A stretch of 60,421 nucleotides of DNA, the filler included, from Stramenopiles sp. TOSAG23-2 (lineage: Eukaryota): NCBI GenBank assembly GCA_900128395.1. It is 5 parts of 5 records of this genome, joined end to end, with 100 filler letters (N's around TTAATTAATTAA, not from the genome) between each part and the next. Parts side by side here need not be neighbours in the genome. Positions count along the whole stretch, not along the records: positions 36,418 to 48,377 come from LT649886.1; 4 more parts are not named here. One strand, written 5' to 3'. A program made the position numbers and the translations under genes. The notes under the pieces were generated by a model. It had not been told where the DNA came from and made no database searches. It saw nothing but the letters and a program-made list of their open reading frames with translations. Below are positions 1-60,421 of this stretch, piece after piece; position 1 is the stretch's first letter; each line of letters starts with the position of its first letter.

Positions 1-444
1 TTTGATAGGTTGAAATCGCCATTATTAAATTTTTCAACTTTTTTCATTTTTCGCGGCAAAGATTCAAACCAAATGTAGTTTAATGAATCGAGTACTACAT
101 TCCATCGACTAGTTTATATCGACAAATACATGAGATAACAATCTAACTAGTATAAATAATAATTAAAATACTCGATACATTTTGAAAAAACAAACAATTT
201 CAATCAAACTATATATATGACATAGATACATACATATATAATGTGCAAAGCGAGGATAGATCAATATAGATCAATAAAGAAAAAAACATATTTATCATAT
301 ATATTCAATTATTATACGTGTCTTTGTACGTGTGTTTGTGTGTGGTGAATTATTTGTAAGGATCCAAACTTTATTAATATTAAACAAATTATATTTAAAA
401 AAAAAATTAAATCATTTTCAAAAAAATAATTATTAAAAAAAATT

Positions 445-2187
445 ATGGAATTAGTAAATGCACCATCACCTGGTGGAAAACAACAAAACGAAGATGAAGA
501 TGTGAATATGGCAGATGAAACTAGTGTACCTAAAACAGTACGTACACAAGAATTTAGTGCAGAATTATTAAATGTTTATTATACACGGTAAGTTCTACAA
601 TTTATTCATTCTATTCCATACATACAAAACCATTATTAATCAATCAAACTAACAAATTAAATAATCAAACACAAATCAAAAAAAAAACACACACAAAAAC
701 ATCACAGTCTATTTCCATACAATGAAATGTATCGTTGGTTATCATATGGTAATACATATGGTATGAAAGATACAATGGGACAACCAGAATATTTTTTTCA
801 TCGTGAGATATCCTTTACATTGGATGTAAGTGGGGAAGAAGTTTATATTCGTTATTTAAATTTCAAAAATGCAGAGGAAATGCGTAAAAAAATCATGCGA
901 CAACAACCACGTAAAATTGATATTGGTGCTGTTTATTCCCATGAACCATCCAAACATGATATGATACCTTCTAATATATTCAAACCATTAGAACGTGAAT
1001 TGGTATTTGATATCGATTTAACCGATTACGATGATGTTGGTGCAGAAGGTGCAGATATATCACGTGGTATGGGTAAAGATTGTTGGTATTTCATGTCCAC
1101 GGCAGTGAAAGTAGTCGATAAAGCATTACGTGAAGATTTCAATTTTAAACATTTATTATGGATATTTAGTGGTAGACGTGGTGTGCATTGTTGGGTATGC
1201 GATCAATCTGCAAGAACATTAGATGATAAAAGCCGTGCTGCAATTGTCAACTATTTAACGGTTGTGACTGGTAATGAACGTAGTGCAAGCCGTGTACCAT
1301 TGACATACCCATTGCATCCATCCTTGGAACGCTCCTTGCCATACATGGAAGAACAATTTGTGAAATTTGTATGTGAAGGTAATGATGAAAGTACTGGTAA
1401 AATTGGACAAGGTTTATTGGAAAGTGGTAATTCAAATGGTTTCGATGAAATTTTATCCCATATACCACAACAAGATATTGCATCCTCATTAAAAGTAGAA
1501 TGGGAAAAACGTTCAAATAAATCTTTAACTGCAGGGCAACGATGGGAACAATTGAAAAAAACATTACAACTGTATTGTGACAAAGAACAACAAAAAGTAG
1601 GAAAAGGACGTTTAATTAGTGATTCTTTACGTAATTTAAGAACGGCGCATTATGGCATTATATTTATGTAGTAAGTACTATTTATTTATCTATCTATCTA
1701 GAGTCGTCATCGTTGAACTTTTCTGTTCCATCACTGCGTTGTGTACATTTATATGTTCTAACAAAATTTTTCTTATTTTAACATGCACAGTGTTTATCCA
1801 CGTTTAGATGTAAATGTTAGTACGCACAGAAACCATTTATTGAAATCACCATGGTGTGTACATCCAAAAACAGGACGTGTTTGTGTACCAATTGATCCAA
1901 CTAAAGTAGATGAATGGGATCCACATACAACACCAACTGTTGCATCATTAGCTGATGAATTAGATTCATCTTCTTCTTCATTACATAAGAATACAATCAA
2001 TGGTGATGATGGTGATACAAGTAATAGTAGCAATAAACGTATGAAAATTTCTGATGTGGATAAAACTAGTTTAAAACCATATATGGAATATTTTGAACAT
2101 TCATTTTTAGCACCATTATATGCAGATATTAAAAAAGATTTTCGTGAAGCGGCAGAGAAACAAGCTGCAGTGAATGGGGATTGGTAA
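445..2187 (+). CDS. PRIM1: DNA primase small (catalytic) subunit; 3 exons join(445..587,708..1670,1791..2187)
   Basis: Splicing the GTAAGT...CAG introns (588-707, 1671-1790) gives LLNVYYTRLFPY...ELVFDIDLTDY...FSGRRGVHCWV...YPRLDVNVS...HLLKSPWCVHPKTGRVCVP, the eukaryotic Pri1 motifs. Confidence 0.95.
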
Positions 2188-2612
2188 AGGAAGTACATTT
2201 TTAATGAGTTATATGTGACGACAAGAGGAGCTGCAGAAGGGCAGAGGATTTGAAGAGAGATGAGAGATTCTTTTTTTCGTGGTGTAGTTAGAACACATAA
2301 TAATATAAAAAGCATTTATATGTTGTGGTTAGTATTTTATTTTTTATTTTATTAAATATAAACAAATTTAACTCCAGAGTATTAGTGTTAATAATTAGAG
2401 CATTAAAAACTGAAGGTACTACATTAAAAAAGAATTAAAAAAACCTCACCAAACACCAAAACACCAAAATATACAACAAGAGACTCACTACTCACTACTA
2501 TCATCTCATCCATCTGACCATCTAATCATATCTCTCTAATCATTAATCTCTCTCTCCTCAGTCTCTCTCGCTCTCTCCTCTCTCCTCTCTCTCTCTTTCA
2601 CAAAAAAAAATC

Positions 2613-5600
2613 TCACTGCCCACCTAACATTTTCAATGTACCTTTCAATGTATCATAAATATTCTTATTAATACGTTGTAATTTTTTATTTAATACCCAA
2701 TCAACACCAATATCATCTTGTTCAACTGTACTTAACATGACTTGGCTGGATAAATCACATTCATTTAAATTCATAAATAAACGTTCTGCTAATTGATGTT
2801 TCCGTCGTTTTCCACCATCTAAACCAAACATATTAAAATATCGTTCGCGTGTTTCTTTTGGTACTTTTAATTTCAAACGTTCATAGACATGATCACGATC
2901 ATGTTTTTCATAACCTGGTTTACGTTTAAAAATAAATTGTTTAAATTTATTTTGATTATGCATACGTGTTTTTGCTTCCATATTATTGTTGTTATTGTTA
3001 TTATTTCCCTCCACTTCCTCTTCTTCACCTCTTCTACCACCTCGTTGTTGTTGTTGTTGATTTTTTTCTATACGTAAACGTTCGACTTCATCTAAATGTA
3101 CACCCATTTCTAAAAACGTATAATGATAAATTGGATTATGTTTTATATCTAATTGTTTAAATGGTATATTTTTTGTATCAGTACTACCAAATAAAAGCCA
3201 AAATTTTGCACGATATAATAAAGGTTTATCCAATATTTTCCATAAATCAAATAATTCTTTACGTAATATTATAATTTTTTCATAACGTGATATAATCGCT
3301 TGTTTACGTATTAAATATCCACGAAAAATAGCTTGACGTTTAATAATATTTCGTCGACGTTGTTGATACATACGTTTCTTTAATAACATTCGACGATAAC
3401 TAGTAATTTTTGTTGATGCATTTAATCGTCTTAATTTAAATAAAAAATGACGTGATAATTTCTGTATTCTTTTACAAGCATTACGTTTACGTATTAATGG
3501 TGTACGTTGCTTCATTCTACCCCAATTGGTTTGAATCGTTCGTATACTTGCTAATTTTGTTTGATAATTACGATAATCTACTTTACATCTCCATAATGCT
3601 TGTGCATGTATAATACATTTCTCTCGTTTTTTAAATTCATTTGCATTGATATCATCCATGGATTCTTGTCGTTTTTTCTTTCGATTATTTTGCAATACTA
3701 ATTGATCTAATGGCGCTAATGATTCTACATCCCCTGCATCACTTGCATTGTCATCATTATCATCATCATAACCATCGTTATCCATTGCAAATCCAGTAGT
3801 TAAATGCATATGCATTAAAATTTGTTGCACTGCAGCATTTGCACGTCGCTGTGTCTCATAATCAGCAATACGACGTGGTTTTCGTACTATACCATAATTT
3901 TGATTTGATAATTTTGGAAATCCATTTGTATATGTAAATCGTGACATGGTTCCATCTGGTTGAAGTACTGGTATTGGTAATGGTGCATGGAATGTATTAC
4001 GATGGTTAAATTCATTGGAATCTAAAAAATTTGTTTTAAATTTTTTTCGTAATGTAATACTACGATTCATTTTTTTATATATACTTTCTTTGAAAAATTG
4101 TATACAATACCCTATATCTGTACGACTAGATGCACCATCTTTACCTACACCGTCGGTACGATCCCGTACAAAGCCATCCCATAGTTGTGTTCGCATTAAT
4201 ACTAATGCAAATGGACGATCTACTTTATCTAATGATTTCACAAATAATTCTTCATTAAATTTCTTTGTTTCATGTATAATATATTTCTCATAATCTTGAA
4301 AAAATGCAGTCATGAAACGTAAAAATGCTAATCGTACTTGTAAATCAGGAAATTCAATTGTTGTTGTATCAGATAAATTTGATCCACGATTTTCACCAAT
4401 TGTTTTTAATGTTTTACTACCACTATGTTTACTTCTTGTATCATGTAACGTCGATAATCCTAAATTATCACTAAAGACACGGCTACGGCGTACGACGTTT
4501 TTACCATCTTGATCTATACTACTTCTATGATGATCCATATGTTCAATTGTGCCATCTTCCAATGCAAAATTTTCAATTGGTTTTAATGGTTCCCAATCAG
4601 GAAATAATAAATCATTTGGATGTAATAATATGGAACATGGTCGACCAATAGATTCACTAACACTACCACGATACGTAGTTGTTGCTTTTCGTTCTTGTTG
4701 TTCATTATTGTTGTTCTTATTGCTGTTACTACTATCATTATCTGCATCGGATGCTTCTGTTTTTGCTATATCAATATTTAATATTGATAATTGTTTAATT
4801 AATTTCACACCATCATGTTGTGGTAATTGTGGTTTTTCATTTAAATTATCATAATATAAATCACCAGTATCCAAATCAACAAAACATGTATCCGATGGAC
4901 GTCTAGGATTATGTAATATTGATTGAAATGTTTTATAATTCGAGATACCAACAAAATATGGTACCGGTGCATCAATGACATCCATTAAACTTGGTGGTAA
5001 TACTGGTATATATACCCCAGCCCAATAAAACGGAAACAATAAATTTAATAATGCATCCATTGTTGGTGTTAAAATGGAACGTGTTTTAGTCCCCATGATC
5101 ACTTTCACTTCCATTAATAATAATCTCCAGATTAAAATCACTGAATCAACATTTAATCTTGCAAATAATATTTCTAAACAATGTTTACCAATTTGTGGTA
5201 ATGTATTTGATGGTGGTCGAGACAATGTGATGGATATATCTGCTATTGATATATTTACTTCTATAATACCACGTGGTGGTAATGGAACTTCACCACAAAA
5301 ATTTGATATATATTTTTCAATTGGTACAGGTGCATTGGAAATACTTATACGATATAATTGTCTTAAAAATTGTCGTAATTGCCATAAAAATGGATATTTC
5401 GATACAACACATAAACCTTTTCTACTATAGACGGTATGTTTTGAATTGACTGCCCAATTTGGTGTTTTTTTAATATCGTTATGATGTAAAAATAAACATG
5501 CAACGTCTAATGGATCAATACGTTCATAGAAATGTAACTGTGTTGTCGTGGGGATGTTATATATAATTTGTTAATAAAAAAATAATGTGAAAATTGTAAT

Positions 5601-5965
5601 ATATTTTGATAAGTGATCTATATATCATATATTATTAATCTATTTATTGTATACTTACTGTTGCACAATAAAAACGTGAACCGGATACATCAGTCAATAC
5701 AAACCAAAAAAAGGTTGGTTTATTGATGGATATATTATTATTTTTCATACTGTTATTATTGTTATTTGACATATATGTTATATCAACATTATCAGGAAAA
5801 GCAAAAGATGCAACTTGATCTGGACGTATAGCATCTTTTGTTTTTTTTTTAATTTCTTTTTCAATTAAATGTGAATATTGTTTTTCAATCATTTGTTTTG
5901 TTGGAAATTGATCTAATACTTTTGGTTTGAATTGTATACCATTTGGTTGCGTTGAATTTTCAATT
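2613..5965 (-). CDS. DENN-domain Rab GEF-like protein with IQ motifs (mirror copy, 5'-truncated at the palindrome centre)
   Basis: Mirror of 6100..9452 with identical translation. Confidence 0.85.
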
Positions 5966-6099
5966 CTGTGTTGGTGTGTGTGTGTGTAAGGATATTGTTA
6001 GGTAATGGATTATTTTGTATCATTATATATATATATATATAATGATACAAAATAATCCATTACCTAACAATATCCTTACACACACACACACCAACACAG

Positions 6100-9000
6100 A
6101 ATTGAAAATTCAACGCAACCAAATGGTATACAATTCAAACCAAAAGTATTAGATCAATTTCCAACAAAACAAATGATTGAAAAACAATATTCACATTTAA
6201 TTGAAAAAGAAATTAAAAAAAAAACAAAAGATGCTATACGTCCAGATCAAGTTGCATCTTTTGCTTTTCCTGATAATGTTGATATAACATATATGTCAAA
6301 TAACAATAATAACAGTATGAAAAATAATAATATATCCATCAATAAACCAACCTTTTTTTGGTTTGTATTGACTGATGTATCCGGTTCACGTTTTTATTGT
6401 GCAACAGTAAGTATACAATAAATAGATTAATAATATATGATATATAGATCACTTATCAAAATATATTACAATTTTCACATTATTTTTTTATTAACAAATT
6501 ATATATAACATCCCCACGACAACACAGTTACATTTCTATGAACGTATTGATCCATTAGACGTTGCATGTTTATTTTTACATCATAACGATATTAAAAAAA
6601 CACCAAATTGGGCAGTCAATTCAAAACATACCGTCTATAGTAGAAAAGGTTTATGTGTTGTATCGAAATATCCATTTTTATGGCAATTACGACAATTTTT
6701 AAGACAATTATATCGTATAAGTATTTCCAATGCACCTGTACCAATTGAAAAATATATATCAAATTTTTGTGGTGAAGTTCCATTACCACCACGTGGTATT
6801 ATAGAAGTAAATATATCAATAGCAGATATATCCATCACATTGTCTCGACCACCATCAAATACATTACCACAAATTGGTAAACATTGTTTAGAAATATTAT
6901 TTGCAAGATTAAATGTTGATTCAGTGATTTTAATCTGGAGATTATTATTAATGGAAGTGAAAGTGATCATGGGGACTAAAACACGTTCCATTTTAACACC
7001 AACAATGGATGCATTATTAAATTTATTGTTTCCGTTTTATTGGGCTGGGGTATATATACCAGTATTACCACCAAGTTTAATGGATGTCATTGATGCACCG
7101 GTACCATATTTTGTTGGTATCTCGAATTATAAAACATTTCAATCAATATTACATAATCCTAGACGTCCATCGGATACATGTTTTGTTGATTTGGATACTG
7201 GTGATTTATATTATGATAATTTAAATGAAAAACCACAATTACCACAACATGATGGTGTGAAATTAATTAAACAATTATCAATATTAAATATTGATATAGC
7301 AAAAACAGAAGCATCCGATGCAGATAATGATAGTAGTAACAGCAATAAGAACAACAATAATGAACAACAAGAACGAAAAGCAACAACTACGTATCGTGGT
7401 AGTGTTAGTGAATCTATTGGTCGACCATGTTCCATATTATTACATCCAAATGATTTATTATTTCCTGATTGGGAACCATTAAAACCAATTGAAAATTTTG
7501 CATTGGAAGATGGCACAATTGAACATATGGATCATCATAGAAGTAGTATAGATCAAGATGGTAAAAACGTCGTACGCCGTAGCCGTGTCTTTAGTGATAA
7601 TTTAGGATTATCGACGTTACATGATACAAGAAGTAAACATAGTGGTAGTAAAACATTAAAAACAATTGGTGAAAATCGTGGATCAAATTTATCTGATACA
7701 ACAACAATTGAATTTCCTGATTTACAAGTACGATTAGCATTTTTACGTTTCATGACTGCATTTTTTCAAGATTATGAGAAATATATTATACATGAAACAA
7801 AGAAATTTAATGAAGAATTATTTGTGAAATCATTAGATAAAGTAGATCGTCCATTTGCATTAGTATTAATGCGAACACAACTATGGGATGGCTTTGTACG
7901 GGATCGTACCGACGGTGTAGGTAAAGATGGTGCATCTAGTCGTACAGATATAGGGTATTGTATACAATTTTTCAAAGAAAGTATATATAAAAAAATGAAT
8001 CGTAGTATTACATTACGAAAAAAATTTAAAACAAATTTTTTAGATTCCAATGAATTTAACCATCGTAATACATTCCATGCACCATTACCAATACCAGTAC
8101 TTCAACCAGATGGAACCATGTCACGATTTACATATACAAATGGATTTCCAAAATTATCAAATCAAAATTATGGTATAGTACGAAAACCACGTCGTATTGC
8201 TGATTATGAGACACAGCGACGTGCAAATGCTGCAGTGCAACAAATTTTAATGCATATGCATTTAACTACTGGATTTGCAATGGATAACGATGGTTATGAT
8301 GATGATAATGATGACAATGCAAGTGATGCAGGGGATGTAGAATCATTAGCGCCATTAGATCAATTAGTATTGCAAAATAATCGAAAGAAAAAACGACAAG
8401 AATCCATGGATGATATCAATGCAAATGAATTTAAAAAACGAGAGAAATGTATTATACATGCACAAGCATTATGGAGATGTAAAGTAGATTATCGTAATTA
8501 TCAAACAAAATTAGCAAGTATACGAACGATTCAAACCAATTGGGGTAGAATGAAGCAACGTACACCATTAATACGTAAACGTAATGCTTGTAAAAGAATA
8601 CAGAAATTATCACGTCATTTTTTATTTAAATTAAGACGATTAAATGCATCAACAAAAATTACTAGTTATCGTCGAATGTTATTAAAGAAACGTATGTATC
8701 AACAACGTCGACGAAATATTATTAAACGTCAAGCTATTTTTCGTGGATATTTAATACGTAAACAAGCGATTATATCACGTTATGAAAAAATTATAATATT
8801 ACGTAAAGAATTATTTGATTTATGGAAAATATTGGATAAACCTTTATTATATCGTGCAAAATTTTGGCTTTTATTTGGTAGTACTGATACAAAAAATATA
8901 CCATTTAAACAATTAGATATAAAACATAATCCAATTTATCATTATACGTTTTTAGAAATGGGTGTACATTTAGATGAAGTCGAACGTTTACGTATAGAAA

Positions 9001-9452
9001 AAAATCAACAACAACAACAACGAGGTGGTAGAAGAGGTGAAGAAGAGGAAGTGGAGGGAAATAATAACAATAACAACAATAATATGGAAGCAAAAACACG
9101 TATGCATAATCAAAATAAATTTAAACAATTTATTTTTAAACGTAAACCAGGTTATGAAAAACATGATCGTGATCATGTCTATGAACGTTTGAAATTAAAA
9201 GTACCAAAAGAAACACGCGAACGATATTTTAATATGTTTGGTTTAGATGGTGGAAAACGACGGAAACATCAATTAGCAGAACGTTTATTTATGAATTTAA
9301 ATGAATGTGATTTATCCAGCCAAGTCATGTTAAGTACAGTTGAACAAGATGATATTGGTGTTGATTGGGTATTAAATAAAAAATTACAACGTATTAATAA
9401 GAATATTTATGATACATTGAAAGGTACATTGAAAATGTTAGGTGGGCAGTGA
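6100..9452 (+). CDS. DENN-domain protein (uDENN-cDENN-dDENN) + IQ motifs + C-terminal DUF3490-like region; partial, join(<6100..6406,6528..9452)
   Basis: Acceptor CAG at 6097-6099 precedes FKPKVLDQFP (uDENN-like). Intron GTAAGT 6407..CAG 6527. Then GLCVVSKYPF, VPLPPRG, LLFPFYWAGVYIPVLP, DAPVPYFVG (cDENN), AFLRFM...TQLW (dDENN), and IQ-like IQTNWGRMKQR and RQAIFRGYLIRK. No start exon is present. Confidence 0.85.
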
Positions 9453-9877
9453 GATTTTTTTTTGTGAAAGAGAGAGAGAGGAGAGAGGAGAGAGCGAGAG
9501 AGACTGAGGAGAGAGAGATTAATGATTAGAGAGATATGATTAGATGGTCAGATGGATGAGATGATAGTAGTGAGTAGTGAGTCTCTTGTTGTATATTTTG
9601 GTGTTTTGGTGTTTGGTGAGGTTTTTTTAATTCTTTTTTAATGTAGTACCTTCAGTTTTTAATGCTCTAATTATTAACACTAATACTCTGGAGTTAAATT
9701 TGTTTATATTTAATAAAATAAAAAATAAAATACTAACCACAACATATAAATGCTTTTTATATTATTATGTGTTCTAACTACACCACGAAAAAAAGAATCT
9801 CTCATCTCTCTTCAAATCCTCTGCCCTTCTGCAGCTCCTCTTGTCGTCACATATAACTCATTAAAAATGTACTTCCT

Positions 9878-11620
9878 TTACCAATCCCCATTCACTGCAG
9901 CTTGTTTCTCTGCCGCTTCACGAAAATCTTTTTTAATATCTGCATATAATGGTGCTAAAAATGAATGTTCAAAATATTCCATATATGGTTTTAAACTAGT
10001 TTTATCCACATCAGAAATTTTCATACGTTTATTGCTACTATTACTTGTATCACCATCATCACCATTGATTGTATTCTTATGTAATGAAGAAGAAGATGAA
10101 TCTAATTCATCAGCTAATGATGCAACAGTTGGTGTTGTATGTGGATCCCATTCATCTACTTTAGTTGGATCAATTGGTACACAAACACGTCCTGTTTTTG
10201 GATGTACACACCATGGTGATTTCAATAAATGGTTTCTGTGCGTACTAACATTTACATCTAAACGTGGATAAACACTGTGCATGTTAAAATAAGAAAAATT
10301 TTGTTAGAACATATAAATGTACACAACGCAGTGATGGAACAGAAAAGTTCAACGATGACGACTCTAGATAGATAGATAAATAAATAGTACTTACTACATA
10401 AATATAATGCCATAATGCGCCGTTCTTAAATTACGTAAAGAATCACTAATTAAACGTCCTTTTCCTACTTTTTGTTGTTCTTTGTCACAATACAGTTGTA
10501 ATGTTTTTTTCAATTGTTCCCATCGTTGCCCTGCAGTTAAAGATTTATTTGAACGTTTTTCCCATTCTACTTTTAATGAGGATGCAATATCTTGTTGTGG
10601 TATATGGGATAAAATTTCATCGAAACCATTTGAATTACCACTTTCCAATAAACCTTGTCCAATTTTACCAGTACTTTCATCATTACCTTCACATACAAAT
10701 TTCACAAATTGTTCTTCCATGTATGGCAAGGAGCGTTCCAAGGATGGATGCAATGGGTATGTCAATGGTACACGGCTTGCACTACGTTCATTACCAGTCA
10801 CAACCGTTAAATAGTTGACAATTGCAGCACGGCTTTTATCATCTAATGTTCTTGCAGATTGATCGCATACCCAACAATGCACACCACGTCTACCACTAAA
10901 TATCCATAATAAATGTTTAAAATTGAAATCTTCACGTAATGCTTTATCGACTACTTTCACTGCCGTGGACATGAAATACCAACAATCTTTACCCATACCA
11001 CGTGATATATCTGCACCTTCTGCACCAACATCATCGTAATCGGTTAAATCGATATCAAATACCAATTCACGTTCTAATGGTTTGAATATATTAGAAGGTA
11101 TCATATCATGTTTGGATGGTTCATGGGAATAAACAGCACCAATATCAATTTTACGTGGTTGTTGTCGCATGATTTTTTTACGCATTTCCTCTGCATTTTT
11201 GAAATTTAAATAACGAATATAAACTTCTTCCCCACTTACATCCAATGTAAAGGATATCTCACGATGAAAAAAATATTCTGGTTGTCCCATTGTATCTTTC
11301 ATACCATATGTATTACCATATGATAACCAACGATACATTTCATTGTATGGAAATAGACTGTGATGTTTTTGTGTGTGTTTTTTTTTTGATTTGTGTTTGA
11401 TTATTTAATTTGTTAGTTTGATTGATTAATAATGGTTTTGTATGTATGGAATAGAATGAATAAATTGTAGAACTTACCGTGTATAATAAACATTTAATAA
11501 TTCTGCACTAAATTCTTGTGTACGTACTGTTTTAGGTACACTAGTTTCATCTGCCATATTCACATCTTCATCTTCGTTTTGTTGTTTTCCACCAGGTGAT
11601 GGTGCATTTACTAATTCCAT
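9878..11620 (-). CDS. PRIM1: DNA primase small subunit (mirror copy of 445..2187)
   Basis: Reverse-complement copy within the palindrome. Confidence 0.9.
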
Positions 11621-12064
11621 AATTTTTTTTAATAATTATTTTTTTGAAAATGATTTAATTTTTTTTTTAAATATAATTTGTTTAATATTAATAAAGTTTG
11701 GATCCTTACAAATAATTCACCACACACAAACACACGTACAAAGACACGTATAATAATTGAATATATATGATAAATATGTTTTTTTCTTTATTGATCTATA
11801 TTGATCTATCCTCGCTTTGCACATTATATATGTATGTATCTATGTCATATATATAGTTTGATTGAAATTGTTTGTTTTTTCAAAATGTATCGAGTATTTT
11901 AATTATTATTTATACTAGTTAGATTGTTATCTCATGTATTTGTCGATATAAACTAGTCGATGGAATGTAGTACTCGATTCATTAAACTACATTTGGTTTG
12001 AATCTTTGCCGCGAAAAATGAAAAAAGTTGAAAAATTTAATAATGGCGATTTCAACCTATCAAA

Positions 12065-12164
12065 NNNNNNNNNNNNNNNNNNNNNNNNNNNNNNNNNNNN
12101 NNNNNNNNTTAATTAATTAANNNNNNNNNNNNNNNNNNNNNNNNNNNNNNNNNNNNNNNNNNNN
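12065..12164. other. Artificial contig-joining spacer (N44-TTAATTAATTAA-N44)
   Basis: Six-frame stop linker flanked by Ns; identical at four positions. Confidence 0.98.
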
Positions 12165-12748
12165 ATGAAATTCATTATCATGCATGGGATCAAACAGAAA
12201 AATGTTGCTTGCAAACCTACAGCAGCAGCAAACAATGCAACTAATAATGGTCCAAAGATTCCAGCTACTCTGTGCGTTCCACCAGTATATGCCATTGCTT
12301 TCCCACGCATTAATACAGGAACATTCCCAGATAAAAACGTATGTTGTGGTAAATGATATTGACAAAAACCGACACCGATAATAAAATTTGAAATTAAAAT
12401 AAGTCCAGGAACTTCCATCAATCCAGCGAATACAAACGCTACAACAAATAATATAAGGGAAGATAATTGTGTATTTCTTGTCCCAAATTTTTCAATTGAT
12501 TTGCCAACAGGTACAGCAGCTAATAGATTTCCAATACTATTAACAGTGGCGGCAAAACCAATAAATGTGTCGGTAGAATTAAATTTAATTTTCAAAAATA
12601 ATGGTACAAGCATGTTACCGCCTTGATATACCATTCCAATAATTAAAAACGGAATATAAATTTTCATAAATAATTCTTTCATTGTAATTTTCAACGACGT
12701 AGTAACTTGTGGTTGTTGCTTTTCCATTTCTTTCCCCTCATCTTTCAT
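12165..12748 (-). CDS. MFS transporter, N-terminal half (3'-truncated by contig end)
   Basis: Successive hydrophobic helices; motif-A-like PVGKSIEKFGTR; MRGKAMAY...RVAGIFGPLL. Confidence 0.8.
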
Positions 12749-12952
12749 CTTTATTTAATTAATGTATCGTTTACTATTATTACCTGTTATAGTCTAGTCT
12801 AGTAATACTTATAAGGTTCTATAATATCTATATATATATTATAGAATCTGGACTTTGTTAACGAACTACTTCATATATCGTTTTATGTATATCTTATCAT
12901 TATTTGAATTGAATGAGAAGGAGCAAAAGGAGCACAAAAATGGAAGGAGAAG

Positions 12953-13189
12953 TTAGATTTACCTTAACCTATTAGGAAAAGGTAACTGAGAATATATGGC
13001 ACATATTAAAATATAAATAAGATTAAGTACTATTTATATCCTAAATAGGTATACAATATCGTGCTACACAAAAACACATGATTTTTTGACCTATTTAGTA
13101 TATAAATAAGACTTAATGTTATTAATATTTTAATTTGTGCCACATCATCCTCAGTAAACTTTTCCTATACCTGGTATAGGTTTATCTAA
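12953..13189. repeat. ~240-bp imperfect inverted repeat (foldback/MITE-like)
   Basis: Left arm taggaaaaggtaactgag..tggcacatattaaaatataaataagattaagtactatttatatcctaaataggt matches the reverse complement of the right arm acctatttagtatataaataagacttaatgttattaatattttaatttgtgcca..ctcagtaaacttttccta. Confidence 0.8.
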
Positions 13190-13676
13190 ATTACTGCATA
13201 AAAAGAGTGCGTCTTACGCCACGTGATTAATTGATGATGAGCACATTTATGAGCTACAGTACAAATGTACGTATACCAGCCCGCCACAGGTAATCTGGTA
13301 ATGTTAATGTTGTGTATATATAATAACCAAAAAAAAATAATAACCTCCAAACCAATCTAGCACTCTTCTTAGATTTATTAATGATGAATTTATATTTATA
13401 TTATGATCTAATTTAAATTAGATACAATATATATCATTGATGATAATAGTAAAAAGTGAAGAAAATACTGTTATCGTTCTATAGCATTGTACTAATTGTA
13501 TACATCAATGATATATAACATTATCAACGTATATATCGTTTGTCAATGAAATTAGTTCACAATTGATCGTATTATTAATTATATAGAAAATTAAAGATAT
13601 TGTTATTATTATTACATATATATATAACCCAAGTCACTAAATTAATTTACTTCATATACTATAAGTTAGAACCAAC

Positions 13677-15041
13677 ATGGAAAATGATACAACAACAATA
13701 AAAAAAAAACGCCATAGGTTAGAGTTAAACAATTTATTATATACGGTTGTAAAATCAGGTGTACTAGGATTTGCCGGTACATTCTATGTGAAAATGGCAG
13801 TCAATGTAGTCTTACGAGTATTACCATCTGTTGGACAATTAGTAATGTTAAATAAACGTGCATGGTCACGATTTTTTCCAAAATTATTTGAAGATTGTTT
13901 ACCTATTGGGATTGCTTTTGGTGTTATTATGGGTGTCGTACAAGGTATAATGAAAATATTCAAAAGTATGGATCTTGGAACATTAGAAAACTATCGAGCT
14001 GCGATGGCCATTATCATTGCATCACCTACGTTCTTCTTAATACCAGCATCATGGACAGAATGGTTTTCAACTGTTGCATTTTTAAGAGCAATTGAAGTCG
14101 GTGCAAAACGTGGTGTAGAAACTGGATATCTTCCAGAAGTTCCAAATAGTGAATTATTAGTCATGATACCTGGTTCAATTGGCGTTGTCTTAGCATTTGT
14201 ATATTGGCCATTATCAATGGGAAATGGGTATTTATCTTTTTTCAATCAATTTTTTCAACAGAAAGAAGGTATTGTTCAATTTAGACGTGTAATGCTTGGT
14301 CAAAATGTCAATGCAGAATTAATGGATCTAGTTCGAAAAACTGGTCAATATCCATATTTAAATGCACCACCATATCCTAGAGCATTAGTTACATATAGAA
14401 TGTATGATCAAGGTAGACGAAATGTATGGCAAGAATTGATGCATCCATCGATGAGTTATCCTACGTTCATTGCATATTATTTCATGAAAGGTTGGGTACA
14501 AGCATTGGGATATTATTTCACAATTTTTTTATTACCAGCATTAGCATTTGATCCAATGAAATTGATCAGAAATCCATTAGGATGGCTACAAAAATTATTA
14601 CCTGATTTGAATCAAGCTGCTTTGTTTTTAACTTCATATTGTACATTTGCATTTAATTCAGTGCCATTCTCACGATTTTTAGGGATAAATATGACAAATT
14701 TAGGATTAACTGGTGGTGTAATTGCAAGTGTGATAGCTGGTATTGCTGGTGGTATTGCTATTTTAATAGAAAGTCCATGGAGAAGACTTGAAGTGGCACA
14801 ATTTGTATTACAAAAAGGTATGGTATCTGCATGGGAACGTTTTTATAAATATAAAGTATCAGAAAAAACTTTACAAAGATTATATTTTGTATTGTTTACA
14901 TGCAGTACATCATATTTAGTACATGCATATACAAATTATCCACAAAATGTTAGACGATTATATAGAACATTATTTGGCGCTTTAGTTGATGATGGTATAG
15001 AGAAGAAGAAAGAGATGAAGAGGAAGCGAAAGAAACATTGA
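13677..15041 (+). CDS. TMEM135/PMP52-like multi-pass membrane protein
   Basis: Multiple TM segments; C-terminal AILIESPWRRLEVAQFVLQKGMVSAW resembles the TMEM135 E..RR.ELA.Y...RA..S motif. Confidence 0.65.
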   Translation: MENDTTTIKKKRHRLELNNLLYTVVKSGVLGFAGTFYVKMAVNVVLRVLPSVGQLVMLNKRAWSRFFPKLFEDCLPIGIAFGVIMGVVQGIMKIFKSMDLGTLENYRAAMAIIIASPTFFLIPASWTEWFSTVAFLRAIEVGAKRGVETGYLPEVPNSELLVMIPGSIGVVLAFVYWPLSMGNGYLSFFNQFFQQKEGIVQFRRVMLGQNVNAELMDLVRKTGQYPYLNAPPYPRALVTYRMYDQGRRNVWQELMHPSMSYPTFIAYYFMKGWVQALGYYFTIFLLPALAFDPMKLIRNPLGWLQKLLPDLNQAALFLTSYCTFAFNSVPFSRFLGINMTNLGLTGGVIASVIAGIAGGIAILIESPWRRLEVAQFVLQKGMVSAWERFYKYKVSEKTLQRLYFVLFTCSTSYLVHAYTNYPQNVRRLYRTLFGALVDDGIEKKKEMKRKRKKH

Positions 15042-15398
15042 ATAAAATAAATGTGTCTTGTGTGTGTGTGATGTGTGTGTGCCTGGTGTGCTCGCGCGAG
15101 ACGAAACCCCTACCTTACAGTACAGGACAGGAGAAAGTATATTACACACATATATATATATAAAATTATTATTCATCATAAAATAATAATACTACAATAT
15201 TATTTTTAATTTATAAATAAATAAAAATATCAATATAATCTATATAGCCTATACATCATATATAATAACTAAATTGACAACACAATTAAATCGTAGCATT
15301 TTCCAACGGTGTGTATAGAATACATCATAGTTAAAAAGGGTACATACATATATAAAATCACTGCATGAACGTACAACATATATATATAAATTTTTTTA

Positions 15399-17096
15399 AT
15401 GGCTACAATTACTACCACAACTTCTTTATTTGAACAATATTATGCAAAAATTAATTTATTTAATAACATAAATGATGAAGATAATGCAAAAAAGGAATGG
15501 GAAAATGCAGTTGAAATATTAAAAACACCGTTACCTGTATCATTTCGATGGAATTCTGCAATCGATTTTCAAGATAAAGTTAATAATCAAAAATATAAAT
15601 GTAAAAGACCATTATTAGAAAATAATATTCGATATAAAGAACTAGATTTCGTGGACGCATGGGAGTTGAATGTTGATGCAAAATCCTTACAAAATGATAT
15701 AGATAAGAAAAAAGCTTTCCGTTGGATTGTTGCACAAACTCGTAGTGGCGTTATTAGTCGACAGGAAGTTGCATCGATGATTCCTGTATCTTTATTAAAT
15801 ATTGAAAAAAATCACCGTGTATTAGATTTATGCGCAAGTCCGGGTTCCAAGACCAGACAAGCACTTGAAAATTTATGTCATTCGATTGCTATCAAAAATG
15901 ATGATTTAGGTATTGTTATTGCGAATGATGTAAATTTAAAACGTTCATTTATCATTGCAAATAGATGTAATGTATTAGGTTTACATACACAACGGTTATG
16001 TGTAACAAATCATAAAGCTCAAAGTTTTCCAAATATTTCAATCAAAGCTAGTAATAACAACAACCACCACAACAATAATGATGATGATGATGATGATGAA
16101 TATAATAATCAAATTGATGGTCAATACGATCGTATTGTATGTGATGTTCCATGCAGTGGTGATGGAACTTTACGAAAAGATCCAATAATTTGGCAACGTT
16201 GGCATCCTGAATTTAGTATGGAGTTACATCCATTACAAATACAAATTGCAATGCGTGGATTATCATTATTAAAGGTTGGTGGTATTATGGCATATTCAAC
16301 TTGTACATTTAATCCAATAGAAAATGAAGCAGTTGTATCTGAATTATTACGCCGTTGTGGTAATAGTGTTAAAATAATCAAATGTGAATTAAATGGATTT
16401 AAAGTTGGATCTGGAATATCATCCTGGCCTGTATATGATGATGAAATGAATGAATGGACATTAGATGGTTTTAAAGAATCATTGAAAAAACAGAAAGAAA
16501 TGAAAAAAAATAATAACATTCATCAAATGTATAAACTTCCACCTATATTACCAACAATGTTTCCATCAAATCAAAAAAAATTGTCAAGATGCTTAAGAAT
16601 TTTTCCGCATTATAATAATACTGGTGGTTTCTTTGTTTGTTTATTAAAGAAAGTGAATCCATTAAAAATAATACGTAAGAAACAAGGAAAAAAGAAGGTA
16701 GCATCATCATCATCATCATCAATAATGTACAAACAAGAAATGGAACGTATACGTAAACAATCACGTTTACGAAATGGACAAATATACCATGAGGTACCAT
16801 TAAATCAAAGAAAAGCAATTTTAAAGCAATTTAATACAAATATTACACGTAGGGCAAAAATGTACAGTCGCAGTTCAACATTTAAACAAATATTTTTAAC
16901 TTCTAGTGGATTATCAAATTTTTGTTTTAATTCACCTGGTTCAGATCGTTTACATGTAGTAAATGCTGGAACATTAGTATTCCAAAAAAAAAGAAATAGA
17001 AGAAATCAACAAGACTTGAATAGTGCTAAGGATGAAGATGATTATTATGAACCATATAAAAAATTGAGAAAGCGTGTAAAAAAAGTGTTGTTGTAA
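15399..17096 (+). CDS. RNA (cytosine-C5)-methyltransferase, NSUN2/Trm4-like
   Basis: ISRQEVASMIP, VLDLCASPGSKT, YDRIVCDVPCSGDGTLRK, YSTCTFNPIENEAVV, PHYNNTGGFFVC; both catalytic Cys are present. Confidence 0.92.
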   Translation: MATITTTTSLFEQYYAKINLFNNINDEDNAKKEWENAVEILKTPLPVSFRWNSAIDFQDKVNNQKYKCKRPLLENNIRYKELDFVDAWELNVDAKSLQNDIDKKKAFRWIVAQTRSGVISRQEVASMIPVSLLNIEKNHRVLDLCASPGSKTRQALENLCHSIAIKNDDLGIVIANDVNLKRSFIIANRCNVLGLHTQRLCVTNHKAQSFPNISIKASNNNNHHNNNDDDDDDEYNNQIDGQYDRIVCDVPCSGDGTLRKDPIIWQRWHPEFSMELHPLQIQIAMRGLSLLKVGGIMAYSTCTFNPIENEAVVSELLRRCGNSVKIIKCELNGFKVGSGISSWPVYDDEMNEWTLDGFKESLKKQKEMKKNNNIHQMYKLPPILPTMFPSNQKKLSRCLRIFPHYNNTGGFFVCLLKKVNPLKIIRKKQGKKKVASSSSSSIMYKQEMERIRKQSRLRNGQIYHEVPLNQRKAILKQFNTNITRRAKMYSRSSTFKQIFLTSSGLSNFCFNSPGSDRLHVVNAGTLVFQKKRNRRNQQDLNSAKDEDDYYEPYKKLRKRVKKVLL

Positions 17097-17270
17097 AAAA
17101 GCAAAAAAGATAAAAAAATAAATATATTTTAGTTTTTGTAACTCTAAGAGTATGCATATACAATAATACCTCCTCTCTATAGTCGAGTGCCTTGACACTT
17201 TTGCTTCACCTCCTCTTGGTAAAAAATAGATTTGCAGATTACAGAGCATATCATACATTTATATTATATT

Positions 17271-18761
17271 TTACAGTTTACTTTTTTGTTGTTGTTTTTT
17301 TACAATTTCAAACATTACACAATGTTTCAATGCATTTACGAATGTTTCCACTGCAGTAAAATGTGGAGGTGAACTTTCAGGTTTTAAAGCAGGGATAAAC
17401 GATCGTACACACTGGTGCACACCTTTTAATGTAGGGCCAAATCTTTCCATGCTACCATTGCCACGTAAATCCATTGCTTGGCACCCAATAATAGCACTTA
17501 AAGCTGTACATCTGAAGCCAAGCTCAACCATGTTGGATAATCTTCGTGCTGATAAATTAGCCATATTCATTCGGTCTTCAATGCCTTCAGCTTGTGTTGC
17601 TGATGGTGTTTCCGCACTTACAGGTTGAATTAGTGTCTTTGCTTCTGTGCACATTCCTTGCAATGTCCATGCTAATTCAGACAATCCGTTGGAGAAAAAA
17701 GATTTTTCATTTACTAGTGGTTCCAGTCCGGCTGTTAAACCTGTTTCAGATGCCTGTAACATTTTCATTGAACGCTCAGTTTGTGCAGTTAAAACTGGTG
17801 CAAGTGCAATTCTTACATAATCCAATGCTGATGATATGGCTTGCATATCAAAATGTCCAGATGTTATCAACATATTATGTTTTGGCATTGATAACGGATT
17901 CTGCTGGTGTGCATTTAACTCAATGTTTATTTGCATTTTACAAAAATCAAAAATATCATACGCAGCACCAATAATAACTGCACAAGATCGAAATGAAAGA
18001 GGCTCTTGCAAATGTCGTGGCTCTGTTTTAAATATTTTAGACCCGCTTAAACAATAATTAAGTATTTCCAATGCCCTACGATAACCTTTATAGGGACGCA
18101 CAGAGCTTGATATAGGGTAATACGGGGATGGATTTGCTGCAAAACCTTCAATATCAATAGCAGCAACAACACAAAGTTCGTTAAGTAAATTTTTTGCATC
18201 AAAAATGGCAACAGCTGCTGCCGCAGTAGCAATAGAACTTTGTGCAATTAATGGCAAACCTTCAGCTACGCCAACTTTATCGCCATCTAATAAATCTAAT
18301 ACTAGCAAAGGCAATTGTGCAACATCACCAACACCAGTTCCTCCATACATGGGTATTCCTTTTAACGGTGGTCCACTGCATAGTCGCTCTGCAAATTTAA
18401 TTGCTAATTCTGAACGTATCATAGTTCTTCCTGCTGCTATAGAATTTATTAGGCAAATTGTAGAAGCACGAGTAACATCTTGTGGTAAAAATGCACCTTG
18501 TGCTGTTACATGGTCATGTATCATACGGTTGTTAAATTGTATCATTTCCTCCCTTGGTACGCGCCGTGTTTTTCTTGAACCAACACCTACCGACAAACCA
18601 TAAACTGGCCCACCTTTCGCTGTTACAATGCTTGCAAACTCCCGGCCTTTTTTCATATTTTTCAAAGCTTGTGCAGCAAATGATATGCGCAACCTCTCAT
18701 GCCTTGCCGCCTTCACCAATGTATTTATTGTTAAATCTTTCCCAGTAATTATTAAATCCAT
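17271..18761 (-). CDS. Histidine-ammonia-lyase-fold enzyme lacking the MIO-forming ASG (ergothionase-like); C-terminal SKL
   Basis: Likely ATG at 18761 (MDLIITGKDLT). Motifs VYGLSVGVG, GGTGVGDVAQL, LQEPLSFR, NPL, SGHF, GIEDR; ends -KSKL. Confidence 0.85.
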   Translation of the reverse strand: MDLIITGKDLTINTLVKAARHERLRISFAAQALKNMKKGREFASIVTAKGGPVYGLSVGVGSRKTRRVPREEMIQFNNRMIHDHVTAQGAFLPQDVTRASTICLINSIAAGRTMIRSELAIKFAERLCSGPPLKGIPMYGGTGVGDVAQLPLLVLDLLDGDKVGVAEGLPLIAQSSIATAAAAVAIFDAKNLLNELCVVAAIDIEGFAANPSPYYPISSSVRPYKGYRRALEILNYCLSGSKIFKTEPRHLQEPLSFRSCAVIIGAAYDIFDFCKMQINIELNAHQQNPLSMPKHNMLITSGHFDMQAISSALDYVRIALAPVLTAQTERSMKMLQASETGLTAGLEPLVNEKSFFSNGLSELAWTLQGMCTEAKTLIQPVSAETPSATQAEGIEDRMNMANLSARRLSNMVELGFRCTALSAIIGCQAMDLRGNGSMERFGPTLKGVHQCVRSFIPALKPESSPPHFTAVETFVNALKHCVMFEIVKKQQQKSKL

Positions 18762-20012
18762 GCTACATTGCAGCAATAATAATAATATAATACCTAAAAT
18801 CAATTCTTTTACACTGTTCTAATGTTTCTTTTCCTTTTATACTTTCTCTAACTCTCTCCACTTTTATCACTTTACTTATTCCAGAAATTAAATAATATAA
18901 ACAGACAACAAAACCTCCTGAAAAATCTACTACTGCAACTCCTGGAACTATAATAATACTACAAATTACTCGTGGGAAAATATCTAAATCGATCCTAGGG
19001 TCGATTTAAGGAACAAGGTAAAGGAAATAGCATTACAGTACTGTAGTGATGTGTTGGTGTTAAAATGTAGATGAACACAGCATCAGTTAACCCTTTGTTT
19101 TTGATAGTAAATTGTGTATTTTATACTTCTGGTATATGAAGGAAAACATAGCTATACCTAGGAAAATATTCGCCGAATAGTAAAATGAACATAATACTGA
19201 GGAAATTAAAAGAAGCGATACCTAGTGTCAATGCATATATGTTAATAAAATGAATTGGGGTAATACGATCAACGATGACAATACGATATCCGATGAAGGT
19301 AATATGATACTATTAAAGCAGAGTTTTCAAAGATCAAAGTATGGACTTCAAAATCTTAAATGTGCAATTCAAGAAGTGGAAATTTGTATTGACAATGTGC
19401 TCAATCTATATATACATCATATTCTGATTATATTTATATGTTTAATTATATTTTCACCGCAGTGTATGTATGTATATATATCTATATATTATCATAAAAT
19501 GTGTTCATAAATATTATTATTTTGCCAATTATCACAAGAGAGTGCACAACAAAACAACGTTTATTTTTAGAGTAGTCTTTTTTTTTTTTCGGGCATCAAG
19601 AAATCATCTCCCAAACACACATCATAATCACAACGTAAACAATAAAAAGTTAGTAATCCTGTATTAGCTGCTGTACACGTGTTAATGTTAATAGCATAAT
19701 AATAACTCTCGCAAAAGGTACAACCCTACTTCTAACCTGGCTAACAAAACACAACAAAAAAAACAACATTTTGAAATTCGTCATCATCATAAATTCTATA
19801 TATATTAATATATTTTTCAAATAAGAAATATTCTAAATATTATTCTAAATAGAAATATATTAATGTATATGATAAACGAAATGATAGTTGATACAATATA
19901 TATATATATGTATATCAACGTATCAATAACAAGAATAGAACCAGCATATTCTATTTCAATACATACATTATTTTTTTAAGATAATATATATATAAATAAT
20001 ACAGCAACAACC

Positions 20013-20849
20013 ATGCAAAAAAATAAACAACGTGGTTCTGCTATAGCTATGGTTATTGGGCCAATAACGAAAACAAAAGATAAAGGTCCTTGTAAATGTT
20101 ATCATGAAGTTAGTTTTAGATCTATATCCAACGATGATCCATACAATGTAGGTAGTATTCGATTTAGAAATTATTATTGTGCTAGTTTAAAAATAAAACA
20201 ATTATATAAAGATGAAGCTACTGGTAAAGATCGTTGGCGTACTGTTTTAAATGAAAAAAAATTAATGCAAGACCCACATTATGAAGATGATGCTCAAGCA
20301 TGGCATACTGTGCATATATCAGATTTTAATAAAAATAATTTTATTCAAGATGTCAATTATCCATTTCGTTTTTATGTTTCCCAACCATCACCGCATTGGC
20401 GTCGTTTCGAATTGAGGGAAGTGATGTTTTTTGAAAAATCAAAGGAAGATAAATTACAAAAACGACGAAAATCTTCATCAAATATTTTACATAATAGTTT
20501 ACGTGGAAATATAAATAATAATAATAATAATAAAAATAGTTCTTATAATAATGATAGTAGAAACAATCAAAAAAATAGCGCCACTAGTAGTGGATCCGTA
20601 TCTGGTATGCATGGCGATAATAATAATAATCTTGTCTTTTTATCAGGTGATCCAGGTATAAGACGTTTATTAGCATTAGAAGTGAAATCACAAAATTTGT
20701 CAAACATGGTTACAGAATTTGCAACATCAGGTGATTCACGTAATAATCCAATATCCTGTTTATCATTTGAAAATGGTGATATGTCATCTGTTGCTATTGA
20801 AACACCTGTATTGCCAAATAGTAGTAATGATGGAAGGGCATATAAATGA
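20013..20849 (+). CDS. NICN1: Nicolin-1-like (tubulin polyglutamylase complex subunit)
   Basis: IRFRNYYCASL, LMQDPHYEDDAQ and SQPSPHW match the nicolin-1 pattern; followed by a low-complexity tail. Confidence 0.8.
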   Translation: MQKNKQRGSAIAMVIGPITKTKDKGPCKCYHEVSFRSISNDDPYNVGSIRFRNYYCASLKIKQLYKDEATGKDRWRTVLNEKKLMQDPHYEDDAQAWHTVHISDFNKNNFIQDVNYPFRFYVSQPSPHWRRFELREVMFFEKSKEDKLQKRRKSSSNILHNSLRGNINNNNNNKNSSYNNDSRNNQKNSATSSGSVSGMHGDNNNNLVFLSGDPGIRRLLALEVKSQNLSNMVTEFATSGDSRNNPISCLSFENGDMSSVAIETPVLPNSSNDGRAYK

Positions 20850-21060
20850 GTATATGTGCGGAATATTGGATATTTGGTGTGTTTGTGTGTGTGGAAATGA
20901 GATGTTATAGTTTATGCAGTGATTGATAAGCTACCGAGTAGATGAACTGGAGCTAGCAAAGATGCATTTTTTAATTTCTATTTTAATAATACTTGTTACA
21001 GTGACAATTTTAGATATTAATATTGTGTTCCCTACACTGATGACACTACAAAAAAAAACA

Positions 21061-21143
21061 ATTAGCTGGCCAGCTGGCGGCTATGGTAAGCTAACCAGGC
21101 TAACCAGGCTAGCCTGGCTAGCTAGCCTAGCTAGCTAGCTAGT
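21061..21143. repeat. GCTA/CCAGG-rich self-complementary simple repeat
   Basis: gctaaccaggctaaccaggctagcctggctagctagcctagctagctagctag between convergent genes. Confidence 0.7.
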
Positions 21144-21511
21144 ATAATACAGTATCTTCTATCTTCTATTAGCGGTGCTCCTATCTCAGACTAAGCCGCC
21201 CCTGCTATTTAATGCTATTTTTTTTAATGCCACAGACTTTTTTTCCTGATCTTAGTATACAAAAAGTAAGAGTGTAGGAGTTAGTAGTTTGCAATATATA
21301 GGAGGTATGTAGCGTTTTACTCTATTCTTGATCTTACTATTACCTAATAATATCTTCAAATTTCAAATGGTAGCAGGTTGCTATTATACTCAAATAAAAC
21401 GAATATATACGGTAAATTATTCGCATTACAATATATATCTATTGAAAATTTAATTATTACATTTTTAATATTTTAAAAACATTTATTTATTTATTTGGAA
21501 CATAAATTCTT

Positions 21512-22756
21512 TCAACTAAGAATTGTCCTATCATTCCAATTTCGTTCTAGGCGTTTCAATTTTTTCTTATGCATAACTTTATAGCGACGTGTTGACGTTA
21601 ACTTCAAGCGCTTCTCACGACGTTTAGCTTGCATCATGCTTAAATAACTATGTGCATCGGATGGATTGGTATCGATATGAGATTTTACGTGGTCTATTCT
21701 ATTGATATAACTTGCTAATCTATTTTTCCATATTCGTATTTGTTCATGACTTGCTTTCATTTTTAATGTTTTTGGAATATCGAGGTCTTCACATCTATCT
21801 ACTACCCTTGCCTTATTTAAGCGTTCTCTAAATTGCAATGCTAACGGGTCACCGCTGGAATCTAAACATTTGCTCACTGATACCATTCGCTTATGATGTA
21901 TCTCAAATAATCGTGAAAGTTCATATTGATATGATAAACTTTTTGTCTCATCTTGATATGTCAATTCTAATGGCTGATGAAAATCTGTTGGTTTTTCCAC
22001 TTTTCTTTTCACCTTTCCAACCGTTCTAACAGACATGCGAAGTTTAGCCCATCCTTTCTTGGCATTTTTTGATAAAACTTTTGGAGCTTGATCAGTCTTT
22101 TCCGTTGTCTCATCTTTATTATCATTATCATTATTATTTACAACGGGTGTAATAACATTGTTTTTCATCTCCTCCATTACCTCTATTACCTCTTCTCCCC
22201 CACCGTCACTACTTGGCACAGCATATGGGTTACCTTTTCTTCTTCTACTTCTACTACTACTTGTTGGACGGTCTTGTCTACTTCTACGCGCCGAGCTACC
22301 ACGGCGATATCGTCGACGCCTGCCATCTTTTGATCCATTCGATCTTATGGATCTATTTGATCTGCTTGACCTAGCAGATGAAACTGATCTTCTTGAACGA
22401 TATGATTTTATACTACTACCATCTGATATTGAACCGTAGTTATAGTCTGCATCACGCAATTGATTATCATTAATATTCACATTGTCACTTGTCATAGGCG
22501 ATCGTTGACGACGACGACCTTTTGAGCTTAGTGGGCGCTGCATACGCCTTTTAGGGGACATTTGGACGGTTGAAATGTTATGATTTTGGTTATTCGTATA
22601 ACCACTGGTGGTATCTTCAATTACATATGCGTTGCTAATATTACTATTTTCTCTTGGAACTTCATCGATACTTTTTGTAGGACGAACTTTATGCGGCGCA
22701 GATGTTGGCCTTGGTGGATATACCTGGCGCATTCCAGAATCCTCAATATCAGACAT
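21512..22756 (-). CDS. Hypothetical basic Arg/Ser-rich protein; C-terminus weakly CFAP97-domain-like
   Basis: 414-aa ORF with host-like composition; two H..R....K..(I/L)D-like segments (HHKRMVSVSKCLDS; YINRIDHVKSHIDTNP). Confidence 0.6.
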   Translation of the reverse strand: MSDIEDSGMRQVYPPRPTSAPHKVRPTKSIDEVPRENSNISNAYVIEDTTSGYTNNQNHNISTVQMSPKRRMQRPLSSKGRRRQRSPMTSDNVNINDNQLRDADYNYGSISDGSSIKSYRSRRSVSSARSSRSNRSIRSNGSKDGRRRRYRRGSSARRSRQDRPTSSSRSRRRKGNPYAVPSSDGGGEEVIEVMEEMKNNVITPVVNNNDNDNKDETTEKTDQAPKVLSKNAKKGWAKLRMSVRTVGKVKRKVEKPTDFHQPLELTYQDETKSLSYQYELSRLFEIHHKRMVSVSKCLDSSGDPLALQFRERLNKARVVDRCEDLDIPKTLKMKASHEQIRIWKNRLASYINRIDHVKSHIDTNPSDAHSYLSMMQAKRREKRLKLTSTRRYKVMHKKKLKRLERNWNDRTILS

Positions 22757-24199
22757 ATTGAATTATAAGAATATGTCTCTATGTATGTATGGATGGATTT
22801 GGAAGTATCGGTTTGTTATATAAAATGATTTTATCTAAGTATGTATGTGTGTGTGTGTGTGTGTATTAATATTGTTGTGCTATTGTTTTGTTTTGCTATT
22901 TATAATATAAGATCATTTTTCTACTACTTACTTCATAGTGCCATACTGTGCCCATAGTCATTCATTATATTTGAACAATACATAATAAAAAGGCTGTTGC
23001 AGTATTATACGTATTACTATTATGTTATCCAGAGGCTCTTTCGATGCTGGTAATGTGCAAGCCGCAAGTGCTATAAAATGAACTGTAAAAATACTTCATC
23101 AGTAAATCGATACATAGGATCTATACTTACTAAAGTACACACACCTTCTCGCGTGTATAAAACTTTCTTCATGAGCTCTTCGAATAATAATATATATTAA
23201 TATGCGCGATGTATATATAATCACATCATGTGTGGCACTATGTGTACACATTAGCATTTAACTGTGTAAATGTACATAAACAATACCCGAGTATATAACG
23301 AGATAGAAATACAATTCATATATTATATATAATTAGTGAGGAAGGAATAGAAATAAAAAAATAAACGATGTATCGCGTAATACATATTCAAATATTTAAT
23401 ATCTGTTATTATTACACAAAAAAATGGTGCGGGTATGTTTACATCAAATACTATGTATTGTGATACGAAATTGGATTCATTTGTTAAAGTACCATGGGAA
23501 AATCCAACCATGCATTGTATTGTAACTGTTTATGGTATTGCTATATTCCCTTACAAAAATGATGATTTGGAATAAGTATTATGTACATTGCAAGAGAAGA
23601 ACACATTTTAATATCGGTAGGTTGATAGTGTGATATACGCGTTTATTATTTTGTAAAATGTTTTTGTCACAAACGAACCAGAGAGAGTGTGGTTACGATA
23701 AAAAACTATATATATTAATTTCGTACGCGTACGAAAAAAGTACCAAAATGATTTTTAATATAACAATATATTTATCTTTAAAATTTTAGCACCACATAAA
23801 AAATAAATGCGATGTGTGGTGTAAACTATACGGTATTATAATCTCGCGCATCATATTTGAACACTGAAATAAATCACAAGAGTATTAAAAAATACGACCC
23901 GTCGTATATAAATATTAATACTCGTAATAAATAATATTTTTAAACAGAGAGAGAGAGGATTTTTTTAAAATTATCACGCCACGCACACACCGGCCCTAAA
24001 TCTGTTTTGAATTAATCATTTTATTTGACAATTTTTTACAATTTCTTCACAACAAAACCATCCTTATTATCTCCACCTAAATTTAATTCAGTTTCATGAA
24101 AGTCTATCAATGCTAAGCGCTTTGATATTGTAATACATACGATATTTTTACTAACAGCTGCTTTATAAAGTCTTTCTTCAACATCCACACTTACTGCAT

Positions 24200-24299
24200 N
24201 NNNNNNNNNNNNNNNNNNNNNNNNNNNNNNNNNNNNNNNNNNNTTAATTAATTAANNNNNNNNNNNNNNNNNNNNNNNNNNNNNNNNNNNNNNNNNNNN
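24200..24299. other. Artificial contig-joining spacer
   Basis: N44-TTAATTAATTAA-N44. Confidence 0.98.
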
Positions 24300-24601
24300 T
24301 CAAAATGGAAATTTCGGGAAAATTTGAATTTATTTTGGAAAGATAGGGCGAATTACGGAATATTCCGTAATTCCCCCGTTAGGGGATAATTAGAATAATA
24401 ATAAATAAGCATGAAATTCAGTGAATAATGTGACAAATTATATATAAACCATACACGCAAATATATGGTAGATACGTATACAAATAGATTACCATTCAAG
24501 TGAAAAGATAATATAGTGTAGATATTAATTATTATCCCCTCCTTGTTGTTTTTTTAAAGAAATTATAAGATATATATATATATATTACGACGACCTAAAC
24601 C

Positions 24602-27600
24602 ATGGATCCATTCCAGTTGTATAATTCAATATTTGTATATGATCCAGTAGCTATTCTTAAATTTGATACTTTTTTAGAAATTTTAGTCGTAGGAACAAAT
24701 AATGGTTGGATACGTGTTTTTGGTATGAAAACTTTAGAAATGCGAGCGTCATTCAGAGCTCATAATACAGCAGTACTTAATATAATATGTTCTAACTTCG
24801 GTATATTTTCATTGTCAAACAATACTATAGCACTGCATACACATAATGGTTTGCCAGTTAGTGGTGGTGTATTTGCAAACTTAGCGGAAAACCTGTCGAA
24901 ACTAGAAATAGTGGAAAATAATTTAAAAGATAAGTTAGATACACCACTTGAATTCACCGATATTTGTTTTGATTCTTCGCAATTTGATCAGCAGCAAAGA
25001 GCGCAGCGTTTGATAGCTTCGACCAATAGTAATTTATTATATGTTTTTGATTTAAATTTTGTAGGCATGAAAAGTAAAGATTCGACGCCTCATATTTTTT
25101 CTACAGGTGATATTGGAAGTATAAAAGGTATTAGTTGTTTAAAGTATGCGGAACGGAAAAAATATTTATTGTGCGGAACGATGAATGGTCGATTATTGGT
25201 CATTGATGGTGTTAAGATGCGCAAAGATAGTAAAACATATTCAATGATGAGCCAAAGTGGTCTTGTGCGCATATTAAAACAGGCCAATGTTTTGAGAGAG
25301 TATAATGCATTTCAAAATGAAGTAACTAGTATTGGTTTACAAAACGAGCAAGTTGTTATGACAGGATATTCAACTCGACAAATACATAAAAGTGCTTTCC
25401 AACAACAGCAAGACGCATTGCTGAAAGCAACGACAGGTGCAACGATCAAATCTGATTATCATGCAGATGTGCAAGTACAAATATTTGATTTGCGAAGGAT
25501 GACCCAATGTTTCCCGGTGCAATTTACATACCAAACTGCACCTGTGCAAGTGGATTTTTTACCTGAATCTAATTCTAAATGTTGCGCAATGGCAAAAAAT
25601 GGTACGTTATTGATATTAGATGCGACATATGATTTGTCACAAGCTGAAGTCTACCAAGGTAATCCCTCTGGAACGATCTCAACAACATTTGGTGTATCAT
25701 CAAATGGGCGTATCCTGGCAATTGGTGATAATGTTGGGGCCGTTCATGTATGGACAAATTACAACGAAAACGAGATTAATTTAAATCCTGAAGATGGTAT
25801 AAAAGCAACGTATTATGACCAACCATTAGCTGAATTACCGCAATTTTATGCACCTGATCCAGTATGTTCGATTCCACCAACACAGATTGTTCGTGGAGAT
25901 GGGCCACTGAATATGTTTGATTTAAATCAGGATGATGGTGTCCCAATGAAAGAACTTGGATTGGGAATTTATTCATATGAATCAAGTAGAAATGCCATAA
26001 ACAGACCAGTTTTTGAAAGTGGTATGTCCTACTCACCTTCTTATTTGTTTTCAAATTTACCAAAAGGATTTCAGCAGACCTTGGCAACTATTAAAAAACG
26101 TGCATTAGCCGTTAAACCTGAGGTGCTAGCAAAAGCTAATTTAGTTGATGGAGTGGCTTACATAGATGTAAATCATTTAACGACAGATAATGCTCCCGCT
26201 TTAACGGATATTTCTGGTAGTATATTGTATGGTAAAAATCAGCAATATATCATGTATGAAGCAGATTTGAGACATCAAGGCCGTGGTGGTGGTGGTGGTG
26301 AAGATAGTGTTATGGGAATGTACGATGATGTAGGAGAAGATTCATTGACGTATTTTTCTGCAGATGGAAAGCAAGTTCAAATACCACCTGAATCCGTTCG
26401 CTTTACAAATGGAGGATGGACAGGCAGTAAAATTGGACAAGGACTAGTTGGAGGTGGCTTGAATTTTAAATCAAAAACGGGAAAATATAACAATACTAAA
26501 TATGCTGGACTGGAAAATATGTTGGATAACTCGTATATTAACCCATTGATCGTGTGTTTTTATTTTTTAAAGCCAATTCGTAATTCTTTCATTGGTCATT
26601 TGAGCCCATTAGATCCTTGTTTGACAGATGAGCTAGGTTTTGCGTTTCATATGCTGGATGCGATTTATCATGAAGAGATACTTGATAAATCTATTAGTTT
26701 ATTAAATTTTCAAACTGCATTTCGACGTATTCCAGAGGCAGCTGCATTAGGTTTGTTGGAACCATCTAAATTAAATGTTCAGAGACGTATTGGCCACTCA
26801 ACAAGATTTTTAATGCAGCACTTGATGAAGGAAATGCAAATTACCGAGGATAAATACAAAAATATCAACCAAAGACGCAATAATAATAATAACAGTAATA
26901 CCAACAGCAACAGCAATAACAACAACAATCAATTTGTATCTGCATGTAAATTTGGTGGCAACGTTTTGGAAAAATTATTTGGTATGGAATTCCATAACAA
27001 AGATAAATCTTTAAGTGGATACGAAACGGATCGCTACACCACTTCTATGGTCGTTGATTTATTATCATTTAATGAAGCAGAAAAAATTATTGAAAACAAA
27101 GAATCAAACACAAATGCTAATACTGTTTCGGACAATACAGATACAGACAAAGTTACCGTGGAAGATGGCAAGGAAGAAGTTGAATCAACTGACAATACAA
27201 CTGTAATACCTCCTGTGACATATTCGTTTGCTGATAGTCTTCATAAAAGCATTACAAATACTGTTAGAGTTGCTAGGGCGTGGTGTGAAGGATCTAGAAA
27301 ATATGAACCATTGAAAAAATTTAGGAGACCTAGACAGTTACCACCATTTTTATGCATTAATGTCGTACCAAGTGATGATGGTGGCAAAGATTCAAAACCA
27401 AATGATAATTGGTTACAAGGTTGGAGAGAAGAATCTATTGCTACTCAAGAGGATGGCAATGCAAAGGATGACAAACGATTTTTGCCTCAACGATTCAAAA
27501 TAGAGTTGTCTGATAGTAGATTATTCAATGAAACAACAAAAAGCGAGGAAAATAACGGTGTCGAGGTAATTCCTATACATAATGATGAAAGTTTAGAAGA

Positions 27601-28693
27601 CACGCTTAAACAATCGGGAGGTAAAAGCAACCTTGGAACTGACAAAGCGCGCATTTATGAGTTAGTGTCTGTAATATCATGCGTTACGGATCCATTGAAA
27701 AAACATAAAAATAAGAATCAACATTTGATATGTCATGTAAAAGTAGAAGATGAATCTAATAATAGAAAGTGGATGGTTTTCAATGATATTAAAATATCTA
27801 CTATCGATTCGAATGGCGGAGGCAAAGGTAACGACGAGGTTGCTACAGATGTCTTGAATCCACTTGACTTTCGACCAACTTGGAGAACACCATGTGTACT
27901 GTTTTTCCGTTGCAGAGATTTTAATGCAAATGTGAATGAATATAACGACTCGCCTAGGATTAACATACCACGCAGTGTATTCCGTTCGCCTTCGCTAACG
28001 TCGAAGCGCCAAAACCAAATGCAGCAACAACAACACCGGCGTACGTTTCGATCATTAGACGAGGGTGAAAACTTAACTCGTGGTGATTTAGTCGCAATTG
28101 ATTGCGAATTTGTCTCAACTGGAGCAGAAGAATCGAAAGTTGATAGCAATGGGCGTAGAGTGGTAATGAAACCTAGCAAGCTTAGTCTTGCTCGTGTTAG
28201 TGTAACTCGGGCAAATGGTATACCATTTATTGATGATTACATATTAAAGACGGAGGCTGTAGTAGATTATTTGACCCGTTTCAGTGGTATCGTCCCTGGA
28301 GATTTAGACCCGAATACATCAAGGCATCATTTAGTCACTTTAAAAACTAGTTATTTGAAGTTACGCAATTTAGTTGATCAAGGTGTCACGTTTGTTGGTC
28401 ATGGTTTAAAGAAAGATTTTAATATGATTAATATTCATGTACCAGCAGATCAAATTATCGATACTGTACATTTGTTTCACTTACCAGGCCAAAGAATGAT
28501 CGGATTAGCATTTTTAGTAAAACATTTATTAGGTGCAGGAATACAAGATTCAAGTCAAGGACACGATTCAATTGAAGATGCCCATGGTGCATTGCTGTTG
28601 TACAAAAAATATCGAGAATTAAAAATGAATGGCAAATTAGATGAGGTTTTGAAAAAATTGTATGAAATTGGGCATAAAAATCGATGGAAATAA
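24602..28693 (+). CDS. PAN2: PAN2 poly(A) deadenylase subunit (WD40 + pseudo-UCH + DEDD exonuclease)
   Basis: YNNTKYAGLEN..NSYIN (UCH without catalytic Cys), CLTDELGFAFHML, VAIDCEFV, DYLTRFSGI, FVGHGLKKDF, HDSIEDA. Confidence 0.96.
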   Translation: MDPFQLYNSIFVYDPVAILKFDTFLEILVVGTNNGWIRVFGMKTLEMRASFRAHNTAVLNIICSNFGIFSLSNNTIALHTHNGLPVSGGVFANLAENLSKLEIVENNLKDKLDTPLEFTDICFDSSQFDQQQRAQRLIASTNSNLLYVFDLNFVGMKSKDSTPHIFSTGDIGSIKGISCLKYAERKKYLLCGTMNGRLLVIDGVKMRKDSKTYSMMSQSGLVRILKQANVLREYNAFQNEVTSIGLQNEQVVMTGYSTRQIHKSAFQQQQDALLKATTGATIKSDYHADVQVQIFDLRRMTQCFPVQFTYQTAPVQVDFLPESNSKCCAMAKNGTLLILDATYDLSQAEVYQGNPSGTISTTFGVSSNGRILAIGDNVGAVHVWTNYNENEINLNPEDGIKATYYDQPLAELPQFYAPDPVCSIPPTQIVRGDGPLNMFDLNQDDGVPMKELGLGIYSYESSRNAINRPVFESGMSYSPSYLFSNLPKGFQQTLATIKKRALAVKPEVLAKANLVDGVAYIDVNHLTTDNAPALTDISGSILYGKNQQYIMYEADLRHQGRGGGGGEDSVMGMYDDVGEDSLTYFSADGKQVQIPPESVRFTNGGWTGSKIGQGLVGGGLNFKSKTGKYNNTKYAGLENMLDNSYINPLIVCFYFLKPIRNSFIGHLSPLDPCLTDELGFAFHMLDAIYHEEILDKSISLLNFQTAFRRIPEAAALGLLEPSKLNVQRRIGHSTRFLMQHLMKEMQITEDKYKNINQRRNNNNNSNTNSNSNNNNNQFVSACKFGGNVLEKLFGMEFHNKDKSLSGYETDRYTTSMVVDLLSFNEAEKIIENKESNTNANTVSDNTDTDKVTVEDGKEEVESTDNTTVIPPVTYSFADSLHKSITNTVRVARAWCEGSRKYEPLKKFRRPRQLPPFLCINVVPSDDGGKDSKPNDNWLQGWREESIATQEDGNAKDDKRFLPQRFKIELSDSRLFNETTKSEENNGVEVIPIHNDESLEDTLKQSGGKSNLGTDKARIYELVSVISCVTDPLKKHKNKNQHLICHVKVEDESNNRKWMVFNDIKISTIDSNGGGKGNDEVATDVLNPLDFRPTWRTPCVLFFRCRDFNANVNEYNDSPRINIPRSVFRSPSLTSKRQNQMQQQQHRRTFRSLDEGENLTRGDLVAIDCEFVSTGAEESKVDSNGRRVVMKPSKLSLARVSVTRANGIPFIDDYILKTEAVVDYLTRFSGIVPGDLDPNTSRHHLVTLKTSYLKLRNLVDQGVTFVGHGLKKDFNMINIHVPADQIIDTVHLFHLPGQRMIGLAFLVKHLLGAGIQDSSQGHDSIEDAHGALLLYKKYRELKMNGKLDEVLKKLYEIGHKNRWK

Positions 28694-28829
28694 GACGGGG
28701 GGACACATGCAAAAGGAAAAAGAGAGAGAGAGAGAGAAAAGTAGAGTGTGCGTCTCGCGGTGAGCGTACAAAACTTAAAAATATGATACGTACGAGCGCG
28801 TATTAATTATTATTTTTCTTTTAATGATA

Positions 28830-29684
28830 TCAAATCTCATCATTGCTTGTCATCAAAATTTTATTCGTCATCATTTGTTGCAATGTTTTGTATTGTTCAT
28901 ATGTATCAATTCCGTGTATATGCTGTCCATCAACATTAACAACTTTTACTTTCCAATTTGCTTCAATTGCACGCAATTGTTCTAAATTTTCAAGGTTTTC
29001 CATAGATTCGGGATTATCTTTCGATTTTAAATTTGTAAATTCATACAAACGTTCAGGGCGATATGCATAAACACCTATATGATGATATTGTTGAGACATC
29101 ATTGACGTATTGTTTCCATCATTATCAATATCATAAAAAGGCTTTCGCGAGAAATTTATTGCATAATTGTTTTCATCATGATTATATTTACACTTTACAA
29201 TATTTGAATCACGAATCATTTTTAAATATTCATCATCATTATCTTTGCACTCCCGTATTGGTGTGACAATTGTTGCCATATCTGCGTTAATATCACTATA
29301 AAAATAATTCAAACATTTCTCAACAGATTCCATAGATACAAATGGTTCGTCACCTTGAACATTGATAATACCATCCCACGGAAATTCTCTATTATAAGCG
29401 TCATAACCTTCGTTGACTAATGCATTTACCAATCGATCAGTACCCGATTTACAATTCGAATCAGTCAATACTGTCCGCACTAAATTATTATTTAAATAAT
29501 TTTTATTTACAATATTTAATATATCTTCACTATCACTTGCTACCCAAATATTACTAATTAAATTACATTTTTTTACTCTATCAACTGTACGTAAAATCAT
29601 TTCCCTACCACATATTTTCACCAAAGGTTTTCTCGGAAAACGCGTTGATTGTAAACGCGATGGGATAATAGCTAATGTTTTCAT
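28830..29684 (-). CDS. kdsB: 3-deoxy-manno-octulosonate cytidylyltransferase (CMP-Kdo synthetase)
   Basis: IIPSRLQSTRFPRKPL, SGTDR, INVQGDEP, FSR, HIGVYAY, ENLEQLRAIE, GIDT. Confidence 0.92.
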   Translation of the reverse strand: MKTLAIIPSRLQSTRFPRKPLVKICGREMILRTVDRVKKCNLISNIWVASDSEDILNIVNKNYLNNNLVRTVLTDSNCKSGTDRLVNALVNEGYDAYNREFPWDGIINVQGDEPFVSMESVEKCLNYFYSDINADMATIVTPIRECKDNDDEYLKMIRDSNIVKCKYNHDENNYAINFSRKPFYDIDNDGNNTSMMSQQYHHIGVYAYRPERLYEFTNLKSKDNPESMENLENLEQLRAIEANWKVKVVNVDGQHIHGIDTYEQYKTLQQMMTNKILMTSNDEI

Positions 29685-30315
29685 CTTGATACCTCATGTT
29701 ATTATTCCATGGATTTATCTGTCTGATTTATATCTATATTAATATTGCTTCCTTTAAATTCTTATTTTATATATAATATTTTCAAAAGATATATTTCTGC
29801 TCTGGTCTGGCTAAGGAAGGCTGTGGTGCTCCCTCTATTGTGCTGCTAGCTGGTGTTAAACGTACACAAGTACAAGAAATAGTAGTGTATAATATCTTGT
29901 TAATGTGAAAACTTTTTGATGTGCAGCCTTTTTTTTTACTTAAGTGTGCTGGTGTGCCAGTGTGCCAGGCGTGCCAGCCCTAAGGCCAGTGTTATTATAG
30001 TGCTTTCTGGCCTTTTTTCCAAGGTTTTTCTGTGGTACCTGTATCGTGTATTAACTGGAATTAGTGGCGGCTTTCCAGCTTTGCCACAGCACAGCAGGTT
30101 GCTCTTTTTATTTTTTATAGATTAAGTTTATTTTTTATAGATTAAAGATTGGACGTTATGCAACTTATCATAATAATCAAAAATACAACGTCAGGAGGAT
30201 TATAATAAATACAAGCACAACAAACAATCAGAATAATATATGCAGGAAGAAAAACGAGAAATTAAATACACACAACTTCCAGTAACCAACGCATTACCAT
30301 TTGATTAAAACCAGA

Positions 30316-31827
30316 ATGACTAACTATAACTGTAAAAACGAACGAAAAACGATACATCAATTGTCTACGGAGAATAATAATGTTAACAATAATATGACGA
30401 ATAGTCTTCCTCCGCGTAGAATGTATTTGTCATACCTATTTAGTCTGTTATATATATCAGTTATTCTTTCTATTGGCATATTCGCAGGAAAGAAATCACT
30501 CGAGGCTATTATAAATATTAATAATGAATTTTCCTTTGATGATACAGATATACAATCTATTAGAGGGGGTGGAAGTATCGGTAGAAGTTTAACTGCTGAA
30601 GAAGGAACCGTTATACTGGGAATTGTAAGGAACAATCTTTATTGGCAAGACTACTTAGAAACTAATGCAGGCGGCGAAGACACAGAAAATGCGGAAGAGG
30701 GAGAACTACCAAAAGTACAAATTGATCTTCGTGGGTGGATCAGCGATGCAGAGTGTTTTGCTGGCAATCGAGCCGATGCACTTGCCCCAAATGTCAATTA
30801 CAAAGGTAATTGCTACCACAGACCGGTGAAAAACGCTTATGCAAATGCTTATACAGACAGTGCTACAAACTATTTGACACCAACTAATATTATCAATCCT
30901 ATGCATTATGGTGAATATCAAACTCGACAGGAAGAACGATGTGCTTTAGGAGGAGGTTCAAACTGTGACACGGAAACTGAAGAAACTGAAGCAATTCAAG
31001 ATTGTGCGGAAAGAGATCAGCATCGCTGTACAAGGATAGCAGATAGTTATGCAGGCAAATATTGTATAAAATGTTGCAAGCCAGACAGTATGGTAGAGCA
31101 AAAAGCAGTTGAAATGACGGATAGAGATAAAGAATATTTTACAAAATCAAATAGGGATATAGAGAAAGGCCACTTAACTGCAACGTGGGATATTCTATGT
31201 GATGATAATCAGGAGGATCCAACGTACGGAATCAATGCAGATGGGGGTAATTTTCCAACAAAAGATCTCCATGTATATGATGGTGGTTATCAATTTATTT
31301 TTGTAAATTGGGCAGAAGATACAAGGGGAAACCCACAACCAATGGAGGTTGAAAATATGGTATTAGTGGAATGCGATTGGGGAGAAGTAATTGATGGGAC
31401 GTTTACGAAGTTTCCAAATTGGCCGTGGGGATGGCCGAAAAAGAATGATGGTTTAACTGACAAAGAATCTGAATATTATGACAAAAACATGCAAGGTTTT
31501 CATGTGTATCTGTGGGTAGAAGCAAGAAATCATGGCTCGCAACCAAGAAAGGGTGTAAGAAAATGCAAAGTAGAACCTATTTGGGAAGTTCAAAGGCCAG
31601 GGAAACCGTGTACACGGCAAGTAGTGGATGGATGTTTATACAATGAAAAATATACCATTTACTATGAAAATCCTTCTCCCACTTATAGTCTATTTCTATG
31701 GATACCACTTGGTTTATTAATTTGTGGATATTGCATATCTGCTGTTGTTGGTTATGCAGGTGGTTGGTGGGGTCAATGGTTGGATACAGGCGTTGGAATT
31801 AACTGGTGTCCTACCTGGACAAAGTAA
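30316..31827 (+). CDS. Hypothetical membrane protein with a Cys/Trp-rich luminal domain between two TM segments
   Basis: First ATG at 30316; TM YLFSLLYISVILSIGIFAG; many Cys; C-terminal TM LFLWIPLGLLICGYCISAVVG. Confidence 0.7.
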   Translation: MTNYNCKNERKTIHQLSTENNNVNNNMTNSLPPRRMYLSYLFSLLYISVILSIGIFAGKKSLEAIININNEFSFDDTDIQSIRGGGSIGRSLTAEEGTVILGIVRNNLYWQDYLETNAGGEDTENAEEGELPKVQIDLRGWISDAECFAGNRADALAPNVNYKGNCYHRPVKNAYANAYTDSATNYLTPTNIINPMHYGEYQTRQEERCALGGGSNCDTETEETEAIQDCAERDQHRCTRIADSYAGKYCIKCCKPDSMVEQKAVEMTDRDKEYFTKSNRDIEKGHLTATWDILCDDNQEDPTYGINADGGNFPTKDLHVYDGGYQFIFVNWAEDTRGNPQPMEVENMVLVECDWGEVIDGTFTKFPNWPWGWPKKNDGLTDKESEYYDKNMQGFHVYLWVEARNHGSQPRKGVRKCKVEPIWEVQRPGKPCTRQVVDGCLYNEKYTIYYENPSPTYSLFLWIPLGLLICGYCISAVVGYAGGWWGQWLDTGVGINWCPTWTK

Positions 31828-32211
31828 AAGGTGTAATAATAATATATAAATATAAAAGAAATAAATCTAAATTCAATCAACAAAATAATTTTTTTTTTTC
31901 ATTTTATTGTATTGCACTCCAGCACTACTACTGTTGCTACTAATAGTAGTCCAGTATATCTAGTAGTAATATGATTTTTGAAAAAACAAAACAACATTAT
32001 GTATAATAACATGCACACATCATTGCCATAATAAATAATAATAATACAGTAGTATGTCAAATCATCATCATCTTCTCATCCTCCTCCAATAATCTATATA
32101 ATGTTGCTACATGTAATCATAAAACTAATTCATATATAATTTAATAAACCATTTGCCTTCCCGAAACAATGAACATACGATAGAATTTCTATCCTTTTCA
32201 TCACAATTGAC

Positions 32212-33189
32212 ATGTCATCTTGTTTGACATCTTGCGCTAAGCAAATTGCCAAATTAGAAGCAGTAATACAACGGGATGAAGGTGGTAGAGGAATAAAGAA
32301 ACTATGTCAACCGGAAGGGACATTATACAATTTAGCTACACACTTGTTATCAGCTGATAAATTTACAATTCTTACAGGTTTCCCTTGCTTACAACGTGAA
32401 GCAGGGGAGGAGCAAGATTTACCACCCACAGAGACCGATGGTCCTTCAGGTGCAATCGCAATTTGTAGGGCTTTATTGCGTTTAAATCATGAAAATGAAG
32501 TGGTCATCGCAACCGATGTATGTAACGCAGCTGTCATGGAAGCATGTGCAACTAACTTAAAATCTGAAAGTAATTCATCTTGGAGAGTAGAAATATTCCA
32601 ACCTAAAAATTTATGGAATGATGAGGAACAAATTAGATTAGAAAATATCGCTAAATGGTCTAACCATATTCTTGCAATTGAACGCGGTTCAATAGCTGCG
32701 GATGGAAATGCATATACGATGAGTGGAAAAATTATGGGGCCAGATTTAATGGCACCGCTTGACCAACTATTTCAAGAAGATTTTCGATTGAAATACCCAA
32801 CTTATTCCACTTCTTGTATTGGTGATGGAGGCAATGAATTGGGAATGGGTTCCATTTCAAATTTAATCCATGATCATGTTGCAAATGGAAAAACAATTGC
32901 TAGTGCTTCTCCATGTGACATTTTGTTGTGTGCTTCGGTGTCAAATTGGGGGGGATATGCAACTGCAGCTGCACTTGAAGTGCTTTCTAAAGTTGGAAAT
33001 ACTGAAGATGAAAATATTAAAACGACGTTACTCACATCAGAAAAAGAAGAAATAAATACCATTCAAGCAAGCAATGATGCGGGTGCAAGGGATGGAATAA
33101 GTGGTAAAGGTGATTTATATGTTGACGGGATGGATATTAGTGTGCATATTGGTATTTTGAAAGAATTGGAAACTATTTGTAAAATATGA
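32212..33189 (+). CDS. D-glutamate cyclase-like protein (DUF4392 domain)
   Basis: ILTGFP, ETDGPSGA, AIERGS.AADGNAYTMSG, IGDGGNELGMG, SVSNWGGY. Confidence 0.88.
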   Translation: MSSCLTSCAKQIAKLEAVIQRDEGGRGIKKLCQPEGTLYNLATHLLSADKFTILTGFPCLQREAGEEQDLPPTETDGPSGAIAICRALLRLNHENEVVIATDVCNAAVMEACATNLKSESNSSWRVEIFQPKNLWNDEEQIRLENIAKWSNHILAIERGSIAADGNAYTMSGKIMGPDLMAPLDQLFQEDFRLKYPTYSTSCIGDGGNELGMGSISNLIHDHVANGKTIASASPCDILLCASVSNWGGYATAAALEVLSKVGNTEDENIKTTLLTSEKEEINTIQASNDAGARDGISGKGDLYVDGMDISVHIGILKELETICKI

Positions 33190-33272
33190 GATGAAAAAAA
33201 ATTACCTGTAAATATATATTTTGGAGTTTTTGAATAAATTATGTGTATGCCGGTATGCGCGTTTTTCTATTT

Positions 33273-35966
33273 TCATTGCTGCGAATTTTTTTTTCGTAAC
33301 AGTTGATATTTACGCATTGACATTTTGTTCCAACGTCTTTCGCCATGGTCGTATTCTATACAATGCATTTGTCTCTCAGCATCAATTCCAACAATTGTCC
33401 CTTTGTACCATTCATCATATCTTGCATGATAAACACGTAAACGTTTTCCAACATCTTGCATCATTTGATTATGCAAAGCCTCTAATTCTTGTGGTAAACC
33501 TTGCGTTAATGTATTATTATTCTTACCAGCACCCTTACTACCTTTTTTCTTCTTCTTCTTCTTTTTTTTACGAGTACCACGTTTCGTGGCATTTCCATCT
33601 CCACTTGTTTCATTAAAAAACGTTTTCTGAGTTTGTGCATATGGGTGTTTTCCTTGTTTATTATTGTTATTTTTATTGCTGTTACGATCATCATTTTCTG
33701 CATCTTTTCCAATATTTTCTTTACGAAGTGTTGGATTGTTTAACAACATATCACTTAAAATGGACGATGCATTTTTTGGTTGTGGTGTGTTACTTTCTGG
33801 TACATCGCGTTCACGCATAATTGCATTGTTAGTATTATTGCCCTTAGTATCACTATTACCAACCATATCTTTATATTGATCATCATTCCAAATACCTTTT
33901 TCAAAATTATCTGCACGCTCATCTAATCGATCAGCGAGTACGCCCACACCACCCATTATATTATTATTATTACTACTATTATTACTTTCATCCAACATGG
34001 AATCAAAATCAGATGCATATTCATCATCATCCTCATTATTATCATCATCTGCATTCTCAATAGTATTAATTATATTTTTGTTGTCATTGGAATGAAAATC
34101 GTTTAAATTATCTATTAAAATCTTATTATTTTCTGTACTGCCGTTACTATATTTATTTTGGGAACCAACTTGATCATGCCTTAATCCATTACTGCTGTTG
34201 TTATTAAATTGATCTTCCTCTTGGTTCGACGATCTAGCAGATTTTAATTCAATTAAATTATCAGCTGAATTAGTATTAACTTGTGGCAAACGAGGTATTT
34301 GAGATACAACTGGTGGTCTTGCTTGGTAATAATGTTGAGACGTTTGTACAGGTAGATTTTTGCCATGATGCTGATGATGATGAGTAGAGTTACTATTGCT
34401 GTTGCCACTACCATATACGTTAGCTATATTTACTCTATTATTTTGGATCATTTTTTTCTTCTTCTTCCCTTGCATTTTTTTCCTATTACCTCTTTTATTA
34501 TTATTATTTCTTCTTGTTTTTTTTCCATTACCACCATGCTTTAAATATTCTAACTCTCGCCTTAATTCTTCATTTTCCTCTTTTAAATGTTGATTTTCTT
34601 GACGCAATACGACTTGATCGAAGCTACGTGGCTCTACACCAGCATCTTTTAATTGCATTCGCAAGCCTTCAATAGCATTTTTCAATCTAGCAATTTCCCT
34701 TTCCGCACTGATTAACTTTTGTTTATTGTCGACGATTTGATTTGGCTTAACACGTACCATCACTTGTCGCGCACGGTCGGCAAATTGTAACGTTGATAAC
34801 GTATGCTCAGCACTTCTTTTGGTAGGTGCAATTGTTGCTATAATACATGTTTTAGTATTTCCTCCGAGCGAATCTTCTAATAAGCGTGTTAAAACACTAT
34901 CACGATAAGGAACATGTGAAACATTTGCCTTCGTCAATCGCTGTATACAATTACCCAAAGCGCTTAAACTTGTATTGATTTCCTTTAATTCTTTTTCATG
35001 TTTTTTTTTCATATTTACTCTAGTATTCCATTTTTCTGAACCAGCTAAATCAACACAATTCAATTTCGCAACACGAACAACTCGACCACCATTTTTCTTC
35101 ATGATGCTTGTTTCCACTGTCATTTGTAATATAGCATGCGATCGACTACTTTGTTCATTGTATTGTGTTGCCCGTACCGCACGATTCCTACTACCATGCT
35201 GCAATAATAATAATACATCACTAGCACTTGTAACACGATATTCTGATAGTCCTTGTACAAAAATTTCTGGATTTGAATTTCGACCATTTGCGCTTTCTCT
35301 AATTTGCAATTTGTTGGAGCGCGATGGATCTGCTAGTAAATCATACAATTTATTGTTATATATTTGCATGTACGAACAATGCACAACAGCGCCACCAGCC
35401 ATTGAATTAAAAGCCTCATCATCATCGCCGTTTTGTTTTTCCCTATTTACCATTTCTTTATCATCATTTAAACATGTAAATATATCAACAATAGCACGAG
35501 GCATAACACCCCAATCATCTGTATCTGTTTCAGATATAGGCGTGCCACGCATCATTTGACTTTCTAAATCTTTCCCAAGCATAGTATATGTCTTACCACT
35601 ACTAGTTTGACCATAGGCAAATATAGTACTATTCATTCCAGATAAGACTGCTCTGACTCGTGGCGCAATTATTTCATATATTTCACTTTGTGAGGAGTTA
35701 CCGCTCAATACTTTGTCATATGAACATGTAACTTCATGCTTTTCTGTAAGTAATTTGATTGATTTGTCATCTACAACATCAACAGCTTGTTCTTGTGATA
35801 TTTCTTTTCCTAATGGCGGTCTTACGCGAACAAGCACTTGAAATGCCTCTTCTTTCCCAGCAGAAGTGGCTGTGGAGGCCGTTGACGATGCTGCTGAGGT
35901 TATATCACGCTTTGTAATACCGTCATCATCTTCATCGTCATTCGCATCAAGTTTCGTATTTTCCAT
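33273..35966 (-). CDS. Kinesin (N-terminal motor, coiled coil, low-complexity linker, C-terminal Tudor-like domain)
   Basis: VRVRP, AYGQTSSGKT, NEQSSRSH, VDLAGSE, HVPYRDSVLTRLL.DSLGGN. Confidence 0.95.
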   Translation of the reverse strand: MENTKLDANDDEDDDGITKRDITSAASSTASTATSAGKEEAFQVLVRVRPPLGKEISQEQAVDVVDDKSIKLLTEKHEVTCSYDKVLSGNSSQSEIYEIIAPRVRAVLSGMNSTIFAYGQTSSGKTYTMLGKDLESQMMRGTPISETDTDDWGVMPRAIVDIFTCLNDDKEMVNREKQNGDDDEAFNSMAGGAVVHCSYMQIYNNKLYDLLADPSRSNKLQIRESANGRNSNPEIFVQGLSEYRVTSASDVLLLLQHGSRNRAVRATQYNEQSSRSHAILQMTVETSIMKKNGGRVVRVAKLNCVDLAGSEKWNTRVNMKKKHEKELKEINTSLSALGNCIQRLTKANVSHVPYRDSVLTRLLEDSLGGNTKTCIIATIAPTKRSAEHTLSTLQFADRARQVMVRVKPNQIVDNKQKLISAEREIARLKNAIEGLRMQLKDAGVEPRSFDQVVLRQENQHLKEENEELRRELEYLKHGGNGKKTRRNNNNKRGNRKKMQGKKKKKMIQNNRVNIANVYGSGNSNSNSTHHHQHHGKNLPVQTSQHYYQARPPVVSQIPRLPQVNTNSADNLIELKSARSSNQEEDQFNNNSSNGLRHDQVGSQNKYSNGSTENNKILIDNLNDFHSNDNKNIINTIENADDDNNEDDDEYASDFDSMLDESNNSSNNNNIMGGVGVLADRLDERADNFEKGIWNDDQYKDMVGNSDTKGNNTNNAIMRERDVPESNTPQPKNASSILSDMLLNNPTLRKENIGKDAENDDRNSNKNNNNKQGKHPYAQTQKTFFNETSGDGNATKRGTRKKKKKKKKKGSKGAGKNNNTLTQGLPQELEALHNQMMQDVGKRLRVYHARYDEWYKGTIVGIDAERQMHCIEYDHGERRWNKMSMRKYQLLRKKNSQQ

Positions 35967-36317
35967 TATATTCTATATATATGTAAATAATTATATATAT
36001 GTGTGTGTATACAATATAGCACCAAAAACGTTATTGGGTTTTACTATCTACTTGTATCGTTTCCATATCGGTCATGTCGATCTCTTTCAAATATATAAAC
36101 ATATCCGATATATATATATATATTTTTTTTTGGTTTGAAAAAAAAGTATAACGTTCTTCAAATATACCTTACTCGCGGGCTTATACTTAACAAAATAAAT
36201 TGTATTCTTTTAGCATCCGTTTTACTATCTATCACAATATTTTGAAAAAAACTTGAAAATGTAATACAAATAGTTTGCGATCAACATGGGCCACCTGGAA
36301 AAACACGACGCCCCCTC

Positions 36318-36417
36318 NNNNNNNNNNNNNNNNNNNNNNNNNNNNNNNNNNNNNNNNNNNNTTAATTAATTAANNNNNNNNNNNNNNNNNNNNNNNNNNN
36401 NNNNNNNNNNNNNNNNN
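36318..36417. other. Artificial contig-joining spacer
   Basis: N44-TTAATTAATTAA-N44. Confidence 0.98.
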
Positions 36418-36496
36418 TATTATTCTTGCGATTGAGTATTGAGCATATTACTTTAACACGAGAAGTGTAAAAATATTATAACTTAGATTTTAACCA
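36418..36496. repeat. ~80-bp dispersed repeat, copy A (opposite orientation to copies B-D)
   Basis: tattattcttgcgattgagtattgagcatattact...aacttagattttaacca is the reverse complement of 44148-44228 and 51143-51224. Confidence 0.9.
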
Positions 36497-36640
36497 ATAT
36501 TATCTAGATAGTCTTTAAAATATTTTATTTAATTAGCTTAATGCATAATTTATTTTAGTCTTTAAAATATATTATATTTTTAAAAATGCACACATTTTTT
36601 TTTACGAACACACACACAAATCTCCTTCCCAAATTTTAAA

Positions 36641-39019
36641 TCACACCCAAGATGCTTTAAAAAAATGTTCATCCGCCCAATATCTTCTACGTCGTTTATG
36701 TGGGATAAAAGTATGTGTTTTTTCTTGAGTGAAAAAATCTTTCCATTTTCGTGAATCTACACAACATCTACTGCATATACTACGTTTTTCATGATTAAAT
36801 GCTTTACAGAAATTACATTGCCATGAATGATCAGGAAATTTATAATCGTGTTTTTTATTGATGTATGCAGGTAATTTTTTACCAATTGATGGTGGATCAA
36901 TTGAAGGTGGTGGTGCAAAATTATCTAATAATCTAATTGTCTTCAAATTTTGAGCGTTTGCCATCGTATTTATCGCCATCAGCTCATCTGCCCCACGCTT
37001 TTTACGAGGCCGTCCAACAGGATTTTTCTTATTTGTAACTAGATTTCCACCTACAGGATTTTTACGAGGCCGTCCAACAGGATTTTTCTTCTTCTTTTCG
37101 CCATGTTTTCCCCCTTTTATTTCACCTTTGTCATTGTTATTATTATAAATACTTCCAGTATTACCATAAGAAGCATTATCCATACTAACTTTAGAAAGTT
37201 GAATCGAGTTTTCTAAATCATAAATTTCTTCAACAACTCCATCTTCATGATATACAACAGTATGAATATTATCACGCGGTCGAAAGTATCCAACACGTGC
37301 TTTACTCCATCTTTTTTCATATGGCAACCAAATCTCAACATCTTTTCCCGTCAATTTGGATGATCTTTTTTTATGTGTATGTTTTTTACAAAACGCAGCT
37401 AATTGAATTTTCTCTGAATTTTGACCACTTAAACGTTCTATACACATGTAAAATCCTTCTTTTTTTCCACAACTTGGATGGAATTTAAATTTACATGAAG
37501 GGATACTGCAATGAACAACTGCGCCATCTTTTTGACCACACACATCACAAAATTCTTCAAATAAATTGTTAGGTATTCTATCCAAAGATCCTTTTCTATG
37601 ATTATTTTTATCAATGGAACAAATAGGCTCCATTTTCTTATTATCTAAAAATCCAGCCTCGGGAATCCATAAAGCACAAAATGAATGTGCCCAGCGTCCA
37701 TCACTAGTCCGTCGCATTGCACCAAAATTTCCTCCATTGGGGCAAAAAATACACTTTGGGGGTTCCTGAAAGCCAGCATTGCATGTGTCACAATACCATT
37801 TATCAGGAGGTATTTTTGGAATATTATAACAGGATTGGTGAACACCAATATTACAACGATCACAAAAGATTATTTGATCAATAGCATTAGCATCGTCAAA
37901 ACATATTGTACATAAATCTGGTGAAAATTTTCCAAAATCTTCAATTGGTGCTTGTATTTTTTGTCGTGGCTTTGCACGTATAGGTTTAGGATCTTGTTTT
38001 TTCAATTTATAACTGCATGTTTTTTCATGTTCCGCTACCACATTGTATGTTCCAATAAAACCACAACGATAATCACATCCATATGTTTTTGGCTCATTAC
38101 GGCGGGGGGGCTCTTTATCATCATTTTGTCTAATTTCATCAGTTGTTGTTGATGTCAAATCCACAACAATATCATTGTTATCTAATAATGGTATTATATT
38201 ATTATTATTATCGACAGTGTTATCGTTATTATTTATATTATTATTAGTAGTAGTATGATTGTTGTTGTTGTTGTTGCTGTTATTCATTTGACAAGCATTA
38301 CAATGCCATATTAAAGGTGGATCAAGTTCAGATACAAAACCAACACAACAACCATGAAACCAATTTTGACACGTATCACATTGAACAGAGAAATGAAATC
38401 CATCCATAAATGGTGCGCCATTTCTTAAATAACACATATCTGTACACTGAACACCGTCATCTTCATAATAAATTTCATCTAAATTTATAAAATGGTCATT
38501 CGTATCATGTTGGTCGCGATTCACAACAGTTTCTTCACGTAAGAAATTCATACTTTCATCCAATACTCGATTGTTATTTAAATATTTTGTACAATTATCA
38601 TGACTATTAAATACTTGAAGCTTTGTGAAACGAGCTTTACATAGTGGACATGTATTTGTTACATCACTCCATGCTTTAATGCAAGAAATATGATATATAT
38701 GCTTACAATTATCCAACACGGCAAGTCCATCGTCATTTAATTTGTTTGTATCATCTTGCATATCATTAAGACATATTGGGCATGGTTCTTTTTCATCTAT
38801 TTCATATGGTGTTGGTTGTTTATTATTATTAATATCCTCACTATTATCAATAACCTTAGTGTTATTATTATCAATATCCTCAGTGTTATTATTATCAATA
38901 TCCTCAGTGTTATTATTATCAATATCCTTATTGTTATTATTATCAATATCCTCAGTGTTATTATTATCAATATCCTTAGTGTTATTATTATTCTGTTTTA
39001 TAACTCCTTGTTCCATCAT
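36641..39019 (-). CDS. Multi-zinc-finger chromatin protein: RING + PHD + PZP (PHD-Zn knuckle-ePHD) + Tudor-like + 2 AT-hooks + RanBP2-type finger
   Basis: Likely ATG at 39019. CPIC..CKHIYHISC..CPLC; QCDTCQNWFHGCC..WHCNAC; CTIC..FCDRCNIGVHQSCY..WYCDTC; CIFCP..GAMRRT..WAHSFCALWIPE; GRPRK x2; WQCNFCKAFN..CSRC. Confidence 0.88.
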   Translation of the reverse strand: MMEQGVIKQNNNNTKDIDNNNTEDIDNNNNKDIDNNNTEDIDNNNTEDIDNNNTKVIDNSEDINNNKQPTPYEIDEKEPCPICLNDMQDDTNKLNDDGLAVLDNCKHIYHISCIKAWSDVTNTCPLCKARFTKLQVFNSHDNCTKYLNNNRVLDESMNFLREETVVNRDQHDTNDHFINLDEIYYEDDGVQCTDMCYLRNGAPFMDGFHFSVQCDTCQNWFHGCCVGFVSELDPPLIWHCNACQMNNSNNNNNNHTTTNNNINNNDNTVDNNNNIIPLLDNNDIVVDLTSTTTDEIRQNDDKEPPRRNEPKTYGCDYRCGFIGTYNVVAEHEKTCSYKLKKQDPKPIRAKPRQKIQAPIEDFGKFSPDLCTICFDDANAIDQIIFCDRCNIGVHQSCYNIPKIPPDKWYCDTCNAGFQEPPKCIFCPNGGNFGAMRRTSDGRWAHSFCALWIPEAGFLDNKKMEPICSIDKNNHRKGSLDRIPNNLFEEFCDVCGQKDGAVVHCSIPSCKFKFHPSCGKKEGFYMCIERLSGQNSEKIQLAAFCKKHTHKKRSSKLTGKDVEIWLPYEKRWSKARVGYFRPRDNIHTVVYHEDGVVEEIYDLENSIQLSKVSMDNASYGNTGSIYNNNNDKGEIKGGKHGEKKKKNPVGRPRKNPVGGNLVTNKKNPVGRPRKKRGADELMAINTMANAQNLKTIRLLDNFAPPPSIDPPSIGKKLPAYINKKHDYKFPDHSWQCNFCKAFNHEKRSICSRCCVDSRKWKDFFTQEKTHTFIPHKRRRRYWADEHFFKASWV
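38842..38991. repeat. Coding 24-bp tandem repeat (DIDNNNTE-type) in the N-terminus of the RING/PHD gene
   Basis: Repeated ttatcaatatcctcagtgttatta units, about 6 copies. Confidence 0.85.
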
Positions 39020-40001
39020 CCTATTATTATAATTTATAATATATTTATCTTGTATATATATATATATACACTTTATTATGATTATGAAACGGCAGAAGAA
39101 AAAATCAACAAATAACAAGAGATGTAAAATAACAAGCACTCAAAAAAACAATTTCAAACAAGTAGTATTAAATGAAACATGTATGTTGAAACGGGAGAGT
39201 TGATCATTCATTCATCTACTAAAGTATTATATATATAATTTATTATGTATCTTTTTTTTTCGCAAATAATAATTAAAATCGCGCGCAGCACCGCAATCAT
39301 CCAGGGCACCAGGCCCAGCAGGCCCAGCAGGCCAGCAGGCAATCATCATCCCAGTAAATTCGGCACGGGTAATGGTATGTCCATCGTAACCCCAAAAAAA
39401 TATTCACAGTTTTGGGATTTTTTCACGCTAGGCTGACACAGCACCGTCTTAAGATTTTCATTTTGCGGGAAAAATTCCTCCACGAATTTTTATCGCCAAC
39501 CCTACCCTCCAACCACGCCCCTTAAACACCTCTCGAGACCCCAAATCATTTTCGGATAACGCCTGCTGTGTGGTGCTAATGACTTGCCGTCTAAGATTTT
39601 TGGGAACGTCAATTATATAAGGATGCTATTTCGATTGGGCGGGAATGGAACACGAAAATGAAAGCTTTGGGAATCGTTACTGCCTACTTCAATATAGAAA
39701 AAATACAAACGGCGAATGGAATTCACCATTAATAACAGCCTGTTAATGAGTAGAACCAGAAAAACGCATTTTTAGAGAGCGTTAAATGATATTTCTATAG
39801 TACAAAACAATCGCACGGGGATGGCGAATAAGTAAAAAATATACGGGGAATAAAATAAAACCAATACAAATGTATAAACAACGATTGATGTTATATTATT
39901 TACATACACAAACGCACAACAAATACAAAGACCGAACACAAACTGTATTATTAACCAAACCACCAAGCCAACGAACAAACACCTGTTTAACAAATAGAAA
40001 C

Positions 40002-43000
40002 ATGATTATCTTTTGCCCAAAGCACAACCATAAGCCTTTCCCACCACCGGAAGACACCACACATACAGACGAAGTCTGGATCGGATCACGATCCAGTCGT
40101 ATCTCTACTATTGTAGCAAACATCGATGGAACCATCTATTTATACTTTCATGAAGCACCGCAAGCATTGAACAAAGTGCTACGCGATGTGTACACATCCA
40201 AACTGTCTGCTCGTTTATCCGAACTGGAGAAGGACCAAGAAAAACATGCTATCAAACTGATTCGGGCGGCCAATGCTACGATCAAGGATCCGTTGATCCC
40301 AAGAAGTGTATCGGTATATGAATTGAAACGAGTGCAAGAAACCTTCGCCAAGTACGATGCCTTATACAAATCAAAACAAACAGTCACCTCCTATTCCAAA
40401 ACGCAGGTGAAGAACGCATTAAAGGCGTACGCAGAAGAGAAAACCAAGCAAGAGGTTGGTGCACAACATACCTTGGAGAAAACCAAAAAGCAATTGTTGG
40501 TAAAATTGAAACAATACAAGGGCTTATCGACTGCAAAAAACGATGATACCTTGTGGAAACGCGAAGGCATCTATCACATTGATGAACAAGAGCGTTGCAA
40601 CCTTCTTAAATCTGCGTTTGATTTACCGCAAGAAAACAAACCAAAAAAGCCTAAGCTAGAATCGTGGATGCGTAAAATGGTGAAACATTGCGCAGACTAT
40701 TACGAATCCCATTATTTGAAGGCCGCGGATAAAGCAGTTGTGCGAATCGCAGAAACATGCGCATCCATTGTTCGCGGTTCGAAAAAGTCAATCACCGCCG
40801 AAGGAATTCTACGCAGTGCTGGATACGACAGCAACGGGAACGTCAAACTAATTAAAAAATACGGTTTAACCAGAGCGGAGGGCTCTGGTACATTGAAAAA
40901 TAATGTAGCTGCGCTACGAAAATGTTTCTACATCATTAATATGGCTGCTTTGAAGCAAAGCCTGTCCATCAAAAGCCATCCCATCCGTGTATTAGACGGA
41001 ATCCATCAAAGTCTCAAAGGACTGTCGGTAGTCGGCAACGGAAAAGAAGAAATCGATTTGGGTATATCCAACAAGGACAAAAAAGAATTTGCTCAGCAGA
41101 TGGTCCGTTGGGTGAAAGACCAACATGTTATCAACGATTTTGAAACCTTGCAACAAGCATTACTAGCACGTGGCATCACCTTTGACCAAGAAAAAGAACG
41201 CAAAACACAGCGAACCAACAATGTCGACAAAATAAAAAGAGACATGTTGACGCTAACATTCTGGTATCCATTGTACCCACTGGCAAAGATGCGAAACCGT
41301 ATCGCTGGTAAAAACATTGGTTCAAGCATCGATGCCTTGATACAAACCTTGGTAACCAACACCAACAGTGAGATGTATACCAAGTTTTATTGTTGCACCA
41401 TCGCACAGGCCAAAATTGTTGCTGACACAAAAAAAGAAAGCAAAAGCAACAAAAATCCAATGGTGTATGGCCTTCCAGATGTCTCGAAATTGGAGCTCTT
41501 GTTTGCATTTACCTCGCATGTACAAACACATGCACCCGCGATGGCATTTGCACGACTCGCCGTCACCTTATGGCAATCCTACATGTTCAAAGAAACCAGC
41601 GTACGGGCTGCTACATGTATGGTGATACGTCTTCAATCGTTGGCCGATTACAACCAGTGGGCAAATCTATGTAAACATTATACAGAGCCCAACCTAGGCA
41701 TTGATTGCATTGTGTATGGCAACGACAAAGTGCAAGTGAAAAAGCTGGAATCAAAAGATATCTTGCAACGTATGCCGCCGGTCAGTCAAGTGTACGGAGA
41801 TGCCAACAAAGATTTTATCAAAACCTACTTTCGCAAAGAACACCCGGTCTTCTTTCAATTCTTTGACATGGCCAAAAAAGCTTATGAGATATTGACTGGC
41901 AACGATACCATCACAGCAACTTCCACGGAGCGCAGAGAATACATCTCTGGTTACCAACAAGGCGGTGGGTACAAACAAATCAAATTGAATGTCTTTCCAC
42001 ACACGGATACGCCCACCTATGCACAAGCTTCGCCATGGTACATGTACGCAGCATCCGAAGTGGGTCAGCATTCAACCTTTGAGCTATCCCCCATCGAGCG
42101 AGGCAATCTCTTCAAGAAGGTGCCAGTCAAAGGTGGAAACAAGACAAAACAACGGTTCAAGTCCATGTTAACCCGCACGGAAAAAGTGGTTAGCGGGTCG
42201 GTGAAAACCACCAAACTGGCTTACTGTACGGCCCCGCCAGTAGCGATGCAAACATTGACCACACGTCATGTCAACGATTCTAGCTTTGGTTCTCACCTGC
42301 AAAAGAAACATGCAACTGTATTGCGTCAAAGCATGAGTGGGTCCAGCGTAACCATGACTCGCAGCGAATGGTGCATTGACAACGATGTAGAGATTACTTT
42401 TGATGTTCAATCCTTGATTGGAACACCAAGAGTATTTGGTGGGACATGGACCCAGGCACATTTGGATTCCTTGCGAATCACCACGGCGTACCAATCGCAC
42501 CCAGAAAGTTTGGGTCGCTACATGTCTGGTCAAGATGCATTGGCCTGTGAAAAATTTGACGCCGAATTCAATATTTTATCGCATGAAAAAACCCTTGCAT
42601 ACAACACAATGCGCGTCGCCAACCAAGAAAAAAGCAATGGCCATACCAAGCATATCATGGAAAAACATTATGATATTTACACCGACGACGAGTTGAAAAA
42701 ATGCTCTCGTTTTGGCAACGACAAAGCCACCATCATTGATAGAGGGTCAGCGTTACCTTATTGGGTTCCCTCCAGGAGCATAGAGGGGTTGGAATTGGTA
42801 TACACGGGTGAACGCACTTCCATGCCCGCGATTACTCCAATTGAAGAGAAATGGGGACACGTGAACACATTGACCCTTCAACAAGAGTGTGCCATCAAAA
42901 CCATGATAAAGCGATTTGTGTGTGAGATTGTGGCTCGTAAAGACCACGGAATCAAAAACTGGCGTGCGGATTTAAAAGACGGTCATGGTGTCCATACTGC

Positions 43001-43208
43001 CTTGGCCAACCATTTCAATGACGTGGAGCATATTCAAGAGAAAATGCTACAAGAATGGATTCGCAAACACCCAAAAGAGTTTCAACAACGATTTGGAATT
43101 GCGGAACGTATTGTGCATTGGTGGCGTACATGTTGCTGCTTCCACCGAAAACGAAAACGAACAAGCAGCAAGTTTACACCGTACAAAAAACAAAAACAAC
43201 CCGAGTAA
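40002..43208 (+). CDS. Large orphan protein with a putative divergent tyrosine recombinase catalytic domain
   Basis: Likely ATG at 40002 (MIIFCPKH). ETSVR (R codon 41604), HLDSLR (R codon 42474), NGHTKHIMEKHY (H 42642, Y 42669; H-to-Y spacing of 9). C-terminal basic NLS-like RKRKR. Confidence 0.55.
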   Translation: MIIFCPKHNHKPFPPPEDTTHTDEVWIGSRSSRISTIVANIDGTIYLYFHEAPQALNKVLRDVYTSKLSARLSELEKDQEKHAIKLIRAANATIKDPLIPRSVSVYELKRVQETFAKYDALYKSKQTVTSYSKTQVKNALKAYAEEKTKQEVGAQHTLEKTKKQLLVKLKQYKGLSTAKNDDTLWKREGIYHIDEQERCNLLKSAFDLPQENKPKKPKLESWMRKMVKHCADYYESHYLKAADKAVVRIAETCASIVRGSKKSITAEGILRSAGYDSNGNVKLIKKYGLTRAEGSGTLKNNVAALRKCFYIINMAALKQSLSIKSHPIRVLDGIHQSLKGLSVVGNGKEEIDLGISNKDKKEFAQQMVRWVKDQHVINDFETLQQALLARGITFDQEKERKTQRTNNVDKIKRDMLTLTFWYPLYPLAKMRNRIAGKNIGSSIDALIQTLVTNTNSEMYTKFYCCTIAQAKIVADTKKESKSNKNPMVYGLPDVSKLELLFAFTSHVQTHAPAMAFARLAVTLWQSYMFKETSVRAATCMVIRLQSLADYNQWANLCKHYTEPNLGIDCIVYGNDKVQVKKLESKDILQRMPPVSQVYGDANKDFIKTYFRKEHPVFFQFFDMAKKAYEILTGNDTITATSTERREYISGYQQGGGYKQIKLNVFPHTDTPTYAQASPWYMYAASEVGQHSTFELSPIERGNLFKKVPVKGGNKTKQRFKSMLTRTEKVVSGSVKTTKLAYCTAPPVAMQTLTTRHVNDSSFGSHLQKKHATVLRQSMSGSSVTMTRSEWCIDNDVEITFDVQSLIGTPRVFGGTWTQAHLDSLRITTAYQSHPESLGRYMSGQDALACEKFDAEFNILSHEKTLAYNTMRVANQEKSNGHTKHIMEKHYDIYTDDELKKCSRFGNDKATIIDRGSALPYWVPSRSIEGLELVYTGERTSMPAITPIEEKWGHVNTLTLQQECAIKTMIKRFVCEIVARKDHGIKNWRADLKDGHGVHTALANHFNDVEHIQEKMLQEWIRKHPKEFQQRFGIAERIVHWWRTCCCFHRKRKRTSSKFTPYKKQKQPE

Positions 43209-43369
43209 AAAAGCTTCCTATAAATGTATACCGGTATTACGTAATGAATGTATTACATGCTATTGTACACGGGCAGTATATTCCTACTGCTCCTATTTAT
43301 TTCCATCTGACATGCCGCCTACCATTTAACAACACTATCATCCTTATCAAAAACCTACAATTTAAAGGG

Positions 43370-43555
43370 ATGCAATCACGATTATTGTTTCAACAACTTG
43401 AAACCGATTCCCACGTGATTGTTGAACACAACCTTAATAAAGTATACCTAGCCACTTCCAATTTTACAAAAAGCGCGACATTTATCCTACTGGACGCAAA
43501 ACGACTCACTCCAGAAGAGTTACCAACGCTAGCGTATCCCCCCTTACGGACATAA
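43370..43555 (+). CDS. Small hypothetical ORF in the element (MQSRLLFQQLE...)
   Basis: ATG-initiated 61-aa 3' part of ORF 43055..43555; element-like composition. Confidence 0.3.
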   Translation: MQSRLLFQQLETDSHVIVEHNLNKVYLATSNFTKSATFILLDAKRLTPEELPTLAYPPLRT

Positions 43556-43585
43556 GCGCTTTCTTCTTGGCGAGCAGAACTGTAC

Positions 43586-43825
43586 CTATAACATTCTGCT
43601 CACAAAAAACAAAACAGGTTCACTATAGAGTTGTAAAACGAAGTGAACCGCTGATCGAAAGGTAGGGTCGGCAATATCAAACCGTATCCAATGATGATAA
43701 CATCTTTCTTGGTTAATATATATTGCCCTCGTTTCGTTCACTTGTGGGGACAACGCATTATATGCAAAATGTTCCTTGGCACGGTTCACGCTTGTATTTG
43801 TGTAACATGGTTGTTGTTGGTCCAA
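43586..43825 (-). CDS. Small hypothetical ORF, possibly 5'-truncated by the adjacent AT-rich cassette
   Basis: 79-aa ORF with a TTG start that abuts the (TTTA)n tract. Confidence 0.3.
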   Translation of the reverse strand: MDQQQPCYTNTSVNRAKEHFAYNALSPQVNETRAIYINQERCYHHWIRFDIADPTFRSAVHFVLQLYSEPVLFFVSRML

Positions 43826-43905
43826 TGTATGTATTTATTTTTAATTTTATTTATTTATTTATTTTATTTATTTATTTTTATATTTCAAGATTCAAGTTTT
43901 GGTTA

Positions 43906-44088
43906 TTAGAGTGTTTGCGCGTCTAATGGTGGATGCCTGCTAGAAATCCTAAATTATTTTTAGAAAATATTAGCAGGGCGATACCACAAGACGCGCAAAG
44001 GGTCTAAGACAATTTGGATTGCTAAAGTGTCTTAGAGCATTTGCTCGTCTATTAGCAGGTGATTACCACAAGACGAGCAAAGTGTCTA
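43906..44088. repeat. Hairpin repeat cluster: full unit 43906-44007 plus an internally deleted unit 44032-44088
   Basis: Stems tttgcgcgtct/agacgcgcaaa, tggt/acca, cctgcta/tagcagg, ctaaa/tttag; second unit tttgctcgtct/agacgagcaaa. Confidence 0.85.
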
Positions 44089-44147
44089 TGTTTGGCAATC
44101 AAAAATGTATTCGAGTATATGGAAAGCATTTTAAGATAAAAATAAAT

Positions 44148-44228
44148 GATGGTTAAAATCTAAGTTATAATAATTTTACTTCCCGTGCTAAGTAATATGC
44201 TCAATACTCAATCGCAAGAATAATATTC
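44148..44228. mobile_element. 81-bp SINE-like dispersed repeat, copy B, with a 16-bp target-site duplication
   Basis: Flanked by identical taagataaaaataaat at 44132-44147 and 44229-44244. Confidence 0.75.
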
Positions 44229-44661
44229 TAAGATAAAAATAAATAAAATATTTATTGAAGTGCATCATTAATAAAATTGCTGATCCAAATCAGCGACATG
44301 GTGGTGGACAACCGGTGACAAACATGACATTGGAAATTTTACATGAGGATTAAAGTGAATTTTAAAATAGCAGTGTGATAGATATAAATATTTCCTTGAA
44401 ACAAATTATTAAAAAGATGTTAGTGATTTTTTATAAAATAACAGCTGTCCGGACCCACCATATCATAATATAAAAGTTCTTTTACTCATATATTTTATAA
44501 TTTTATTCATATGATATAAATGATGTATATGATATATTTTATTCATATGATATATATAACATATTACATACGCATAAAACATAAGCAAAAGATTTGATAT
44601 TTGAATTATTAGTACTCGTAAATTATATAATAATAATACGATATATGAATGAAATTTTCGA

Positions 44662-45900
44662 TTATTGCGCAGTTAATGCAACCATTGTTGATAGAACCAA
44701 AATGGCAATATTCGAAGACGAAGTTAATATGCCACTGCTTGTGTCTAATTCATCATCTGTGGTAGTATTACCAGTTGCACTAGTAGTTGCTGCCAAAGTT
44801 GTCGTTGCTGCCAAAGTTGTCGTTACTGCCGAAGTTGTCGTTGGACTTGCTGTTGTTGTTGGGGCTACATAGCATATTCCTTTTCCATCCGTACAGCAAT
44901 TTGACTCCAAAACTGACATCACTTGTTTTTGACCTGTAGTTAGACCTGCACAAGTTATACTAGTCCAATTGACGCTTGTTAAATCAGGATTAGTGCTAAC
45001 TTGTACATCGCAGGCAGCAGCGCCATTCGGAGATGTAAATATTGCCGCACCATTGTAATTACTTGGATTAAGACATGTCTTGGAATAATCAAAGCACAGA
45101 TCTCTTCCATCCGTACAGCAATTTGACTTAAAATAAGTTGAAATCGCGTTTTTTTCAGCTATAGTTAGACCTGCACAAGTTATACTGTTCCAACTGACAT
45201 TCGCTAATTGAGGCGAATTACTAGCGTGTACATCACAGGAAGCAGTGCCACCCGGAGATGTAAATATTGCTGAACCGTTGTAACTACTTGGATTAATACA
45301 CATCTTGGAATAATCTACCCCATGGCACAAATCTTTTCCATCCATGCAACAACCTGCACCAATATTTCTGTTTGAAAGGTCTTGCTTTTGCGAATAACTA
45401 AGGTCTGCGCAGGTTAATGTTGCAAAATTTAGTCCAGAAAACATATGTGGAATCGCGCCCAGGCAAGCCACATTATTCGACGAACCCACAAGAATACTAG
45501 AACCATTAAATTGAGATGGATCTTTACAAATTCGAGAAGCATTTTCGTAGCAGATACTTTTCCCATTGCAGCAGCCAGTTTGAAATGGTTCTTCAAGCAA
45601 TTTAAATCTTTGGTCTTGTGTAAAACTATTGGAAGAACATGAGGTAACGCCTGTCCAATTTTTATAACTTGGTGATGTAGTATTTTCATAATCACTAAAC
45701 ACTTTCACAACACCATCAATACTTACTCCAGATAAATATTGGTCACACGTAACAGTATTTCCATATATATTTATGGTTGCAGACCCTGAATAATCACTTG
45801 GATTTAAGCAACTTTTTGATCTGTCTTGAGCAACGGAAGTTGACATTGTTAAAGTGATAACAACCAGTGCTAATATTGTTGTAGTTCGTAAAAAATACAT
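44662..45900 (-). CDS. Cys-rich repeat cell-surface protein (signal peptide, four ~74-aa repeats, Thr-rich stalk, GPI-like C-terminus)
   Basis: N-terminal TTTILALVVITLTMSTSVA; repeats C.NPS.Y.G.A...CD...TC..L...QK...CC.DG..(I/L)C; 222-bp nucleotide period (ttccatccgtacagcaatttgact at 44883 and 45105); hydrophobic tail IAILVLSTMVALTAQ. Confidence 0.85.
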   Translation of the reverse strand: MYFLRTTTILALVVITLTMSTSVAQDRSKSCLNPSDYSGSATINIYGNTVTCDQYLSGVSIDGVVKVFSDYENTTSPSYKNWTGVTSCSSNSFTQDQRFKLLEEPFQTGCCNGKSICYENASRICKDPSQFNGSSILVGSSNNVACLGAIPHMFSGLNFATLTCADLSYSQKQDLSNRNIGAGCCMDGKDLCHGVDYSKMCINPSSYNGSAIFTSPGGTASCDVHASNSPQLANVSWNSITCAGLTIAEKNAISTYFKSNCCTDGRDLCFDYSKTCLNPSNYNGAAIFTSPNGAAACDVQVSTNPDLTSVNWTSITCAGLTTGQKQVMSVLESNCCTDGKGICYVAPTTTASPTTTSAVTTTLAATTTLAATTSATGNTTTDDELDTSSGILTSSSNIAILVLSTMVALTAQ

Positions 45901-46175
45901 GTTTTATAAATAGGTTAACAATTCGAAAAGGAAAAAATATATAGAATATTTGTTTTTGTTTTTTGTTGTGATATTAGAATGCAATTGGTAAAACCGGAAT
46001 GGTTTAATACTTAATTATTTTTATTTGGCACTTTACATTTGATGATAAAAGGTAAAATCCGCTCAAAAATGGATGGACATTCAACGGGATTTTGAGATTA
46101 GTGGTATACCAATGCTATTTTTAGGAGGGTGCCAGAGAATAATAATTAACAGATAGGATCATTTTATTGGATGTG

Positions 46176-46262
46176 TTAGAGTGGTTGCTCGTCTAATGAT
46201 AGATGCCTACTAGAAATCCTAATTTTTTTTTAGAAAATGTTAGCAGGGTGATACCACAAGAC
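46176..46262. repeat. Direct-repeat partner of 43906-43992 (87 bp, 9 mismatches)
   Basis: Ungapped hand alignment at offset 2270. Confidence 0.9.
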
Positions 46263-46314
46263 ACAAAAATATATATTTTTTTACAGATAAAGTTACAGTA
46301 GGATTATGGTGCAA

Positions 46315-46830
46315 TTATTCACTCTCTCTCTCTCTTTCTCTTGCTGCAAATGTTTCTCGATGGGCCCTTGCTTGCAATCCAGATTTTTTTTCTGACCACG
46401 ATGATTGACCCGCGCATGTAACATTGTCTGCATCACGCAGCTGTGCCAATTCCAATTGCCTGTTACGGATGCCAATTTCATGTACTAAATAGGACATACC
46501 AAAGCCGTTGTATGTACGCAATATATCATTCAGAAATTGTAATTCGCGTTCTATCACATCCTGCTTCTTGCGCGCTTCACGTATTTTTGTATAATGGTAA
46601 TACTGATGAAATATTTCAAACGCATTTACCCGATAATCTGATGCCAGCAGTGCTTCTTTATCGCTAACCAATTTTGTTGTAAGCGTTAGAAACCGTTCAA
46701 ACGGCATGTCGGTCTTCAATACCAGAGCCATTACCTCATACAGGTTGAGTGTCTTGGATGTTAGCAGTTGTATCACACGTTGTTGTTTAAAGATATCTTT
46801 TTCCCCGAGAAATTGAATCTTAGACGACAT
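46315..46830 (-). CDS. Hypothetical protein (element ORF)
   Basis: 171-aa ATG-initiated ORF; TATAAAAG 18 nt upstream. Confidence 0.6.
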   Translation of the reverse strand: MSSKIQFLGEKDIFKQQRVIQLLTSKTLNLYEVMALVLKTDMPFERFLTLTTKLVSDKEALLASDYRVNAFEIFHQYYHYTKIREARKKQDVIERELQFLNDILRTYNGFGMSYLVHEIGIRNRQLELAQLRDADNVTCAGQSSWSEKKSGLQARAHRETFAARERERESE

Positions 46831-46882
46831 TTGATAAACATAACATTTCTTTTATAGGGTCAAACGGTTGTAAAAGTTTTTA

Positions 46883-47790
46883 TCACATGCGTATGGTAGG
46901 AATTTTTGGCTCAATGAAGTCTATTAACCGCTTGAATAGCTGCTTTAGCGCGAGAAAATTCTTCACCGCGTCCCGGATTTCCTTCTGGGTAACATGGAAC
47001 CCCTTTTGTACCCTACCTAATTTGACAAACAGAAATTCAAGGCCTTCAAGTTTCAAGACTGGATTAATACCTTTTAGAATAGCCTCACGGTAGAGGCGTT
47101 CTATCCACTGCTTGGTGTTTTCTTTGGAGAAACCCCGGGATTTCAGCATAAACGATGGAAGAAACATGTCTTGCTCGGCTTCTTTATCTTCTTCGTTTTC
47201 ATCGTCCGTTGTGACTTCGCGATATTCTTTCGGCTGTGCAAGCACTTCCAGCGGCTGCTGGGTATCCAACGTTATTTGCCGCCGCTCATGCCATTGCTGT
47301 TCAAGCTGTTTGTAATCCGGACCAATGGCATAACCTCGGTGAAGCTCTAGATTCCCTGGGGTATTCTCCTTGGGAATTAAAGTTGGTTTTAATCTGCGTT
47401 TTTCATTTGGCTGGGCAGAGGGCACCCGTAAATGCTGCGGTGTCTCGTTCAACCTAGCGCCCTCTTCCACCTCCTGAACCTGTCTCACAAATGCCGGGGT
47501 GTTCTTCACGTCTCGTTTCTTATACTGCCGCGGGGTGGGAGAAGGGTCCGNNNNNNNNNNNNNNNNNNNNNNNNNNNNNNNNNNNNNNNNNNNNNNNNNN
47601 NNNNNNNNNNNNNNNNGTTGGGAGAAGGGTCCGACGGTGACATCGCCATAAACTGTTGGGTTAAACTGGACGCTTGATTTTTGGCGATGGATACATCCGA
47701 AAGCTCATTGGTGAGCGTTGCCAATTCGTCTTGGCACGTCTCCAACAAGATAGCTAATTTTCTCAAACGTTTATGAATTGTATCTTCCAT
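46883..47790 (-). CDS. Hypothetical protein (element ORF) spanning the N gap at 47551-47616
   Basis: MEDTIHKR...SDPSPN[gap]DPSPTPRQYKKRDVKNTP joins ORFs 47506..47790 and 46883..47509; gggagaagggtccg occurs on both sides of the gap. Confidence 0.6.
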
Positions 47791-47919
47791 GGTTTATCCA
47801 TTTTCACTAAGCTTATATAGTGCCTAGCGCCCAGAGCGACTTTTCGATTGACTTGAAGTATCAACATTGCTGGCATAAAATCGCCGGAGCACCTATTTAA
47901 ATAACAAGATGACCTACCA

Positions 47920-48270
47920 ATGAAATCAAAACACAAGAAACTCAAACAGAAACGAGCGGAACTGGCTATCTTAATTACCCGCAAGGCGTTTAAAACATAC
48001 AACGCCTATGTAACCGCCTCCTGCATTGTACAAAATCTTCAACCCATGCTGGTTGCCAACCGCGAGAAGTTTATCGCTGCCTTCACCAAGAGGGTATCTG
48101 CGCCGTTATACCACCTCACCGACGATGCGGAACAATCCAAACGCCATGTGATATCTTTTCTGAGGCGGTTGGCTCACTACTATGGGAATTTCTTAGCATC
48201 CAAGCGAAAATCTATCGTTGTCAATGGCAAGACTATCTCTCAATATTCCTACGCGCTGGTGAAAGTGTGA
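47920..48270 (+). CDS. Small basic hypothetical protein (element ORF), possibly DNA-binding
   Basis: 116 aa, Lys/Arg-rich; TATTTAAA 18 nt upstream; divergent from the 47790 ORF. Confidence 0.6.
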   Translation: MKSKHKKLKQKRAELAILITRKAFKTYNAYVTASCIVQNLQPMLVANREKFIAAFTKRVSAPLYHLTDDAEQSKRHVISFLRRLAHYYGNFLASKRKSIVVNGKTISQYSYALVKV

Positions 48271-48377
48271 AGTGTTCACTTGCGGAAAAACGGAAAAAAA
48301 TGCAAGGTTTCACATGCTGGAGATTCTGGCGATTTCACAAGTGCCAACTGCCGGCAGGTGGCAGATGACTTTTGCCC

Positions 48378-48477
48378 NNNNNNNNNNNNNNNNNNNNNNN
48401 NNNNNNNNNNNNNNNNNNNNNTTAATTAATTAANNNNNNNNNNNNNNNNNNNNNNNNNNNNNNNNNNNNNNNNNNNN
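48378..48477. other. Artificial contig-joining spacer
   Basis: N44-TTAATTAATTAA-N44. Confidence 0.98.
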
Positions 48478-48704
48478 AAGCATCAATCGTATCGTCGTTT
48501 GTAGATGATGTCTCCAGTACCGTTGAGTCGACCACTGATAGCTCCAGTCTGAAGAAGCGAAATTTACCCACTAATGGCACTTCGGGTTCAGAAAGTATAG
48601 GATCGCGAGTTAAAATGCGACGACGTCCAATCAACAAGCAACAAAAACAATCACGACCTCCAGGCACAGCTTTTGCTTCCCCTGGATCTAACAAATATAA
48701 GTAA
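48478..48704 (+). CDS. 3' end of an unidentified gene (5'-truncated by contig start)
   Basis: Open frame ASIVSSFVDD...PGSNKYK* up to TAA at 48702-48704, followed by AT-rich UTR-like DNA. Confidence 0.45.
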
Positions 48705-48868
48705 TTCTTTCACAGGTCTGGTAATTCCATACATATATACATATACATTATGAGTAAATAAAATCTTTAAATTATAAATAAGAGAATTTTTTATATATAT
48801 ATATATACATATCCATCAATTAATGGATAATACTCAAATATTATAAAATCTTAGCGATAAATTAAAAT

Positions 48869-50189
48869 CTAAGCTAATCCAACAGCTGATGGAAGAATCA
48901 CTCGCCAAACTAATGCACCTACCAAACCAAGAGTAAATATAAAACCTACAACAATTTTTATTTTACCGATACCACCATCATCAACAGGTTCCTCTTTCTT
49001 TCCAATTATTTCTGCTTTTTTTTGTGCAACTGCTTTACTAACTGGACCCATACCTCTTTTCTTAGAGTTACAAACCAACCTTTCATCACGTTTTAGGACA
49101 GTTGGTAACAGCATTTTAACAAATTTTTTCTTCGATGTAATTGTCGTAGTTCCTTGACATCTAATATTATCTCCATCAACACCAATAACAAATCCACCTT
49201 CAAGTTTTGCTGAGTCTCCTAATGGTTCTATTACCAACTTTGAAAATTTACTATGATCTTCCATTATATCTAACCAGCCATTCTGTGGAGCGTAGCGTAT
49301 GAATGAGTGTAATAAATATGTCAGAGATGATATCTTTTTTTTCAAGTTTAGGGGAATATAAGAAGTAACTTACCGTCAACTCAAATGGTTCTTCCATTGC
49401 TTTAACAAATCTAGGCATTGATCCAAAATTTTTTGTTTGAACCCATGATATCCATGAATCGTTACTAGGTTCACCATTGATCGGTGAACGATTTGTTATA
49501 CATATCCACATATATTTACCTTCAATCACACGTTGTGTCCCATCCTCTTGGTATATTGTTATCTCGCCATGAAAATTATTGCCTTTTGAATGTGGAAACA
49601 AGACAGCATATGCTGCAAATAATTTTAAACAAGCAGCGGAGCCGGGGAAATGAGTACGTCCATAGTCTTGTCCTTCAATTGCACGTGGTGCTAATCCTAA
49701 ATGAATTGCCTCAACGCTCAACATATCTGCTACAAGACCTTTTGAATCAGATACAGAACATACCGTAATCTCTTTTGTTTCTCCACTTTTGATCAACTCA
49801 GCAACACGTTTTGGGCGTTCAATTCCTTGTGATATAGCGAAAAAATTCATCCCTCCGCAACTTACGAAACCCATTGGTATTTTATCCGAGTTTTTGCTTT
49901 GATTCACCCCTTGTGCAGTTTCACACAAAGTGCCATCGCCTCCAGCGCCTACTACAATCCATCCACTATCACAGTATTCTTTCGCTAATTCAACAGCATG
50001 TCCTCTTCTCTCTGTGTATTGTATTTTGAGCTCTATATCTGGATTAATTTCTTTCATTGCATCTTTAAATGATTGACAAGGAAACGTTAATTGGCCAGTA
50101 CCAATAACGGAGTTTGGCCCTTCTACGGCTTTCAAACTTCTGCCACCACCACTTATTGGATTTAATATAATACAGACTTTCTTTGGCAT
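48869..50189 (-). CDS. Diacylglycerol/sphingosine kinase-family lipid kinase with a C-terminal TM anchor; complement(join(48869..49282,49374..50189))
   Basis: ILNPISGGG, TERRGHA, GAGGDGTLCE, GGMNFFA, GVDGD; phase-0 GTAAGT..CAG intron at 49283-49373. Confidence 0.85.
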
Positions 50190-50457
50190 GATCACTCCTG
50201 TCTTATAATAATATATTATGACTACTAAATGATAAAGGAGGAAAGATATTATATTTCTAATATCATCATATTATATATATATATATAGATGCACTTCTTT
50301 TTTTTATTTGATTTTTTTTCCTTTTTTTTGGGGTATATTATAATATACCAGGTAGATTAAGATAGAATAGTTGTAATAAAATAATATTGGATGATTAATT
50401 GCAAAAAAAAACAAATTCAACAAAGAAAAACCAAAAAAAGCAAAAAAAACAAAGAAA

Positions 50458-50964
50458 ATGGATTCTTCTACAATGAAATCAACTACTGTACCTTCAACTA
50501 TTCCATCAATGTTACAAAATATATGTAAAATAAAAGATTTGTCCCCAACTTCGACTTCAATACATATATATGTCAAAGTATTAAATGTATTAGTAATTGC
50601 ACAACGTAAATATAAAGATGGAACAATTATTGAAGTTGGTGAGATATTAGTTGGAGATAATACTGGGAATATAATAATAAGTGCTCGTGGAAAAGAGCAG
50701 ATCGAAGTATTACAATCTCTTAATGATATCATACAAATAGAAAATGGTAAGATAGAAATGTTTGACGGTAGTTATATGCGTTTAACAATTGATAAGTGGG
50801 GTAGTGTTTCAAAATGTATAAATACGACGTCAGAAATTAAAAGCTTTGTGAATATCTTAATAAATAAAAATAGTAGTATGATAAATAATGATGATAATGA
50901 AAATGATACTGCTGGTGATGATGAATATTTAAAAAACTATTCAATGGTTGAGTACACATTATGA
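50458..50964 (+). CDS. Single OB-fold nucleic-acid-binding protein (At4g28440/SSB-like)
   Basis: LVGDNTGNIIISAR..Q...NGKIEMF.GSYMRLTIDKWG. Confidence 0.8.
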   Translation: MDSSTMKSTTVPSTIPSMLQNICKIKDLSPTSTSIHIYVKVLNVLVIAQRKYKDGTIIEVGEILVGDNTGNIIISARGKEQIEVLQSLNDIIQIENGKIEMFDGSYMRLTIDKWGSVSKCINTTSEIKSFVNILINKNSSMINNDDNENDTAGDDEYLKNYSMVEYTL

Positions 50965-51142
50965 TTCACAAAAAAGGAGATGGAGTATTTAATACCACGT
51001 ACGAATGATGTATCGGTTAGATAGATATGTGTGTGTGTGTGTGTGTGTATGTGCATGTGTAAATTAAGCTGCCAGCTGGATATTTTATAATAATATGATA
51101 TATCGATATGCATATGTATTTTTTTATTTAATTTAATAATAT

Positions 51143-51224
51143 ATGGTTAAAATCTAAAGTTATAATAATTTTACACTTCTCGTGGTAAAGTAATATGCTC
51201 AATACTCAATCGCAAGAATAATAT
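51143..51224. repeat. ~80-bp dispersed repeat, copy C
   Basis: atggttaaaatctaaagttataataatttt...gtaatatgctcaatactcaatcgcaagaataatat. Confidence 0.9.
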
Positions 51225-51492
51225 GCTATCCTACTATAATAAAGCTCTCCTGACGTCGTCGCAAGCTCTCATGCGCCACCGCAAGCTAATACTCCATAAG
51301 CACAAGTAGGTTTAATTTAATATATATACGAAGTAATATATAAATGTGTGCATATCATAATATTTTACGACTATAAAATACATGAATAATAAAAATCATT
51401 TTATTAATATATCAATATCGCATATATATATATACAAGCTTGTATCATATGTGAAAAATATTCGTACATCATGTTCGAAGCATAATATAAAA

Positions 51493-54400
51493 TCACAATT
51501 TTGAATTGGTTGTTTGTTTTGCCAACATTGGAAAATTTGCAATGCTAGGGATTACTTTGCCTTTACCACCATTACCGGCAGAACTAGGCTTTCTGAAAAA
51601 ATTAATCCGAGCTACAAATTCTAGTAACCCATCTTCATCATTATATGCATCATGCAATTGTAAAAAATCCGATTTTGTATTTGTTTCCTCATCAACAAAC
51701 TTTGTTAAAACATTCAATGATTGAAAGGATGCGATGGCATTACTAATCGTATTCGATGCGCATGCCTCGTAATGATCGATATGACCATCATTGTACATTG
51801 TTTCTGTTAACCATTGTGCTCGTTCAATGAGCGGTTTGCTTTCCATTTTAATGCTTGGCAATAATGCGTTTAAAGACAATGAAGATGTGTAATATGCATC
51901 AATAAATGGCCACATAATGCTACATAAAAAACCAAACATACGTTCCCCTTCATTATTAATCGATATTGATCCATACTTTTTCAAATCATTAACAAATGTT
52001 GTTGGTCTATTATCATTAGAAGAATATGTTGATGTCATGACAATGCCAGTACTACCACTGAAATCAATTTTGGAATTTGAAGGAAAAGCATCATTAAACC
52101 CATTTTTCATATTAAAGGTGCCATTATCAATCATTTTGAACAAAACATCCATGTGATCTTTTTCTCGTTCTTGGTCATCTCCGGAATTGGAACGATCGCG
52201 TACAAATTCTAATGATAATATTTTATCTAAAAACAAAACTTGTTTTAACAAATCATGTATTGGCAAAAATGCATCAGTCATTTTCACCATATTATTTGCA
52301 GTCGTATCAGATACGTCACTATCATTGTTTGCTTTCTTATCCCAGATATCGTTCACACTGGCATAAAATGCTATTGCCCACAATGCTTCTTGTGAAAACA
52401 AATGCAATATTTTATTACGATACAATCCTAATGATATGTAATTTTTATACACATCTGGAGTCTCTGTATTCGGGACGTAAAATTCATGTCGTCGCTCAAC
52501 GACTAAATCGCCTAGCATTTTTATAGAACGTTCTACTGAATAATTCCGAGGTGTACCTTCTACTAATATAACTTGTCCACCACGTTGAGTCACTTCATGT
52601 CTTAACCATTCTATATCTTCTAGCAATTGTGGCTTTTTAATTCCACTACGATAATTTAATATAATGGCAGCACATAAGTGCGTTGGCATTGATACTCCTG
52701 ATTGTGTAATTTTCTCCAGTAAATCATATGCTAATGATGATGTTAACTTTTTAAAATCATTGTCATTCGTTCTTGGATTATACGAGGCACCATATGCGCT
52801 TTTCTTTCTGAACGATTCAACATGTTGTTTCTCATAGTCATTAAATGATACTGGCTCGCCGAATTGTATCGATAAAAAGCCATAGTTTGATTTTAAAAAT
52901 GTTGGAATAGATTTAAGCAAATTTGGTAACGTTTCTCCAGGTTTCCGTTTGCCTAACATTTCATCTGAATACAAAGATGCTTCCCATGTCCTTTCAAAAT
53001 CAATGGAAACGGGAACAAACATTACGTCTTTCACGCGTCCATCTACTGCAGCAGCAATAGATGTTTTCAATGCGCCAAATTTTGGCGTTAACGTTTTACC
53101 TGTACGACTTCTCGTGCCTTCCAGAAAAAATTCAACAACTTGTTTATCCTCCAACAATCGTTGAATATATTCATTGAATATAGCTTGGTATACAACATCA
53201 TTTGGAAAAGGTCTTTTAATGAAAAATGCACCTGCATGACGCAACATGGTAGATAAAACGCCGAGTCCTAAGAAATCTTCACCTGCTAATATATGTGGCA
53301 ACGGCAAATTGTACGCAAAGAAAATATAAGATAAGATAATGAAATCCACATAACTTCGATGTGATGGCAATAATACCAACGGGCATTCCCCTTTTGCTGC
53401 AAGATTACGTACTTTTTCCAAACCTTTTTCATCAACGCGTATGCCTTCGTATACAGTCCTCCACACTTTACGCAAAGGATAGGTTAAAACACGTGCTTTT
53501 TCTACATCCATTTGTGCCGCCATTTCTTTTAATATATTGTATCCATGTTGCTCAGCAGCTTTTTGTGGTACATTTCGTGTCTTTGAATATGTCACCATTG
53601 CATCTTGTACCTGTTTTGAAGACAAAACTAGCTTCAACATTTCTGATGGTTTCCTTTGATTTAAACGTGGCACAAACTTTGCTTCTTGGGCTTTTCCTTC
53701 TTTCCATCCAGTTAAACCTAATATGCGACCAAAAATTCCCTTTTTCGTATAACCAGGTGCACGGCCATGCGTATAAGACCATGTTATGTCCGGCATAATG
53801 CTTGGAAATGAAATTACATGATGATCATCATCCCAATTGTAAATACGATCGGTAGTTAAACTCATTGCATTGTGTTGAATGCTACTTTCCGATGGCAATA
53901 CTAAATCCTCCTTCAAATTAATCGCTCGTAAACCGATTGCAAAATTTGTGTAATATTGCTTCCAATTGATATCTGTAATGTCAACGTTAAATGGATTTTT
54001 GTCGATCCAAATCGTGTTTGGCTCAATTCCATATGCGTCTTTTGCATCTTTAACCCAACTTTGTGCCATTCCATTTTTGAAAAACCATTGGTTACGCGTG
54101 AAAAATTCAAAGGTTATATTCACCGTACGTGCTTGCTCCACACCACGTGCTAAACGTTTGCTAGTTTTAATATGACCAGGATCACGGATCAATTCAGCAA
54201 ACGTACGATATGCTGATGATGGTAAGGTATAGCGTAGAAACCATTCAATTTGAAATCGTTGCGGAGAATCGATCATATGGAAAGTTGGTGGGCCACTTGC
54301 ATTTGGAGAAGGATAATCACGGAAATGGCCAAATGCCATTTGAACTTGCCTCCAATTGCATGGATTTTGATAGGATGTACCACAATTCGATATATCTGCT

Positions 54401-55371
54401 TTCAATCGTGGATTTTTTTCATATGTTTCCATGCCTGCATGTATCATATGGTTTGCAACCGTATCAACTGGTATGATATCACCAACACTGCGATTGATAC
54501 CTGGCATCACGGTTAACAAACCTAACCCACCAGCCATTAAAACAGCACCTGCAGCAAATCGTGAATCAATCCATCCAGGCCATGGTTCTCGCAATGCAGC
54601 CCCAATTATAGATGGGCGAACGATATGCAAAGGTATTTGTAATTCTTTTCGTTTTAATACCATCAAAACTTCTGAAATATGCTTTGTTAAACAATATGTA
54701 TTTGGATACGTACCAAGTGCTCTGTTTGTAATATTTGCTAATTCAATCTCACTTTTGCCTCCTTGTACAGATTGAATTAATGCATGTGGATCAAATTCCA
54801 ATGGATAAATTTTCTCGTACACCTTTCGACCACTTGGTTGATTGCTACTTGAATATGTAGAGCTTACTTGAACGAAACATTTCACATTAAAAATATTTTT
54901 TGCCATCGTTAACAATCTCAACGGTCCTAAAACATTAATATCAATTGCAATATCAATTCTTTCGGTAAAATCAACTGTTGCTGCACTGTGAAATATAATA
55001 TCAATGCCTCCATTTTTCACGATTTGATCAATATCACTTGGTACAATATCAAGATTATTACGATGACCTAACATATCACCTGCAATAGGTGTCACTTTTG
55101 AATGAACATATCGTAAGAAATTATCCATGTTTTTATCAAAATTATCATTGATCATACGATCGAATATTTTTGACTTGAATACTTCATTGTTCAATCGTTC
55201 TTGGATAGTTATACCTGGTTTTGGACGTACCAATACATAAATTTGTTTAATATTTGGCAATGAACGTAATAATTTTTCCAGAAGTACTTTTCCTAGAAAT
55301 CCAGTTGCCCCAGTTACAAAAAGAGTTTTATTTTTATAAAAATTTGGTATTAATGTTGGGTCCAACGTCAT
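51493..55371 (-). CDS. Fatty acyl-CoA reductase-DHAP/glycerol-3-phosphate acyltransferase fusion (FARAT-like), PTS1 SKL
   Basis: FAR: TGATGFLGKVLLEKLL, YPNTYCLTK, RPSIIGA, DIIPVD. Acyltransferase: PSHRSYVD, GAFFIKR, FFLEGTRSRTGK, VPVSI. Ends -NSKL. Confidence 0.93.
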   Translation of the reverse strand: MTLDPTLIPNFYKNKTLFVTGATGFLGKVLLEKLLRSLPNIKQIYVLVRPKPGITIQERLNNEVFKSKIFDRMINDNFDKNMDNFLRYVHSKVTPIAGDMLGHRNNLDIVPSDIDQIVKNGGIDIIFHSAATVDFTERIDIAIDINVLGPLRLLTMAKNIFNVKCFVQVSSTYSSSNQPSGRKVYEKIYPLEFDPHALIQSVQGGKSEIELANITNRALGTYPNTYCLTKHISEVLMVLKRKELQIPLHIVRPSIIGAALREPWPGWIDSRFAAGAVLMAGGLGLLTVMPGINRSVGDIIPVDTVANHMIHAGMETYEKNPRLKADISNCGTSYQNPCNWRQVQMAFGHFRDYPSPNASGPPTFHMIDSPQRFQIEWFLRYTLPSSAYRTFAELIRDPGHIKTSKRLARGVEQARTVNITFEFFTRNQWFFKNGMAQSWVKDAKDAYGIEPNTIWIDKNPFNVDITDINWKQYYTNFAIGLRAINLKEDLVLPSESSIQHNAMSLTTDRIYNWDDDHHVISFPSIMPDITWSYTHGRAPGYTKKGIFGRILGLTGWKEGKAQEAKFVPRLNQRKPSEMLKLVLSSKQVQDAMVTYSKTRNVPQKAAEQHGYNILKEMAAQMDVEKARVLTYPLRKVWRTVYEGIRVDEKGLEKVRNLAAKGECPLVLLPSHRSYVDFIILSYIFFAYNLPLPHILAGEDFLGLGVLSTMLRHAGAFFIKRPFPNDVVYQAIFNEYIQRLLEDKQVVEFFLEGTRSRTGKTLTPKFGALKTSIAAAVDGRVKDVMFVPVSIDFERTWEASLYSDEMLGKRKPGETLPNLLKSIPTFLKSNYGFLSIQFGEPVSFNDYEKQHVESFRKKSAYGASYNPRTNDNDFKKLTSSLAYDLLEKITQSGVSMPTHLCAAIILNYRSGIKKPQLLEDIEWLRHEVTQRGGQVILVEGTPRNYSVERSIKMLGDLVVERRHEFYVPNTETPDVYKNYISLGLYRNKILHLFSQEALWAIAFYASVNDIWDKKANNDSDVSDTTANNMVKMTDAFLPIHDLLKQVLFLDKILSLEFVRDRSNSGDDQEREKDHMDVLFKMIDNGTFNMKNGFNDAFPSNSKIDFSGSTGIVMTSTYSSNDNRPTTFVNDLKKYGSISINNEGERMFGFLCSIMWPFIDAYYTSSLSLNALLPSIKMESKPLIERAQWLTETMYNDGHIDHYEACASNTISNAIASFQSLNVLTKFVDEETNTKSDFLQLHDAYNDEDGLLEFVARINFFRKPSSAGNGGKGKVIPSIANFPMLAKQTTNSKL

Positions 55372-56110
55372 ATTTTTAAATAAATTGGTTATTATATATA
55401 TCTATATATTAAATTATCAAATTGTATAAATATATTGTTTCTTCTCTATTCTTTTGAATGTTTCTTTTTCCTTGTGCCCTTTTCAACCAAAACTATTATT
55501 CGTATTTGCTATTCTTCGTTTATATTGGTTTCATTTTGTGTATTATAATTATATATGTTACATGTAGTACAAAGTACTAATAATATTGAAGCAGCAGGAA
55601 CTTTCGAATAACTTTCTACACAACACCATAATTCTTTCTAGAATAATTAAAAAAATATTTTATGTGCTTAAATGCACAAATGGAACGGCCTCTAATAACT
55701 TGTTTCGTTTGTGTGTTTTAATTTCATTAATCCGCAATCATTTTTTTTTATTTTTTTCATCATGATGTTTGCTGGTTTATTGTGCAACTACTTGTTGCAT
55801 CAGATAGCACGTAATACGTAATATCTTTTTTTTTGTGTTTTGTTGTTCGCTAATAATCTAATAATAAGATAGAAATAGTATTATAATAATATATTTAATG
55901 ATGTGTGTATGCTATTATCTTAAATTTATGATTATTGTTGCTGATTATTATAATTAGGAAATTAGTGGAAAATGAATGCCCAGGGAATGAATTGATCGAA
56001 TAAAAATATGAAACAACAATGATATAAGATAAACAAGAAAACAAGATCACAAAGTAAGATAACAAAAATACAAATTTAATATTCAGCTTTTTCAATTATT
56101 ATTATTGACA

Positions 56111-57298
56111 ATGTTATTATCACAAAAAATATTCAAAACATCCGTTAAACGTGCAACATGTAAAACAATTATACCAACAACAACGGCAGCATGTACAACA
56201 TATCATTTTAATTATTTTTCAACTGGGAATAATAATAAAAAATTATCTCCAAATAAAATATATGTGAAAGAACGTGCAGATAAAAATAAGAAATTGGATG
56301 AGCTTGCAGGCATATCTCAATTTAAATGGAAGATTCAAGCCGGGATGCTATGTTCCAGACCGCCTGTAATAACTCCAGACGTTGAAGAATGGGAAGAGAG
56401 ATATTTTCATTTATTAGATAAAAGAGAACGTGCTACTTTTTCCGACTATGAACAAGGATTATATCCTAGGATGAAAGGTGATATTGAATATTATTATGAT
56501 GGTGAATTAGGAGAAGAGGATGATGCTGAGGATGATGATGAACAGGTTACAGCACACGAATCAGATGCTTCTACTGAGAAAGAAGATCCAGACGTAGGTG
56601 ATGTTGTGGAGGAGGATGGTGCTGAAAATGACATGGATGACATTGATATAGATGATTTGCTAGATAGTGATATTGATTTTCTAGAATATGATGTGCAAGA
56701 CGAAGAGATGGAAGAAGATATTGTGGAAGAGGAAGAATTGGATGATGGATTTGGACCTCGTGTTACAGAAGCTGATATAGCAAATGATAGGACAACTGTA
56801 AATAGACGTTTACAAGAATATGTGTATTTACTTGTTAAAAAGAAAGATCCTGAAACAGGCCAAGAAAAATGGTTTTTCCCACGTACATTAAAACCAGAAG
56901 AAAATGGTAATAATAATAATAATAATGATAATAATAATAATAATGATGATGATGACGAATCAGATGATAATAATAATAGACCTTTAAAAGATTTCGCAAT
57001 TGATAGCATTGGTCATGATATTGGTAAACAAGTTCAAGATGAATTGTATGTATATGGTAATGGTCCATCTGCTTATTATATTGAAGAGTATGAAGAGAGT
57101 AAGAAAACTGAATCTGGTTATTTTGGTGTAAAAACATTTTTTTACAAATCACAAGTATGGGGACAAACAGATGATCCACCAATGGAATTAAATTCAGATG
57201 TTATAGAACATGCATGGGTTGCAAGGGATGAAATTGAAGAATACTTAAATGTGGATGATGAAGAGTTTGGCAAGTATATGTTGAAAGTTTTGTGGTAG
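56111..57298 (+). CDS. MRPL46: Mitochondrial ribosomal protein mL46
   Basis: Presequence-like N-terminus; SRPPVITP, PRVTEADIANDRTTVNRRL..YVYLLVK, WFFP, GNGP, KTFFYKS, HAWV..DE. Confidence 0.85.
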   Translation: MLLSQKIFKTSVKRATCKTIIPTTTAACTTYHFNYFSTGNNNKKLSPNKIYVKERADKNKKLDELAGISQFKWKIQAGMLCSRPPVITPDVEEWEERYFHLLDKRERATFSDYEQGLYPRMKGDIEYYYDGELGEEDDAEDDDEQVTAHESDASTEKEDPDVGDVVEEDGAENDMDDIDIDDLLDSDIDFLEYDVQDEEMEEDIVEEEELDDGFGPRVTEADIANDRTTVNRRLQEYVYLLVKKKDPETGQEKWFFPRTLKPEENGNNNNNNDNNNNNDDDDESDDNNNRPLKDFAIDSIGHDIGKQVQDELYVYGNGPSAYYIEEYEESKKTESGYFGVKTFFYKSQVWGQTDDPPMELNSDVIEHAWVARDEIEEYLNVDDEEFGKYMLKVLW

Positions 57299-57440
57299 CA
57301 AGAGAAAGAGAATATTCTTTTTTTAAATACACCTCGGTAAAAATATACTTATATTCTATTTTTAAAAAATACGTACGGTATGATACGAGAGATATCAATA
57401 TATCTCGCCGATATATTTCCAAATGTAAAAAATATAACAC

Positions 57441-57508
57441 ATGATGATGGTTAAAATCTAAAAGTTAATAAAATAGTTTTTTACTTCTCATAAGGTATAA
57501 ATAATATG
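57441..57508. repeat. Truncated, diverged copy D of the ~80-bp dispersed repeat
   Basis: atgatgatggttaaaatctaaaagttaataaaatagttttttacttctc; gtaaaaaatata occurs on both sides (57425-57436, 57509-57520). Confidence 0.6.
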
Positions 57509-57650
57509 GTAAAAAATATATATGATGCATAATATTATAATGTGTGATTATAAATAAAAAATAAAAAGAATTCCCCCTATTATATTCGTAAAAATTCCCC
57601 TTTTTCATCTTGCTTTTTTCCTTATCTCTCATTTTACACTCCCTCTTCTC

Positions 57651-58826
57651 TTACCGTTTTTTCTTCGTTTTTTGCTTCCTCCCTCGTTCTTTGTTCTTTT
57701 TTTTGTTATCCCCATTATCTTTTGAGTTTGCAACCCGACGTAAACGATAACGTTCTCTTTCCCCTGCATCTCTTAATTGTGCTAATTCTAGTGATTTTTT
57801 ATACCTCATCTCATTTTTCATTTTTTTTTCTTCCTTTAACACCATTTCCTCAATCTTTTTATCAATTTCAGATTGCATTTTACTCATTTCTTGTTCTTCT
57901 TTGATTTCAAGATAACGTTTATGACGTTGAGGTTCATTTTCTTCAAATTTTTTTTTTTCGATCTCTTCTTGCTTTAAAATAACTTGATAATTTCTATTTA
58001 CTACATTACATATTGATTCTAAATCAATGAAATTTATATTAGGATTCCCTAAACTAATATCAAGAGATATTAATGATTTGTTTTCCTTAACAGAAGATGC
58101 AAAATTTACCCCATCATCACTTGTTAAATTGCAATATGTTAAATTTAATGTTAATATTGTATTATTTTTTGATAATGATTTTGCTAATAATTTCATACCA
58201 TTGCCATTGTTATTATTTCGCATTGTATTATGTTTTTCTTTCTTCTTATTCTTGTTTTTATTTTTTTTTCTAGTAATATTTTTATTATATTCAAGTGACA
58301 AATTTTTCAATGTTTTATTTTCCATTAAAGCTTCTCCAATTGCACCAGCAGTAATGCTTGTAAATAAATTATTGTTTAAGCATAATACTTTAATGCATTT
58401 ATTTCGTTTTAAGCAATTGGCTATTAACAAACCAATATTGTCTCTAAGAAACATTTTTGATAAATCTAAAGTATGTACAATCGATGAATTTACTATATTT
58501 GACAATAACGGCTTCGCAGTTTTCTTCGTCATGAATATATTAAATATATTTAAAGCTCCATCATCGAGTTCATCTTGTTTTGGAAACATTAATTTCACAA
58601 TTGTTTGATACGTATGCATATCGCTTGCTGCATGTTCTAATTCCTCCTTCGTTGGATCTAATAAATCTTTCAAGGCCTCTAATCGTGCATTTTCTAATTC
58701 TTCATGTAATTTCTGTTTTGCTTTTTCTTCCCGTTTCTTTTTACGTAGTTCTTCTCGTTTTTTACGTTGTAATTGTTTTTTCAACTCTAATGCTTCACGT
58801 GTTTTTTTATCTAATTTCACCGACAT
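57651..58826 (-). CDS. RNI-like leucine-rich-repeat protein with charged coiled-coil termini
   Basis: LDLSKMFL, LCLNNNLF, NKTLKNLSLEYN, NNTILTLNLTYCNL, NKSLISLDIS; likely ATG at 58826. Confidence 0.8.
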   Translation of the reverse strand: MSVKLDKKTREALELKKQLQRKKREELRKKKREEKAKQKLHEELENARLEALKDLLDPTKEELEHAASDMHTYQTIVKLMFPKQDELDDGALNIFNIFMTKKTAKPLLSNIVNSSIVHTLDLSKMFLRDNIGLLIANCLKRNKCIKVLCLNNNLFTSITAGAIGEALMENKTLKNLSLEYNKNITRKKNKNKNKKKEKHNTMRNNNNGNGMKLLAKSLSKNNTILTLNLTYCNLTSDDGVNFASSVKENKSLISLDISLGNPNINFIDLESICNVVNRNYQVILKQEEIEKKKFEENEPQRHKRYLEIKEEQEMSKMQSEIDKKIEEMVLKEEKKMKNEMRYKKSLELAQLRDAGERERYRLRRVANSKDNGDNKKKNKERGRKQKTKKKR

Positions 58827-59653
58827 TGTTTTTGCATTATTAAAGTGCACTTGTATTTGTTAAAAGTTGTAAAATATTTTGGCCAAATACGTGGTAAATA
58901 ATTATATTTTATTTTTTATTATATTATTAAAAGATTTAAAAGAGATAATTGCATTAAAATATAATATATTATATTATATATATATATAAAAATGGTAAAA
59001 TAATGCGAATATACAATTGGAACAATCCCACATAGTCTATATTATTAAATGTGTACCCCCCAAATAATTGTATATATTATATTTTGTAGTACTGTACTGT
59101 AATTCTTTCGCAAGCCGGGCCATACTTTTTTAAAAATATTATAAGTATGAATTTTGTATACTAATATTCCTATATAACCAAAAATCACATTGATAGGAAT
59201 GTTCGTATTTTCGCTGCGCTCATATTTTAAGGTACTGTATGGGCTGTGAGGCAGGGAAGAACGAAGGGAATCGAGTATGTTAGTATAACACAATTCATAC
59301 TTAATTCTATTAATATATTTTAAAAAAGTAGATCTATGACACCTTGATTTTTTATCCTTGCATGAGAACTGTCCAACGAGGAATATTAGCTCACCAGGCT
59401 CACTGTAAGGTAATACTTGGTGGTTCCTTGTTTACCACCGTGTGCGAAAACCCTTTCAGGTATAATAATTCTAAAAAATAATAGTTATAACGTGATTTTT
59501 TTCGAATTTTTCAATATAGACATTAAGCTAGACGACGACGACTATAAGGAAGAACATACATATCAAATTTCATTTCTCGCATTTGTAAATATTTCATCAT
59601 TCTTTTTTTATTTTGTGGAAAAAAATATAATATAATTTATTGTTTATAAAATC

Positions 59654-60421
59654 ATGAAGGAGGCACAAGAAATATCAGGTGATCAACAAGTTGATGTTGA
59701 TAGTGTAATAAATAATAATAATAATATTGATGAGATAAAGACGAATATATCGACAAAAGAATTATCAATAAAAGTAATTTTACCATTTTTTCCATTATGT
59801 TTGACATACCATGGTGTTAATTTGTTAATGCCCATTTTTCTTAGTATAAATTTCAACTCCTCTGACAGTTTTGTGGGGTTAACAACAAGTATCGGTTCAT
59901 TCGGTGAACTATTAAGTAGTGTACCAATTGGGAAAAGCTTAGCCTTTTTTGGTACCCGAAGAACACTACACGTTTCTCTAGTCATTATTTTATTATCATA
60001 TTTATTGTATTCAGCGGCACTTGTCCAAGAGATTGTTTTGATTGGCAATTGTTTGTTAGGGATTGGTTTCAATTCGTATTATTTGGCTCAACAGACGTAC
60101 ATAACTGGTAATGTACCACCAAAGTTCCGTGGCAAAACGTTTGCATACACAGATGGTACTTGGCAAGTTTCAGGTATTATTGGTGGTTTGTTAATTGTGA
60201 TGTTTGCAGAACTTGTTGGGTTGCATCTAGCATTTATATGTTTATGCCCGTTTATTGTGATTATATTTATATCACAAATATATTTTTTTTACGATAAAGT
60301 GAATGAAAAAGAATTGGAAGATCGTTTGGATCGTGAGGCCATTGATGATGATAACAATCACACTTTAGCCTCATCGTCATTTGATAATTTGACGATGGTA
60401 GATCCATCTCCATCCGATATT
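59654..60421 (+). CDS. MFS transporter (runs off the window; absent from the ORF track), paralogue of 12165..12748
   Basis: MKEAQEISG...KELSIKVILPF...FNSSDSFVG...SVPIGKSLAFFGTR...GNVPPKFRGK aligns by eye with KELFMKIYIPF...FNSTDTFIG...AVPVGKSIEKFGTR...GNVPVLMRGK. Confidence 0.8.
   Translation, partial: MKEAQEISGDQQVDVDSVINNNNNIDEIKTNISTKELSIKVILPFFPLCLTYHGVNLLMPIFLSINFNSSDSFVGLTTSIGSFGELLSSVPIGKSLAFFGTRRTLHVSLVIILLSYLLYSAALVQEIVLIGNCLLGIGFNSYYLAQQTYITGNVPPKFRGKTFAYTDGTWQVSGIIGGLLIVMFAELVGLHLAFICLCPFIVIIFISQIYFFYDKVNEKELEDRLDREAIDDDNNHTLASSSFDNLTMVDPSPSDI

Follow-up and report, generated by a model that had tools for sequence, protein, structure and literature searches.

Just outside a chromatin gene of Stramenopiles sp. 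TOSAG23-2, host-type DNA (GC ~30%) gives way at position 39342 to GC-richer orphan ORFs, which raises the question of what this block is and whether it is mobile. The window, i.e., the whole stretch of 60,421 nt that was analyzed, consists of ~12-kb contigs joined by linkers of 44 N, TTAATTAATTAA, and 44 N (at 12065, 24200, 36318, and 48378), and the block sits on the contig at 36418-48377. A preliminary description had proposed a virus-like element led by a tyrosine-recombinase-like gene; its observation was confirmed, and its interpretation was partly supported. Our best reading is a new family of cargo-carrying mobile elements with a captain-first layout (Table 1). On balance, we favor the view that a mobile, multi-copy DNA element is integrated here in the AT-rich nuclear genome of an uncultured marine protist, that its left part covers 39342 to at least 48377, and that the giant ORF at its head mobilizes it.

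Table 1. Features at and inside the left part of the element, in window coordinates.
Feature	Position	Strand	Basis
Host flank gene, PHD/RING zinc-finger protein, 792 aa	36641-39019	-	ORF, Pfam, GC3
Stretch just outside the left end, not common to other copies	39255-39341	.	sequence
Left terminal non-coding region, 528 nt, conserved in other copies	39342-39869	+	blastn
Giant orphan ORF, 1112 aa	39870-43208	+	ORF, protein search, dN/dS
s103, small conserved ORF, 102 aa	43247-43555	+	tblastn, dN/dS
Palindromic units A (~100 nt) and B (short form)	43906-44088	.	repeats D4, D7, I2; fold
AT-rich cassette with one gene and a host repeat copy	44089-46160	-	GC3, hydropathy, repeats
Palindromic unit C, degraded right arm, direct repeat of A, closing the cassette	46176-46269	.	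repeat D4
o171, orphan ORF, 171 aa	46315-46830	-	L005 comparison, dN/dS
Gap-split orphan ORF	46883-47790	-	stop-to-stop frames
o116, orphan ORF, 116 aa, final gene ahead of the contig end (48377)	47920-48270	+	ORF

A left end shared by copies with unrelated flanks

In 1-kb windows, GC was 0.27-0.34 over 36-39 kb, climbed to 0.43-0.47 over 40-43 kb, fell to 0.31 at 44-45 kb, and then stood at 0.36-0.43 over 45-48 kb; the rise started in the 200-bp window 39201-39400. Likewise, GC3 was 0.36-0.56 in seven ORFs or ORF pieces of the element (six genes) versus 0.18-0.27 in five host ORFs; it was 0.19 in the flanking host gene, whose product matched zf-HC5HC2H_2 (7.2e-20), PHD (4.5e-11), and zf-RING_2 (1.5e-9) in Pfam. 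Sliding GC and GC3 thus confirm a GC-richer block of orphan ORFs beside a host chromatin gene. The span of 39430-48377 previously assigned to it captured a real block, but the change point lies at 39342, and 48377 is the end of the contig, not of the element. The term intronless does not discriminate, since the host contigs carry long uninterrupted ORFs too (e.g., for kinesin, for a FAR/GPAT fusion, and for a protein resembling PAN2).

In blastn, the matches to two metagenome contigs both began at 39342 (L003 9656-9966, 94.4% identity; L005 2689-3369, 89.7% identity), and alignment showed the DNA upstream of the equivalent position to be unrelated among the window, L003, and L005. The flanks carry further eukaryotic genes: L003 has VHS/GAT and carboxylesterase genes, and L005 an N-rich ORF of 776 aa. 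Because two contigs with unrelated flanks start matching at this very base, a dispersed, integrated element has a sharp left end at 39342, and the earlier claim of a left end of a larger, integrated element finds support in a boundary common to three loci. In all three, the element ends in the upstream region of a divergently oriented host gene, at 192-359 nt from its start codon; here, the distance is 322 nt, and the PHD/RING gene stands head-to-head with the giant ORF. The stretch just outside the end is AT-rich for its first ~25 nt and, from ~39280, G+C-rich with CCAGCAGGC-like repeats, and it had no match in L001-L005 or the rest of the window except 12-16-nt AT-rich words. The terminal region itself opens with ATCATCATCCCAG, has a TATA-like motif near 39613, and contains no ORF of at least 80 aa. 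We found no right end, target-site duplication, or empty site, and no inverted copy of the terminus in the window or L001-L005.

A conserved core with an often deleted first gene

The giant first ORF is real, orphan, and inward-reading as described; its earlier length of ~1068 aa corresponds to the same frame read from Met45, whereas distant relatives of the protein align from residue 1. Among 1.84 billion representative proteins, 19 matched it at E<=0.001, only two of them at full length (23-24% identity). The best-conserved core spans residues ~440-720, a second conserved block lies at ~860-900, and the C-terminus is a basic, NLS-like tail ending in PE, as are the tails in L001, P0016, and P0019. 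The ORF is under purifying selection, with dN/dS values of 0.17 versus L001 (358 codons), 0.07 versus L002 (229 codons), 0.17 versus L003 (203 codons), and 0.23 versus L004 (179 codons), i.e., 0.07-0.23 overall. The s103 ORF behind it is 98% identical at the amino acid level in L002 and 62% in L001 (tblastn), has a dN/dS of 0.19 versus L001, and found no match in Pfam or PDB. L001 additionally encodes a paralogue of s103 in tandem, with 34% identity to it over 53 aa (E 3e-6). The left terminus, the giant ORF, and s103 would make up the conserved core of the element; behind it come the arrayed ~100-nt palindromic units and, after those, accessory genes in a region of variable content.

This content differs between copies. 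In L001, the giant ORF and s103 are followed by a SET gene (E 3.4e-5) and a 2OG-Fe(II)/AlkB-like gene (2.1e-7), and L003 and L005 have in common an LRR and Notch-LNR gene (84% identical over 1565 nt). The giant ORF is often deleted: L005 lacks 40028-43780, L003 keeps only 39888-40498 of the ORF, a contig of run X3 joins 39981 to 43688, and P0006 fuses 88 residues of it to unrelated sequence. Class II transposons such as Ac/Ds and P elements have non-autonomous copies with internal deletions, and such families usually do not carry several unrelated genes. L003, L005, the X3 joint, and P0006 resemble them in keeping the terminus and the first codons while the ORF body is lost, and may by analogy persist as non-autonomous derivatives; unlike those families, the element gave no sign of a DDE, hAT, or P-type domain. 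Its occurrence in marine metagenomes is wide: part of 39200-43300 was present in 20 of the 24 listed runs, from 12 studies, and six of the 20 were RNA libraries. Contigs of element ORFs occur in poly(A)-selected RNA libraries, contigs of the RNA run X15 cover 39816-40023, 40524-40770, 41490-42046, and 46447-47413 (the last overlapping o171), and another RNA-library contig lies on 44827-45134 inside the cassette, although such contigs are no proof of transcription.

We hypothesize that the giant protein is the element's own mobilization protein, which would reach the nucleus via its basic tail and act on the conserved terminus. No catalytic family was detected in it by sequence, profile, or fold methods, so the case for a mobilizing enzyme is one of position and conservation alone, and any chemistry ascribed to it is conjectural.

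Palindromic units and an AT-rich cassette

Units A and B are the first of a series of hairpin-forming units in tandem, an array that L002, L003, and L005 have as well. Folded as DNA, unit A reached -26.2 kcal/mol (z -6.6; 0 of 200 shuffles were equally good), and 89% of cells were paired over nine units versus 38-45% when slid; covariation across the nine units was limited to one compensatory pair, no better than shuffles. The preliminary description had noted an AT-rich cassette interrupting the block, and this assembly does contain such a cassette, ~2.1-2.3 kb long and flanked by 94-nt direct repeats (43906-43999 and 46176-46269; 87% identical, 2270 nt apart), the second of which, unit C, is the counterpart of unit 2 in L005. 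The cassette gene (44662-45900, minus strand) has host-like codon usage (GC3 0.25) and encodes 412 aa with both termini hydrophobic, a stalk rich in Ser/Thr, and four repeats that together hold 24 Cys (from hydropathy, Cys, sequons, and the internal repeats D2 and D5); we regard its product as a putative secreted or GPI-anchored surface protein. The cassette also carries a copy of a high-copy host repeat (44141-44230). It is missing in L005 and in X3 contigs with joints 43946>46230, 44037>46187, and 44088>46267. Host-type cargo, as earlier claimed, is present in the form of a host-like gene within the element in this assembly, but this placement was seen in this assembly alone, repeats border the cassette on both sides, and at least one fold-back chimera (contig 1) occurs in the assembly.

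The palindromic array could be a site of frequent rearrangement at which the element gains and loses foreign DNA, in this case a gene for a host-type surface protein. Integron gene cassettes have hairpin-forming attC sites. The arrangement here is similar in that a single gene lies between imperfect palindromes of ~100 nt that fold when single-stranded, and in that cassette-free variants exist. Unlike integrons, however, the element is eukaryotic and has no IntI-type recombinase, its units show no covariation beyond chance, the cassette brings its own flanking DNA, and, in our own reading, the end motifs of the units stand in the opposite order to those of attC core sites.

Beyond the cassette, o171 is 98% identical in L005 (amino acids; dN/dS 0.14) and found no match in Pfam, PDB, or NCBIfam, with a single weak PHROG match (E 0.005) of unknown function. 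The next ORF is broken by a gap of 66 N (47551-47616); as an X3 contig links 47548 to 47645 by 13 other letters, which arithmetically would keep a single frame, it is probably one gene of ~275 codons, and L005 matches its last 63 aa with 100% identity. Finally, o116 (GC3 0.56) had no significant match in Pfam and further database searches. The actual mobilizing enzyme could be encoded beyond 48377.

Candidate identities of the element

The block could alternatively be one end of a DNA virus that became integrated, either a relative of virophages and polinton-like viruses or a member of an unknown lineage, with the giant ORF a viral protein and not a transposase, which we consider unlikely. A GC-shifted, tightly packed run of orphan genes in a protist genome does resemble such insertions, near-identical copies occur across 12 marine studies, and the SET and AlkB-like genes of related copies are of kinds common in large DNA viruses. 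Furthermore, the element remnant in L005 adjoins a 377-aa fragment of a virophage-type, D5-type primase-helicase (D5_N 4.4e-9) with ~900-aa relatives on 15-33-kb contigs, and L026, a complete 27-kb genome with such a relative, is a virophage (Sputnik MCP 1.1e-86, V18/19, A32-like ATPase). However, the absence of capsid, packaging ATPase, and pPolB noted earlier was borne out for the 9 kb here and extends to L001-L005, as does that of a protease and an integrase. Endogenous virophage and polinton-like insertions are described as recognized by MCP together with pPolB or primase-helicase and an rve or YR integrase (PMC10120064), and the window has none of these. The giant-ORF profile found nothing at E<=10 among 4328 six-frame ORFs from 80 virophage- or polinton-like IMG/VR loci, nor did the other window ORFs at E<=0.01, and scanning IMG/VR with element genes, element DNA, and two distant relatives returned no match. 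Internally deleted copies that keep the terminus are, moreover, more typical of transposons. The label virus-like was hence not borne out in the window, and hints of it are confined to related copies (SET, AlkB-like, and the primase-helicase neighbor).

Distinctly less probable is a giant ORF that encodes a tyrosine recombinase of very divergent sequence, making the element a Starship- or Crypton-like one that moves by site-specific recombination. The layout recalls Starships of Pezizomycotina, whose captain, a DUF3435 tyrosine recombinase, is described as the first gene, reading inward, with cargo after it (PMC9156397): the giant gene comes first, 528 nt from the end, and reads inward, variable accessory genes follow, degraded copies lack the first gene, and composition is unlike that of the host. 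In the best-conserved region, S577-x-R579, R689, Y717, and G-R-Y 882-884 are invariant across three full-length homologues, and, by our own reading, their spacing could mimic the R...R...Y pattern of tyrosine recombinases. On the other hand, none of the three homologues gave Phage_integrase or DUF3435 in Pfam even at E<=10, the His of the R-H-R-Y tetrad is not conserved, and Y717 shifts between two alignments. Against a reference alignment of six members (XerD, XerC, FimB, FimE, lambda Int, and Cre), hhalign gave a probability of 0.1 with E 0.56 and 0.4. Sequence and profile searches of PDB found no match, nor did Pfam, PHROG, or NCBIfam; two AlphaFold models (pLDDT 31.2 and 42.5) were too poor for judging the fold, and Foldseek with them gave 0 of 120 matches at E<=0.001. 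The name tyrosine-recombinase-like is hence without Pfam, PDB, profile, or fold support, which is not a refutation. Of the genes associated with Starships, DUF3723, FRE, PLP, and NLR did not appear in the element, which is known here from a left part of at least 9 kb and whose host is a marine protist, not a fungus. Crypton DNA transposons use a tyrosine recombinase and have 4-6-bp terminal direct repeats with no terminal inverted repeats. The element is like them in that no inverted terminal repeat was detected and its boundary is definable only by comparing copies, but it has no detectable YR and carries several further genes, whereas Cryptons are described as encoding essentially one YR protein with an R-H-R-Y tetrad (PMC3212892).

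A rolling-circle element of the Helitron type, headed by a giant ORF and carrying captured host genes, is very improbable. By Helitron convention, a host A is followed by an element TC, and the boundary can be so read in all three copies; gene capture is present and an inverted repeat absent. The A|TC pattern carries little information, however, Pfam showed no Helitron_like_N, PIF1, or any helicase, and the giant-protein homologues have no conserved HUH-type motif.

The junction between host gene and element is bridged without mismatch by contig 4 of run X1 (38947-39432), although X1 is possibly the source data of this contig and its bridging contig therefore not independent. That a chimera of amplified single-cell DNA joined the host gene to the block is barely credible: contig 1 of the window folds back perfectly on itself (100% identical to its reverse complement), the runs X1 and X10 are very small, and the X1 contig cover ends at 42107, but the same element end is joined to other host-like DNA in two metagenome contigs, and a random chimera is not expected to break three times at one base.

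Left end and dispersal of the element

The contig at 36418-48377 changes character beyond its PHD/RING protein gene, as a preliminary description of a DNA shift beside a host chromatin gene had it, and both sliding GC and codon usage bear this out. GC rose from ~0.25-0.30 to 0.41-0.52 from about 39200-39400, fell to 0.20-0.33 at 43800-44800, and rose again up to 48377, where the contig and with it the visible part of the element end. Third-position GC (GC3) fell into three classes, with 0.36-0.56 in the seven element ORFs or ORF pieces (six genes), 0.18-0.27 in five host ORFs, and 0.25 in the gene of an AT-rich cassette inside the element.

Scanning metagenome contigs with the giant first ORF of the element, we obtained five loci (L001-L005). 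Two of these, L003 (94% identity) and L005 (90%), started to match the window exactly at 39342 (blastn), while upstream of this boundary they were unrelated to the window and to one another, with AT-rich flanks that contained other eukaryotic genes. The left end of a large integrating element, which the preliminary description had proposed here, was thus recovered: the element is integrated at dispersed sites, its left end lies sharply at 39342 and, as judged from the sequence comparisons, it is real and mobile. As L003 has the short high-copy repeat of the window's host DNA, its source is the same organism or a close one. The window, L003, and L005 each have a minus-strand host gene head-to-head with the element, with 192-359 nt between its start codon and the left end, and the element may prefer promoter regions for insertion, judging from three cases only. 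We found no inverted copy of the left terminus in the window or in L001-L005, and the repeats within the terminus were only weak ones of 10-19 nt.

Positions of features in the window and in two metagenome loci
Feature	Position	Strand	Remark
Linkers	12065-12164, 24200-24299, 36318-36417, 48378-48477		N44 + 12 bases (TTAATTAATTAA) + N44; between contigs
PHD/RING protein ORF	36641-39019	-	Pfam
Interval, element end to host start codon, window	39020-39341		host gene -
Interval, element end to host start codon, L003	9464-9655		host gene -
Interval, element end to host start codon, L005	2330-2688		host gene -
Left terminus	39342-39869		non-coding, 528 nt
Giant ORF	39870-43208	+	1112 aa
s103	43247-43555	+	102 aa
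Cassette	44089-46160		AT-rich
o171	46315-46830	-	171 aa
Mirrored ORFs, fold-back contig	727-1671/10394-11338 and 2613-5114/6951-9452
Dispersed repeat, ~85-170 nt	36418-36503, 44141-44230, 51135-51320; L003 13520-13690

The continuity of host and element DNA is seen in a contig from a public sequencing run, X1, which spans 38947-39432 with 0 mismatches and bridges the junction; X1 is possibly the source data, so that independent support for the junction comes from the two metagenome loci. The cover of X1 ends at 42107, and the stretch past that position was given no weight. In two further runs, X2 and X3, the depth over the element was about ten-fold that over the host gene, a ratio that we did not take as a copy number. 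The window of 60,421 bases is no single molecule: linkers separate its ~12-kb contigs, whose lengths decrease along it (12,064, 12,035, 12,018, and 11,960), and those lying side by side are not genome neighbours. The contig at 1-12064 is a fold-back that matches its reverse complement at 100% identity; its centre is a (TA)n run near 6032, and the ORFs of its two arms mirror each other. Fold-back chimeras occur in amplified single-cell DNA, and assembly artefacts were therefore weighed for the element contig. Within the latter, a 66-N gap at 47551-47616 has copies of one 14-nt word on its flanks; a contig from X3 links 47548 to 47645 via 13 other letters, with which 47790-46883 (-) would be one 275-codon ORF.

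Conserved core, palindrome array and cassette

The conserved core of the family consisted of the left terminus, the giant ORF, and the small ORF s103, which was 62% identical in L001 (dN/dS 0.19) and has a tandem paralogue there. Past the core the copies diverged: L001 went on with SET and AlkB-like genes, and the window, L002, L003, and L005 with imperfect palindromes of ~100 nt arranged in an array. Across nine of these palindromic units, 89% of the cells paired, with covariation not beyond chance (one pair, a count as high in 478 of 500 shuffles). Three more orphan ORFs follow the array in the window, and PDB sequence searches with five smaller ORFs returned nothing below E 0.3. L003 and L005 have in common, past the array, a gene for an LRR+Notch-LNR membrane protein with element-like GC. 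In L003 the hairpin-unit array is immediately followed by a near-perfect palindrome of 240 nt (87%; 10803-11042), which is present neither in the window nor in L005.

The body of the giant ORF was lost and the terminus kept in L003, in L005, in a contig of X3 that joins 39981 to 43688, and in P0006, a truncated copy among the protein matches. Autonomous DNA transposons and their internally deleted, non-autonomous derivatives show this pattern.

The cassette sits between palindromic units and contains a gene whose 412-aa product is hydrophobic at both ends and has four repeats with 24 Cys in all and a stalk rich in Ser/Thr. Given its host-type GC3, the adjoining copy of the host high-copy repeat, and the existence of copies without it (L005 and three X3 joints), we consider the cassette plausibly to be captured host DNA, its placement resting on this assembly. 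The host-type cargo of the preliminary description lies inside the element in this assembly, but we saw no independent contig crossing the cassette borders. Repeats form the border on each side, and the palindromic units are seemingly present in more copies than the element; a repeat-mediated mis-join may have brought the cassette into the element. An integron-like cassette system would have a site-specific recombinase and conserved hairpin sites on either side of mobile cassettes. Here palindromic units flank the cassette and cassette-free forms exist; no recombinase was identified, and the units lack covariation beyond that of shuffles.

The giant first gene and the class of the element

Comparison of the giant ORF with other copies gave dN/dS of 0.07-0.23 over 179-358 codons, as for a genuine gene under constraint. 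The ~1068 aa given to it originally were in the correct frame, counted from Met45, but fell short of the full ORF. Among 1.84 billion representative proteins we found 19 matches at E<=0.001, 17 of which were short fragments from environmental assemblies (73-227 aa, 45-97% identical). The other two, P0016 and P0019, were full length, with 1136 and 1137 aa and an identity of 23-24%, and the window ORF could be aligned with both from end to end, with the best-conserved core at about residues 440-720 and a second block near 860-900. All three end in basic tails that terminate in PE, which we infer to be nuclear localisation signals. A 24-row alignment that included the fragments was misaligned and was left out.

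Searches beyond this family returned nothing usable. No family matched the giant ORF in Pfam (E<=10), PHROGs, NCBIfam, or PDB sequences; a search for homologues of near length scored none among 5522 candidates, and one with the family alignment (window ORF, P0016, and P0019) none among 8000. The protein atlas gave no usable match for the whole protein or for residues 430-740, and scans of IMG/VR with the family alignment, P0016, P0019, a 28-nt word of the terminus, and the ORF o171 gave no relatives. Likewise, nothing was found with P0016 or the giant ORF in a prokaryote genome collection, or by tblastn with the giant ORF in phage and plasmid collections.

We lean towards a cargo-carrying mobile element with the giant first gene coding for its mobilisation protein. 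As described in PMC9156397, Starships are recognised by a DUF3435 'captain' that lies first at the 5' end and points inward in 5'-3' direction, by target-site duplications, and by an empty site elsewhere. The giant ORF starts 528 nt from the element end, with a position and direction that fit, but has no DUF3435 match. Cryptons code essentially for a single YR protein that has the R-H-R-Y tetrad (PMC3212892), and endogenous PLVs and virophages are recognised by an MCP along with pPolB or primase-helicase and an rve or YR integrase (PMC10120064). A Helitron would start with TC after a host A, end in CTRR with a subterminal hairpin, and encode a Rep (HUH) protein with a PIF1-type helicase. The left boundary can be read as A|TC in three of three copies, and the right end of the element falls beyond 48377; at E<=10, the giant ORF matched neither Helitron_like_N nor PIF1 or helicase.

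An endogenous virus ranks second behind the mobile element, and we judge it unlikely. Speaking for it is L005, where a 377-aa C-terminal fragment of a D5-type primase-helicase (4505-5638, -) abuts the element remnant at a rearrangement point. Exact patterns found no close IMG/VR relative of this fragment, and a family alignment was used instead; relatives of ~900 aa were common on environmental contigs of 15-33 kb (181 proteins, E<=1e-5). One complete 27-kb IMG/VR genome with the same primase-helicase family, L026, is a virophage with a Sputnik-type MCP, V18/19, and an A32-like ATPase, in addition to an RNR small subunit and a D12 methyltransferase, and remnants of virophages seem to be present in the host lineage. 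Against a virus, neither the giant-ORF profile (E<=10) nor the other window ORFs (E<=0.01) had a match among 4328 six-frame ORFs of 80 virophage/PLV-like IMG/VR loci, and hhalign of the giant ORF against the D5-type primase-helicase family gave a probability of 0.1. Pfam matched no capsid protein (major or minor), packaging ATPase, or protease in L001-L005 or in the window ORFs as far as 48377, and the window contains no pPolB, primase-helicase, or rve or YR integrase. The lack of capsid, packaging ATPase, and pPolB reported previously was thus confirmed, and the only support for the term 'virus-like' used alongside it comes from neighbours in other copies. With no match in the 80 loci and no viral hallmark gene in the window, we therefore place the virus behind the mobile element.

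The giant first gene had been called 'tyrosine-recombinase-like', a label that our searches did not support. In our reference alignment of XerD, XerC, FimB, FimE, lambda Int, and Cre, the catalytic R, K, H-x-x-R, and Y came out invariant; hhalign of the family against these six recombinases gave a probability of 0.1 (E 0.56 for the whole protein, 0.4 for the core). Pfam hmmscan at E<=10 found no integrase family in the giant ORF, P0016, or P0019, and of two PDB profile searches the first gave one irrelevant match (urease, E 1.5) and the second gave 0. As regards the R-H-R-Y catalytic tetrad, S-x-R579, R689, Y717, and G-R-Y884 are invariant in the three homologues, a number too small for a judgement; their region holds no invariant His, and the Tyr column shifts once fragments are added. 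AlphaFold2 models were poor, with a mean pLDDT of 31.2 for the whole protein (3 sequences), which was kept out of the fold search as meaningless, and of 42.5 for residues 430-740 (7 sequences). Foldseek of the latter model against the PDB yielded a best E of 2.2 and TM of 0.1-0.2, with none of the 120 matches reaching E<=0.001, and these rows were discarded. The label is therefore without support, and a tyrosine recombinase is improbable.

A bolder version of the mobile-element reading, conceivable if doubtful, is that the ~1,100-aa family (window ORF, P0016, and P0019) represents a previously unknown eukaryotic DNA-mobilising enzyme, founding a new superfamily of cargo-carrying marine-protist elements that would insert head-to-head into gene promoters and use the hairpin-unit array as a dedicated site of cassette gain and loss.

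Occurrence, significance and neighbouring contigs

Part of 39200-43300 was contained in 20 of the 24 listed public runs, which belong to 12 studies and are mostly marine or seawater metagenomes. Six runs are poly(A)/oligo-dT RNA libraries, with 0.19-0.25 of the words. In one RNA library, X15, contigs were placed within both the giant ORF and the cassette gene as well as over 46447-47413, which is suggestive, and not proof, of expression.

Mobile elements with cargo have long been familiar from bacteria, and Starships have added fungi to their known hosts; to our knowledge such elements are almost undescribed in the protists that dominate the ocean. Full-text searches, judged from abstracts, found no published description of this element family, which is widespread, variable in gene content, and led by a conserved protein that no database explains. 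If the giant protein is the mobilising enzyme, it would constitute a new, tool-like family of recombinases or transposases and reveal a further path by which genes flow in uncultured plankton; otherwise, the family would still be a useful marker of recurrent promoter-region insertion.

The other contigs of the window contain ordinary eukaryotic genes with long uninterrupted ORFs (PAN2-like, kinesin, a FAR/GPAT fusion, DENN, and diacylglycerol-kinase-like). The dispersed repeat of ~85-170 nt is intergenic and lies near gene 3' ends, with a summed contig depth 10^2-10^4 times that of its neighbours (X1, X2, and X3); it had no match in Rfam, and Rfam and tRNA scans gave 0 matches overall. On the contig that follows the element, the diacylglycerol-kinase-like ORF (DAGK_cat, E 2.2e-16) and, after it, an overlapping 131-aa ORF in another frame occupy 48869-50189 (-), an arrangement that could reflect a short intron, a frameshift, or a sequencing error.

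Follow-up and report, generated by a model that had tools for sequence, protein, structure and literature searches.

Results

Organization of the locus

The analysed window, a 60,421-nt stretch joined from five records of the Stramenopiles sp. TOSAG23-2 genome, carries in its part from LT649886.1 a gene that comes first in a multi-copy element, which is GC-richer, spans 9 kb or more and has at least six genes; the contig stops short of the right end. The gene product is designated P0001 (the recombinase); P0002, P0019, P0020 and P0024 are relatives or paralogues. Features are given by window position and strand.

39345..39556, plus strand: left terminus, starting (A)TCATCC; matches start at 39344-39346 in four other contigs, flanks unrelated.
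40002..43208, plus strand: intronless gene of predicted recombinase/TopIB fold, 1068 aa (1112 aa from ATG 39870), GC3 0.48.
43244..43555, plus strand: 103-aa companion gene, immediately downstream of the recombinase gene; L071, L072 and C1394/C1632 have homologues likewise downstream of theirs.
43906..44010, no strand: 105-nt palindromic repeat, left of the cargo, with a partial copy nearby (44050-44088).
44140..44230, no strand: very high-copy host repeat within the cargo; at least 56 matches (40 of 653 candidates scored).
44662..45900, minus strand: cargo gene for a 412-aa Cys-rich repeat protein; hydrophobic N-terminus, host-like GC3 of 0.25.
46176..46262, no strand: second copy of the palindromic repeat, right of the cargo; 90% identical over 87 nt.
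46315..46830, minus strand: 171-aa element gene; one RNA contig across 46447-47413.
46883..47509, minus strand: 208-aa element gene; GC3 0.51.
47920..48270, plus strand: 116-aa basic gene; family recurring near recombinase relatives.
48278..48377, no strand: imperfect inverted repeat, first arm and loop, at which the contig ends; 90% identical to C1394/C1632.

The open frame and the residues described in the first-pass annotation were borne out. An upstream ATG at 39870 lies in the same open frame, and P0002 (42% identical to P0001 over its full length) has a similar N-terminal extension with KYKDR in common (by eye), on account of which the recombinase may start 44 aa further N-terminal. KRKR is present at residues 1050-1053; basic C-terminal tails also occur in relatives, and the tail may act as a nuclear localization signal. 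Codon use is foreign to the host genome (GC3 of 0.48 versus 0.16-0.26 for six host genes), and comparison with three other copies gives dN/dS values of 0.12, 0.17 and 0.07, demonstrating purifying selection. In one oligo-dT RNA run, contigs cover the recombinase and none covers 39010-39635.

Termini, copies and cargo

In three DNA runs, sequencing depth is 0.6-3.0 on the flank side of the bin border at 39323 and 57-79 beyond it; in these runs, from three studies, the flank stays at 0.6-3.0 versus mostly 8-33 over the recombinase gene, with the exception of one bin at 0 in one run. A second ATCATCC is found 49 nt upstream of the left terminus, and the left end of the element could lie about 50 nt further left. 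The island of a 19%-identical paralogue likewise begins at ATCATCC, 11 nt past the end of homology with the host paralogous locus; this was one of six upstream regions examined, each with a chance of about 3% (rough estimate). One relative stands alone in a GC-rich island of about 3.5-4 kb, and C654 is an internally deleted derivative that fuses the recombinase 5' end with the 116-aa gene's 3' end. In C6098, a candidate for a right-hand TIR, the terminus and the 3' end of a 668-aa ORF overlap; C6098 and C656 differ within the end. Searching the genome itself with the flank for an empty site returned only the same filled locus, and none of the loose ends listed falls at the junction. No terminal direct repeat or circle junction was found for the element, no complete copy could be delimited, no exact word of 9-12 nt is common to the left end and 48231-48377, and the P0020 island has no definable right end.

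The 412-aa cargo gene is swapped for other genes in L071, and a 91%-identical relative has different cargo (SET and 2OG-Fe(II) genes). A cobra-toxin Pfam row for the 412-aa protein was discarded as noise (E 0.088, below the cut-off). Depth over the host repeat at 44140-44230 reaches 1282-13797 in the DNA runs. It is very improbable that the 105-nt hairpins flanking the cargo would be cassette sites, like integron attC. The companion gene had no Pfam match; the 116-aa protein, whose family had no PDB match, is a probable DNA-binding accessory protein. A frame from ATG 47790 reaches the N gap and may be the start of the 208-aa gene. The second arm of the terminal inverted repeat is visible in C1394/C1632, and contigs of two runs change strand between 48310 and 48377. 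The scan of element ORFs brought up no other match to a transposase, integrase or capsid protein; a real transposase could be hidden among the functionally unassigned ORFs.

Relatives and profile searches

P0001 had been described as an orphan, a claim that fails: in the same genome, about 20 contigs bear relatives. Searching that genome gave 5 matches with P0001 and 22 with the paralogue P0019. Profile-profile comparison of the P0001 clade with the paralogues (99.6%, E 6.8e-24, 661 columns) extends the homology across all four residues R, R, H and Y. Neither P0001 nor its paralogues had a real match among Pfam, PHROG and NCBIfam profiles, and the Phage_integrase-clan profile gave none at E <= 1 with P0001 or the 25 rows of alignment A6. 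The recombinase was likewise without a match to the Topoisom_I, DUF3435 (Starship captain), DUF3504, GCR1_C and telomere-resolvase profiles. PDB sequence searches with alignments A3, A6 and A7 had no match at E 0.2 or below; in ESM Atlas there was no usable match for P0001, whole or as residues 495-930; in IMG/VR neither the P0024 patterns nor two end motifs were matched. Current profile libraries miss the family entirely, and the literature searched, mostly open-access main texts, contained no account of it.

Catalytic residues

Conservation, which at R535, K585, R839, H881 and Y890 exceeds chance, was counted in an alignment with distant rows 19-30% identical; several rows are near-identical to one another, so that the counts overstate independence. 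All residues are on the plus strand.

41604..41606: R535, presumed first catalytic Arg; 17 rows cover it, 14 with R and 3 with a gap.
41754..41756: K585, candidate catalytic Lys, just past a beta-strand; K in 15 and R in 2 of 17.
41928..41936: E643-x-R645, family-specific pair within the long insertion; 18 of 20 rows, 2 gaps.
42474..42476: R825, conserved basic position only; K in 9, R in 9 and Q in 1 of 19 covering rows.
42516..42518: R839 (LGRY), put forward as second catalytic Arg; invariant in all 20 covering rows.
42642..42671: H881 in a turn, and Y890, presumed nucleophile, ending the next helix; 18 of 18 each.

ETSVRAATCMVIRL (residues 531-544) contains R535, HLDSLRITTA spans residues 820-829 (H820, D822, R825) and NGHTKHIMEKHY spans residues 879-890 (H881, Y890); the spacings claimed for them are confirmed (R535-R825, 290; R825-H881, 56; H881-Y890, 9). 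R535, H881 and Y890 are conserved, in support of their roles as first Arg, His/Trp and Tyr. HLDSLR had also been read as box II, which was not borne out, given the K, R or Q at R825 in relatives and an H at H820 in only 3 of 18; R825 was rejected as second catalytic Arg on the same count. With R839 as second Arg, the oddities of a 56-aa distance and of an Asp in HxLR vanish, and a TopIB-like spacing of 42 + 9 appears instead. For the catalytic Lys, K585 was preferred and K576, K580 and K581 were discarded.

R, K, R, His/Trp and Tyr are present in order as R535, K585, R839, H881 and Y890. Missing are the His of HxxR, expected three positions ahead of the second Arg (S836 here, with H in 4 of 20 rows), and the Glu/Asp at +3 of the first Arg (T538; no E/D in 17 covering rows). 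According to PMC2943603, Glu176 and His289 of Cre are the residues separating recombinases from TopIB, His289 is dispensable in Cre, and the Cre fold places His/Trp within the L-M turn and Tyr closing helix M. The second Arg-to-Tyr distance is 49-52 aa in 16 of 16 sequences (51 aa in P0001); the corresponding values are 51 for vaccinia TopIB and 32 for Cre. Judged from these residues, the active site looks TopIB-like.

Predicted fold

The full-length P0001 model was poor (pLDDT 55, pTM 0.34) and two fold searches with it gave no match. Residues 400-800 of the paralogue P0024 were modelled with pLDDT 83.3 and pTM 0.83; in its fold search, 13 of the 50 listed rows align over more than 100 residues, all 13 being tyrosine recombinases (9) or TopIB (4) at Z 4.9-6.0, and the other 37 align over at most 71 residues. 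Recombinase rows include Cre (Z 6.0, rmsd 6.2, 179 aa), XerA, XerH, XerD, IntI, Tn1549 Int and others; the TopIB rows, among them variola TopIB (Z 5.7, rmsd 6.8, 178 aa), tie with them, all these matches being modest (Z 5-6, rmsd 5-7 A). Foldseek with the domain model had no match at E <= 0.001, whether against PDB or against BFVD, and no telomere resolvase was among the matches listed for the model. Residue 88 of the model (K585 equivalent) comes after strand 80-85, the R839 equivalent just before helix 332-347, and H371 and Y381 on either side of helix 374-380; residue order and helix layout agree with Cre. Structure prediction was uninformative for P0001 itself and YR/TopIB-like for its paralogue. 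The earlier reading as a divergent YR-type enzyme is supported as to fold, R535, H881 and Y890, and not as to R825 as second Arg; support for a strongly diverged member of the tyrosine recombinase/TopIB fold comes from the paralogue model and from residue conservation.

Discussion

A probable integrase of a cargo-carrying element

The element is multi-copy, its copies share a sharp left end, and its cargo is variable. The recombinase is probably the integrase, or 'captain', of a Starship-like element that carries cargo and has no earlier description. We hold it equally probable that it is an active DNA breaking-rejoining enzyme which forms a phosphotyrosine and leads an integrated, multi-copy DNA element 9 kb or more in length. 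R535, K585, R839 and H881 would activate the phosphate and Y890 would form the 3'-phosphotyrosine; the N-terminal part of about 500 aa and the beta-rich insertion of about 200 aa between K585 and R839 would bind the element ends; protomers would recombine both ends at a short core sequence, for which (A)TCATCC is the probable candidate; and the excised circle would re-integrate at a matching short target, as in Crypton and Starship models.

As in Starships of Pezizomycotina (DUF3435 captain; PMC13465315), which have short direct repeats and asymmetric TIRs at both ends, a large YR-fold gene leads, variable cargo follows and a short direct-repeat core is presumed. Unlike the fungal elements with their DUF3435 captain, the present one has a non-fungal host, no DUF3435 match and a TopIB-like active site; it also has small companion genes that are conserved, and some relatives add a primase-helicase. 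Cryptons and CryptonS (oomycetes, diatom; PMC3212892) resemble it in that a YR is the sole recognisable mobilising enzyme, no long terminal repeats are seen and non-autonomous deletion derivatives occur; they are simple one- or two-gene elements with DUF3504/GCR1_C and with terminal direct repeats of 4-6 bp and no TIR, whereas here there are at least six genes with cargo, neither domain, and a protein of about 1000-1100 aa without an R-H-R-Y tetrad that includes the HxxR His. Most CryptonS have TATGG, in contrast to the ATCATCC left end here.

Alternative explanations

An element-encoded TopIB or junction resolvase that aids replication or resolution, mobilisation being due to something else, is unlikely, though the closest competitor. 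TopIB structures (variola 2h7f, Leishmania 2b9s, human 1k4s, and 6z01) match the fold at Z 5.1-5.8 over 153-187 aa, on a par with recombinases; the TopIB-like pentad without Glu176 or His289 equivalents points the same way, a DUF5906 primase-helicase gene lies on the contigs of two relatives, and with a TopIB-like Arg-to-Tyr distance plain topoisomerase activity could be its function. Against this, the recombinase gene is the first past the terminus of the element, one relative is alone in its island, no second integrase appears among the scanned ORFs, His289 is dispensable in Cre, and the Topoisom_I profile is unmatched; about 250 aa separate Lys from the second Arg, and the family is diverse, multi-copy and placed at element ends, differently from TopIB. 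Cre, Xer, IntI and Tn1549 Int share with it the fold, the His/Trp within the L-M turn and the Tyr closing helix M, and differ in matching Phage_integrase, in an Arg-to-Tyr distance of 32 rather than 51 and in having Glu176 and His289.

A protelomerase-like telomere resolvase, turning a palindromic site into hairpin ends so that the element would also exist as a linear hairpin-capped replicon, is improbable. The protein is long with a large insertion, the inverted repeat with a palindromic core (48278-48377 and beyond) is common to another family member, and replication genes adjoin two relatives; yet the strand switch in public contigs links 48310 to 48377, as in a spacer-containing inverted repeat with no single-point fold-back, host DNA flanks all copies seen, and the telomere-resolvase profile is unmatched. 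A 12-kb palindrome at window positions 1-12064 was rejected as evidence for a hairpin end, as it belongs to another contig and holds host genes only. The position of the gene, at the head of a multi-copy element that is integrated, favours an integrase over a protelomerase.

Equally improbable is a role as integrase of an endogenous virus, Polinton-like (PLV) or of another DNA type, with capsid genes that are situated past the contig end or are too divergent to see. Relatives on C1535 and C1394 are accompanied by a DUF5906 helicase whose N-terminus is polymerase-like and, judged by eye, may be TVpol. The genes are intronless and GC-richer. Some PLVs, according to PMC4642659, have OLV11-like or other tyrosine recombinases near an element end together with a TVpol-S3H fusion, and here too the recombinase is near an element end and an S3H primase-helicase lies beside two relatives. 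No credible capsid or A32 ATPase was found, however, among the scanned ORFs of the (cut) recombinase-bearing contigs; the sole contig with A32 and helicase, C1829, has no recombinase relative, IMG/VR gave no match, and the cargo includes host-type genes. One weak head-protein match (E 0.01) was seen among the scanned ORFs.

A domesticated or catalytically dead DNA-binding gene serving the host, with which purifying selection, RNA contigs and the absence of a canonical HxxR would agree, is highly improbable in view of five conserved pentad positions, foreign codon use, a flank far rarer than the recombinase gene in three runs, and deleted derivatives.

Implications

With the recombinase taken as the integrase of the element, its TopIB-like active site in a recombinase-like job makes it a direct test case for the distinction between topoisomerase and recombinase. 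More tentatively, and with appreciably lower confidence, these may be eukaryotic elements mobilised by a TopIB-type active site that became a site-specific integrase, an analogue of Starships with optional primase-helicase modules. If so, they would form an independent marine-protist lineage of self-replicating, capsid-less elements that moved host surface-protein, chromatin and LRR-kinase genes. Starships are described in PMC13465315 as limited to filamentous fungi; a separate lineage of cargo elements in a widespread marine protist would constitute a route of gene movement in uncultured plankton.

Gene and family

The window is composed of contigs strung together with N spacers, from a source assembly of 32.8 Mb in 9146 contigs. 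Its genes are AT-rich and of eukaryotic type, and the labelled public runs containing the stretch are marine.

36418–48377: contig C1808, carrying the P0001 gene
40002–43208, plus strand: P0001, candidate recombinase of 1068 aa
1–12064: entire contig, a perfect palindrome with 6032-nt arms; its genes are those of the host (by eye, primase-like and DENN-like), and it is probably a fold-back produced in amplification or assembly

GC content is 43% around the P0001 gene versus about 27–36% in host DNA, and GC3 is 0.48 versus 0.16–0.26 for six of the window's host genes. The reading frame and motif residues of the first-pass annotation were confirmed (R535; R825, +290; H881, +56; Y890, +9), with KRKR at residue 1050. 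The open frame extends up to an ATG at 39870; since the 42%-identical homologue P0002 has a similar N-terminal extension (by eye), the protein may be 1112 aa long.

P0001 had been described as an orphan; relatives were found both inside and outside its genome. The own-genome search gave five places with P0001 and 22 with its paralogue P0019, several of the latter within open frames of 955–1135 aa. Using phmmer against 1.84 billion representatives, 16 matches were obtained (15 short fragments and one full-length distant relative), and alignment-based searches gained a further 3 and 13 proteins. The P0001/P0002 clade aligned with the other paralogues at a probability of 99.6% (E 6.8e-24) over 661 columns, which take in all candidate catalytic residues. 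None of the profile libraries searched names the family, and no published description was found in the literature searched.

Active site and fold

Residues were counted in a 25-row alignment, each column over its covering rows only; near-duplicate rows make these counts overstate independence. R839 (20/20), H881 (18/18), and Y890 (18/18) are invariant; R535 is Arg in 14 of 17 rows (three gaps), K585 is Lys in 15 of 17 (Arg in two), and E643 and R645 are kept in 18 of 20 (two gaps). Box II had been placed at HLDSLR, with R825 as second catalytic Arg. Position 825 is variable (K 9, R 9, Q 1; 19 rows) and position 820 is His in only 3 of 18 rows, whereas R839 is invariant; the box was therefore misplaced by 14 residues, R825 is rejected, and the candidate second Arg lies in LGRY (R839).

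The full-length P0001 model was poor (pLDDT 55, pTM 0.34), and fold searches with it matched nothing useful. A better-aligned protein, paralogue P0024, gave a model of residues 400–800 with pLDDT 83.3 and pTM 0.83. Foldseek returned no significant match for this domain; an exhaustive structural aligner listed 50 rows, of which 13 aligned over more than 100 residues. Nine of these 13 are tyrosine recombinases, Cre among them (Z 6.0, 179 aa at rmsd 6.2), and the remaining four are type IB topoisomerases, including variola TopIB (Z 5.7, 178 aa at rmsd 6.8) and 6z01 (Z 5.4, 187 aa). In the 37 shorter matches at most 71 residues aligned, almost all on C-terminal helices, and a second comparison agrees. 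As the Z values are middling, the weight rests on the unanimity of the long matches. A tyrosine recombinase/TopIB-type fold was recovered for the paralogue domain but not for P0001's own full-length model. In the P0024 model the second Arg is followed by two long helices, His in the next turn, and Tyr ending the following helix; the same helix-turn layout is described for Cre W315/Y324 in PMC2943603.

According to that paper, only recombinases have Glu176 and His289, TopIB having neither, and His289 is not strictly required. The equivalent positions in P0001 are T538 (Glu or Asp in 0/17 rows) and S836 (His in 4/20). The distance from second Arg to Tyr is 49–52 in all 16 sequences checked, as against 51 in vaccinia (R223/Y274) and 32 in Cre (R292/Y324) according to PMC2943603. 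The family thus resembles type IB topoisomerases in this spacing and in having no Glu176/His289 equivalents, and differs from Cre in both. Lys and second Arg are set about 250 residues apart, by a stretch largely beta in the model and bearing the conserved E-x-R.

Element boundaries and copies

An own-genome search with 39200–39900 gave nine matches. Four contigs match from 39344–39346 onward, with unrelated flanks in each; the other five are the own locus, C3712, C5419 (matched twice, each time in part), and a single match to a flank motif. In the deletion derivative C654 the first 730 nt (including the P0001 gene start) are fused to the tail of the window's 116-aa gene (48197–48239), which places both genes on a single element 9 kb or more in length. 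Summed contig depth, which is not copy number and comes from DNA runs picked because they hold the stretch, rose from 0.6–3.0 in the flank bin to 57–79 in the first terminal bin; over the gene it was mostly 8–33 (three DNA runs, three studies). In one oligo-dT run, contigs lie on 39816–42450 and none on 39010–39635, no more than suggestive of transcription of the P0001 gene.

C3712 is identical to the window over the flank and first 790 nt and diverged thereafter (pS 0.25, dN/dS 0.12); this 25% synonymous-diverged gene copy (L006) is either an allele formed by recombination or the product of an assembly that switched from one copy to another. Against the P0001 gene, dN/dS is 0.17 for L071 and 0.07 for L072, two stretches carrying relatives. 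The island of P0020, a 19%-identical paralogue, starts at ATCATCC, 11 nt past the end of homology to a host paralogous locus; no such boundary motif was found in five other upstream regions checked. Because C1808 stops inside an imperfect inverted repeat (also present in C1394/C1632), the right end, terminal repeat, and empty site were not seen.

L064:3–2009 (C6098): GC-rich 668-aa ORF, weak Herpes_ori_bp match (E 9e-4, below cut-off), 3' end overlapping a copy of the left terminus
L040:799–1171, L041:428–793: tandem and inverted repeat arrays flanking two other family members on the far side; they may be end structures

Companion genes, cargo, and repeats

A 103-aa gene directly follows the recombinase in the window, L071, L072, and C1394/C1632, and a 110–123-aa basic gene occurs in the window, C1394 (twice), C1535, C780, and C1534. 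A DUF5906 primase-helicase, whose N-terminus may be TVpol-like judging by its motifs, is present on C1535 and C1394; none was found on C1808.

Cargo genes by locus
Window: Cys-rich 412-aa gene
L071: SET and 2OG-Fe(II) genes
C1394: PHD and SWIM genes
C1535: LRR-kinase-caspase gene on the same contig, candidate cargo of putative element membership

Repeats and further genes
43906–44010, 44050–44088, 46176–46262: 105-nt unit bracketing cargo; folds as DNA into a single long hairpin (−26.2 kcal/mol, z −7.1 vs mononucleotide shuffles), the copy at 46170 folding poorly; also single or tandem on C8588, C3750, C782, C625, and C9131; may represent a dispersed element in its own right or a cassette site
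44140–44230, 36418–36500, 51141–51228: very high-copy short repeat
L065:7237–9210, L066:512–2563, L074:1266–1893, L091:1–1196, L044:4943–6964: one membrane-protein family; of the four other left-end copies it adjoins two (C656, C5566), of the five contigs with the palindrome likewise two (C8588, C782), and it also lies beside the deleted relative C2404; could be favoured cargo, or just an expanded family in unstable regions
L036:2095–4512: element gene whose 805-aa product has PHD fingers and a C-terminus that by eye resembles HNH; convergent on a recombinase relative
L042/L043 (C1829): AT-rich cluster with primase-helicase and Pox_A32 ATPase (E 9.5e-7), which is likely to be an endogenous Polinton-like virus; P0001 has no relative on this contig

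Discussion

Of the integrase or protelomerase-like enzyme proposed at first pass, the integrase is favoured as the simplest reading: P0001 is probably the element's own, a prediction to which the fold of its paralogue, the conserved residues, and the multi-copy left end contribute. It would act by recombination at a short core, and P0001-driven movement would proceed via a circular intermediate, a model drawn for Cryptons (PMC3212892) and Starships (PMC13465315). In this proposed role P0001 works like a Starship captain, but on the features tested it falls outside the Starships, and likewise outside the Cryptons and the recombinases proper. An accessory topoisomerase or resolvase would share the TopIB-like spacing; with the gene standing first after the terminus, we consider this unlikely. 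Two readings are more doubtful still, and equally so: a protelomerase, and the integrase of a PLV-like provirus (compare PMC4642659), to which the primase-helicase of C1535 and C1394 is relevant. A domesticated gene, with which the low dN/dS could be reconciled, is very improbable beside the foreign codon use and the deletion derivatives. New here, for the predicted integrase, are the correction of its active site, the TopIB-like nature of that site, and the multi-gene, cargo-bearing architecture of the element.

Follow-up and report, generated by a model that had tools for sequence, protein, structure and literature searches.

The bulged hairpins that bracket a surface-protein-like gene in Stramenopiles sp. 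TOSAG23-2 (GCA_900128395.1) belong to a conserved, structured unit of low to moderate copy number that is tied genome-wide to variable surface and secreted genes. With a chance that we put at nearly even, this unit is a cis module of a non-autonomous gene-carrying transposon family rather than the dedicated site of the large neighbouring reading frame, ORF1. The window, that is, the whole stretch of 60,421 nucleotides that was analysed, is made up of contigs of about 12 kb joined by N linkers, and the locus corresponds to one of these contigs (C1808 = LT649886.1, window positions 36418-48377).

At this locus two direct repeats, W1 (43906-43992) and W2 (46176-46262), of 87 bp each, differ at 9 positions, a recount that agrees exactly with the first-pass annotation. 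As single-stranded DNA W1 folds into the nested imperfect hairpin described there (-26.2 kcal/mol, z -7.5, equalled by 0 of 200 shuffles); with its outer arms the complete type-A unit extends from 43906 to 44007 (z -7.5 on the plus and -6.3 on the minus strand; CM score 124.6 bits). W2, a type-A unit 284 bp upstream of the cargo ATG, is degenerate, being without the outer 3' arm, as had been remarked, and folding no better than shuffles (z -1.1, 31 of 200 as good). The shortened unit W1b (44032-44088, z -3.6) has an internal deletion and carries G>T on one arm and C>A on the other, so that the compensatory change reported earlier is borne out; the linker that joins it to W1 (44003-44033) contains a small hairpin built from the facing outer arms. 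The canonical RYYYAAC and GTTRRRY boxes are absent from both strands of W1, W1b and W2, again as first observed.

Downstream of W1b an array linker (44089-44108, plus strand) is broken off after ATGT at 44105-44108; in C8588 the intact linker runs unbroken to the next unit, as does a close variant in one contig from metagenome X3. Comparison with the C8588 linker suggests that positions 44109-46174 represent a 2066-bp insert with an ATGT tetramer on each side (44105-44108 and 46171-46174), and ahead of W2 there is a leftover of a second array-linker type (46157-46175, plus strand) that resembles the b-c linker of C3750 and the linker of X2 and X4. From these alignments we infer that the window gene sits in a type-A hairpin array as an insert of 2.07 kb. 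The array, together with this insert, occupies the cargo position of a larger element, E, which contains ORF1. The gene (44662-45900, minus strand) encodes a protein of 412 aa with a signal-peptide-like N-terminus, Cys-rich repeats of about 75 aa, a Thr-rich stalk and a hydrophobic C-terminal tail that, by its pattern, we take to be GPI-anchor-like; it has no significant match in Pfam, and a paralogue in C3013 (34% identity) is not accompanied by the hairpin. It is indeed the single gene between the repeats, as had been claimed, but the interval also holds W1b and one copy of an unrelated high-copy host repeat (44140-44230; 650 candidates genome-wide, of which 40 were scored), three copies of which occur within the window. 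Likewise, the repeats coincide only roughly with the proposed switches in base composition, as GC drops near 43800, from about 0.40 to 0.29, and climbs to 0.42 near 46400, and the gene itself has a GC of 0.39. Beyond W2, the inverted copy of a 52-bp segment (46318-46368) adjoins the hairpin of C791 with 94% identity.

In 53 stretches (333 kb) picked for carrying related DNA, 27 hairpin units were found on 15 contigs, one weak match having been dropped and a deleted unit in C683 having escaped detection. Fifteen are of type A, which form tandem arrays, and 12 of type B, which lie within the left end of an element family, P, nearly all of them (all but two or three) at a fixed position; in some P copies a type-A unit also forms an alternative right end. 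Pairing is kept at 82.4% across the family, with 20 double-change cells against 12.0±2.6 in shuffles that ignore relatedness. Four other type-A units fold with z from -5.1 to -7.5, and two of the three type-B units folded fail (z 0.25 in C618 and -1.9 in C6165). Compensated arms, as a separate matter, can also arise by fold-back copying alone. The best score in an Rfam search was 24.9 bits against a gathering score of 160, and relatives of the hairpin or of ORF1 were absent from viral contigs. A loose pattern scan of metagenomes gave 119 stretches, of which 80 were tested with the model and 2 were real: L087, 100% identical to C3637, and L101, the only new one. The hairpin lies 300-600 bp upstream of a gene in 14 of 20 units, but the type-B units are not independent of one another and genes are densely packed in this genome; the notion that it always does so was dropped. 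Also discarded was a strand bias in G-T pairs (43 on the plus against 18 on the minus strand), as 18 come from one pair and the type-B units are probably partly inverted.

The family P, within which the hairpin mostly occurs, is non-autonomous; its terminal inverted repeats are asymmetric, and it also has terminal direct repeats of 9 bp. The 15-bp inverted repeat CTGTGCTGTGTCCCC occurs about 50 bp inside the left end and again at the extreme right end (both ends are present in C618 and C1360), ACAG(C/T)ACAG precedes seven of ten left ends and closes the right end, and the direct repeats match at 9 of 9 positions in C618 and 8 of 9 in C1360. A clear candidate stem adjoins the right repeat, and at the left end there is only a putative stem of 5-7 bp. 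The left block is constant over about 520 bp and ends in the type-B unit, a nested hairpin of about 100 bp located 350-450 bp inside the end; beyond it, copies diverge into different secreted-protein genes. Ten copies carry seven or eight unrelated cargo genes, mostly with signal peptides, including Cys-rich repeat proteins, a lipase-like protein, a MACPF-domain protein and a TM-LRR receptor, and a hydrophobic N-terminus was seen in 8 of 10 P cargos and in the window cargo, compared with 21 of 133 background ORFs. The earlier expectation that the units flank different single genes elsewhere is partly upheld, in the sense that they accompany variable surface and secreted genes throughout the genome.

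The boundaries between shared and variable sequence cluster at the hairpin arm. Over six P copies, the shared upstream block ends exactly at the arm decamer (A/G)GACGAGCAA in two (C782 and C683), within about 15 nt of it in three (C4151 and C1360/C7418), and about 50 nt ahead of it in one (C1585). On the downstream side, four independent junctions lie immediately behind ...ACG(A/C)GCAA, and another two are no more than 4 nt from that point. The end block and hairpin are tandemly duplicated in C1360 and C1585. A hairpin comes directly after the cargo in one of the ten copies (C625); no more than two genes lie between hairpins, and multi-cassette arrays are absent among the P copies. The window contig itself contains no P terminal block.

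It could be argued that the hairpin is nothing other than a MITE-like small palindromic repeat that accumulates in transposon-rich, accessory promoter regions of secreted genes, the cargo being changed by ectopic homologous recombination or slippage and with no hairpin-specific enzyme involved. We regard this as unlikely, albeit a serious contender. Solo copies do occur beside unrelated genes (an ankyrin gene in C3637, a MORN gene in C2410, in C791 and upstream in C1360), many units are deleted or decayed (W2, W1b and the type-B units of C618 and C6165), and an X1 contig carrying a loop variant reaches a depth of 335 compared with about 4 for single-copy DNA, so that the true copy number of the hairpin may far exceed the assembled number. 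There is also a precedent in the mimp MITEs, which, as far as the account in PMC11499160 extends, associate with Fusarium oxysporum effectors and lie upstream of them; as in that case, a short palindromic repeat here marks promoters of secreted-protein genes in accessory DNA. Unlike mimps, however, the unit belongs to a larger mobile element, is found in tandem arrays and has no consistent target duplication, the one possible case being a CCA pair in C782 (comparison limited to what PMC11499160 describes in part). Random insertion would not be expected to make junctions cluster at the arm or to place the arm decamer at the boundary between predicted promoter and cargo, and nearly all type-B units have a fixed position within P. 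A DDE-type MITE would show terminal inverted repeats, a target duplication and a high, dispersed copy number, whereas the 27 units are clustered in P and in arrays. The host-MITE alternative raised in the first-pass annotation is thus also incomplete, the unit occurring chiefly as one module within a larger family of cargo-carrying elements, and the high-copy, randomly scattered repeat with target duplications of its own that was set against the cassette idea is not what was found.

If the hairpin is a cis module of such transposons, it would act as a terminus, terminator or preferred breakpoint of cargo-capturing, probably rolling-circle-like elements. An enzyme working on folded single-stranded DNA would nick or stop at the hairpin arms, and this enzyme would most likely be a rolling-circle HUH transposase of the Helitron2 type encoded elsewhere in the genome; no HUH gene was found beside any hairpin or P copy, and no transposase with P ends among the 40 of 79 candidates that were scored. 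Bypass and restart at the arms could then generate tandem units, several alternative ends, and the capture or exchange of the adjacent gene, and elements in which the shared, predicted promoter comes to stand ahead of a secreted or surface gene would be the ones retained.

Known elements offer partial parallels. Asymmetric terminal repeats, hairpins and multiple termini characterize Helitron2 (PMC5148889, in part), and hairpin terminators, end-bypass and capture have been shown for Helraiser (PMC4778049, in part). P resembles Helitron2/Helentron elements in its asymmetric terminal inverted repeats, putative terminal hairpins and multiple or tandem termini, in having captured genes and in the want of a clear target duplication, to the extent that these sources describe them. 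It differs in the offset of the inverted repeat, which at about 50 bp is longer than the 20-40 bp given in PMC5148889, in that its ends abut ACAG(C/T)ACAG-type sequence and not the T-rich target (TTTT^T/C or TT) named in the available part of that description, in its 9-bp terminal direct repeats, and in its cargos, which are whole, mostly secreted ORFs behind one predicted promoter. The nested unit of about 100 bp, placed 350-450 bp from the end, is far longer than a Helitron terminator, which counts against the preferred reading. CTAG follows four type-A units and was considered as a Helitron 3' end; its pairing partner is the left arm of the same unit, and it is therefore not a canonical Helitron end, in contrast to the short 3' hairpin and CTRR|T of Helitron1. 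Replitrons, which occur in stramenopiles, share short terminal direct repeats and a right-end hairpin with P, and differ in that they have the HUH gene missing beside the copies here (PMC10288648, in part). The terminal direct repeats of P, which may match the target, also fit tyrosine-recombinase elements such as Cryptons and Starships, a further point against a rolling-circle origin, and E, like these, has a large leading gene followed by cargo (both from the portions of PMC3212892 and PMC10104507 concerned). On the other hand, relatives of E encode a DUF5906 primase-helicase, ORF1 is not confirmed as a tyrosine recombinase, and internal hairpin arrays are not among the features described in those portions.

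Element E begins with A|TCATCC, and its left end (39346-39990, plus strand) is common to derivatives that run on into other genes (88% identity over 732 bp in C654; about 40-220 bp in common in C6098, C656, C5566 and C5419). The boundary TC is preceded by A in four of five aligned copies, which would be compatible with the A|TC start of Helitron1. ORF1 (39870-43208, plus strand; 1112 aa if translation begins at the first ATG, 1069 aa if at 39999) was not assigned to a known family, and its homologues in C1535, C2418 and C1394 are 16-24% identical. It is followed by a small ORF of 166 aa (43055-43555, plus strand), a homologue of which comes after the ORF1 homologue in C1394/C1632 (E 4e-9). On the far side of the array are ORF2 (171 aa) and ORF3, the latter broken by an N gap (46315-47704, minus strand; no family), and ORF5 with a 100-bp segment common to the primase-helicase element of C1394/C1632 (47905-48377, plus strand, at the contig end); ORF5 is 53% identical to its counterpart in C1394 and 26% to that in C1535, and the DNA segment 90% identical. 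The DUF5906 genes are found in C1394 and C1535, and the ORF1/primase-helicase element constitutes a replicon family so far without a name. The decamer GACACAGCAC is common to the E left end and the P terminal repeat, and E derivatives and P carry the same TM-LRR-like cargo gene family; judged from these shared sequences, E and P may share an enzyme. The GACACAGCA(C/T) motif is also present in host intergenic DNA and so provides only a weak link between the two.

The first-pass annotation had viewed the arrangement as integron-like. In this scenario ORF1 would be a very divergent tyrosine recombinase acting on folded hairpins, the P copies enzyme-less expression platforms (a promoter plus an attI-like arm decamer) and the window gene a cassette; we consider it improbable. 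The identification of ORF1 as a recombinase received no confirmation: there was no match in Pfam, in PDB profiles or in the Atlas, the best PHROG hit had an E of 0.16, and hhalign against the genome's own Xer-like proteins gave E 0.35-0.39, which is not significant. AF2 models were of low confidence both for ORF1 (pLDDT 31.8) and for the homologue domain in C2418 (51.3); Foldseek gave no hit at E<=0.001, and the best VIA match (Z 5.9) involved a helical hairpin only. ORF1 may still have such a fold, and its homologues keep the residue series R...K...(H)LR...GR(Y/H)...Y, but the window ORF1 is without three His residues that the other homologues have retained. The tie between the hairpin and ORF1 also failed to generalize, since the hairpin is present beside one of the four ORF1 lineages found and absent from three; in C1394 the corresponding slot beside the ORF1 relative is taken by a PHD gene as cargo, with no hairpin. 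The hairpin is probably not a dedicated ORF1 site. Nor did copies gather near recombinase homologues, none of the four Xer-like (PF00589) loci found in the genome having a family hairpin. A 23.6-bit match at one Xer-like locus proved a weak, unrelated palindrome, and a palindrome near the C2339 recombinase and a pair beside the C1535 homologue (z -7.0) are likewise unrelated in sequence to the family.

Integron attC sites have a core composed of a 7-bp GTTRRRY and the inverse RYYYAAC (PMC8876359, in part). The units here are imperfect nested hairpins of similar size, and variable single genes begin at or near the arm decamer, behind one predicted promoter, in a manner reminiscent of attI joining as far as that source describes it; the motif and cargo family common to E and P also favour the idea. 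Against this, the attC core is missing, cargos are usually without a downstream hairpin, cassette arrays are absent, most ORF1 elements lack the hairpin, and the insert borders fall in linkers, away from the hairpin foot. The first-pass interpretation is supported in part only. The broader idea of a eukaryotic integron analogue, in which an enzyme, ORF1 or another partner, would act on folded hairpin arms to insert or swap whole secreted or surface genes behind a fixed promoter on P and E, seems to us no more probable.

Metagenome contigs bear on both this idea and the integrity of the locus. An X2 contig of depth 11 runs without a break through the junction of hairpin and ORF2, and contigs with the cargo have depths of 3.4-3.6, which would suit an excisable cassette; across three metagenomes, contig depths, which are not copy numbers in these contig-only runs (nor are uncovered bins), hint at a lower abundance of the cargo relative to the backbone. 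The search for an excised circle or empty allele that had been proposed did return deletion-type and circle-type hybrid joints in X2-X4 contigs, but the sides of these joints measure 25-46 nt, less than the length of the repeat, and other arrays explain them equally well. An origin of the cassette as a chimera, produced at palindromes during amplification or assembly, appears highly unlikely. The window does open with a contig that is a perfect fold-back of 6032 bp, and no X1 contig bridges 45699-46237 among the matches listed (32 of about 2100 pieces); yet X1 contigs match 44201-44688, 44698-45699 and 46237-46691 without differences.

Even on a conservative view, this uncultured marine protist harbours a transposon family whose copies have one upstream block in common and nearly all differ in the secreted or surface protein that they carry, a candidate route to fast turnover of interaction proteins in free-living predators, comparable to effector-carrying elements in fungi. 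Were cargo exchange site-specific at the hairpin arm, this would be a cassette system of a kind for which literature listings gave prokaryotic examples and none from eukaryotes, and a true integron analogue would equip a free-living protist with a programmable set of surface and secreted proteins. By word content, as opposed to read mapping, RNA runs contain 0.14-0.26 of the words. Tandem hairpin arrays recur in X2-X4, which derive from three other studies, and in the independent metagenome contig L101, and this recurrence speaks against a chimeric origin. Bacterial REP/BIME sequences are hairpin-linker-hairpin mosaics, and the arrays described here resemble them.

The window consists of ~12-kb contigs separated by N linkers. 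The locus lies in one of them, C1808 (36418-48377); the assembly it comes from is eukaryotic, AT-rich and 32.8 Mb in size, with matches in marine runs. Coding DNA from 39346 on has a GC content of 0.39-0.44, and host genes about 0.32. The first-pass annotation had described two 87-bp repeats with nine differences between copies, a nested hairpin in the left unit, W1 (43906-43992), a compensated arm in the adjacent unit W1b (44032-44088), and a right copy, W2 (46176-46262), short of its outer 3' arm. All of these features were recovered: the W1 fold was reproduced (z -7.5), W1b is internally deleted (z -3.6), and W2, without that arm, folds no better than chance (z -1.1). The canonical core boxes of attC, the integron hairpin site, had been noted as absent and occur in none of the three units. 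Two further statements held in part: the repeats do enclose one gene, but the bracket also contains W1b and a high-copy host repeat, and composition does change near the repeats, but the position of the switch is only approximate. The gene encodes a 412-aa protein whose N-terminus resembles a signal peptide; it also has Cys-rich repeats, a stalk rich in Thr and, at the C-terminus, a hydrophobic tail, which we take to be a GPI-anchor-like pattern. The host repeat (~90 bp, 650 candidates) is present at 44140-44230, 36418-36503 and 51135-51228, and many copies run on into an A followed by TCCTACTAT, which resembles a Helitron 5' start.

The hairpins form a family of at least 27 units in 15 contigs, collected by DNA and pattern searches, a covariance model and an HMM; the HMM covered 53 stretches (333 kb) picked for relatedness, and 27 is a lower bound. 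Type A (15 of 27) is found in arrays of two to three units (C1808, C8588, C3750, C9131) and as solo units (C625, C782, C3637, C2410), and the remaining 12 are type B. In an alignment of 20 units 82.4% of cells pair, and double-sided changes occupy 20 cells against 12.0+-2.6 in shuffles, which ignore relatedness. We interpret the type-B loop as an inverted version of the segment that the arms enclose, since in 75 of 100 pairs it matches the A loop better when that loop is reverse-complemented; B units fold more poorly than A. Beyond the right arm in C782 and C625, bases pair with the left flank, which suggests fold-back copying, in which case compensated arms need not reflect selection.

Type-B units terminate the ~520-bp left block of P, a family of non-autonomous gene-carrying elements; no fewer than 11 contigs contain this block. 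On the right, P closes with a block of ~300 bp in C618 (element length about 2.4 kb), C1360 (about 4.3 kb), C625 and C6165, and type-A units occupy the position of that block in C782, C8588 and the metagenome contig L101. Some 50 bp in from the left end is a 15-bp repeat, with an inverted copy at the right end, and ACAG(C/T)ACAG precedes seven of ten left ends and also ends the right block. The cargo is variable and mostly secreted: in ten copies the P block is followed by ORFs of 130-793 aa that form 7-8 unrelated groups, four with Pfam matches (lipase-3, MACPF, ephrin-receptor-like Cys repeats). A hydrophobic N-terminus is present in eight of these ten versus 21 of 133 background ORFs, a background with some cargos in it. 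On the opposite strand there is often a TM-LRR gene or remnant. Six P copies have another upstream block, of ~400 bp, in common, whose end coincides with the hairpin-arm decamer (A/G)GACGAGCAA exactly in C782 and C683, falls within ~15 nt of it in C4151 and C1360/C7418, and lies 50 nt earlier in C1585; a hairpin directly follows the cargo only in C625 among the ten. A P-family left end precedes a Cys-rich MACPF-domain gene (L226 1934-3607, G000:C4849; E 1.4e-25). Among the 53 stretches examined, the receptor-like TM-LRR(-LNR) family (L249, C656; L250, C5566; L230, C1316; L190, C4151; L236, C782) was seen only next to ends of P or of E, the larger ORF1-bearing element of C1808. A second repeat family with the GGGACACAGCACAG motif has other flanks (L239 7757, L241 16, L243 309; C665, C1037, C7636).

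Within the array at the locus, the linker past W1b ends at ATGT (44105-44108), which recurs ahead of W2 (46171-46174). As the corresponding linker continues into the next unit in C8588, and a close variant does likewise in an X3 contig, we infer that the gene is a 2066-bp insert within a hairpin array. It may have arrived with its own hairpin unit, given the remnant of a second linker type before W2. Depth was compared in contigs of four (X1-X4) of 24 listed metagenome runs, chosen for containing the stretch, and contig depths are not copy numbers. Backbone and cargo are similar in X1, possibly the source (3.9-5.5), and differ in X2 (8.2-14.3 versus 3.4-3.6), with X3 and X4 trending in the same direction, which hints that the hairpin is fixed in this E lineage and the gene is not. 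An X2 contig of depth 11 begins within W2 and extends through ORF2. Deletion-type and circle-type joints exist, with sides of 25-46 nt that are shorter than the repeat and could derive from other arrays; that the arrangement is a chimera is highly improbable.

The left end of E, which begins with TC after an A in four of five copies, recurs in five other contigs before different sequence, in C656 and C5566 a TM-LRR-family relative. The hairpin had been tied to a neighbouring putative recombinase, ORF1, and this was not supported: homologues in C1535, C2418 and C1394/C1632 all lack it, so that it is absent from most ORF1 elements. C1394 has ORF1 and a small ORF in the order seen at the locus, next a PHD gene in the slot corresponding to the hairpins of C1808, and then a homologue of ORF5 and a DUF5906 primase-helicase, which C1535 also encodes. 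ORF1 of the locus is the most divergent homologue, without the His residues kept in others, and a low-confidence predicted model of the C2418 homologue domain (pLDDT 51) gave no match to a recombinase fold. The sharing of one upstream block by variable genes that join it close to an arm motif does recall an integron expression site (PMC8876359). The hairpins differ from attC in two tested respects and are for that reason not filed as an integron; a title-level search for a eukaryotic integron returned prokaryotic work. An integron-like system run by ORF1 is unlikely, and a true cassette system equally so.

Downstream junctions of the hairpin units cluster at the hairpin arm. Our preferred, still tentative reading, held at just under even confidence, is that a single-strand enzyme would use the arm as a stop or break point. 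This would most plausibly be of rolling-circle type, favoured for the asymmetric repeats, tandem termini and A-TC end (PMC5148889, PMC4778049). A passive repeat resembling mimp (PMC11499160), combined with ectopic recombination, has perhaps one chance in four. No transposase with matching ends was found for P among the 40 of 79 candidates scored. REP/BIME were among the systems compared. So were Replitrons (PMC10288648) and, for rolling-circle features, Helraiser (PMC4778049); P shares asymmetric repeats with Helitron2 (PMC5148889) but not its T-rich target, and has direct repeats as in Crypton and Starship elements (PMC3212892, PMC10104507). Overall, we take the arrangement for a variety of non-autonomous transposon that carries cargo genes.

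Several further observations concern ORF1 elements and palindromes. The C1394 element (L054/L055), ~17 kb and duplicated in C1632, carries a 1054-aa ORF1 homologue, a PHD-finger cargo gene, a SWIM ORF, small ORFs, the DUF5906 primase-helicase and tandem repeats of 64 and 25 bp; Pfam revealed no capsid family in it. In C1535, the interval separating the ORF1 homologue from the primase-helicase gene contains an AT-rich palindrome of ~140 bp twice in direct orientation (L023 6373-6534 and 6869-7036; z -7.0), unrelated in sequence to the hairpin of the locus. C654 (L029 8092-9271) holds a deletion derivative of E in which the left end, together with the first ~45 codons of ORF1, runs in frame into a piece of ORF5, and in C2339 (L257 867-985) a long near-perfect palindrome lies ~500 bp downstream of an Xer-like recombinase gene. 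C3712 (L022) is a second allele of 36418-41590 (97.4% identity overall, about 93% in ORF1), and contigs from X1-X3 resemble a diverged form of the 5' half of ORF1. Finally, the first contig (1-12064) is entirely a perfect 6032-bp inverted repeat without spacer, probably an amplification or an assembly fold-back.
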